64,000 nucleotides of DNA from Paragordius varius. Its lineage: Eukaryota; Animalia; Nematomorpha. The notes beneath the pieces were generated by a model. It did not search any database. It worked only from the letters and a program-made list of their open reading frames with translations, and had not been told where the DNA came from. The stretch lies in contig OZ176053.1 in assembly GCA_964247055.1 (NCBI GenBank), forward strand, positions 868,001 to 932,000. The letters are read 5' to 3'. Shown in pieces: positions 1 to 64,000 of this stretch; the first letter of the stretch is position 1; each line of letters begins with the position of its first letter. The position numbers and the translations under genes were made by a program.

Positions 1-262
1 AACTTTTTTGATATAGTATGGATGCACAATTAATGAGATTATTTTTCTAGTTAACTATATTTTCAGACCCCTAATGGTTTTTAATATCGCGAACGAATAT
101 ATGTACTTAAAAGATTTTAAACAACGCTTCTTAGTTCTAAAACTCTACAAACTTTAATTAAACGTAAGGGTCTAAAAAAATATTCGCTTTGCAAAAAACC
201 CTTTTTCCTATCTAAAAACTAATTATTTTACATATTTTACAATTTAATTTAATAAATTTTAG

Positions 263-411
263 TTAACAGTGAAATTGTTCAAGATATGAATGTGAATGAA
301 GGGACCATTTCAAAAACACCTGTTCAAAATTTATCAAATAAATTAGAAAATAATGGCCCCAATAAAACAACTAACGTTTCATCACCAAAACGGCTAAAAA
401 CGGGGGAATAA
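263..411 (+). CDS. Probable terminal exon of an unidentified upstream gene (low-complexity tail ending ..NVSSPKRLKTGE*)
   Basis: Acceptor-like aaattttAG at 261-262, then a 49-codon open frame (xNSEIVQDMNVNEGTISKTPVQNLSNKLENNGPNKTTNVSSPKRLKTGE*) to TAA 409-411, less AT-rich than its flanks. No family motif recognised. Confidence 0.45.
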
Positions 412-1161
412 TTTTGCTATATATATATATATATACATAAAAATTATTATTATTTAGTGTATTAATAAATGTTTTATACATATAACACATTTAATTGACT
501 GAGTAAAATTTATATGTCACACATTTTGATTCAATCAATTATATAGTAAAAATAAAATTATAAGGACAAAACGTAAAAAGTAGGACGAATATTTTTACAC
601 CTTTTCTTTCTTCCAAATAACCTAAATTATCAACACAAATGGTTATGCACGCCGCATTGAAGGCATATATATATATGGGCATTATTACATTTTAATCTTA
701 AGACTGTAAAATGCAAATGTAATATAGCAATTTTTTCTAGTTTCTGCCAATCGGATAGATTACTTAAAAATTTTTTTATTTGGAAATATTGTAATGAAAT
801 TTTATAAGCATATTTTTGAGAATTATGGATTTACAGATTTTTCGCAGGCCGCACATAGAGTCTAGGAGGGCCGTGTGTGTTGTACACCCCTGATAAATGA
901 TAACAATTAACATGCATAAGACATGTGTCCTTATTTTGCGACACAAAGTTTAAAAATTTTATGGTTTATAAAGTATAGTTGTCTATATAAGATAACAGTA
1001 TTTTCTGTATAGATTTCACATTTTTTTCCGTTAACTTTTAATTTTCTTTTTTGTAATGTAATGAATAATGTATGTAAATAGATTGCAATGGTGATTGTTT
1101 TTAGAATCTTTAATTTACATTTTTCGGTTAAAATTTAACAAACTCTATAAATTGCGAGGGA

Positions 1162-1674
1162 CTAATGAGGTTCAGGTTTATGGCCATCGACATAAAAATT
1201 GCGCGTTGCTGGTGGCAACGTGACAGTTAGTCCTTCCAGGTCATGGCTCAGAATGATTTGACAGCTGAGTCGAGAGGTGGGCCGAAGGAATGCAGCTAAA
1301 TCTAACATGTCTTCCTCCGCGTCCTCAGGTGCTGGCAATTTATCAAAGAATTTGGGATCAACGTACACGTGACAGGTAGAACAAGCAAGAGATGCTTCAC
1401 AAGCGCCCTCAATTTCAATTTTGTAACGATGAGCCAAATACATAAGATTATCTCCAACTTTACCTTTCACTTTGTGTTCCGTGCCATTTTTATCGATATA
1501 AGTGACATTTACAATGTCATCCGGTGATTTAGGATCTTGCATTTCATATTCACCTGATAAAAGACGTGATGTAGTGAATAAAAATCTTTTTGGTAAAATA
1601 GTTGATAAGTAAGCATAATTGTACAGAAATGAATAATGTTTCTTTGGTGATAAGTATCGAAAAAATTTAATCAT
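1162..1674 (-). CDS. FDX2: Mitochondrial adrenodoxin-type [2Fe-2S] ferredoxin (FDX2/FDX1L clade), intronless, ~170 aa
   Basis: ORF contains GACEASLACSTCHV and RLSCQ cluster ligands, EEDMLDLA, and the FDX2-type C-terminus NFYVDGHKPEPH. The first in-frame ATG is at 1674 (the track start at 1743 is GTG) and begins an Arg/Lys/Ser-rich, acid-free presequence-like stretch. Confidence 0.95.
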   Translation of the reverse strand: MIKFFRYLSPKKHYSFLYNYAYLSTILPKRFLFTTSRLLSGEYEMQDPKSPDDIVNVTYIDKNGTEHKVKGKVGDNLMYLAHRYKIEIEGACEASLACSTCHVYVDPKFFDKLPAPEDAEEDMLDLAAFLRPTSRLSCQIILSHDLEGLTVTLPPATRNFYVDGHKPEPH

Positions 1675-1795
1675 AAATGTCCATCGGCATATATCCACAC
1701 TCAACTTTTTTGAAATAAAACCAAAAAATAAATGGCAAAACACATGATACTTTGCTAAAATTTATGATAGTAAAATCCATAAAATATGAATTTTA
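1675..1795. promoter_or_regulatory. Putative bidirectional promoter between FDX2 and the upstream TGR exon
   Basis: Only 121 bp separate the divergent ATGs (1674 minus, 1796 plus). Inferred from gene geometry; no specific motif identified. Confidence 0.55.
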
Positions 1796-2061
1796 ATGCT
1801 TACTTTATCCACAAAACATTATTTTTACCATACCCTTTCATTACTATCTCGTCGCAAAAATTTATTGGCAACATCCCATTATAACATTACGAAAAACGAT
1901 AAGTGCAATTACTCAGCATTTAATAATTGTATTATAAATCGTTATCCAGTTTCACCTATAAGTAACCCTTGTGATAAAAATCAGCCATTCATATTACCAT
2001 TTATTAATAATCAAAATTTATCCAACAACTCTGCAAGAAAGTTTGTTTCCATAGCTAAAAG
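1796..2061 (+). CDS. TGR: Upstream TGR exon encoding a putative mitochondrial targeting presequence
   Basis: ATG 1796, 88 codons + AG, donor GTATAT at 2062; acceptor tttaaAG at 2151-2152 gives AG|T GCA ATC ATG, in frame with ATG 2160. Peptide MLTLSTKHYFYHTLSLLSRRKNLLATS..SARKFVSIAK is basic/hydroxylated with only two Asp and no Glu. Confidence 0.75.
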
Positions 2062-2159
2062 GTATATATATCTTTTAATACATAAATTTTAAAACATATT
2101 TGGCATTGACCTCAAAAAAGTAATTTTTAAAACTTTTCATTTCCTTTTAAAGTGCAATC

Positions 2160-12537
<10,378 letters not shown>

Positions 12538-12744
12538 AGATACTGAACTTTTTCCTTTTTCTTGTAAAATCTAAAGTCTCCATATTTTATCTGTAAAAAT
12601 ATTTAGTGTTGCTCAATAACTTGTAATTTAGTTCATAATAATTATTTAATAATTTTTTAGTTTTTTTATTTTAAATTCAAAAATACAAGAAAAAGGAAAT
12701 TGTTTTGTGTAATCTTTTACCCTTAGCACTCTGAAACCTCCAAA

Positions 12745-12828
12745 AAAAAGAAAATCTCACTTTATGAAGATAAATGATTAAATTGTGTTGTTAATACGAA
12801 TCATTTATTGGAAACATATTTTCTTTTT
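12745..12828 (+). promoter_or_regulatory. Type II SECIS element in the TGR 3' UTR
   Basis: Helix I AAAAAGAAAAT (12745-55) pairs with ATTTTCTTTTT (12818-28); core ATGAA (12764-68) opposite GGAA (12810-13); helix II GATAAATGATT (12769-79) pairs with AATCATTTATT (12799-809); unpaired AAA (12780-82); apical mini-stem TGTGTT/AATACG with a GTT loop. Confidence 0.9.
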
Positions 12829-13491
12829 GTTATTTGGTTTATGAGAGAAAGAACATTGAATATTAATACTATTCTATACTATACTAGCTAATTTACTTAT
12901 ATTTATATATGCTGACAAAATTTAGTTAGTTATCCTATTATATTGAAATATATGCCATAACTCTCCATACTATAAATAATAATGCATCGAACCATTTTTG
13001 TTATTATATCAATTATAAATAATAGAATAAATAAATGGAAAAATTGGACTCATCATACATTATGGGATTTAGAAAATTTTTGTTATAATTAAACTAAGAA
13101 TTAAGTGTTTTAAACTGATGTTCCTAAAAAATATTTTTGTTATTTGTTTTCCAATTCATTAAATTGAATTCAAATAATAATTTTTAAGATTATAAAATGA
13201 GCAGTGACCTGTACAAAAATATTTTTTATTTGAGGCATAATGTGGTATTTTTTTTGACTGATTCTTATGGAATCCTGAAAAAAAGGATATAAATTTTTTA
13301 AACAACCCGTAAAATAAAAAAACCACAACTGAGTTTAGATTTTGGGGGAATATTGTATACTTTATATACTAGAATTTTCAAGCGTAAGTAAATATAAATT
13401 AATATGGGATTTAAATTCAGCAAACATTTAAATTTAAAGCATCAATTTTCGATTACTACAGGTGATCTTTGTCGAATTAAATAATAAACTA

Positions 13492-13730
13492 CAGTAAAAT
13501 GAAAATTATACGGACAAAACGCATAAATAAAAGACAAATATTTTTTTTTAAAGAATACTTTTTAAAACCTTAATGTCCCCATATAAGATACTTAGTTACA
13601 ATTGTAAAATATAATATTAATTGTGGTAATATATTATGTAATAAATCAAGATAAAAGTATAATTGTCTTTTAGAAAAAAATATTTGTCTTTATATTTTTG
13701 CGTTTTTCGGTATAATTTTAGTTTTTACTG
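13492..13730. mobile_element. MITE family A copy with both termini intact and TA target duplication
   Basis: TA|CAGTAAAATGAAAATTATACGGAC..GGTATAATTTTAGTTTTTACTG|TA. CAGT termini with a TA TSD are typical of Tc1/mariner-pogo elements. No transposase ORF. Confidence 0.85.
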
Positions 13731-14288
13731 TAAAAATATAATAAATTAGAAATAAAATTAAAAATACATATATTTTATTATATAATAATTTAGAAAAAGA
13801 ATTTATTGGCAGATGGCATTTACGGTAAAAAAGGATTTGGTATGCACCAAATTTCAAAGGCTATTATGCTTGTTTTATATGTAATATTTGACTGATAATT
13901 CATTAAAAACTAGCTAGAAATGTATAATAAAATATTCACACTGTAATATTGATTTTAATTGACATAAGATAAATTTTCCATTTAACCAAATCACAATTAA
14001 AAGAAACCTTTAGGCAAAAATCTTTAGAGAATCCTTATAACACGCTTTTACTATGTTTATTATATCTGTTAAAGAAGAGATTAACCTAACTTAATTTCTC
14101 AAATTAAAAAGGTATTAAATTAACATAAATCAATCTTTTTAGCGAATTAATTATATCTATAGATTAAATAAATTTCCACATTTAAAGCCAAAACATGCGA
14201 TAATTATATCTTCAGATAATAGAATTTAAACGATCCTAAAGCTACCATATATCAAAATGAATCAGTTGTGAAAAAAAGTATTATATTA

Positions 14289-14565
14289 CAGTAAAAATTG
14301 AAATTATACGGACAAAACCTTAAAATTATAAAGACAAAATTTTTATTTCAAATGACAACCCGATATATTTTTTATAACTTAATTTATCCTATAAAAATCA
14401 TTTAATCACAATCGTACAAATCATAATTGATTGTGTTTTTCCAATGTACATTTCTAAGTCATACTTTACAGTTATTAAGATTTATAATGTATGGGGTTGC
14501 CCTTTAGGAAAAAATATTTGTCTTTATATTATTACATTTTGTCCGTATAATTTTAATTTTTACTA
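14289..14565. mobile_element. MITE family A copy
   Basis: TA|CAGTAAAAATTGAAATTATACGGACAAAACC..TTTTGTCCGTATAATTTTAATTTTTACTA. Confidence 0.75.
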
Positions 14566-15285
14566 TAATTCCATTTTTCATAGAAATTTGGAAGGTATGG
14601 AAAAGAAAATTAAAAATATACTAAATTTAGACATAACTTTTCATGCATTGAAGCACAATAATAACTAATACCACAAATTTCAAAATTTTAATAAAAAAAA
14701 TTATTACAATCTAAATTACTACGAACCATGGAAATATTTTAATTTAGTTGATATATTATTTAATTATATTTTGTACTATTTTATGAAATACCTTTTTAAT
14801 GATTAAATTTTAAATGAGTTTGATTGTAAATTTTTAGAAACCCAATGGTAATAATATTATATTTTGGTTGGATTTATCATTAAATACAATTTCTATATTA
14901 ATATTTTATTATTATTTCCAATTTTAAAATTTAATGTTAATCTATCTATAACATTCACCTCTATTTTGCAAAAACCGTAAAATATTAATTCTTCAAGAAC
15001 AAAAAACGGGATGACAAAGCATTTCTTTTATCTTAAGTTATTTATCATCTCTTGCTCTCATTTTTACATATAAAATAATTAATCTAAATTGGAAATAAAG
15101 ACTAATCTCCTGTCTACGGAAGATACCATCTTATTAAAAAAGATATATTATTAATAAAAATATAAACATTTAATATTAAATTTTTTGGTGACACCAATTA
15201 AAAAATTTTGTATGCTCGCTTGAAAATCGTAGCGCATTCATTTTAAAGTGTTTCGCAAAAAAGGGAAGGCAGGTAATGTAATGCA

Positions 15286-16524
15286 ATGAAGTTACAAAAA
15301 CCGACAATCCTCATATACGGAGACAATGAAAATGTAAATGCAAAAATTATTCATGCCTTAGCTATTGTATTTGTGTTTGGTGTGATTGGGAACATTGTTA
15401 TATTGGCCATTGTTTTGAGCGAAAAACACGGCACAATAAATGATTCTCGGCGTAAATTCCGCCATTGTATCGTCTACATTGCAAGTTTATCCATCACACT
15501 TTTTTGTTTTATGCTCACTTGGGTCAATCACGATATGAAAAGACCGCAAAAAACGCATTCCCTCAGATCGGCATATTGGTTTGCTCATGTGGATTGGTTT
15601 GTGGAGGACATTTTACTAACCATTATAAATTATGTGTTATGTTACATGGCAATTGATCGAATGTTGGCTACGGTTAAGCCGGTGTTTTATCTCAATTACA
15701 TGACGGTGAAAACGTTAAATATTGTCATTGCTTGCATATTTGTCGGGAGTGTCACCATGTCGATTCCTCTCATTTTTTATTACCAAGTTTTTCGAATCTT
15801 CATAAGTCCTGTAACACTCCGCATTGAATACTTGGTAGGTTTAAGTCCCAAAGTATGGACATCAGCCCAATCGAAAACTGTAATGTCTCTCCTACCAAAG
15901 GGTCCGGAAACAGCATTTTATTTTTCTAATGATTTCTTCACGAATGCCACAACAATGAACAATCAAAGCAGCGTTCATTATATTAGACAATATATGGTGC
16001 TCGCTAACAATAACGTAGCTCACTTTTCCCTTGTGTACGATCGCTGGTCTGGCGTCATAAATGATTTAGTTCCTACTCTTATATTAATCACATGTAATTT
16101 AGTTACACTTTTTGGCTTGTGTCGTCGATTTAGGAGACAAAAAAACCGTATACTAGCTTCAGGCATGTTACCTAATCAACAACACAGCATTATTGTGTTT
16201 AACGTGGGCAATTCACCAACTTCGATGGAGACCGCACAAGATAACACAACTGAAAGCAAAATTCAATCAATCCGCACTAAAAACCGAGATTTAACTCTAA
16301 TGACCCTAGTTTTAAGTCTGACTGCCCTTATATTTTCAACACCATGGACCATTTACGTATTCATGAAGAATAAGGCTTGGACCGACGGGCTTATAGATGA
16401 ACGTCCCTACCTGCAATTCCTAGTTTATGTAATGTTATATGGTCAATACAGTATCTATCCCTACATTATTATATCAACTACACCCCATTTCAGGCATAAG
16501 ATTGCACAAACGCTACATATATAA
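15286..16524 (+). CDS. Intronless orphan class A (rhodopsin-like) 7TM receptor, 412 aa, divergent invertebrate peptide/chemoreceptor type
   Basis: Seven hydrophobic segments; TM1 GVIGNIVIL, TM3 MAIDRMLATVKP (DRY-like), TM4 SIP, TM5 DLVPTLILITCN, TM6 IFSTPW, TM7 SIYPYIII and an amphipathic helix 8 (PHFRHKIAQTL). Confidence 0.88.
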   Translation: MKLQKPTILIYGDNENVNAKIIHALAIVFVFGVIGNIVILAIVLSEKHGTINDSRRKFRHCIVYIASLSITLFCFMLTWVNHDMKRPQKTHSLRSAYWFAHVDWFVEDILLTIINYVLCYMAIDRMLATVKPVFYLNYMTVKTLNIVIACIFVGSVTMSIPLIFYYQVFRIFISPVTLRIEYLVGLSPKVWTSAQSKTVMSLLPKGPETAFYFSNDFFTNATTMNNQSSVHYIRQYMVLANNNVAHFSLVYDRWSGVINDLVPTLILITCNLVTLFGLCRRFRRQKNRILASGMLPNQQHSIIVFNVGNSPTSMETAQDNTTESKIQSIRTKNRDLTLMTLVLSLTALIFSTPWTIYVFMKNKAWTDGLIDERPYLQFLVYVMLYGQYSIYPYIIISTTPHFRHKIAQTLHI

Positions 16525-17043
16525 CGTAAATCATACGGACAAAACGTAAAATGTAAAAGACAAATGTTTTTTTTAAACAAAACAACCTCACTGTTTTAAT
16601 CCTTGTTTTTATACATAACCTAATTGATGATAATTGTAAAATTTACATCTTGCCGCCCAAAAAAGTTTTTTTTTATAAAATATGGTTTAAAAATGTATGG
16701 ATGTTTTTATAAAAAACTATCTTTTTTACGTTTTATCTTTAAAATTTTGATTAATCGAAAAATAGCGAACCAAGATATTAAATATGGTTTTTAAATCGTG
16801 TAATAATTATCCTGTAATTTTTTACAACAAGTTTTACTAATTATTTGCAAAACACTGCACACAAAAACTAATATATAAGACACATCAGACATTTATGGTT
16901 CTACACAATTTCTAAAATTTATTCGGTATTTTTGAAAATCTACTGTTTTTGGTAATTTTACATTTTTTCATAAGCATTTAACAAAGTTGAAGCGTTGAAA
17001 GTTGGATGAAAGTTAAATAATTACATAATTTCTGGAAAAAAAA

Positions 17044-20000
17044 TCATTTCCTAAAATATGACAAGGTGTATCTCACGGTGACAGGAAATTGACTGTAAAG
17101 TCTTTTAACCTAAATATATAACATAAATTAAATATTAAATATTCCGTTTTTATTAATTATTTGATATAAGAAAAAAAATTTACTCCAATTTTAAGTGGTT
17201 TCGTTAAAAGATTAGCGGTTACAGAAAACATATCATTCCCGTAAGCATAAATAACTTCACCCTTGAAACCGGGTTGAATAGGTTTCCCATCAAACTCAAT
17301 ATCTACATAAATGATAAAATAAATACAGTAAAAATTGAAATTATAATATGGACAAAATGTAACAATATAAAGACAAATATCTTTTTTCTAAAAGACAACC
17401 ATACTTTTTAATACCTTAATTTTTTATTTAAAATATATAATTACCACTGTAAAATATATAATTAAACCAAAATACATCTCAAATCAAATTTAAACCATAA
17501 TATAAATTTAAAAAAACAAGTCCTTAAAAAAAATATATTTGTTTTATAATTTTTGCGTTTTGTTTGTATATTCCTATTTTTACTGTATTTGTGGCAAATT
17601 TAGATAATCATTTAAAGCACATTAAGGTTCTTTAAGTTTTTTATCATTTTATTTTAATCGAATGTTAGTTTAGCATATCTTATATTTTTGAACAGTTAGA
17701 GATATTTTTAAAATTTGCCTTAACAATTTGCGACAATTTTCTGGCTTAGATTGAATTTAAATATAAATATATCAAAAGTATACCTATTTTTTAATTTAAT
17801 TTTTTTCTAAATTCGAGGTAAAGAAGTATGGCCGCTCTTACTCGTTATGATTTGTCTTTTTACCTTTAATTTTTACTGTAAATTATAGCTTGTCAGCTGT
17901 TTATAGCAGAGATGGTCAAAACAAATGGCTTTTATGGGCCGCATTTTTTTATTATATCTGGGCATTTATTACATATTTTATTGAATTTCAAACATAAGAG
18001 TATAAGAAAAACATAATTTTTATAGTTAGTTGCCGATTAGAAAAACATATTTAGATTTTGTAAAAAAATTTTTTTTTTACTAATTACGATATTTTTGTTA
18101 AACATCCTATTTGCAATACCCTTATCCTTACAAGTTTAAACTTGAACAAGTCAACAATTAAGATTAAATTTATACAATTAAATAAATAACATAATTATCA
18201 TATCTTATACGGGGATAGTATTTGGGAATTTCTCCAAAGCTATCTTGATGTTTTTCAGCAGGAGCATGCCACGATATAAAGGAATCTCCTGGTTTAAGTT
18301 CTGCCAATATCTTTACCACTTCTAAAAATACATTATATAAATTGAGATATTATACAGACAAAACGTAAAAACTAAAAGGCAACCACAGTTGTCAAACCTT
18401 GATTCTATTAAATATAACTCAAATAGATAGAAATGTCTCTCATTTGTACATGTGAGAAAGATCAAAATTCACAAAAGTATGATTGCCTTTTGTTTTTTTT
18501 AAAAAAAATGGTTTTTTTAGATTTTAAATTTATATGTGTCTAATTTCAATTTTTACTGTAAAATAGTATACAGTCCCAAATCGGGATATACGCCGTAAAG
18601 CCAATTAAAAAGTAATTTACAAATTTAAAGATGAGAAACACCCTAATTCCATGTCTTATTGGGCAGGGAAGGTTAAAGTTTTCATTCTTATGGTAAAGCA
18701 ATTTAAGTCTAAACAAAAGAGTCAAAAATCAAAATTTTTTATAAATTTATTTATAAAAACAAGGTATGAAAACGTGAAAAAAAAGTTTCTACTTTATATT
18801 ATTACTAAAATATGATTTTTTTCAACAGATTTTTAAAATATAACCTTTTCTTTAATGGTACTAACTAATGAAAAAACATGTAGAATGGTAACAAACTCAA
18901 TTTAAAAATTCACGTCTGTAATCTTATAGGTTGTGGTTATAATGAACAAGGTATTTATTTATCTTAAAAGAAATTTTTGTTTTTCTTTATAAGGAATACT
19001 TGTGTCTGATTTCTCTAAAACAAGCTCTTCCGTAACTTGAACTTTTTCACAAGTGTCGTTTTTTCCCCCACAAACACCACACCCATCTACTACCAATTCC
19101 GAAAATAATTGGTCATCGCATCCAATACTCTAAAACATATTTTTAGTATATCACACAGTAAAAAATGAAAATACAGACAATATGTAAAAAAATATATTTT
19201 TTGAAACTTGATTTTTTTTCTTCTTAATTACAGTAAGAATCGAAATTTAATATGGACAAAAGGTAAAAACATAAAGACAAATCTTTTTTCAGACGACAAT
19301 AACCAAACTTTTTTAACCTTGATTTTTTTTCTATTTAAATTTTTTAATTACATAAAATATGTAATTGATTGTGTTAGCAATTTACATTCTATATCCTACT
19401 ATTTGGAATACTCATATAAGGTATCTAGGGACCCCAGACATATTTAGGTTAATATTTCAAAATTTACTGAAAGATACGGTTCTAATTTAAATTTATACGT
19501 CTATCCTAATAAAAATTATATAAAAACACCAAAATATTTTAAAAAATTTAGTTTTAAATAGAGTTCCATATCAAACTACTTCAGCACCATTTTTATTTTA
19601 TAACACTTTGCAGAATATCGTGTAAAATAAGTAATATCACGTTTTTTTTTAATTGAATCGTTTTATATATTTAAAAGCCTTCATCTTATATAAGTGCAAA
19701 CTTTTGCAATTTTTTAAATTTGCTCCATATTAGAAATATTTGCTTTTAAACAGACCTGGGTCCCCCAGTGTTGTATCCAAGTGTTAAATAATGAGCTTTA
19801 TAAAAAAACATCAATTGTTTAAAAAGTATAGCAGCAGTCTTTTAAATAAAATATTTGTCTTTATGGTTTTACGTTTCGTCTGTATAAAATTCCAATTTTT
19901 ACTTTTATGTAAATTTTTTTATTACACTAAATTATATACAATTGGCTGGCCATTTAAACAAATATATCGTCGATTATTTTCCTGCAAAAAGGTTCCGTCC

Positions 20001-21313
20001 GAAGCCATTCTTTCGTACAAAACTTCGTTTTGATAATTTTCACAGTAAACCATACATTGTGTTGAACCTAAAAAGTGTATAAATTAATGGTTTATATTAT
20101 ATGATAAAAAAATGTTTTGAGACAACAATATAAAACTATATATATTTTGAGTGATGTTTCAAATAAAATGTCTTTAAACAAAGGAGAATTTTTACAAGAT
20201 ACAAACGTAAAAATAGGTTTCCATTGTCAGTTATTTTATACATTGAAAAAGACATTGTTTAAATCTAAGTTTAATTTTGATTTTCCATTTCATACCAATA
20301 AACTCTGAATATTATTTAAAGCATATCACAGATATTTTGAAGATAATTTCATATTAAATTAATTTTTTTATAAAATTCACCTTTGTAATTTAGAGTTCTT
20401 ACCACAAATGCAGTTGTGTTAAAATAAAAAATTAAATTTAAATAAATTTTAATGCCCTTATGCACATATTTACGACCAGAAAAATATACCTTACATAAAA
20501 TCAAAACCAGTTTCGGTTCTGAAAATAAATATACAATTATCAAAAAAAATAATTTAAACTAAATAAAGTTACGATTACTTTTAGGATCATATCTTATCTT
20601 TCGGTTTTGACGACATATTTCATCCATTGATAAATCACGCGTCTAAAAAGGAAATAAGAAATTATCCACCAAAAAATTACAATATATTGTAATAAAATAT
20701 TGAATTATACTTTTGGATTCTTGCAGAGTTTGGTTTGAATTCCGTTTCCAATGCAAGGATGGACCCCGTATGTGCTAAAATAATAAACATATTTGCAGTA
20801 AAAATTGAATTTATACAGACAAAAAGTTAAATGTACAAACTACTTTTTTTGGAAAAGACAACCCTACTTTTATACACCCTGATTTTTTGTGAATAAATTA
20901 TTAGAATATAAAATATATAATTAATGTCATATTTGATAAAAAGTTGAAAAAGTAGAGCGCTTTTTTGAAAAAATATTTGTCTTTATAATTTTACGTTATG
21001 TCGTATACTTTCATTTTTATACTATACATTTACCAATATAATTACTATTGATATAAAAATGTTACATTTAATACTAATACGCTGAGACAAAAATATTAGA
21101 TTAAAATTATTTAAAATAAATATAATTTTGCAAAATATTAGGTCTATAGTAATATAAAGGTTTAGTAATTTACTCTGCTATACAATTCCTCGTTCTCTCA
21201 GTAATGCCATATTGAGTGTCGCCTTTGCAAGGGGTCCATTCACTCCAATTATCCCAACTAGATTTTAGGTTTCTCAATTGTTTAAGAGTCATACATTTCC
21301 CCTTTACGCAAAC
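17044..21313 (-). CDS. ADAMTS-type gene copy 1: open ancillary-domain exons (end of disintegrin-like, TSP1, Cys-rich, spacer)
   Basis: Phase-consistent GT-AG exons on minus: 21313-21174 (VCVKGKC..WDNWSEWTPCKG..ERTRNC), 20774-20711 (TYGVHPCIGNGIQTKLCKNPK), 20642-20579 (TRDLSMDEICRQ), 20067-19940 (QCMVYC..ASDGTF..YICLNGQPI), 19129-19000 (SIGCDD..VDGCGVCGGKNDTC), 18321-18211 (VKILAELKPGDSFISW), 17302-17184, 17109-17044 (VKRLYSQFPVTVRYTLSYFRK*). GCD..DxCGVCGG is the ADAMTS Cys-rich signature. No start codon or signal-peptide exon was located. Confidence 0.88.
17326..17585. mobile_element. MITE family A copy with TA flanks (paralogue at 37320-37577)
   Basis: TA|CAGTAAAAATTGAAATTATA..TATTCCTATTTTTACTG|TA, inside an ADAMTS intron. 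Confidence 0.8.
19425..19783 (-). mobile_element. Older inverted copy of the TTAA-flanked element family (paralogue ~39424-39807)
   Basis: Ends TGTTGTATCCAAGTG|TTAA, the reverse complement of the 22456 left end; ACCCCAGACATATTT..TACTGAAAGATACGGTTCTAATTT matches the reverse complement of ~22930-23010. Confidence 0.7.
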
Positions 21314-21599
21314 CTATTCAAACAAATAATGTTAAAATTAAGGATGACAGTAAAATTTATTTTCGAAATGAGAAACCATACTTTTTTCAACCTTGATTTT
21401 ACGTAAATAAACTATTTAATTGGATTAAACCATTTTGAAACACAAAATGCAGGATATGATTTAATAATATGATTTTCTTTTAGAAAAAAAATTGTCTTAA
21501 GTTTTCATTGTGCAATATAAGAGTTGACATGTCGTCTAAATCAGTAAAATTATATGTCACATAAAATGATATTTTAACATGTTTTACACAAAAAAAATA

Positions 21600-22445
21600 A
21601 AAATTAACACACACTTTTCAATATTGATTTTCTAAATTATATGGATATGATTGATTCTTTCTTAGTATGCTTGCCATAAAAATTGGCTCATGTTATATAT
21701 AAATAGTTGAAACTATGCTTTTTGGTAATATTACATTTTCAAAACATTATTATGCATTTTTGTAAAAAATATAGACATGTGTTAATTCCAATAGAATTCG
21801 TTTTTGATAAGCAATTTTAACAAGTCAATTTATAGATAATTATATAATCGCAACGTAAAAAGACCAATTTACATCTCTACTTCATACTTTGCAATTTAAA
21901 AGAGTTATATTTAAAAAAATCAAGTTAGATTTTAAAAAAATGCTTACCATATTGATTTTACATTTGTCAGTTTTCTTTTTGTTTCATGTTTTGTCCGTAT
22001 AATGGCGAGTTTTTATATAAAATCTATTTATAAGCCTTACAAATGTCCAAACTCATGTGGTATGGTTATAGCGGTATTGAATCTATTGACATGTATGATG
22101 GTACAATTCTCCGTTTACATTCTTTCAAGATATGCAACGCCTTAAAATGTTTTTATATATATAAATTGATAATATGATATGAAAGTTTTATAATAATTAA
22201 ATGAAAACAATTGTAGAAAATAAAATATATTTATTCATAAGCGATATTAACCAAAAATATATAATCATTATAACAAGAGCATTTAAAAAATATATTTTTT
22301 AAAAAAAATTAAAGATTAAAGAACCATTCTGCTAAAATCCAGGAATTGTCCAGGAATGCTGCTAGACGCCTTTTTTGAATTTATGTATGTGTGAATACCA
22401 TCAGGCATAAAAAATACAACTTTAAGTGGGCGAGAATTTCTTTCG
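21600..22445 (-). pseudogene. Decayed M12B metalloprotease exons of the ADAMTS-type gene, copy 1
   Basis: Exon 22140-22041 reads GVAYLERM*TENCTIIHVNRFNTAITIPHEFGH with intact AG/GTAAG sites but TAA (22117-22115) where ADAMTS proteins have a conserved Cys. Fragments FYWN*, CFENVILPK and YNLENQY* at ~21830-21600 are broken by stops and frameshifts (lower confidence). Confidence 0.8.
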
Positions 22446-22455
22446 ATATCTTTAA

Positions 22456-23037
22456 CACTTGGATGCAACACGCTCATTTTAGTCCTTCGATTCAAATTGG
22501 GGTAGTTGGATACCCCAGGCCTGTTTAAAATCAAATACTTTAAAAAGTATCCAAGCAATCAAAACCATGGCAAAATTTTGCACTTATATAACATTAATAA
22601 ACAGAAATATATAAAAAATTTTATTCAAAAATACTTAATATTACTTATTTTGAGCTAAAACTGAAAGGTGTAAATTTAGCCAACGTGACATGTGTCAAAT
22701 TGTAAAATTAAAAAATAATACAAAATATACCGCTATTTCTATTTCTATCAATGTTAGATGTAATTTATATGAAAAATAAGCTTTAGTTTTACCCTTAAAA
22801 TTAAATGAAGACGATATTTTGCAAAATTTTTGCAAAATAAAAATGGCGTCGAAGTAGTTTGAGATGAAACTTTTTTTTCAAAACAAAATTTTATCAAGAT
22901 ATTTTGGCATATTCATATAATATTTATCAGGATAGAAGCATAAATTTAAATTGGGACCGTTTCCTTCAGTAGTTTTTTAAAAATTTTAATTTAAATTTAG
23001 TCTGGGGTATTTAGATACCCCAATTTGAATCGAAGTG
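22456..23037. mobile_element. 582-bp TTAA-flanked non-autonomous DNA transposon (piggyBac-like), present only in duplication copy 1
   Basis: TTAA (22452-55)|CACTTGGAT..ATCGAAGTG|TTAA (23038-41); sub-terminal inverted repeat CTTCGATTCAAATTGGGGTA..ATACCCCAG / CTGGGGTAT..TACCCCAATTTGAATCGAAG; the paralogous site in copy 2 has a single TTAA (42469-72). Confidence 0.88.
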
Positions 23038-24597
23038 TTAATATAAATGTTATCCCATCTATCCTAATTTATACCGTCATACTTAAAACCTTTGTATATT
23101 TTATACAAATAAGAATTAAAGATAATATAATGCTACGCTTTTATATTATCAACAAGTCATCTTTTTGTCGAATTGGTTAGTATATATCCATAATGAAAAA
23201 ATATTACTTACATACATTGCGATGTCTTTTTTCGTAAATAAATAATTAAATACAAAATATTGCAATTTAGTGATAGTGTTTTAGCGAGTTAATATACAAC
23301 ATATATTACGATATTTTAATATATTTAGTATAGTTACTATCTATATTCATCTAGTGAAACTAACTCAATTTTAAATTGAAAAAGGCTGAGTCTCCGCCTT
23401 ATAAAAAAATGAACCAAATTCCTAACCTTAGCCCATAAAGTCAAAAGCCTTAAATATTTGCCAGGGTATCATGATGTACTTTTTATATAAATATGATATA
23501 TTGGGTAGATGTGCGTATATAAGTCTATAAAATAAAATTTTTACCGCATCTTAAAAAGTTTTCAATTTAATGCCATAACATATGATTACCCTAAACATAT
23601 ATCTTAATTGATAAATTTAAGTAATGTGTTGATTTATTATAAGTTTAAACTTAAGGAGATATTTAGTTGGGATAATTTTTCGGAATTTTAAATTTAAACC
23701 TTCCATTAAAAACGTTTGGACTAATCGATTTTCTAGACAATACATAAAAGTAACTGAAAAGACAGTTCCAATTCAAATTGCTTTTATATTCAAAAGTATT
23801 TATAAATAGCCAAAAAAGATTATACTAAAGTATTTCGACGCCAATTTTATTTATGTTTTTTGCGAAATATCATGATTTGATTTTAACGCTAAATTTAAAG
23901 TTTATTTTTTATCAAAAAGATACAAACATTATCAATAGTGATTTTTGGATTATTTTAATTAGCTAATGCACACATGTCATGATGGCCAAAAAATTTTCTT
24001 GAGGTTTATACATTAAATAGGCAGTATCAAGATATTAAATAAATCTTTTTTTATATTTTGCTTAATAGTTATAATGTAAACCCTTCCACTGGTTTTGATT
24101 TTGTTCCATATTTAAAAAATATTAGATTTTAAACAGCCACTACTACTTCCTAATTTAATATATGATTGAAATTAATGTATTGTATCCAAGGGTTATATTA
24201 TTAAAATATGTCATTTAATAAATTTTCAAATTAACAAAGTGGTGATAAGCAGTATTTTGAAAACATAAATGGTCTACTTTGGAATAAACATCCTTAAAAT
24301 AATTTGCAAATAAATACATTAAAAAAATTTCATTAAATCTCAGCATTAATATAAAGCAGAAATCTCAGATAACTGAATGCCATTAATTTTCAGACTTTTA
24401 GAAAATTTTAATAAACTTCATAAAAATATTTAAATCCTAACCTATTTTTTTAATATTCAAGATTGGATAATAACATCTATCTAGAAATATTTAGCGCCTA
24501 ATATTAGTCTCATCACATAAGAATAATATTAAATATATTTAGCAGAACCAAATTATTTTTTATAAATACAAGGCCTGTTTTATAAATTTATAACAGA

Positions 24598-24712
24598 AAA
24601 TGCGTGAATCTCGGCCTGCTTCGCAGCCCGAGGAACTCCTGCGGACTTCTTTAAGAAAATGAACCAACTCCAATCCCTCACCCTAACCCTAGCCCACAAA
24701 CTCGAAAACCTT
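24598..24712. repeat. ~115-bp GC-rich dispersed element (two hairpins + four-tract C3/G3 motif), copy A
   Basis: Near-identical to 44344-44460 and to the reverse complement of 32495-32612. Confidence 0.9.
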
Positions 24713-25809
24713 AAAATATATCCTTTAAAATCTGATTAACATAATTAACATTTTTCACTTAAACTATTTGGTTATATTTGCTCTTTAAAAAAGATATCTT
24801 ACAGCTTTCTAAAAACGACTGGAACCGATATAAATCACTATTTTTTCAAAAGAAGCAAAAATTAATGAAAAGATTTAATTTTTATTATAAATTGTTTATT
24901 GCGCGTGGTAAATCTCCGTTACATGATATTTAAACAATTTCTTAATATAAAAATTTCACTATTTATTAGGACGGTTTCAACGAAAATGTTGCTTTTGAGT
25001 CTTGAGAATATTTTATAGATAATGCATTATTTAAGTATTTTCACAATTGAAAATAAATTAATTTATGGTAGGAAAACAAACCTGATATATATGTATTGCT
25101 CTATGCCAAAAGTATAAAATTAGTGTTTAATAATGTTCTCTTTTTAAAAAGATCCAACCAAGTCTTATCTCTTACCTTAACCCTTAGCCCTAAACAAGAG
25201 ATAGCCAACCTAAGCAAAACAAATTATATATGAATGATTTCCATTTAAAATTTAATATTTATTAGAATGGACGGATTGAGATACATTTAATAAGCATCTT
25301 TAAATAATTTTCACCTCCATATACATATATAATTATTATGTGTGATTGATCTTAATTTGTATTGGAAAGAACTTGCATTTTATTGTTAGATAATAAATGA
25401 ATAGTTATATGATTTAGCATTTAGTATAGATTATAAGATTGCTGGACTATTATCTTTTAAAATTTTATTAATAAGTAATATGATTATTAATAATTTTATT
25501 GAATAATTATATTTAGCATTTATATATACAATTCAAAGCTTTGAATCAAGAAAAAGATTAACCTGAAAATTGTACCTTAAATATATAAACCTCATCTATA
25601 AAATATTTTAGACAATTAATAAATATTAACATAAATTTAATTGTAAAAATCACTTATATTACCTATATCATTAACTTGATTTTTAAATTTTAGATAAATT
25701 TAAATTATAGGCATAACATTTATATATTTTATGAATAATATTTTTTAAATAATTATTTTTAGATATGCCATATTTTTTTTAACATATAATTTTCTGCGAA
25801 TTAACTTTT

Positions 25810-26090
25810 ATATCTTTATAGGCGCCAGCTAGTAAAACAATGTTGTAATAAAATATATTCTTATATAATGTTATATATGCACATGAGAACAAAAAGGAAA
25901 ACATTATGTGTGCGATCGAGCTAGGCGCCCAAACAAACAAGCGAATAATAATAAGAGAAGAGAGGGAAAAGCAATAACAAACAAACAGACGGATTTTTCT
26001 CGAAGGGGAGAAAAGGCGCAAATGCGCACTTTATTTTGATTGGTGGAGAGGGAACGCACGTGTTCCCACTCCTATATATACAACGAAAAA
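25810..26090. promoter_or_regulatory. Possible Pol II promoter-like island (paralogue ~45555-45830)
   Basis: On minus: CACGTG E-box, CCAATC, a pyrimidine tract, then GGCGCCTATAAAGA (TATAAA = plus 25815-25820), upstream of the minus-strand ADAMTS-type gene. These short motifs could be chance. Confidence 0.35.
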
Positions 26091-27049
26091 TTTAATAATT
26101 TTCATTTTTTATTTTTTTTAAAAATATTTTTTGGATACTTTGTGCGTGCATGCATGTTCCCTTTCCATGTCTTGTTCCGGTTACCATTTTGTTAACATGA
26201 TGTATCTGTTAATCAATCTCAACATCAACAAATCAAGTAAATTATTATATTTTAATTTAAAAGGAATTGTTAATTGTCAAAACAAGAGAATGTCCAAGCA
26301 AAACCTGGAAACAATCATTTTTTATGGGAAAAATCTCACAAATTAAAACAAACCACACATTGTATTGGAATGCTATGGTTATGAATGCTAAAACGAAATG
26401 GGAAATAGCTTAATATAATGCTTCCCTATGATTTATGTAAGTTTTGCATGTTTTGAATATACTTTGTGATTAAAATAACACTCTACTTTTGGTAATAAAA
26501 TACTGGGAGATACGATTTACATTAAAAACAACTAGTAGTTATTGCTTAATTTATTTTTGACTTTTTCTTGCTATTTTCTATCTGTTTTCGTTAATTTTAT
26601 GCGGCCAATTTAAACAAAACCTACCATCTCTATGTGTGTTGTAAATGTACTTTATATTATATGTTGTTTGAAGAAATGAAGAAATAAATTGAATAATATA
26701 TATTTAATTATATATTGTTAACAAAGTATGTGTAGCTACTCTATTAAATTACTATAATTTTAAATAATTATTTTTTATTTGGGAGGTGTAGTACTTGTTA
26801 TTCCCTCTCAAATTCAACCGATTTTCTGCAATTCAAAACAAAACGCATCTATATATCTAATAAATCACAGCAATTTGCAATTTTGGTGTATGGATTTTCA
26901 TTTCATTCTTTGACAATTAACTGAATATCTCAAATTCTTATTTTTTTTTTAAAAATAATTTTTATAAAAAAGCTAAAATCGTAAAAGGCGTAAGAAATGT
27001 ATCCGAAATTTTTTTAAACCAAAAACTGTTGAAATATCACTATATTAAA

Positions 27050-29150
27050 ATATTTTTTAAAAAACGCTTTTTTATCAAAAAATCATTTAAATTAAGGTTT
27101 GGTTTTTAATTTAAAAATTGACTAAAAATGCGCTTATTTTTTAAAAAATCTCCTAAAAATGCGTTTTCCTTTTAAAAAATCACGTAAAAATGTGCTTTTG
27201 CCTATTTAAAAAATCATAAAAAGCGCTCTCTTTTGAAAAAATATCCTAAAAATGCGTTATTCGCTAAAAATAAGCTTTTTTATTAAAATATCCTAAATAT
27301 GCGGATTCTTTTAAAAAATCTCATAAAAGGTTGCTTTTTTAATCAAACAATTATTGAAAATCAGCATTTTCAATAAATCACTAAAAATCGGTTATTTTTG
27401 TTTAAATTTCGCTAAAAATAAGTTTTCCTTTATTAAAAAATTCCCTAAAAGTACTTCTGCTCATTAAAAAACTTCCAAAAATGTGCTTTTTAATTCAAAA
27501 AGTCACTAAAAATCCGTCATTTTTATTAAAAATTCGTTAAAAATAAGTTTTTATTCTCAAAATGCGGATTCATTTAAAAAATTTCCTAAAAACGTGCTTT
27601 TTTAATCCAAAAATAAAAATCGGCCTTTTCACTAAAAATAAACTTTTTTTAAAAAAAATTTAAAAATAAGCTTTTTCTTATTAAAAAATCCTAAAAATGC
27701 GGATTATTTTAAAAAATCTCTTAAAACGGTGCTTTTTTAATACAATTATTAAAAATCAGCTTTTTCAATAAATCACTAAAAATCGATTTTTGTTTAAAAT
27801 TCGCTAAAAATAAGTTTTCTTTTATTATAAAATTCTCAAAATATTCTTATAAAAAATCTCCTAATAACGTGCTTTTTAAATCAAAAAGTCACTAAAAAGC
27901 GGACTTTTTACAAAAAATAAGCTTTTTTAAAAAAATCCTAAAAATAAGCTTTCTTTTATTAAAAAGTCTCCTAAAAATGCGCTTTCTTTTTAAAAAAATA
28001 TCCTAAAAAGTTAATTTACTAAAAATGCGCTTTCTTTTTAAAAAATCTCTTAAAAATGCGCTTTCTTTTTAAAAAAAATCTCCTAAAAAGTTCATTCACT
28101 AAAAATGCGCTCTCTTTTTGAAAAATCTCGTGAAAATGCGCTTTCTTTTTAAAAGATCTCGTGAAAATGCGAAAAGATCTCCTAAAAATGCGCTATCTTT
28201 TTAAAATATCTCCTCGCTTGCATTTTTTTATTGAAAAATATCCTAAAAAGTTAATCGAAAATTATCAAAAAATCGGTAATTTTTATTTACAATTCACTAA
28301 AAATGAACTTTCTTTTTAAAAAATCTCCTAAAAAGTTAATTCACTAAAAATGCGCTCTCTTTTCAAAAAAATCTCCTAAAAAGTTAATTCACTAAAAATG
28401 CGCTCTCTTTTCAAAAAAATCTCCTAAATTAATTCACTAAAAATGCGCTCTCTTTTTAAAAAAATCTCCCAAAAAGTTAATTCACTAAAAATGCGCTCTT
28501 TTTTTGAAAAATCTCGTGAAAATGCGCTTTCTTTTTAAAACATCTCGTGAAAATGCGCTTTCTTTTTAAAAGATCTCCTAAAAATGCGCTATCCTTTTAA
28601 AAGATCTCCTAAAAATGCGCTATCCTTTTAAAATATCTCCTAAAAATGCGCTTTCTTTTTAAAAAAATCTCCTAAAAAGTTAATTCACTAAAAATGCGCT
28701 CTCTTTTCAAAAATCTCCTAAAAAGTTAATTCACTAAAAATGCGCTCTCTTTTTGAAAAATCTCGTGAAAATGCGCTTTTTTTTAAAAGATCTCGTGAAA
28801 ATGCGCTTTCTTTTTAAAAGATCTCCTAAAAATGCTCTCTCTTTTTGAAAAATCTCGTGAAAATGCGCTTTCTTTTTAAAAGATCTCCTAAAAATGCGCT
28901 ATCTTTTTAAAATATCTCCTAAAAATGCGCTATCTTTTTAAAATATCTCCTAAAAATGCGCTATCTTTTTAAAATATCTCCTAAAAATGCGCTTTCTTTT
29001 TAAAAAAATCTCCTAAAAATGTCCATTTTTTTATTGAAAAATATCCTAAAATGTTAATCGAAAATTATCTAATAATCGGTAATTTTTATTTACAATTTAC
29101 TAAAAATGAGCTTTCTTTTTAAAAAAATGTCCTAAAAATGCGCTTTCTTT
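27050..29150 (+). repeat. Satellite array (~31-bp monomer), short version in duplication copy 1
   Basis: Degenerate CTAAAAAT(G)..TTTT..AAAA units from ~27050 grade into regular CTCCTAAAAATGCGCT(A/T)TCTTTTTAAAA(T/A)AT units by ~27970. Confidence 0.93.
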
Positions 29151-29221
29151 TTAAATTTTGTTAAAAAGTGGCCGAAAATTTCGTTAACAAAACTCTTTTT
29201 TATGTTAATGTATCATTTGTT

Positions 29222-30135
29222 TTTATCTAATCAGTTGTTTTTATAAATCAGCTGTCTTTATCTAATCAGCTGTTTGTATTTCAGCTGTTTGTATTTCAGC
29301 TGTTTTTATAATTTAGTTGTTTTTATAATTTAGTTGTTTTTATAATTTAGTTGTTTTTATAATTTAGTTGTTTTTATTTATCAGTTGTTTTTATTTATCA
29401 GTTGTTATTTTATCAGTTGTTATTTTATCAGTTGTTATTTTATCAGTTGTTTTTAATTTATCAGTTGTTTTTTATAAATTAGTTGTTTTTTATAAATTAG
29501 TTGTTTTTATAAATCAGTTGTTTTTATATATCAGTTGTTTTTATATATCAGTTGTTTTTATAAATCGGTTGTTTTTATAAATCGGTTGTTTTTATAAATC
29601 GGTTGTTTTTATAAATCGGTTGTTTTTATAAATCGGTTGTTGTTTTTATAAATCGGTTGTTTTTATAAATCGGTTGTTGTTTTTATAAATCGGTTGTTTT
29701 TATAAATCAGTAGCTGTTTTTATTTTATCAGTTGTTTTTATAAATAAGCTGTTTTTATTTTATCAGTTGCTTTATATATCAGTTGCTTTATATATCAGTT
29801 GCTTTATATATCAGTTGCTTTATATATCAGTTGCTTTATATATCAGTTGCTTTATATATCAGTTATTTTTATAATTCAGTTGTTTTTATAATTCAGTTGT
29901 TTTTATAAATCAGTTGTTTTTATAAATCAGTTGTTTTTATAAATCAGTTGTTTTTATAAATCAGTTGTTTTTATAAATCAGTTGTTTTTATAATTCAGTT
30001 GTTTTTATAAATCAGTTGTTTTTATAATTCAGTTGTTTTTATAATTCAGTTGTTTTTATAATTCAGTTGTTTTTATTTTATCAGTTGTTTTTATTTTATC
30101 AGTTGTTTTTGTTATTAATTTGATTTGTCAGTTGT
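29222..30135 (+). repeat. 17-19-bp minisatellite (consensus ATCAGTTGTTTTTATAA) with variant blocks
   Basis: Dozens of head-to-tail units with locally homogeneous variants (ATTTAGTTG, ATCGGTTG, ATCAGTTGCTTTATAT, ATTCAGTTG). Confidence 0.95.
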
Positions 30136-31714
30136 TTTTCATTATAAAGCAGTTGATTCTCCTTAAAAGAGTGATTGAATATTTAATGACGAGTCAAACA
30201 ACCTTATTTCTTAGTATTTAAATGTAACAAAACTCAAACATATATGTTTTTAAATAACAGATGTTAAAATTCGTAATATAACGATAAAGGATAATTAATT
30301 AGAATAAAATGAAAGTATATTTAAATATTATAAACGATATGTGAAACCCTTCGTCAATAGTAATCGCAGACTAGTTTCGTGCTTGTTAACACTCATCAGT
30401 ACGAATCTATTTAATTATCCTTTATCGTTATATTACGGATTTTAACAACTGTTATTACAAAAAATAACCAATCCGTTATTTACCATTACAATATATGTTT
30501 TTTATTTATCAGTTTATATTTATCAATTATTTTTATTTATTAATTGTTTTTATTCAATCAGTTGTTTAATCTGTTTTTATACAATGTTTTATAGGCTATT
30601 TTAAAATTTTGATATAATGTTTTTATATGGTTTATAACATTTTTTTAGCTAAAATTTTTAATAGCGTTTTTATTAAATTTAATTTGTAACAAATATATTT
30701 TCTTCAAATTTAGATATGTATAGCTTCCCTTAATTCGTGCAAAAACTAAAACGAAACGTATAGAAGAACTCAACATTGAATTATCCCAAAGATGGTAATT
30801 ATTTTTACTTTTTAAAGATTGATTTTGTTAATGTTTTGAAGACAAAAATGTTTTTAATAATCTATCTTTTCCTTAAATTATTTTTTTAAAAAAAGAGTTA
30901 TTTATATACCAACTATATAAAAACCGTAAAAGTCAGCTGATATATATAGATGACTTTTACTTTATGGCTTAAAGGATTTAAAATGAATTAAAGAATTTTT
31001 TAAAACTTTCTCTTGGAAGCTGATAATACAACACCCACTATTTAGCAAAATGTATGAAAACTTTTAAATTATATATTTTATTTACAACATTACTATTATA
31101 TGCATTCTTATACTACCCTATTTGATTTATATTTCTTTCCTAACTCACTTATGAAACTTACAATTATTTTTAGATTAGATATTATCTTTTGAAAGATTTT
31201 GTAAATATATAAATAAATTTTTGTTTTACGTTTTAGCTTTATAATATTTTTATATAACTTAGAATGAGTCAACCAACCACTCTGTGGATAACCGAAATAT
31301 TTGGCTTACTATTATTTGGAAGTGGTATAAATATTTTAATTATATAACCGTTGTTTTCATTAAACTATAATTAATTTACATTGAACTTATATTTTTATAT
31401 AAACGCCTTAAACAAATTGGATTTCTTTTAGAACAGCTAAAATTAAATTTTTCACTATCGGTATCTTTTCATAAAGCGGATGACCAAACCCCATTTTTTA
31501 GGAAAAAGCTGTTTATTTGCTATAACAATTTATTTTATGATTCATTTTTATTAATTATATTTTTTTCCATCGATATCTTGTTTAAATTTTTTTCATACAG
31601 TATGTATCTATTTTTGAATAATTTTGATCTTTTTGGTAACATGTCGATGTTGTTTAACAGTAAGCTTTGATGGTGCATCATCGTTATGAAATAGTTCTTT
31701 ATCAATATAATCTG

Positions 31715-32070
31715 TTTTAGCAGATTGTGTTCTTGGATCTCCAGATCAATCTTTTTATCCCAGGTTAGGCGTAGGCGACCGAGCTTATTGTTCCCGGGTG
31801 GAATGATGTCGAATGAGGTCCTGATCGGATTGTCAGGATTCATACGGTCAGTAGTACCTCATTTTTTTGAATTGGGTGAATTTGTCTATTGGCACCATTT
31901 TTATGTGATTGCGGATATCTTGGGGATTTAGTTGCGTTGACATCAAGCGTAGTATGCGATTTCCGCGCTGATAAAACCTTTTTCTTGAGGTTGTGTTAAT
32001 GCCATGGTTTCTGTAGCATATGTCAAAATTGGTCTTATGCCCATTTTATAAATTAAGCCTTTTCTTTTAT
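31715..32070 (-). mobile_element. Decayed 3' fragment of an RTE-type non-LTR retrotransposon ORF
   Basis: Minus-strand frames give YKMGIRPILTYATETMALT, RILRLM..DIRNHIKMVPIDKF..KMRYY* and DRMNPDNPIRTSF..PPGNNKLGRLRLTWDKKIDLEI. This matches the post-RT region of RTE-like LINEs (IRPxLxYxxETW..LRWxGH..RM..GRPRxxW); it contains frameshifts and a stop. Confidence 0.75.
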
Positions 32071-32494
32071 GTGGGGTTTATATCTAATTCTACTATGCCT
32101 TATTATCTATCACTGTAAATAATTTGCTATATTAAGTTTTTTTGGTGTAGTTACGAACTTTCGAATTAATATTTTTTTAGTAATCATTTTTAAAATGATT
32201 CTAGGTGGTTGATTGAAGTTATGTAAAACAGTTAAAGTATGTTTTTGGGTAAGAAATATATTTGTTTTACTTAAACCCGCTATTTTCATTAAAAATGATT
32301 GTTTAATATATCATTGATAAGTTTATTTGATGTTCTTTAACTTTGTCACATGTGGATAAATATTTTATTGTTTTCCTTCCCAACGTAAATCCCTACCATA
32401 GGCTCAACTTTTATTAAAGACATTATTGTATGGCTTTTAGGTAATGAAATTAGGGTTACTAGAAATAATCATTTTAGCAATATAAGGAATAACT

Positions 32495-32612
32495 TTAAGG
32501 GCTTCGAGTTTGTGGGCTAGGGTTAGGGTGAGGGATTGGAGTTGGTTCATTTTCCTAAAGAAGTCCGCAGGACTTCCTCGGGCTGCGAAGCAGGCCGAGA
32601 CCCACGCATTTT
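32495..32612. repeat. ~115-bp GC-rich dispersed element, copy C (inverted, outside the duplication)
   Basis: GGGCTAGGGTTAGGGTGAGGG at 32514-32534 followed by GAAGTCCGCAGGACTTC and CTCGGGCTGCGAAGCAGGCCGAG. Confidence 0.9.
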
Positions 32613-35298
32613 TTTAATTTTATCCTCCAAACCCTTCTCTCTAAATTTGTAGATTTCTTTTATTTTTCTAATTCTGTTTTTTTTGTTCATAATTTTATAC
32701 CATTTTAGAAGACTTCAAAATTTTATTTGTCTGCGAACATTTCAATAGAATCCTAATAATGATTTGTAAAGAAATTAAAGCCTTTTACATTTTCATGGGC
32801 TGGGTTAGGTTAGGTACAGGATTTCTTTATTATTTTTTATAAGTTTTACTTAATCATAAAATTGGAATTTGTCAGCTAATTTTTTGTTTTAATTTAGGAA
32901 GTAGAATTGTTAATCCCTGCTAAATTGTAAAGTAACTGCATAATTTTGAAGAACTGGAAAGCTAATTTATTTGGACGGTGAAAGCTCTTTTCCCAGCATT
33001 ATTCTTATAAGCTATTGAGTAACATTAAATTTGTTTTTAGCCTTTTTACGGTGTTGGATTGAATTTTTTTGGGTCTATTTAATTCAAGGCGAGTTTGTGC
33101 ACTATGGTTAGGTTAGAGTTTCCCGAATTATAAATAAGCCACAAAAACTATAATTATGCTAATTTTATGTTTTTATTCATTCAGAAACAAACACTATTGA
33201 CCGAGAAACAGAAAACAAAACTGGGACAACTACACAAGAAACAAAGCGAACTTACCAGAAGAAACATAAATAATTCATCTAGACAAGAATTAATATGGAA
33301 CAATCAATAATTTAAATATATAAGATTCAATAAATGATAAAAATGTTTTATTTTATCTTTTTTTAAAAAAAATTAAAAAATATCAATAAATATATATAAT
33401 TCCCCCCCCCCCCAAAAGGCGAGAAAAAAAAATTAAAAAATATTCAAAGTCCAAAACTTAATTTTGAGCGACCGGGAGTATGAGTGCTCAAAATGAAATT
33501 TTAGACTTAGGGGCCGACTCTTTCATGGGATAAATAAATCCTCCTTCACACGTTTGGAGAAAACAACTCTCTCAACATATCAAGAGTTGATTTTCCCCAA
33601 AAGAGGAAATGTTGTCCCACGAGAGAGTCTGCCCTGTAGAATGAGAGTTTGTTGCCCATCCAAATCATCCCCGAGTAACACGCAGGTTGTTGCATTGAGG
33701 ACCCTACCAAGGCTCGTTGTCCATCGTGGCTTACAAGCTCCGCAAAGGACGTCTCCCCACTAAGCCAATCCATACCTAAACATTACATTTACCTCGAAAT
33801 ACGTAGCATCCTTTTCACGTTTGGCTCTTGTCCATATATCCTCCCATCGATCGGCCACTTCCAAGTCCCGCGCATTCGATCTTTCCAAGGTTCTGGTCAA
33901 AGCTCCGCAATGAACGCCTTTTTCCCATAGTTTGTGCCAATCAACCTAAATAATACATTTACCTCGTAATAGAAGCATTCGTTTGGCCCTTGCAATCTCT
34001 GGTTTCTAGTCTTCATTCGCGTTCCCATCCCTTTCCGTATGATAAGAAGGCTTAAGTCCTTCAAAAATACGTTTCCAACCATCCTTCTCTTATATATTTA
34101 TTTAAATTGCGATAATAGGCGCTCAAATCACTCAATACATCTATATATTAACTTTTAATTTTCAAGCGTTAACATAAACAAAGTGTGAAATTTATGAAAC
34201 CGAGGGTCATCTTTGAGATTATCTATTTAAATATATTTGATTAAATTCACCAGCTTAATTCCTTTTTATATGCTCTCTATATGTATTTTATCAGCGGAAT
34301 TGGTAAAAATAGCCAAAAATATACATATATGCATTATACTGTAATGCCATTAAATAATTATATTTTAATTTGCACATGGAGCGCATAATTTCATTCAATC
34401 CAGCTGATCACTCTTAGTCTGTAAAACATATCAAGGTGTATCATGAAAGGGTGTAGCATACCCACGTACTGAAATTTTGCCCAGTTGCCAATGATTTAGA
34501 TTTTACCCAAATTGTTATTTGTATCGGAATTAATAGAAAGCTTTTAGAGCGCAGTGATATAAGATACACACACATCTTATGCTATAAAAGTATTTTATTG
34601 GTTTATAATATATCAAAGCTCCTGAAAGACCATAAAAAAGCCAGGCAAGAAACCCAAATACATTTTCGGATTGCAGTCTCTCAATGTGATAAAATGTATT
34701 TAATTTATGTGATATAATTGTAAATATATGCTTAATTTAAAAAATTTATAAACGTGATTTTTTTTACAGTTTGTTAATAAAAAGTTGTATCCATATTCTT
34801 ATTTTAGTTAATATATTATTTATATTTTTGTGTACTATTTTATAAAATGCCTTTATTAATAATTATATTTTAAATGAGTTTGATTGTAAATTTTAAGAAC
34901 CTAATGGTAATATATTATATTTTGGATATTATCATTTGTACAAAATGAAAATACAATTTCTAATAGTATTTTATTACTATCACCAATTTTAAAATTTAAG
35001 TTCATCTATATAAAATAATCACCTCTATTTTGCAAAAACTATAAAAAATATTAATTCTTCAAAAACAAAAAATGGATGACAATGCATTTCTTTATATCTT
35101 AACTTATTTATCATCTCTTGCTTTCATTTTGTGTATATATATAATTTTCCGAAAAAAAGAGATATTATTAAAAATAATAACATTCTATATTTAATTTTTG
35201 GATGACACCAATTATAATTTTTGTATACACGCTTGAAAATCGTGGCGTATTCATTTTAAAGTGTTTCGCAAAAAAGGGAAGGCAGGTAATGTAATGCA

Positions 35299-36537
35299 AT
35301 GAAGTTACAAAAACCGACAATCCTCATATACGGAGACAATGAAAACATAAATGCAAAAATTATTCATGCCTTAGCTATTGTATTTGTGTTTGGTGTGATT
35401 GGTAACATTGTTATATTGGCTATAGTTTTGAGTGAAAAACACGGGACAATAAACGATTCTCGCCGTAAATTCCGCCATTGTATCATCTACATTGCAAGTT
35501 TATCCATCACACTTTTTTGTTTTATGCTCACTTGGGTGAATCACGATATGAAAAGACCGCAAAAAACGCATTCCCTCAGATCGGCATATTGGTTTGCTCA
35601 TGTGGATTGGTTTGTGGAGGACATTCTACTAACCATTATAAATTATGTGTTATGTTACATGGCAATAGATCGAATGTTGGCTACGGTTAAGCCGGTGTTT
35701 TATCTCAATTACATGACCCTAAAAACGTTAAATATTGTCATTGCTTGCATATTTGTCGGGAGTGTCACCATGTCGATTCCTCTCATTTTTTATTACCAAG
35801 TTTTTCGAATCTTCATAAGTCCTGTAACACTCCGCATTGAATACTTGGTAGGTTTAAGTCCCAAAGTATGGACATCAGCCCAATCGAAAACTGTAATGTC
35901 TCTCCTACCAAAGGGTCCGGAAACAGCATTTTATTTTTCTAATGATTTCTTCACGAATGCCACAACAATGAACAATCAAAGCAGCGTTCATTATATTACA
36001 CAATACATGGTGCTCGCTAACAATAACGTAGCTAACTTTTCCCTTGTGTACGATCGCTGGTCTGGCGTCATAAATGATTTAGTTCCTACTCTTATATTAA
36101 TCACATGTAATTTAGTTACACTTTTTGGCTTGTGTCGTCGATTTAGGAGACAAAAAAACCGTATACTAGCTTCAGGCATGGTACCTAATCAACAACACAG
36201 CATTATTATAATTAACGTGGGCAATTCACCAACTTCGATGGAGACCGCACAAGATAACACAACTGAAAGCAAAATTCAATCAATCCGCACTAAAAACCGA
36301 GATTTAACTCTAATGACCCTAGTTTTAAGTCTGACTGCCCTTGTATTTTCAACACCATGGACCATTTACGTATTCATGAAGGATAAGGCTTGGACCGACG
36401 GGCTTATAGATGAACGTCCCTACCTGCAATTCCTAGTTTATGTAATGTTATATGGTCAATACAGTATCTATCCCTACATTATTATATCAACTACACCCCA
36501 TTTCAGGCATAAGATTGCACAAACGCTACATATATAA
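35299..36537 (+). CDS. Intronless orphan class A 7TM receptor, paralogue 2 (412 aa)
   Basis: Same motifs as 15286-16524; 10 amino-acid differences and an intact ORF. Confidence 0.88.
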   Translation: MKLQKPTILIYGDNENINAKIIHALAIVFVFGVIGNIVILAIVLSEKHGTINDSRRKFRHCIIYIASLSITLFCFMLTWVNHDMKRPQKTHSLRSAYWFAHVDWFVEDILLTIINYVLCYMAIDRMLATVKPVFYLNYMTLKTLNIVIACIFVGSVTMSIPLIFYYQVFRIFISPVTLRIEYLVGLSPKVWTSAQSKTVMSLLPKGPETAFYFSNDFFTNATTMNNQSSVHYITQYMVLANNNVANFSLVYDRWSGVINDLVPTLILITCNLVTLFGLCRRFRRQKNRILASGMVPNQQHSIIIINVGNSPTSMETAQDNTTESKIQSIRTKNRDLTLMTLVLSLTALVFSTPWTIYVFMKDKAWTDGLIDERPYLQFLVYVMLYGQYSIYPYIIISTTPHFRHKIAQTLHI

Positions 36538-37035
36538 CGTAAATCATACGGACAAAACGTAAAATGTAAAAGACAAATGTTTTTTTTAAACAAAACAACC
36601 TCACTGTTTTAATCCTTGTTTTTCTACATAACCTAATTGATGATAATTGTAAAATTTACATCTTGCCGCCCAAAAAAGTTTTTTTTTATAAAATATGGTT
36701 TAAAAAAGTATGGATGTTTTTATAAAAAATTATCTTTAAAATTTCGATTAATCGAAAAATAGCGAACCAAGATAATAAATATGGTTTTTAAATCATGTAA
36801 TAATTCTGTAATTTTTTACAAGTTTTGCTAATTATTTGCAAAACACTGCACAAAAAAACTAATATATAAGACACATCAGACATTTATGGTTCTACACAAT
36901 TTCTAAAATTTATTCGGTATTTTTAAAAATCTACTGTTTTTGGTAATTTTAAATTTTTTCATAAGCATTTAACAAAGTTGAAGCGTTGAAAGTTGGATGA
37001 AAGTTAAATAATTACATAATATCTTGAAAAAAAAA

Positions 37036-40000
37036 TCATTTCCTAAAATATGACAAGGTGTATCTCACGGTGACAGGAAATTGACTGTAAAGTCTTTTAA
37101 CCTAAATATATAGCATATATTAATATTAAATATTCAGTTTTTATTAATTTTTTGTTATATATAAGAAAATAATTTACTCCAATTTTAAGTGGTTTCGTTA
37201 AAAGATTAGCGGTTACAGAAAACATATCATTCCCGTAAGCATAAATAACTTCACCCTTGAAACCGGGTTGAATAGGTTTCCCATCAAACTCAATATCTAC
37301 ATAAATGATAAAATAAATACAGTAAAAATTGAAATTATAATATGGACAAAATGTAACAATATAAAGACAAATATTTTTTTTCTAAAAGACAACCATACTT
37401 TTTAATACCTTAATTTTTTATTTAAAATATATAATTACCACTGTAAAATATATAATTAAACCAAAATACATCTCAAATCAAATTTAAACCATAATATAAA
37501 TTTAAAAAAACAAGTCCTTGAAAAATATATTTGTTTTATAATTTTTGCGTTTTGTTTGTATATTCCTATTTTTACTGTATTTGTGGCAAATTTAGATAAT
37601 CATTTAAAGCACATTAAGGTTCTTTAAGTTTTTTATCATTTTATTTTAATCGAATGTTAGTTTAGCATATCTTATATTTTTGAACAGTAAATAGAGATAT
37701 TTTTAAAATTTGCCTTAACAATTTGCGACAATTTTCTGGCTTAGAGTGAATTTAAATATAAATATATCAAAAGTATACCTATTTTTTAATTTAATTTTTT
37801 TCTAAATTCGAGGTAAAGAAGTATGGCCGCTCTTACTCGTTATGATTTGTCTTTTTACCTTTAATTTTTACTGTAAATTATAGCTTGTCAGCTGTTTATA
37901 GCAGAGATGGTCAAAACAATTGGCTTTGATGGGCCGCATTTTTTGATTATATCTGGGCATTTATTATATATTTTATTGAATTTCAAACATAAAAGTATAG
38001 GAAAAACAAAATTTTTATAGTTAGTTGCTGATTGGAAAAACATATTTAGATTTTGTAAAAAAAATTTTTTTTTACTAATTACGATATTTTTGTTAAACAT
38101 CCTATTTGCAATACCCTTATCCTTACAAGTTTAAACTTGAACAAGTCAACAATTAAGATTAAATTTATACAATTAAATAAATAACATAATTATCATATCT
38201 TATACGGGGATAGTATTTGGGAATTTCTCCAAAGCTATCTTGATGTTTTTCAGCAGGAGCATGCCACGATATAAAGGAATCTCCTGGTTTAAGTTCTGCC
38301 AATATCTTTACCACTTCTAAAAATACATTATAAAAATTGAGATATTATACAGACAAAACGTAAAAACTAAAAAGCAACCACAGTTGTCAAACCTTGATTC
38401 TATTAAATATATGTCAAATAGATAGAAATGTCTCTCATTTGTACATGTGAGAAAGATCAAAATTCACAAAAGTATGATTGCCTTTTGTTTTTTAAAAAAA
38501 TATGGTTTTTTTAGATTTTAAATTTATATGTGTCTAATTTCAATTTTTACTGTAAAATAGTATACAGTCACAAATCGGGATATACGCCGTAAAGCCAATT
38601 AAAAAGTAATTTACAAATTTAAAGATGAGAAACACCCTAATTCCATGTCTTATTGGGCAGGGAAGGTTAAAGTTTTCATTCTTATGGTAAAGCAATTTAA
38701 GTCTAAACAAAAGAGTCAAAAATCAAAATTTTTTATAAATTTATTTATAAAAACAAGGTATGAAAACGTGAAAAAAAAGTTTCTACTATAAAAGACCATA
38801 TTATTACTAAAATATGATTTTTTTCAACAGATTTTTAAAATATAACCTTTTCTTTTATGGTACTAACTAATGAAAAAACATGTAGAATGGTAACAAACTC
38901 AATTTAAAAATTCACGTCATCTTATAGGTTGTGGTTATAATGAACAAGGTATCTATCTATCTTAAAAGAAATTTTTGTTTTTCTTTATAAGGAATACTTG
39001 TGTCTGATTTCTCTAAAACAAGCTCTTCCGTAACTTGAACTTTTTGACAAGTGTCGTTTTTTCCCCCACAAACACCACACCCATCTACTACCAATTCCGA
39101 AAATAATTGGTCATCGCATCCAATACTCTAAAACATATTTTTAGTATATCACACAGTAAAAGACAAAAATTATACAGACAATATGCAAAATATATATTTT
39201 TTGAATTCCAACCTTGATTTTTTTCTTCTAAATTACAGTAAGAATCGAAATTATATGGACAAAAGGTAAAAACATTAAGACAAATCTTTTTTCAGACGAC
39301 AATAACCAAACTTTTTTAACCTTGTTTTTTTTTATTTAAATTTTTTAATTACAATAATATGTAATTGATTGTGTTGGCAATTTACATTCTATATCCTACT
39401 ATTTGGACTACTCATATAAGGTATCTAGGGACCCCAGACATATTTAAGTTAATATTTCAAAATTTACTGAAAGATACGGTTCTAATTTAAATTTATACGT
39501 CTATCCTAATATAAATTATATAAAAACACCAAAATATTTAAAAAATTTAGTTTTAAATAGAGTTCCATATCAAACTACTTCAGCACCATTTTTATTTTAT
39601 AACACTTTGCAGAATATCGTGTAAAATAAGTAATATCACGTTTTTTTTAATTGAATCGTTTTATATATTTAGAAGCCTTCATCTTATATAAGTGCAAACT
39701 TTTGCAATTTTTTAAATTTGCTCCATATTAGAAATATTTGCTTTTAAACAGACCTGGGTCCCCCAATTCGAATCGGATGACTGAAATGAATCTGTTGTAT
39801 CCAAGTGTTAAATAATGAGTTTTATAAAAAAACATCAAGTGTTTAAAAAGTATAGCAGCAGTCTTTTAAATAAAATATTTGTCTTTATGGTTTTACGTTT
39901 CGTCTGTATAAAATTCCAATTTTTAATTTTGCGTAAATTTTAATACACTAAATTTTATACAATTGGCTGGCCATTTAAACAAATATATCGTCGATTATTT

Positions 40001-42171
40001 TCCTGCAAAAAGGTCCCATCCGAAGCCATTCTTTCGTACAAAACTTCATTTTGATAATTTTCACAGTAAACCATACATTGTGTCGAACCTAAAAAGTGTA
40101 TAAATTAATGGTTTATATTATATGATAAAAAAATGTTTTGAGACAACAATATAAAACTATATATATTTTGAGTGATGTTTCAAATAAAATGTCTTTAAAC
40201 AAAGGAGAATTTTTACAAGATACAAACGTAAAAATAGGTTTCCATTGTCAGTTAATTTATACATTGAAAAAGACATTGTTTAAATCTAAGTTTAAGTTTT
40301 GATTTTCCATTTCATACAAATAAACTCTGAATATCATTTAAAGCATATCACAGATATTTTGAAGATAATTTCATATTAAATTAATTTTTTTATAAAATTC
40401 ACCTTTGTAATTTAGAGTTCTTACCACAAATGCAGTTGTGTTAAAATAATAAATTAAATTTAAATAAATTTTAATGCCCTTACGCACATATTTACGACCA
40501 GAAAAATATCTAACCTTACATAAAATCAAAACCAGTTTCGGTTCTGATAATAAATTTACAATTATCAAAAAAAATAATTTAAACTAAATAAAGTTACGAT
40601 TACTTTTAGGATCATATCTTATCTTTTGGTTTTGACGACATATTTCATCCATTGACAAATCGCGCGTCTAAAAAGGAAATAAGAAATTATCCACCAAAAA
40701 ATTACAATATATTGTAATAAAATATTGAATTAAACTTTTGGATTCTTGCAGAGTTTGGTTTGGATACCGTTTCCAATGCAAGGATGTACTCCGTATGTGC
40801 TAAAATAATAAACATATTCCAATAAAAATTGAATGTATACAGACAAAAATTTAAATGTTAACGACAAACTACTTTTTTAAAAAAGCAACCATACTTTTTA
40901 AAACCATATATTTTTGAAAAAACTAGAATTGAAAAACATATAATTAATGTCATATTTGATAAAAAGTTGAAAAAGTAGAGCGCTTTTTAGAAAAAATAAT
41001 TGTCTTTATAATTTTACGTTATGTCGTATAATTTCATTTTTATACTATACATTTACCAATATAATTACTATTGATATAAAAATGTTACATTTAATACTAA
41101 TACGCTGAGACAAAAATATCAGATTATAATTATTTAAAATAAATATAATTTTGCAAAATATTAGGTCTATAGTAATATAAAGGTTTAATAATTTACTCTG
41201 CTATACAATTCCTCGTTCTCTCAGTAATGCCATATTGAGTGTCGCCTTTGCAAGGGGTCCATTCACTCCAATTATCCCCACCAACTAGATTTTAGGTTTC
41301 TCAATTGTTAAGAGTCATACATTTCCCCTTTACGCAAACCTATTCAAAAAAATAATGTTAAAATTAAGGATGACAGTAAAATTTATTTTCGAAATGACAA
41401 ACCATACTTTTTAACCTTAATTTTACGTAAATAAACTAGTTAATTAGATTAAACTATTTTGAAACACAAAATGCAGGATATGAAAGTTTATTAATATAAT
41501 TTTCTTTTAGAAAAAAAATGTCTTTAAGTTTTCATTGTGCAATATAAGCGTTAGCATGTCGTCTAAATCAGTAAAATTATATGTCACATAAAATGATATT
41601 TTAACATGTTTTACACAAAAAAAATAAAAATTTACACACACTTTTCAATATTGATTTTCTAAATTATATGGATATGATTGATTCTTTCTTAGTATGCTTG
41701 CCATAAAAATTGGCTCATGTTATATATAAATAGTTGAAACTATGCTTTTTGTAATGTTACATTTTCAAAACATTATTATGCATTTTTGTAAAAAATATAG
41801 ACATGTCTTATTTCCAATTATAGAATTCGCTTTTGATAAGCAATTTTAACAAGGTCAATTTATACATAATTATATAATCGCAACGTAAAAAGACCAATTT
41901 ACATCTCTTCTTCATACTTTGCAATTTAAAAGAGTTATATTTAAAAAAATCAAGTTTATTTTTGAAAAAATGCTTGCCATATTGATTTTACATTTGTCAG
42001 TTTTCTTTTAATTTTCATGTTTTGTCCGCATAATCGCCAGTTTTAATATAAAATCTATTTAAAAGCCTTACAAATGTCCAAACTCATGTGGTATGGTTGT
42101 AGCGGTATTGAATATATTAACATGTATGATGGTAAAACTTTCCGTTCACATTCTTTCAAGTTCTGTAACGC
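37036..42171 (-). pseudogene. ADAMTS-type gene copy 2, disrupted in both the catalytic and the TSP1 exon
   Basis: Exons 42171-42072 (GVTELERM*TESF..IPHEFGH, TGA at 42148-42146), 41339-41197 (1-nt deletion gives TGA at 41303-41301, then a 4-nt insertion), 40799-40736, 40667-40604, 40088-39961, 39127-38998, 38316-38206, 37296-37178, 37101-37036. Confidence 0.8.
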
Positions 42172-43015
42172 CTTAAAATGATTTTATACATATAAATTGA
42201 TTATATGATATGGAAGTTTTATAATAATAAATAAAAACAAGAAAATAAAATATATCTGTTCATAAGCGATATCAGCCAAAAATATATAATCAATATACCA
42301 AGAGCATTTAAAAAAATATTTTTTAAAAAAATTAAAGATTATAACCATTCTGCTAAAATCCAGGAATTGTCCAAGAATGCTGCCAGACGCCTTTTTCGAA
42401 TTTATGTATGTGTGAATACCATCTGGCATAAAAAATACAACTTTAGGTGGGCGAGAATTTCGATATCTTTAAAATAAATGTAATCCCATCTACCTAATTA
42501 TAACCCGCACACTCGATGCCTTTATTTTATATATTCATAAATGAGAATTAGAGATATTATAGTGGTATGATTTTATATTATTAGCAAGTAATGTTGTTGC
42601 CGAATAGGTTAGTACATATCTTGGTTTAGAAAATATATTTCCCATATAGAATGCAATTTTATAAATTATAAATAATTAATATAAAATATGGCAATAACTG
42701 ACAGTGCTTATTGCCAGTAATTTTCCAACATTTTGAAAAATATAACGATTGTGTAATTTATTAGTAAATTAGTACCTATGTTTATCTGTCCTGAAACTAG
42801 GTAAATTTTATTATAAATATTTAAAAAAATAGGCTCTGAGTCTCCTAGGAAGTCTTGAGGATTTCTTTCCACATAAGCCTTAAAATATTTACCAGGGAAT
42901 CATGATGTTTGTTTTTCTTATGTAAATATGAATTGCGAGGATTAAATATAAGATTTATAAATACCGCATCTTAATAAGTTTTTGATTTAATGCCAAAACA
43001 TATGAATACCTTAAA

Positions 43016-43380
43016 TCTGGACTTAATTGTAATTCCCGACCCCATTTATGCGAGTTTCCGACCCCAACAAATTTAAAAGACAAATAAATTAATATTTTTT
43101 GATGATATATTCATTAGATAACAATATACATATGCATGAGAAAGCGTTTTAAAACATATAAAAATCTAAAATTGAAATTGGCACAAAATGTTATGGAAAT
43201 GTTTTTTTATAGTTTCAAAAACAAAATAGTGGATTTTGGCGGTCTTAATTGTCTCAATGTATCCAAGTAGTTGCGTGGTATAAGATTACAAACTAAAAAA
43301 CATTTTTTATTGCATTGCATTTTTACCATTCGCGACCCCAAATGGTGTCGCGACCCGTAGTTTAAGAAGCTTTGCCTCAT
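43016..43380. mobile_element. ~365-bp insertion private to duplication copy 2, with a hAT-MITE-like right end
   Basis: Absent from the paralogous site (~23590); ends CGCGACCCCAAATGGTGTCGCGACCCGTAGTTTAAGAAGC (43331-43370), resembling hAT/Charlie-type sub-terminal motifs. No clear 8-bp TSD seen. Confidence 0.5.
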
Positions 43381-44343
43381 ACATATATCTTAACTGATAA
43401 AATTAAGTGATGTGTCGATTTTTATAATAATTAAACTTGAAGAGATGTTTAGTTGTTAAAAGTTACTAAGAAGACGCAATTAAATTTTTGCTTCAATATT
43501 CAATAGAATTTATAAATAGCCAAAAGCTTTATACCAAACTATTTCGACTCCAATTTTATTTTATAAGATTTTTGCAGAACATTGTGTTTTTTTAACGCTA
43601 AATTTAAAATTTATTTGTTGTCAAAATGATATCTAAAATTAAAAACAGAAAGGTGGTTTTTGGATTATTTTGATATTTAGCTAATGGACACATGTCATGA
43701 TAGCCAAATTTTTATCTTGAGGCTTTTATATAAAATAGGCAATATCAAGTTATTTCATATATAGCTTTTTTCATTTTGCTTCATAGTTATAATAAACCTT
43801 TGCAGTAGTTTTGATTTGTTCTATATTTTAAAAAATATTGGATTTAAACCACTACTACTTACTAATTTAATATATTAATAAAATTGTATTGTATCCAAGG
43901 CTTAAATCATTAAAATATGTCATTTAATAAATTTTCAATGTAACAAAGTGGTGATAAGCATATTTTGAAAACATAAGTGATCTAGTTTGGAATAAACATC
44001 CTTAAAATGATTTGCAAATAAATGGTTAATTAATCTCAGCATTAATCATATAAAGCAGAAAACTCAGATAACTGAAAGCCATTAATTTTTAACCTTCTAC
44101 AAAATTGTAATAAAATTCATAAAAATATTTAAATCCTAAACTATTTGGTAAAGGTTTGAGATTGGATAATATCTATCTAGAAATATTTAATGTTTATAAA
44201 TCCATTTAGTCCAAGTTATTAAAATATTTACCTAATATCTAATATTAGTCCCATCACATAACTATAATATTAAAAAAAAGTTTAGTATTAAGTAATTATT
44301 TTTCATAAATACAAAGCCTAATATTTTTAAAATTTATAACAGG

Positions 44344-44460
44344 AAATGCGTGGGTCTCGGCCTGCTTCGCAGCCCGAGGAAGTCCTGCGGACTTCTTTAA
44401 GGAAATGAACCAACTCCAATCCCTCACCCTAACCCTAGCCCACAAACTCGAAAACCTTAA
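44344..44460. repeat. ~115-bp GC-rich dispersed element, copy B
   Basis: TGCGTGGGTCTCGGCCTGCTTCGCAGCCCGAGGAAGTCCTGCGGACTTC..CCCTCACCCTAACCCTAGCCC. Confidence 0.9.
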
Positions 44461-46899
44461 AATATATCCTTTAAAATTTGATTAAAATAATTAACATTTT
44501 TCACTTAAACTATTTATTATTTATATTTGCTCTTTAAAAAAGATATTTTACAGCTTTCTAAAAACGACTGGTACCGATATAAATGACTATTTATCAAAAA
44601 TAAAACGTATTAATGAGAAGATCCAATTTTAATTATAAATTGTTTAACCTATTGTCATGTGGTAAATCCCCATTACTAGATTCTTAACCAATTTCTTAAT
44701 ATAAAAATTTCAATATTTATTAGGGCGGCTGCAACAGAAAAATATTTTCGATTTAATAATTAGAATCATTGCTTTTAAGTCTTAAGAATATTTTATAGAT
44801 AATGAATTAGATTTTAAATATTTTCACAATTGAAAATGAATTAATTTATGTCGGGAAAACAAACCTGATATATGTATTGCTCTACACTAAAAAAGTATAA
44901 AATCAATGTTTAATTAATGTTCTCTCCTAAAACCTTATTTATCAATTTTCAGTTCGTTTTAAAACTAACCTAATATATGATTGATTCCCATTTAAAAATT
45001 AATATTTATTAGTATGGACAGATTGAGATACATTATGGAAATAAGCACCTTTAAATAATTTTCACCTACACATTTAAATAATTATTATGTGTGATTGATC
45101 TTAATTTGTATTGGGAAAAGCTTACATTTTATTGTTAGATAATAAATGAATAGTTATATGATTTTAGCATTTAGTATAGATTAGATGACTGCTGGACTAT
45201 TATCTTTTAAAATTTTATTAATAAGTAATATGATTATTAATAATTTTATTGAATAATTATATTTAGCATTATATACTATTCAAAGCTTTGGATCAAGAAA
45301 AAAATTAACCTAAAAATTGTACCTTAAATATATAAACCTCATCTATAAAATATTTTAGACAATTAATAAATATTAACAAATTTAATTGTAAAAATCACTT
45401 ATATTACCTATATCATTAACTTGATTTTTAAATTTTAGATAAATTTAAATTATAGGCATAACATTTATATATTTTATGAATAATATTTTTTAAATAATTT
45501 ATTTTTAGATATGCCATATTTTTTTAACATAATTTTCTGCGTATTTCACTTTTAATCTTTATAGGCGCCAGCAAGTAAAAGAATGTTGTAATAAAATATA
45601 TTCTTATATAATGTTATATATGCACATGAGAACAAAAAGGAAAACATTATGTGTGCGATCGAGCAGGGCGCCCAAACAAACAAGCGAATAATAAGAGAAG
45701 AGAGGGAAAAGCAAAAACAAACAAACAGACGGATTTTTCTAGAAGGGGGGAGAAAAGGCGCAAATGCGCACTTTATTTTGATTGGTGGAGAGGGAACGCA
45801 CGTGTGCCCTCTCATATATATACAACGAAAAATTTAATAATTTTCATTTTTTATTTTTTTTTTAAAAATATTTTTTGGATACTTTGTGCGTGCATGCATG
45901 TTCCCTTTCCATGTCTTGTTCCGGTTACCATTTTGTTAACATGATGATGTGATCTGTGTTAATCAATTCTCAACATCAACAAATCAAGTAAATTATTATA
46001 TTTTAATTTAAAAGGAATTGTTAATTGTCAAAACAAGAGGATGTTCAAGCAAAACCTGTAAACAACCATTTCTTATGGTAAAAATCTCACAAATTAAAAC
46101 AAACCACACATTGTATTGGAATGCTATGGTTGAGATTGCTAAAACGAAATGAGAAATAGCTTAATACAATGCTTCTCTTATGATTTATGTAAGTTTTGCA
46201 TGTTTATATACATTGTGATTAAAATAACACTACTTTTGGTGATAAAATACTGGGAGATACGATTTACACTAAAAACCACTAGTAGTTATTGCATTAATTT
46301 ATTTTTGACTTTTTCTTGCTATTTTCTATCTGTTTTCAGTTAATTTTATGCGGCCAATTTAAACAAAACCTACCATCTCTATGTGTTGTAAATGTACTTT
46401 ATATTATATGTTGTTTGAAGAAACGAAGAAATAAATTGAATAATATATATTTAATTATATATTGTTAACAAAGTATGTGTAGCTACTCTATTAAATTACT
46501 ATAATTTTAAATAATTATTTTTTAGTATGTGTAGCTACTCTATTAAATTACTATAATTTTAAATAATTATTTTTTATTTGGGAGGTGTAGTACTTGTTAT
46601 TCCCTCTCAAATTCAACCGATTTTCTGCAATTCAAAACAAAACGCATCTATATATCTAATAAATCACAGCAATTTGCAATTTTGGTGTATGGTTTTTCAT
46701 TTCATTCTTCGACAATTAACTGAATATCTCAAATTCTTATTTTTTTAAAAATAATTTTTATAAGAAAGCTAAAATCGTAAAAGGCGTAAGAAATGTATCC
46801 GAAATTTTTTTAAACCAAAAACTGTTGAAATATCACTATATTAAAATATTTTTTAAAAAACGCTTTTTTATCAAAAAATCATTTAAATTAAGGTTTAGT

Positions 46900-49800
46900 T
46901 TTTAATTTAAAAATTGACTAAAAATGCGCTTATTTTTTAAAAAATCTCCTAAAAATGCGTTTTCCTTTTAAAAAATCACGTAAAAATGTGCTTTTGCCTA
47001 TTTAAAAAATCATAAAAAGCGCTCTCTTTTGAAAAAATATCCTAAAATGCGTTAATCATTAAAAATAAGCTTTTTTATTAAAAAATCCTAAATATGCGGA
47101 TTCTTTTAAAAAATCTCATAAAAGGTTGCTTTTTTAATCAAACAATTATTGAAAATCAGCATTTTCAATAAATCACTAAAAATCGGTTATTTTTGTTTAA
47201 ATTTCGCTAAAAATAAGTTTTCCTTTATTAAAAAATTCCCTAAAAGTACTTCTGCTCATTAAAAAAAGCTTTTTTAAAAAAATCCTAAAAATAAGCTTTC
47301 TTTTATTAAAAAGTCTCCTAAAAATGCGCTTTCTTTTTAAAAAAATATCCTAAAAAGTTAATTTACTAAAAATGCGCTTTCTTTTTAAAAAATCTCCTAA
47401 AAATGCGCTTTCTTTTTAAAAAAATCTCCTAAAAAGTTAATTCACTAAAAATGCGCTTTCTTTTTAAAAAATCTCCTAAAAATGCGCTTTCTTTTTAAAA
47501 AAAATCTCCTAAAAAGTTAATTCACTAAAAATGCGCTCTCTTTTTGAAAAATCTCGTGAAAATGCGCTTTCTTTTTAAAAGATCTTGTAAAAATGCCCTT
47601 TCTTTTTAAAAGATCTCCTAAAAATGCGCTATCTTTTTAAAATATCTCCTAAAAATGCGCTTTCTTTTTAAAAAATCTCCTAAAAATGCGCTTTCTTTTT
47701 TAAAAAATCTCCTAAAAATGTGCATTTTTTTATTGAAAAATATCCTAAAAAGTTAATCGAAAATTATCTAAAAATCGGTAATTTTTATTTACAATTTACT
47801 AAAAATGAGCTTTTTTTAAAAAAATGTCCTAAAAATGCGCGTTCTTTTTAAAAAAAATCGCCTAAAAAGTTAATTCACTAAAAATGCGCTCTCTTTTTGA
47901 AAAATCTCGTGAAAATGCGCTTTCTATTTAAAAGCTCATGAAAATGGGCTTTCTTTTTAAAAGATCTTGTAAAAATGCGCTTTCTTTTTAAAAGATCTCC
48001 TAAAAATGCGCTCTCTTTTTAAAAAAATCTCCTAAAAAGTTAATTCACTAAAAATGCGCTTTTTTTTTAAAAAATCTCCTAAAAATGCGCTTTCTTTTTG
48101 AAAAATCTCGTGAAAATGCGCTTTCTTTTTAAAAGATCTTGTAAAAATGCGCTTTCTTTTTAAAAGATCTTGTAAAAATGCGCTTTCTTTTTAAAAGATC
48201 TCCTAAAAATGCGCTATCTTTTCAAAATATCTCCTAAAAATGCGCTATCTTTTTAAAATATCTCCTAAAAATGCGCTATCTTTTTAAAATATCTCCTAAA
48301 AATGCGCTATCTTTTTAAAATATCTCCTAAAAATGCGCTATCTTTTTAAAAAATCTCCTAAAAATGCGCTTTCTTTTTAAAAAAATCTCCTAAAAAGTTA
48401 ATTCACTAAAAATGCGCTTTCTTTTTAAAAAATCTCTTAAAAATGCGCTTTCTTTTTAAAAAAAATCTCCTAAAAAGTTAATTCACTAAAAATGCGCTCT
48501 CTTTTTGAAAAATCTCGTCAAAATGCGCTTTCTATTTAAAATATCTCCTAAAAATGCGCTATCTTTTTAAAATATCTCCTAAAAATGCGCTATCTTTTTA
48601 AAAAATCTCCTAAAAATGCGCTTTCTTTTTAAAAAAATCTCCTAAAAAGTTAATTCACTAAAAATGCGCTTTCTTTTTAAAAAAAATCTCCTAAAAAGTT
48701 AATTCACTAAAAATGCGCTCTCTTTTTGAAAAATCTCGTGAAAATGCGCTTTCTATTTAAAAGCTCATGAAAATGGGCTTTCTTTTAAAAGATCTTGTAA
48801 AAATGCGCTTTCTTTTTTAAAAAATCTCCTAAAAAGTGAATTCACTAAAAATGCGCTCTCTTTTTGAAAAATCTCGTGAAAATGCGCTTTCTTTTTAAAA
48901 GATCTTGTAAAAATGCGCTTTCTTTTTAAAAGATCTCCTAAAAATGCGCTATCTTTTTAAAATATCTCCTAAAAATGCGCTTTCTTTTTTAAAAAATCTC
49001 CTAAAAAGTTAATTCACTAAAAATGCGCTCTCTTTTTGAAAAATCTCGTGAAAATGCGCTTTCTTTTTAAAAGATCTTGTAAAAATGCGCTTTCTTTTTA
49101 AAAGATCTCCTAAAAATGCGCTATCTTTTTAAAATATCTCCTAAAAATGCGCTTTCTTTTTAAAAAATCTCCTAAAAATGCGCTTTCTTTTTTAAAAAAT
49201 CTCCTAAAAAGTGAATTCACTAAAAATGCGCTCTCTTTTCGAAAAATCTCGTGAAAATGCGCTTTCTTTTTAAAAGATCTCCTAAAAATGCGCTATCTTT
49301 TTAAAATATCTCCTAAAAATGCGCTTTCTTTTTTAAAAAATCTCCTAAAAAGTTAATTCACTAAAAATGCGCTCTCTTTTTGAAAAATCTCGTGAAAATG
49401 CGCTTTCTTTTTAAAAGATCTTGTAAAAATGCGCTTTCTTTTTAAAAGATCTCCTAAAAATGCGCTATCTTTTTAAAATATCTCCTAAAAATGCGCTATC
49501 TTTTTAAAATATCTCCTAAAAATGCGCTTTCTTTTTAAAAAAATCTCCTAAAAATGTGCATTTTTTTATTGAAAAATATCCTAAAAAGTTAATCGAAAAT
49601 TATCTAAAAATCGGTAATTTTTATTTACAATTTACTAAAAATGAGCTTTTTTTAAAAAAATGTCCTAAAAATGCGCGTTCTTTTTAAAAAAAATCTCCTA
49701 AAAAGTTAATTCACTAAAAATGCGCTCTCTTTTTGAAAAATCTCGTGAAAATGCGCTTTCTATTTAAAAGCTCATGAAAATGGGCTTTCTTTTTAAAAGA

Positions 49801-52800
49801 TCTTGTAAAAATGCGCTTTCTTTTTAAAAGATCTCCTAAAAATGCGCTCTCTTTTTAAAAAAATCTCCTAAAAAGTTAATTCACTAAAAATGCGCTTTTT
49901 TTTAAAAAATCTCCTAAAAATGCGCTTTCTTTTTGAAAAATCTCGTGAAAATGCGCTTTCTTTTTAAAAGATCTTGTAAAAATGCGCTTTCTTTTTAAAA
50001 GATCTTGTAAAAATGCGCTTTCTTTTTAAAAGATCTCCTAAAAATGCGCTATCTTTTCAAAATATCTCCTAAAAATGCGCTATCTTTTTAAAATATCTCC
50101 TAAAAATGCGCTATCTTTTTAAAATATCTCCTAAAAATGCGCTATCTTTTTAAAATATCTCCTAAAAATGCGCTATCTTTTTAAAAAATCTCCTAAAAAT
50201 GCGCTTTCTTTTTAAAAAAATCTCCTAAAAAGTTAATTCACTAAAAATGCGCTATCTTTTTAAAATATCTCCTAAAAATGCGCTTTCTTTTTAAAAAATC
50301 TCCTAAAAATGCGCTTTCTTTTTTAAAAAATCTCCTAAAAAGTGAATTCACTAAAAATGCGCTCTCTTTTTGAAAAATCTCGTGAAAATGCGCTTTCTTT
50401 TTAAAAGATCTTGTAAAAATGCGCTTTCTTTTTAAAAGATCTCCTAAAAATGCGCTATCTTTTTAAAATATCTCCTAAAAATGCGCTTTCTTTTTTAAAA
50501 AATCTCCTAAAAAGTTAATTCACTAAAAATGCGCTCTCTTTTTGAAAAATCTCGTGAAAATGCGCTTTCTTTTTAAAAGATCTTGTAAAAATGCGCTTTC
50601 TTTTTAAAAGATCTCCTAAAAATGCGCTATCTTTTTAAAATATCTCCTAAAAATGCGCTATCTTTTTAAAATATCTCCTAAAAATGCGCTATCTTTTTAA
50701 AATATCTCCTAAAAATGCGCTATCTTTTTAAAATATCTCCTAAAAATGCGCTATCTTTTTAAAAAATCTCCTAAAAATGCGCTTTCTTTTTAAAAAAATC
50801 TCCTAAAAAGTTAATTCACTAAAAATGCGCTATCTTTTTAAAATATCTCCTAAAAATGCGCTTTCTTTTTAAAAAATCTCCTAAAAATGCGCTTTCTTTT
50901 TTAAAAAATCTCCTAAAAAGTGAATTCACTAAAAATGCGCTCTCTTTTTGAAAAATCTCGTGAAAATGCGCTTTCTTTTTAAAAGATCTCCTAAAAATGC
51001 GCTATCTTTTTAAAATATCTCCTAAAAATGCGCTTTCTTTTTTAAAAAATCTCCTAAAAAGTTAATTCACTAAAAATGCGCTCTCTTTTTGAAAAATCTC
51101 GTGAAAATGCGCTTTCTTTTTAAAAGATCTTGTAAAAATGCGCTTTCTTTTTAAAAGATCTCCTAAAAATGCGCTATCTTTTTAAAATATCTCCTAAAAA
51201 TGCGCTATCTTTTTAAAATATCTCCTAAAAATGCGCTTTCTTTTTAAAAAAATCTCCTAAAAATGTGCATTTTTTTATTGAAAAATATCCTAAAAAGTTA
51301 ATCGAAAATTATCTAAAAATCGGTAATTTTTATTTACAATTTACTAAAAATGAGCTTTTTTTAAAAAAATGTCCTAAAAATGCGCGTTCTTTTTAAAAAA
51401 AATCTCCTAAAAAGTTAATTCACTAAAAATGCGCTCTCTTTTTGAAAAATCTCGTGAAAATGCGCTTTCTATTTAAAAGCTCATGAAAATGGGCTTTCTT
51501 TTTAAAAGATCTTGTAAAAATGCGCTTTCTTTTTAAAAGATCTCCTAAAAATGCGCTCTCTTTTTAAAAAAATCTCCTAAAAAGTTAATTCACTAAAAAT
51601 GCGCTTTTTTTTAAAAAATCTCCTAAAAATGCGCTTTCTTTTTGAAAAATCTCGTGAAAATGCGCTTTCTTTTTAAAAGATCTTGTAAAAATGCGCTTTC
51701 TTTTTAAAAGATCTCCTAAAAATGCGCTATCTTTTCAAAATATCTCCTAAAAATGCGCTATCTTTTTAAAATATCTCCTAAAAATGCGCTATCTTTTTAA
51801 AATATCTCCTAAAAATGCGCTATCTTTTTAAAAAATCTCCTAAAAATGCGCTTTCTTTTTAAAATATCTCCTAAAAATGCGCTATCTTTTTAAAAAATCT
51901 CCTAAAAATGCGCTTTCTTTTTAAAAAAATCTCCTAAAAAGTTAATTCACTAAAAATGCGCTTTCTTTTTAAAAAATCTCTTAAAAATGCGCTTTCTTTT
52001 TTAAAAAAATCTCCTAAAAAGTTAATTCACTAAAAATGCGCTTTCTTTTTAAAAAATCTCTTAAAAATGCGCTTTCTTTTTAAAAAAAATCTCCTAAAAA
52101 GTTAATTCACTAAAAATGCGCTCTCTTTTTGAAAAATCTCGTCAAAATGCGCTTTCTATTTAAAATATCTCCTAAAAATGCGCTATCTTTTTAAAATATC
52201 TCCTAAAAATGCGCTATCTTTTTAAAAAATCTCCTAAAAATGCGCTTTCTTTTTAAAAAAATCTCCTAAAAAGTTAATTCACTAAAAATGCGCTTTCTTT
52301 TTAAAAAAAATCTCCTAAAAAGTTAATTCACTAAAAATGCGCTCTCTTTTTGAAAAATCTCGTGAAAATGCGCTTTCTATTTAAAAGCTCATGAAAATGG
52401 GCTTTCTTTTAAAAGATCTTGTAAAAATGCGCTTTCTTTTTTAAAAAATCTCCTAAAAAGTGAATTCACTAAAAATGCGCTCTCTTTTTGAAAAATCTCG
52501 TGAAAATGCGCTTTCTTTTTAAAAGATCTTGTAAAAATGCGCTTTCTTTTTAAAAGATCTCCTAAAAATGCGCTATCTTTTTAAAATATCTCCTAAAAAT
52601 GCGCTTTCTTTTTTAAAAAATCTCCTAAAAAGTTAATTCACTAAAAATGCGCTCTCTTTTTGAAAAATCTCGTGAAAATGCGCTTTCTTTTTAAAAGATC
52701 TTGTAAAAATGCGCTTTCTTTTTAAAAGATCTCCTAAAAATGCGCTATCTTTTTAAAATATCTCCTAAAAATGCGCTTTCTTTTTAAAAAATCTCCTAAA

Positions 52801-55800
52801 AATGCGCTTTCTTTTTTAAAAAATCTCCTAAAAAGTGAATTCACTAAAAATGCGCTCTCTTTTCGAAAAATCTCGTGAAAATGCGCTTTCTTTTTAAAAG
52901 ATCTCCTAAAAATGCGCTATCTTTTTAAAATATCTCCTAAAAATGCGCTTTCTTTTTTAAAAAATCTCCTAAAAAGTTAATTCACTAAAAATGCGCTCTC
53001 TTTTTGAAAAATCTCGTGAAAATGCGCTTTCTTTTTAAAAGATCTTGTAAAAATGCGCTTTCTTTTTAAAAGATCTCCTAAAAATGCGCTATCTTTTTAA
53101 AATATCTCCTAAAAATGCGCTATCTTTTTAAAATATCTCCTAAAAATGCGCTTTCTTTTTAAAAAAATCTCCTAAAAATGTGCATTTTTTTATTGAAAAA
53201 TATCCTAAAAAGTTAATCGAAAATTATCTAAAAATCGGTAATTTTTATTTACAATTTACTAAAAATGAGCTTTTTTTAAAAAAATGTCCTAAAAATGCGC
53301 GTTCTTTTTAAAAAAAATCTCCTAAAAAGTTAATTCACTAAAAATGCGCTCTCTTTTTGAAAAATCTCGTGAAAATGCGCTTTCTATTTAAAAGCTCATG
53401 AAAATGGGCTTTCTTTTTAAAAGATCTTGTAAAAATGCGCTTTCTTTTTAAAAGATCTCCTAAAAATGCGCTCTCTTTTTAAAAAAATCTCCTAAAAAGT
53501 TAATTCACTAAAAATGCGCTTTTTTTTAAAAAATCTCCTAAAAATGCGCTTTCTTTTTGAAAAATCTCGTGAAAATGCGCTTTCTTTTTAAAAGATCTTG
53601 TAAAAATGCGCTTTCTTTTTAAAAGATCTTGTAAAAATGCGCTTTCTTTTTAAAAGATCTCCTAAAAATGCGCTATCTTTTCAAAATATCTCCTAAAAAT
53701 GCGCTATCTTTTTAAAATATCTCCTAAAAATGCGCTATCTTTTTAAAATATCTCCTAAAAATGCGCTATCTTTTTAAAATATCTCCTAAAAATGCGCTAT
53801 CTTTTTAAAAAATCTCCTAAAAATGCGCTTTCTTTTTAAAAAAATCTCCTAAAAAGTTAATTCACTAAAAATGCGCTATCTTTTTAAAATATCTCCTAAA
53901 AATGCGCTTTCTTTTTAAAAAATCTCCTAAAAATGCGCTTTCTTTTTTAAAAAATCTCCTAAAAAGTGAATTCACTAAAAATGCGCTCTCTTTTTGAAAA
54001 ATCTCGTGAAAATGCGCTTTCTTTTTAAAAGATCTTGTAAAAATGCGCTTTCTTTTTAAAAGATCTCCTAAAAATGCGCTATCTTTTTAAAATATCTCCT
54101 AAAAATGCGCTTTCTTTTTTAAAAAATCTCCTAAAAAGTTAATTCACTAAAAATGCGCTCTCTTTTTGAAAAATCTCGTGAAAATGCGCTTTCTTTTTAA
54201 AAGATCTTGTAAAAATGCGCTTTCTTTTTAAAAGATCTCCTAAAAATGCGCTATCTTTTTAAAATATCTCCTAAAAATGCGCTATCTTTTTAAAATATCT
54301 CCTAAAAATGCGCTATCTTTTTAAAATATCTCCTAAAAATGCGCTATCTTTTTAAAATATCTCCTAAAAATGCGCTATCTTTTTAAAAAATCTCCTAAAA
54401 ATGCGCTTTCTTTTTAAAAAAATCTCCTAAAAAGTTAATTCACTAAAAATGCGCTATCTTTTTAAAATATCTCCTAAAAATGCGCTTTCTTTTTAAAAAA
54501 TCTCCTAAAAATGCGCTTTCTTTTTTAAAAAATCTCCTAAAAAGTGAATTCACTAAAAATGCGCTCTCTTTTTGAAAAATCTCGTGAAAATGCGCTTTCT
54601 TTTTAAAAGATCTCCTAAAAATGCGCTATCTTTTTAAAATATCTCCTAAAAATGCGCTTTCTTTTTTAAAAAATCTCCTAAAAAGTTAATTCACTAAAAA
54701 TGCGCTCTCTTTTTGAAAAATCTCGTGAAAATGCGCTTTCTTTTTAAAAGATCTTGTAAAAATGCGCTTTCTTTTTAAAAGATCTCCTAAAAATGCGCTA
54801 TCTTTTTAAAATATCTCCTAAAAATGCGCTATCTTTTTAAAATATCTCCTAAAAATGCGCTTTCTTTTTAAAAAAATCTCCTAAAAATGTGCATTTTTTT
54901 ATTGAAAAATATCCTAAAAAGTTAATCGAAAATTATCTAAAAATCGGTAATTTTTATTTACAATTTACTAAAAATGAGCTTTTTTTAAAAAAATGTCCTA
55001 AAAATGCGCGTTCTTTTTAAAAAAAATCTCCTAAAAAGTTAATTCACTAAAAATGCGCTCTCTTTTTGAAAAATCTCGTGAAAATGCGCTTTCTATTTAA
55101 AAGCTCATGAAAATGGGCTTTCTTTTTAAAAGATCTTGTAAAAATGCGCTTTCTTTTTAAAAGATCTCCTAAAAATGCGCTCTCTTTTTAAAAAAATCTC
55201 CTAAAAAGTTAATTCACTAAAAATGCGCTTTTTTTTAAAAAATCTCCTAAAAATGCGCTTTCTTTTTGAAAAATCTCGTGAAAATGCGCTTTCTTTTTAA
55301 AAGATCTTGTAAAAATGCGCTTTCTTTTTAAAAGATCTCCTAAAAATGCGCTATCTTTTCAAAATATCTCCTAAAAATGCGCTATCTTTTTAAAATATCT
55401 CCTAAAAATGCGCTATCTTTTTAAAATATCTCCTAAAAATGCGCTATCTTTTTAAAAAATCTCCTAAAAATGCGCTTTCTTTTTAAAATATCTCCTAAAA
55501 ATGCGCTATCTTTTTAAAAAATCTCCTAAAAATGCGCTTTCTTTTTAAAAAAATCTCCTAAAAAGTTAATTCACTAAAAATGCGCTTTCTTTTTAAAAAA
55601 TCTCTTAAAAATGCGCTTTCTTTTTTAAAAAAATCTCCTAAAAAGTTAATTCACTAAAAATGCGCTCTCTTTTTGAAAAATCTCGTCAAAATGCGCTTTC
55701 TATTTAAAATATCTCCTAAAAATGCGCTCTCTTTTTAAAAAAATCTCCTAAAAAGTTAATTCACTAAAAATGCGCTTTTTTTAAAAAAAATCTCCTAAAA

Positions 55801-58800
55801 ATGCGCTTTCTTTTTGAAAAATCTCGTGAAAATGCGCTTTCTTTTTAAAAGATCTTGTAAAAATGCGCTTTCTTTTTAAAAGATCTTGTAAAAATGCGCT
55901 TTCTTTTTAAAAGATCTCCTAAAAATGCGCTATCTTTTCAAAATATCTCCTAAAAATGCGCTATCTTTTTAAAATATCTCCTAAAAATGCGCTATCTTTT
56001 TAAAATATCTCCTAAAAATGCGCTATCTTTTTAAAAAATCTCCTAAAAATGCGCTTTCTTTTTAAAAAAATCTCCTAAAAATGCGCTCTCTTTTTAAAAA
56101 AATCTCCTAAAAAGTTAATTCACTAAAAATACGCTTTCTTTTTAAAAAATCTCCTAAAAATGCGCTTTCTTTTTTAAAAAATCTCCTAAAAAGTTAATTC
56201 ACTAAAAATGCGCTCTCTTTTTGAAAAATCTCGTGAAAATGCGCCTTCTTTTTAAAAGATCTCGTGATAATGCGCTTTCTTTTTAAAAGATCTCCTAAAA
56301 ATGCGCTATCTTTTTAAAATATCTCCTAAAAAGTGAATTCACTAAAAATGCGCTCTCTTTTTGAAAAATCTCCTAAAAATGCGCTATCTTTTTAAAAAAT
56401 CTCCTAAAAATGCGCTTTCTTTTTAAAAAAATCTCCTAAAAAGTTAATTCACTAAAAATGCGCTTTCTTTTTAAAAAATCTCCTAAAAATGCGCTTTCTT
56501 TTTAAAAAAATCTCCTAAAAAGTTAATTCACTAAAAATGCGCTTTCTTTTTAAAAAAAATCTCCTAAAAAGTTAATTCACTAAAAATGCGCTCTCTTTTT
56601 GAAAAATCTCGTGAAAATGCGCTTTCTATTTAAAAGCTCATGAAAATGGGCTTTCTTTTAAAAGATCTTGTAAAAATGCGCTTTCTTTTTTAAAAAATCT
56701 CCTAAAAAGTGAATTCACTAAAAATGCGCTCTCTTTTTGAAAAATCTCGTGAAAATGCGCTTTCTTTTTAAAAGATCTTGTAAAAATGCGCTTTCTTTTT
56801 AAAAGATCTCCTAAAAATGCGCTATCTTTTTAAAATATCTCCTAAAAATGCGCTATCTTTTTAAAATATCTCCTAAAAATGCGCTTTCTTTTTAAAAAAA
56901 TCTCCTAAAAATGTGCATTTTTTTATTGAAAAATATCCTAAAAAGTTAATCGAAAATTATCTAAAAATCGGTAATTTTTATTTACAATTTACTAAAAATG
57001 AGCTTTTTTTAAAAAAATGTCCTAAAAATGCGCGTTCTTTTTAAAAAAAATCTCCTAAAAAGTTAATTCACTAAAAATGCGCTCTCTTTTTGAAAAATCT
57101 CGTGAAAATGCGCTTTCTATTTAAAAGCTCATGAAAATGGGCTTTCTTTTTAAAAGATCTTGTAAAAATGCGCTTTCTTTTTAAAAGATCTCCTAAAAAT
57201 GCGCTCTCTTTTTAAAAAAATCTCCTAAAAAGTTAATTCACTAAAAATGCGCTTTTTTTTAAAAAATCTCCTAAAAATGCGCTTTCTTTTTGAAAAATCT
57301 CGTGAAAATGCGCTTTCTTTTTAAAAGATCTTGTAAAAATGCGCTTTCTTTTTAAAAGATCTTGTAAAAATGCGCTTTCCTTTTAAAAGATCTCCTAAAA
57401 ATGCGCTATCTTTTCAAAATATCTCCTAAAAATGCGCTATCTTTTTAAAATATCTCCTAAAAATGCGCTATCTTTTTAAAATATCTCCTAAAAATGCGCT
57501 ATCTTTTTAAAAAATCTCCTAAAAATGCGCTTTCTTTTTAAAAAAATCTCCTAAAAAGTTAATTCACTAAAAATGCGCTATCTTTTTAAAATATCTCCTA
57601 AAAATGCGCTTTCTTTTTAAAAAATCTCCTAAAAATGCGCTTTCTTTTTTAAAAAATCTCCTAAAAAGTGAATTCACTAAAAATGCGCTCTCTTTTTGAA
57701 AAATCTCGTGAAAATGCGCTTTCTTTTTAAAAGATCTTGTAAAAATGCGCTTTCTTTTTAAAAGATCTCCTAAAAATGCGCTATCTTTTTAAAATATCTC
57801 CTAAAAATGCGCTTTCTTTTTTAAAAAATCTCCTAAAAAGTTAATTCACTAAAAATGCGCTCTCTTTTTGAAAAATCTCGTGAAAATGCGCTTTCTTTTT
57901 AAAAGATCTTGTAAAAATGCGCTTTCTTTTTAAAAGATCTCCTAAAAATGCGCTATCTTTTTAAAATATCTCCTAAAAATGCGCTATCTTTTTAAAATAT
58001 CTCCTAAAAATGCGCTATCTTTTTAAAATATCTCCTAAAAATGCGCTATCTTTTTAAAATATCTCCTAAAAATGCGCTATCTTTTTAAAAAATCTCCTAA
58101 AAATGCGCTTTCTTTTTAAAAAAATCTCCTAAAAAGTTAATTCACTAAAAATGCGCTATCTTTTTAAAATATCTCCTAAAAATGCGCTTTCTTTTTAAAA
58201 AATCTCCTAAAAATGCGCTTTCTTTTTTAAAAAATCTCCTAAAAAGTGAATTCACTAAAAATGCGCTCTCTTTTTGAAAAATCTCGTGAAAATGCGCTTT
58301 CTTTTTAAAAGATCTCCTAAAAATGCGCTATCTTTTTAAAATATCTCCTAAAAATGCGCTTTCTTTTTTAAAAAATCTCCTAAAAAGTTAATTCACTAAA
58401 AATGCGCTCTCTTTTTGAAAAATCTCGTGAAAATGCGCTTTCTTTTTAAAAGATCTTGTAAAAATGCGCTTTCTTTTTAAAAGATCTCCTAAAAATGCGC
58501 TATCTTTTTAAAATATCTCCTAAAAATGCGCTATCTTTTTAAAATATCTCCTAAAAATGCGCTTTCTTTTTAAAAAAATCTCCTAAAAATGTGCATTTTT
58601 TTATTGAAAAATATCCTAAAAAGTTAATCGAAAATTATCTAAAAATCGGTAATTTTTATTTACAATTTACTAAAAATGAGCTTTTTTTAAAAAAATGTCC
58701 TAAAAATGCGCGTTCTTTTTAAAAAAAATCTCCTAAAAAGTTAATTCACTAAAAATGCGCTCTCTTTTTGAAAAATCTCGTGAAAATGCGCTTTCTATTT

Positions 58801-61800
58801 AAAAGCTCATGAAAATGGGCTTTCTTTTTAAAAGATCTTGTAAAAATGCGCTTTCTTTTTAAAAGATCTCCTAAAAATGCGCTCTCTTTTTAAAAAAATC
58901 TCCTAAAAAGTTAATTCACTAAAAATGCGCTTTTTTTTAAAAAATCTCCTAAAAATGCGCTTTCTTTTTGAAAAATCTCGTGAAAATGCGCTTTCTTTTT
59001 AAAAGATCTTGTAAAAATGCGCTTTCTTTTTAAAAGATCTCCTAAAAATGCGCTATCTTTTCAAAATATCTCCTAAAAATGCGCTATCTTTTTAAAATAT
59101 CTCCTAAAAATGCGCTATCTTTTTAAAATATCTCCTAAAAATGCGCTATCTTTTTAAAAAATCTCCTAAAAATGCGCTTTCTTTTTAAAATATCTCCTAA
59201 AAATGCGCTATCTTTTTAAAAAATCTCCTAAAAATGCGCTTTCTTTTTAAAAAAATCTCCTAAAAAGTTAATTCACTAAAAATGCGCTTTCTTTTTAAAA
59301 AATCTCTTAAAAATGCGCTTTCTTTTTTAAAAAAATCTCCTAAAAAGTTAATTCACTAAAAATGCGCTCTCTTTTTGAAAAATCTCGTCAAAATGCGCTT
59401 TCTATTTAAAATATCTCCTAAAAATGCGCTCTCTTTTTAAAAAAATCTCCTAAAAAGTTAATTCACTAAAAATGCGCTTTTTTTAAAAAAAATCTCCTAA
59501 AAATGCGCTTTCTTTTTGAAAAATCTCGTGAAAATGCGCTTTCTTTTTAAAAGATCTTGTAAAAATGCGCTTTCTTTTTAAAAGATCTTGTAAAAATGCG
59601 CTTTCTTTTTAAAAGATCTCCTAAAAATGCGCTATCTTTTCAAAATATCTCCTAAAAATGCGCTATCTTTTTAAAATATCTCCTAAAAATGCGCTATCTT
59701 TTTAAAATATCTCCTAAAAATGCGCTATCTTTTTAAAAAATCTCCTAAAAATGCGCTTTCTTTTTAAAAAAATCTCCTAAAAATGCGCTCTCTTTTTAAA
59801 AAAATCTCCTAAAAAGTTAATTCACTAAAAATACGCTTTCTTTTTAAAAAATCTCCTAAAAATGCGCTTTCTTTTTTAAAAAATCTCCTAAAAAGTTAAT
59901 TCACTAAAAATGCGCTCTCTTTTTGAAAAATCTCGTGAAAATGCGCCTTCTTTTTAAAAGATCTCGTGATAATGCGCTTTCTTTTTAAAAGATCTCCTAA
60001 AAATGCGCTATCTTTTTAAAATATCTCCTAAAAAGTGAATTCACTAAAAATGCGCTCTCTTTTTGAAAAATCTCCTAAAAATGCGCTATCTTTTTAAAAA
60101 ATCTCCTAAAAATGCGCTTTCTTTTTAAAAAAATCTCCTAAAAAGTTAATTCACTAAAAATGCGCTTTCTTTTTAAAAAATCTCCTAAAAATGCGCTTTC
60201 TTTTTAAAAAAATCTCCTAAAAAGTTAATTCACTAAAAATGCGCTTTCTTTTTAAAAAAAATCTCCTAAAAAGTTAATTCACTAAAAATGCGCTCTCTTT
60301 TTGAAAAATCTCGTGAAAATGCGCTTTCTATTTAAAAGCTCATGAAAATGGGCTTTCTTTTAAAAGATCTTGTAAAAATGCGCTTTCTTTTTTAAAAAAT
60401 CTCCTAAAAAGTGAATTCACTAAAAATGCGCTCTCTTTTTGAAAAATCTCGTGAAAATGCGCTTTCTTTTTAAAAGATCTTGTAAAAATGCGCTTTCTTT
60501 TTAAAAGATCTCCTAAAAATGCGCTATCTTTTTAAAATATCTCCTAAAAATGCGCTATCTTTTTAAAATATCTCCTAAAAATGCGCTTTCTTTTTAAAAA
60601 AATCTCCTAAAAATGTGCATTTTTTTATTGAAAAATATCCTAAAAAGTTAATCGAAAATTATCTAAAAATCGGTAATTTTTATTTACAATTTACTAAAAA
60701 TGAGCTTTTTTTAAAAAAATGTCCTAAAAATGCGCGTTCTTTTTAAAAAAAATCTCCTAAAAAGTTAATTCACTAAAAATGCGCTCTCTTTTTGAAAAAT
60801 CTCGTGAAAATGCGCTTTCTATTTAAAAGCTCATGAAAATGGGCTTTCTTTTTAAAAGATCTTGTAAAAATGCGCTTTCTTTTTAAAAGATCTCCTAAAA
60901 ATGCGCTCTCTTTTTAAAAAAATCTCCTAAAAAGTTAATTCACTAAAAATGCGCTTTTTTTTAAAAAATCTCCTAAAAATGCGCTTTCTTTTTGAAAAAT
61001 CTCGTGAAAATGCGCTTTCTTTTTAAAAGATCTTGTAAAAATGCGCTTTCTTTTTAAAAGATCTTGTAAAAATGCGCTTTCCTTTTAAAAGATCTCCTAA
61101 AAATGCGCTATCTTTTCAAAATATCTCCTAAAAATGCGCTATCTTTTTAAAATATCTCCTAAAAATGCGCTATCTTTTTAAAATATCTCCTAAAAATGCG
61201 CTATCTTTTTAAAATATCTCCTAAAAATGCGCTATCTTTTTAAAAAATCTCCTAAAAATGCGCTTTCTTTTTAAAAAAATCTCCTAAAAAGTTAATTCAC
61301 TAAAAATGCGCTATCTTTTTAAAATATCTCCTAAAAATGCGCTTTCTTTTTAAAAAATCTCCTAAAAATGCGCTTTCTTTTTTAAAAAATCTCCTAAAAA
61401 GTGAATTCACTAAAAATGCGCTCTCTTTTTGAAAAATCTCGTGAAAATGCGCTTTCTATTTAAAAGCTCATGAAAATGGGCTTTCTTTTTAAAAGATCTT
61501 GTAAAAATGCGCTTTCTTTTTAAAATATCTCCTAAAAATGCGCTTTCTTTTTTAAAAAATCTCCTAAAAAGTTAATTCACTAAAAATGCGCTCTCTTTTT
61601 GAAAAATCTCGTGAAAATGCGCTTTCTTTTTAAAAGATCTTGTAAAAATGCGCTTTCTTTTTAAAAGATCTCCTAAAAATGCGCTATCTTTTTAAAATAT
61701 CTCCTAAAAATGCGCTATCTTTTTAAAATATCTCCTAAAAATGCGCTATCTTTTTAAAATATCTCCTAAAAATGCGCTATCTTTTTAAAATATCTCCTAA

Positions 61801-64000
61801 AAATGCGCTATCTTTTTAAAAAATCTCCTAAAAATGCGCTTTCTTTTTAAAAAAATCTCCTAAAAAGTTAATTCACTAAAAATGCGCTATCTTTTTAAAA
61901 TATCTCCTAAAAATGCGCTTTCTTTTTAAAAAATCTCCTAAAAATGCGCTTTCTTTTTTAAAAAATCTCCTAAAAAGTGAATTCACTAAAAATGCGCTCT
62001 CTTTTTGAAAAATCTCGTGAAAATGCGCTTTCTTTTTAAAAGATCTCCTAAAAATGCGCTATCTTTTTAAAATATCTCCTAAAAATGCGCTTTCTTTTTT
62101 AAAAAATCTCCTAAAAAGTTAATTCACTAAAAATGCGCTCTCTTTTTGAAAAATCTCGTGAAAATGCGCTTTCTTTTTAAAAGATCTTGTAAAAATGCGC
62201 TTTCTTTTTAAAAGATCTCCTAAAAATGCGCTATCTTTTTAAAATATCTCCTAAAAATGCGCTATCTTTTTAAAATATCTCCTAAAAATGCGCTTTCTTT
62301 TTAAAAAAATCTCCTAAAAATGTGCATTTTTTTATTGAAAAATATCCTAAAAAGTTAATCGAAAATTATCTAAAAATCGGTAATTTTTATTTACAATTTA
62401 CTAAAAATGAGCTTTTTTTAAAAAAATGTCCTAAAAATGCGCGTTCTTTTTAAAAAAAATCTCCTAAAAAGTTAATTCACTAAAAATGCGCTCTCTTTTT
62501 GAAAAATCTCGTGAAAATGCGCTTTCTATTTAAAAGCTCATGAAAATGGGCTTTCTTTTTAAAAGATCTTGTAAAAATGCGCTTTCTTTTTAAAAGATCT
62601 CCTAAAAATGCGCTCTCTTTTTAAAAAAATCTCCTAAAAAGTTAATTCACTAAAAATGCGCTTTTTTTTAAAAAATCTCCTAAAAATGCGCTTTCTTTTT
62701 GAAAAATCTCGTGAAAATGCGCTTTCTTTTTAAAAGATCTTGTAAAAATGCGCTTTCTTTTTAAAAGATCTCCTAAAAATGCGCTATCTTTTCAAAATAT
62801 CTCCTAAAAATGCGCTATCTTTTTAAAATATCTCCTAAAAATGCGCTATCTTTTTAAAATATCTCCTAAAAATGCGCTATCTTTTTAAAAAATCTCCTAA
62901 AAATGCGCTTTCTTTTTAAAATATCTCCTAAAAATGCGCTATCTTTTTAAAAAATCTCCTAAAAATGCGCTTTCTTTTTAAAAAAATCTCCTAAAAAGTT
63001 AATTCACTAAAAATGCGCTTTCTTTTTAAAAAATCTCTTAAAAATGCGCTTTCTTTTTTAAAAAAATCTCCTAAAAAGTTAATTCACTAAAAATGCGCTC
63101 TCTTTTTGAAAAATCTCGTCAAAATGCGCTTTCTATTTAAAATATCTCCTAAAAATGCGCTCTCTTTTTAAAAAAATCTCCTAAAAAGTTAATTCACTAA
63201 AAATGCGCTTTTTTTAAAAAAAATCTCCTAAAAATGCGCTTTCTTTTTGAAAAATCTCGTGAAAATGCGCTTTCTTTTTAAAAGATCTTGTAAAAATGCG
63301 CTTTCTTTTTAAAAGATCTTGTAAAAATGCGCTTTCTTTTTAAAAGATCTCCTAAAAATGCGCTATCTTTTCAAAATATCTCCTAAAAATGCGCTATCTT
63401 TTTAAAATATCTCCTAAAAATGCGCTATCTTTTTAAAATATCTCCTAAAAATGCGCTATCTTTTTAAAAAATCTCCTAAAAATGCGCTTTCTTTTTAAAA
63501 AAATCTCCTAAAAATGCGCTCTCTTTTTAAAAAAATCTCCTAAAAAGTTAATTCACTAAAAATACGCTTTCTTTTTAAAAAATCTCCTAAAAATGCGCTT
63601 TCTTTTTTAAAAAATCTCCTAAAAAGTTAATTCACTAAAAATGCGCTCTCTTTTTGAAAAATCTCGTGAAAATGCGCCTTCTTTTTAAAAGATCTCGTGA
63701 TAATGCGCTTTCTTTTTAAAAGATCTCCTAAAAATGCGCTATCTTTTTAAAATATCTCCTAAAAAGTGAATTCACTAAAAATGCGCTCTCTTTTTGAAAA
63801 ATCTCCTAAAAATGCGCTATCTTTTTAAAAAATCTCCTAAAAATGCGCTTTCTTTTTAAAAAAATCTCCTAAAAAGTTAATTCACTAAAAATGCGCTTTC
63901 TTTTTAAAAAATCTCCTAAAAATGCGCTTTCTTTTTAAAAAAATCTCCTAAAAAGTTAATTCACTAAAAATGCGCTTTCTTTTTAAAAAAAATCTCCTAA
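46900..64000 (+). repeat. >17-kb satellite array: ~31-bp monomers organised into ~1.7/~2.0-kb blocks and a ~3.6-3.7-kb higher-order repeat
   Basis: Marker TGTGCATTTTTTTATTGAAAAATATCC at 47719, 49555, 51264, 53179, 54888, 56912, 58590, 60614 and 62321. Confidence 0.97.

Follow-up and report, generated by a model that had tools for sequence, protein, structure and literature searches.

A candidate protease-less ADAMTS-like module in a four-unit tandem array of Paragordius varius

The exon module of copy A

The window analysed here comprises 64,000 nucleotides of Paragordius varius (contig OZ176053.1, positions 868,001 to 932,000) and is borne by a 14-Mb contig, C4, of a 110-Mb assembly with 25% G+C and GT-AG introns. 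On its minus strand, from 21313 down to 17044, lies a chain of eight exons, labelled copy A, whose sequence identifies it as the ancillary 3' part of an ADAMTS4-type gene. As an earlier note on this DNA had described, these exons join in phase. AG acceptors and GT donors stand at every border, and together the exons make up 822 nt, i.e., 273 codons and a stop, with four split codons reading D, S, K and H.

The product runs from the end of a disintegrin-like domain through a TSP1 repeat and a Cys-rich domain into a spacer-sized tail that ends in TGA. E1 (21174..21313) encodes the last disintegrin-like residues (VCVKGKC) and the first half of the TSP1 repeat (WDNWSEW), E2 (20711..20774) its second half; the Cys-rich domain starts in E3 (20579..20642), continues in E4 (19940..20067) and ends in E5 (19000..19129; GCD...CGVCGG...C), which also holds the start of the spacer. 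E6 (18211..18321) and E7 (17184..17302) are spacer-like, and E8 (17044..17109), with a phase 0 AG acceptor, completes the spacer-like part with 21 codons and the TGA stop at 17046-17044. This stop comes directly after the spacer, again as had been noted, and neither further TSP1 repeats nor PLAC follow the spacer of copy A. E1-E8 are free of any disabling lesion, and two cysteines in E1 are orphaned, their partners in the disintegrin domain being gone. Between the stop at 17044 and the 3' end of a convergent rhodopsin-type GPCR ORF on the plus strand (15286..16524, 412 aa; PF00001, E=7.5e-7) there are 520 bp, devoid of ORFs.

Domain searches were made exon by exon with queries of ~40 aa and are weak for short exons. 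E1 matched TSP1_spondin (E=0.0026) and TSP_1 (E=0.0084) in Pfam, with scores that stay under the gathering cutoff since the query spans just half a domain, and with its WxxWxxW motif it provides copy A with the central TSP1 repeat of an ADAMTS protein. This TSR reads CKGD, without the second Cys of the usual CSxTCG, a trait also seen in a paralogue at C4:838-848 kb. The Cys-rich domain of ADAMTS proteins is recognisable via E5, which matched PF19236 (ADAMTS_CR_3, profile positions 90-115, E=0.0015, Pfam) and the ADAMTS5 and ADAMTS13 chains (E=1.4e-4 to 6e-3), and which was the only exon recognised by a profile from the C2 paralogues. E3 and E4 had no exon-level match in Pfam, and a PDB search of E4 gave noise. 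Of the Pfam families proposed earlier as a check, TSP_1 and ADAMTS_CR (as ADAMTS_CR_3) thus gave single-exon matches, while at exon level E6-E8 matched neither the spacer family PF05986 nor a profile of the genome's own spacers; these three exons are called spacer by position, length (~113 aa) and absence of Cys only.

The tandem array and the protease remnant

E5 is present in four copies on C4, and the contig carries four tandem units of ~20 kb, each with an intact GPCR gene and an ADAMTS 3' module, where the earlier note had counted two copies. We label the copies A to D; A and B lie inside the window. Copy B (37036..41339, minus strand) comprises E8 at 37036-37101, E7 at 37178-37296, E6 at 38206-38316, E5 at 38998-39127, E4 at 39961-40088, E3 at 40604-40667, E2 at 40736-40799 and E1 at 41197-41339, the last with a 1-bp deletion and a 4-bp insertion and with TGA and TAA between them. 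The twin of the GPCR ORF, at 35299-36537, belongs to the duplicate formed by the copy B unit; exact look-up of the GPCR proteins found nothing. Copy C is without E2-E3, and E3 is found genome-wide only in A, B and D. Within the ancillary module itself, B is thus broken in E1 and C has lost E2-E3, leaving A as the one protease-less copy of three that is intact there; this, like the orphaned cysteines of E1, counts against copy A as a gene.

Copy D forms the last unit and lies outside the window, at C4:961991-975876. It alone retains in-frame catalytic and disintegrin exons (HELGH-L-MGAPHD across one junction), its chain shows AG/GT at all nine exons with consistent phases, its disintegrin exon Dd2 joins E1 in phase 0, and its organisation extends from the catalytic domain to a stop directly after the spacer. 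The earlier idea of a single gene shedding its protease domain in place does not hold for this locus, an array of four units in which D has a coherent protease gene. A MAFFT alignment had suggested that D lacks E1-E3 and the protease exons; with tblastn these exons came to light, shifted by a 2.85-kb insertion, and the suggestion was rejected. Exon-level Pfam searches on the catalytic and disintegrin exons of D returned nothing and a PDB search of Dc5 was blank, and tblastx comparisons of the sequence upstream of D with the paralogue P and with the sequence upstream of A detected repeats only and no further shared exons.

Total divergence among the copies is low (3-5%), with 99.6% identity between B and C over 5 kb. 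The units are mosaic, B resembling C in the 3' part and A resembling C in the 5' part, with patches in which A groups with B and C with D. In addition, they differ structurally by the 2.85-kb insertion in D, the 2.9-kb deletion in C, a repeat insertion in A and a satellite expansion in B. In the patch 20602-20914 copy A is ~9% from both B and D, and a dispersed repeat inside its intron 1 (20783..20920; 331 first-look candidates genome-wide) is part of this patch. The repeat insertion in A, at 22452..23037, consists of a ~150-bp repeat (1988 first-look candidates, 95-98% identity) and is absent from C, where the bases corresponding to 22455 and 23038 of A are adjacent; it ends the high-identity block near 22445, the upper coordinate of the gene as first delimited. 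Between 22141 and 22445 we found no recognisable exon. The ORF at 22316-22558 was rejected as a Reprolysin exon, with no Pfam match at E up to 10, a 5' half that from ~22452 is a very abundant dispersed repeat, and indels in B.

Upstream of E1, copy A keeps a dead active-site exon ending in HEFGH (22041..22140, minus strand), which has an intact GTAAGG donor and an in-frame TAA at 22117-22115, 16 codons upstream of HEFGH. The stop reported earlier for this exon in both copies of the window is real, but it is this upstream codon (TAA in A, TGA in B) and not the TAA after HEFGHL; the latter was rejected as a disabling stop because it is part of the GTAAGG splice donor, which D conserves. Copy C shares the TAA, and D has Cys-Gly at this place. 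The exon of copy B (42072..42171, minus strand) shows, besides its TGA, a change of C to F and other replacements, and the reported difference between A and B of six replaced codons and two synonymous changes was reproduced exactly. Copy A is here 80% identical to D, whose active-site exon aligns best with the ADAMTS5/ADAMTS1 catalytic site (E=0.05), and the exon falls within the Pfam Reprolysin match of a paralogue at C4:8.04 Mb.

Furthermore, tblastn with the D exons revealed a nine-codon stub of Dd2, a disintegrin-like exon, at 21509..21535 (minus strand), after which the frame reaches a stop; around it, at 21510-21861, copy A is only 64.6% identical to D. The same search showed that Dc1-3, Dc5 and Dd1 are absent from units A, B and C; these units have no exon coding for the third zinc ligand or the Met-turn, and most of their disintegrin domain is missing as well. 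An open catalytic domain with the ADAMTS zinc site HExxHxxGxxHD and Met-turn is accordingly a feature of copy D and not of copy A, and of the disintegrin-like domain copy A has only the last seven residues, in E1, and the nine-codon stub. The 5' remnant of A-C is 65-80% identical to D, compared with 92-96% for the 3' module, with the break at 21448. Judged from sequence, the protease remnant of units A-C is much older than the 3' module they share, and it is dead.

An ORF scan upstream of E1 of copy A found no start codon with a signal peptide. The sole phase-compatible ATG exon there, at 21950-21888, is weakly hydrophobic and has three replacements in B. The 5' exons of D have no counterpart in copy A. 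An exon-by-exon search, of low sensitivity where exons are short, gave no match to the prodomain family PF01562 anywhere near the array. No public protein or fragment derived from a transcript turned up in a word search with E1.

Changes in exons and introns

Comparing A with B over E2-E8, we obtained 10 synonymous and 2 replacement changes, precisely the numbers given before for the exons after the TSP1 start (pN/pS 0.05). This low ratio cannot mean that both copies are functional, because B is broken in E1. For copy A E1-E8, pN/pS is 0.04-0.17, set against the neighbouring GPCR as a yardstick (0.14-0.20; intact in four of four units). In E4-E8, 16 sites vary among the four copies, 11 of them synonymous and 5 replacement, compared with 5.1% of sites in non-coding DNA. 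At the level of single exons, the protein of E1 is the same in A, C and D and that of E2 the same in A, B and D, in spite of four synonymous differences between A and B; the E4 protein is the same in all four copies, its eight variable sites being synonymous throughout, and four E4 sites separate B and C from A and D. E6 has only three synonymous differences among the four copies, and E7 and E8 are identical in all of them, with eight variable sites in intron 7. Six exon sites, all in E2-E3, set copy A apart from both B and D; five of these A-specific changes are synonymous and one is a replacement, with E3 contributing the replacement (R vs Q) and two of the synonymous changes.

With changes assigned to the A branch on a recombining mosaic history without an outgroup, 0 of 554 exon bases carry an A-specific substitution, vs 13 of 858 bases in the 100-bp intron flanks (P=0.0015) and 23 of 1649 bases in the 200-bp flanks (P=0.0012). 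Similarly, the gene's 36 indel events are confined to introns, and the 11 A-specific indels likewise all lie outside exons, in introns. Sequencing or assembly error is excluded for the intron differences, because private differences of B amount to only 2 of 3266 non-coding bases. Overall, with dN far below dS and less change in exons than in introns, the exons of copy A look protected, as would be expected under purifying selection. The disabling lesions and neutral evolution that mark an unprocessed pseudogene are found in the active-site exon of A, B and C, in E1 of B and in E2-E3 of C, and not in E1-E8 of copy A.

Origin and standing of copy A

The jump in identity between remnant and module at 21448 implies that copies without a protease formed by partial or chimeric duplication and recombination, with exchange between units afterwards, and that they are not the outcome of one gene decaying step by step from its 5' end. 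Since then, the exons of copy A would have stayed free of A-specific substitutions and indels while its introns gathered them. Eight intact exons free of A-specific changes, as opposed to the introns, indicate that copy A is most likely still coding, presumably for a protease-less ADAMTS-like matrix protein read from a putative 5' exon, and B and C would be its freshly disabled, redundant sisters. On balance, we see about an even chance that partial duplication gave rise in copy A to a coding module that is ADAMTS-like, protease-less and under selection. That it is also expressed and secreted, as a protease-less ADAMTS derivative that arose by partial tandem duplication only a few per cent of sequence divergence ago, we propose tentatively. 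An expressed copy A could, with similar reserve, represent an independent birth of an ADAMTSL-type gene with its full-length parent D and two failed sisters, B and C, alongside. Both fates considered in the earlier note, a transition towards ADAMTSL and death from the 5' end, survive, though not as the shedding of a domain within one gene; the transition gains from copy A, whose private substitutions and indels avoid exons.

A serious competitor, which we rate as possible though somewhat short of probable, is that A, B and C are all non-functional relics, i.e., unprocessed partial pseudogenes, whose 3' module came from the functional gene D through recent copying or exchange. The excess of synonymous differences would then date from times or lineages in which the sequence belonged to a working gene, and A would merely have escaped damage so far. 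A protease remnant that is dead, the want of any detected promoter, start codon or signal-peptide exon, the disablement of B and C within the module and a clearly mosaic array with conversion-like patches all agree with this, and at a total divergence of 3-5% an intact frame of 273 codons is unsurprising in itself. What such a history does not readily produce is the contrast between exons and introns: the differences private to A postdate its last exchange and the death of the 5' part, yet they avoid the exons (0/554 vs 13/858, P=0.0015; for indels 0 vs 11), and exchange with D wipes intron and exon variants alike and cannot make such a contrast.

Transcription from the promoter of D, with the modules of A-C serving as alternative 3' cassettes or read-through parts, appears very unlikely to us: these modules are 25-85 kb away, past three opposite-strand GPCR genes and a 17-kb satellite, they differ from D's own by only ~6 residues and would offer little gain, and D owns a complete module with a stop, even though all modules lie on the same strand downstream of that promoter, the E1 acceptor is kept in A, C and D, and the Dd2 donor of D is in phase 0 like E1. 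Even less credible is an assembly artefact, haplotypes or collapsed reads laid in tandem. The 99.6% identity of B and C over 5 kb might evoke it, but the copies sit within one 14-Mb contig, stand 3-5% apart in sequence and show large structural differences (the 2.85-kb and 2.9-kb events, the repeat and the satellite).

ADAMTSL1-6 and papilin carry the cassette of TSR, Cys-rich domain and spacer and have no protease domain. Copy A has the same order of TSR, Cys-rich domain and putative spacer, and its protease exons are dead, but it differs from them in that no C-terminal TSRs, PLAC or signal peptide were found and in that it retains a disintegrin stub. Its nearest relative is not a member of the ADAMTSL/papilin clade but the adjacent full ADAMTS gene D, with 92-96% DNA identity including introns, and an origin of copy A that is independent of ADAMTSL and very recent is therefore suggested. 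The basic organisation of the ADAMTS4 type consists of pro, catalytic and disintegrin-like domains, one TSR, a Cys-rich domain and a spacer (PMC4448532); copy D shares it from the catalytic domain to the stop after the spacer, whereas copy A corresponds at that identity to the last eight exons of D and is without usable catalytic or disintegrin exons. Compared with partial tandem duplicates and unprocessed pseudogenes, the array has in common a duplication boundary within the gene and mosaic copies, as left by unequal crossing-over or gene conversion, and B and C share the copy-specific indels and deletions, whereas the apparent purifying selection on the exons of copy A is unexpected for a pseudogene.

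ADAMTS-like proteins, to which lonely heart of Drosophila belongs (PMC3708815), are thought to derive from ADAMTS through loss of the catalytic domain, and whether this happened once or repeatedly is unsettled (PMC10499240). The array described here would show one route to such proteins: after a partial duplication, the ancillary cassette is left downstream of a protease stub that is dead. Should copy A turn out to be silent, the locus is no more than a partial duplicate in ordinary decay, and it then warns against taking a low dN/dS as proof of function when the paralogues are young and their array recombines. With parent, candidate survivor and failed copies side by side, the question becomes testable within a single species.

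Four tandem units on contig C4

The assembly holding the window comprises 110.6 Mb in 44 contigs, and the window itself has a G+C content of about 25% and short GT-AG introns, which marks the genome as that of an AT-rich invertebrate. The left end of the window carries an ORF for a 2Fe-2S ferredoxin together with exons of a glutaredoxin/pyridine-nucleotide-disulphide-oxidoreductase gene of the thioredoxin-glutathione-reductase type (1162-1743, minus strand; 2359-2712 and 7971-8402, plus strand). About 20.0 kb to the right of the first ADAMTS-type copy (A) lies a second one (B, 35153-42472) with 95.3% identity to it. The earlier note had counted these two, whereas the fifth exon of the module (E5) occurs four times on the contig carrying the window, at C4:887001 (A), C4:906999 (B), C4:942807 (C) and C4:963981 (D). 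Each repeat unit spans about 20 kb and comprises a GPCR gene, the ADAMTS module, a protease remnant, upstream DNA and a 31-bp satellite; the satellite shows higher-order structure and covers about 0.7 kb in unit A (28485-29155), where a distinct 17-bp satellite of 53 copies (29212-30110) adjoins it, and has expanded to more than 17 kb in unit B (47525-64000 in the window). The rhodopsin-type GPCR ORF (7tm_1, 412 aa; 15286-16524 and 35299-36537, plus strand; further copies at C4:939100 and C4:960268) is intact in all four units, with a pN/pS of 0.14-0.20 at a pS of about 0.055, and is a useful internal yardstick of a working gene within the array. Exact look-up in the public protein collection returned neither window copy.

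Units A-D are mosaics. B and C differ by 0.4% across 5.1 kb of the 3' part, with A and D each separate; the remnant groups A with C (98.9% identity) and sets B apart, and patches pairing A with B and C with D occur at 18000-18300 and 20100-20274. Copies B and C are already broken. In the first exon (E1) of B, TGA and TAA stand between a 1-bp deletion and a 4-bp insertion, and the first W of the TSP1 motif is gone. An insertion of 2.85 kb (C4:965279-968129) interrupts the intron between E4 and E3 in copy D; its left edge is also present in C, where it is followed by a loss of 2.9 kb including E3 and E2, so that E1 and E4 of C are out of phase. Among the protease-less copies (A, B and C), only A retains intact E1-E8.

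Two dispersed repeat families were also observed. One of about 150 bp, starting at about 22452 (22452-22600), gave approximately 2000 first-look genome-wide matches at 95-98% identity, is inserted in unit A and not in unit C, and resembles a MITE- or SINE-like element that has been active recently. The other (20783-20920) gave 331 first-look matches with 75-86% identity and is spread through the introns of every ADAMTS copy and of an older ADAMTS paralogue about 20 kb before the window (C4:838807-848318, minus strand). This paralogue has the small-exon structure of the array, reads HEIGH-L-MGVSHD and lacks the second Cys of its TSR (CKGN), as copy A does; a reverse-transcriptase ORF lies upstream of it (C4:853642-852803). 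A further tandem array on another contig (C2:1302743-1417803) holds 12 ADAMTS-type ORFs at about 10-kb spacing, each with a single long exon that encodes the end of the Cys-rich domain, the spacer (PF05986, E as low as 1e-16) and TSP1 repeats; one copy carries a TAA and several frames are shortened.

Exons and domains of copies A and D

Minus-strand reading combined with alignment of the copies gave the exon model of copy A: E1 (21313-21174), E2 (20774-20711), E3 (20642-20579), E4 (20067-19940), E5 (19129-19000), E6 (18321-18211) and E7 (17302-17184), all with AG...GT borders on the minus strand, and E8 (17109-17044, minus strand), which ends in TGA. Their phases are compatible, with four split codons (D, S, K and H), and they sum to 822 nt, i.e., 273 codons plus TGA. 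The frame ends directly after the spacer-like region; the convergent GPCR ORF terminates 520 bp away, and no additional TSP1 repeats were found 3' of it. These exons are real, and borders, phases and stop agree with the eight in-phase exons described previously. Of the span assigned to the gene in the earlier note (17044-22445), E1-E8 and the active-site exon stand, while 22141-22445 holds no recognisable exon.

Domain searches of copy A were run on single exons, not on the joined E1-E8 protein. E1 aligned with the first half of the repeat in TSP1 profiles (E=0.003-0.008), and E5 matched the final part of ADAMTS_CR_3 (E=0.0015) and, over the equivalent stretch, the ADAMTS5 and ADAMTS13 structures (E=1.4e-4), in line with the TSP1 and Cys-rich domains claimed before. 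The claimed spacer was not recovered in this way, as E6-E8 searched singly matched neither PF05986, PDB chains nor a profile of this genome's own spacers; judged by where they lie, how long they are (about 113 residues) and their lack of Cys, they may be called spacer-like.

Upstream of its E1, copy D has eight further exons with AG/GT borders and consistent phases. Its catalytic exons include the one that opens the domain, a 26-nt micro-exon and the active-site exon, whose last residues are HELGH; the next exon continues L-MGAPHD and then a Met-turn-like IMH; two disintegrin-like exons follow, the second joining E1 in phase 0. The active-site exon aligned best to the ADAMTS5/ADAMTS1 catalytic site (E=0.05), with all seven matches being ADAMTS, and a search for prodomain and signal exons found none. 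Judged by its exons, copy D is a coherent ADAMTS gene predicted to run from the start of the catalytic domain to the spacer, where it stops as A does, corresponding to the ADAMTS4-type basic organisation (PMC4448532). Four replacements private to D (T>K, E>Q, E>D and S>T) lie within a run of 13 codons where the Cys-rich part meets the spacer (equivalent to 18998-19032); a single complex event or locally relaxed constraint in the D copy may explain them.

Age of the remnant and probable selection on copy A

A tblastn search with the exons of D found no counterpart in A, B or C of catalytic exons Dc1-Dc3 and Dc5 (third His, Met-turn) or of the first disintegrin-like exon Dd1, and its sole matches were the active-site exon with its stop and nine residual codons of the second disintegrin-like exon Dd2 (with a stop in B). 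Between A and B, the active-site exon (22140-22041) differs by six replaced codons and two synonymous changes, while E2-E8 differ by 10 synonymous and two replacement changes (pN/pS 0.05); on recount, both tallies of the earlier note proved exact, as did its in-frame stop in each copy (TAA in A, TGA in B, Cys-Gly in D). The TAA after HEFGHL was rejected as an exon stop, being part of a GTAAGG donor conserved in intact D.

The remnant is 65-80% identical to D, compared with 92-96% for the interval that starts with the GPCR gene and ends 135 bp upstream of E1, and the switch is sharp (21448). Since the introns are already neutral, relaxed selection cannot account for the four- to six-fold higher divergence of the remnant, which indicates that remnant and 3' module differ in age. 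Two parts of different age mean that the protease-less arrangement is an old partial copy, the 3' part of which was later exchanged with D (or in the reverse direction) before being re-duplicated. Instead of one gene eroding from its 5' end, as had been considered, the locus is a partial-duplicate family beside its parent D.

Variable sites in the four-way alignment were sorted by which copies carry them. Non-coding sequence varies at 167 of 3266 sites (5.1%), 50 being private to A, 53 to D, 14 to C and two to B, the last figure making assembly error negligible. E4-E8 (554 bases) contain 16 variable sites, 11 synonymous and five replacement, none private to A; against these 0/554 exon bases stand 13/858 in the 100-bp flanks (Fisher P=0.0015) and 23/1649 in the 200-bp flanks (P=0.0012), although the branch assignments are less secure than these P values imply, given the recombining history and the lack of an outgroup. 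Indels show the same contrast: the exons have none, whereas the introns of the gene have accumulated 36, of which 11 occur in A alone. The A-private changes in E2-E3, five synonymous and one replacement, fall in a stretch (20602-20914) over which A diverges from B and D by about 9%.

Does copy A work?

The A-private changes postdate the last sequence sharing of A with any other copy, and the remnant of A was already dead by then, as follows from the lesions common to A, B and C and from a remnant that long predates the 3' module. Exchange with a selected D would wipe exon and intron variants equally and cannot yield the exon/intron contrast. We read the pattern as purifying selection on copy A itself, which behaves like a selected coding module, and give roughly even chances that A is a working, protease-less ADAMTS-like gene. 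Somewhat below even, and still substantial, is the probability that A is a very young relic, an explanation at odds with A-private changes and indels that avoid exons, unlike introns. Several observations speak against function. No D-type 5' exons were found in A, a stringent scan of 21314-28000 found no ATG exon with hydrophobic leader and phase-0 donor, and ORF scans upstream of E1 revealed neither start nor secretion route for the product. With relaxed settings, one phase-compatible candidate of 21 codons emerged (21950-21888). Its reading frame is preserved in A, B and C, but the candidate is weakly hydrophobic, has three replacements in B and is conserved no better than its flanks. In addition, E1 of A keeps two cysteines whose partners sat in the lost disintegrin exons, and a word search with E1 and the exact GPCR look-up matched no public protein or transcript fragment. 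The small remaining probability goes to read-through use or an artefact.

ADAMTSL proteins and papilin are held to derive from ADAMTS that lost the catalytic domain, though how often this happened is unclear (PMC10499240). As predicted from sequence, copy A has an ADAMTSL-type architecture, but falls outside the ADAMTSL clade, with an independent origin, without C-terminal TSRs and with no signal peptide found. The ADAMTS-to-ADAMTSL transition, one of two readings offered earlier, is partly supported by the selection-like pattern in A, though not as a single gene shedding its protease in place. If copy A works, the locus would be a recent, testable case of an ADAMTS-to-ADAMTSL-type change.
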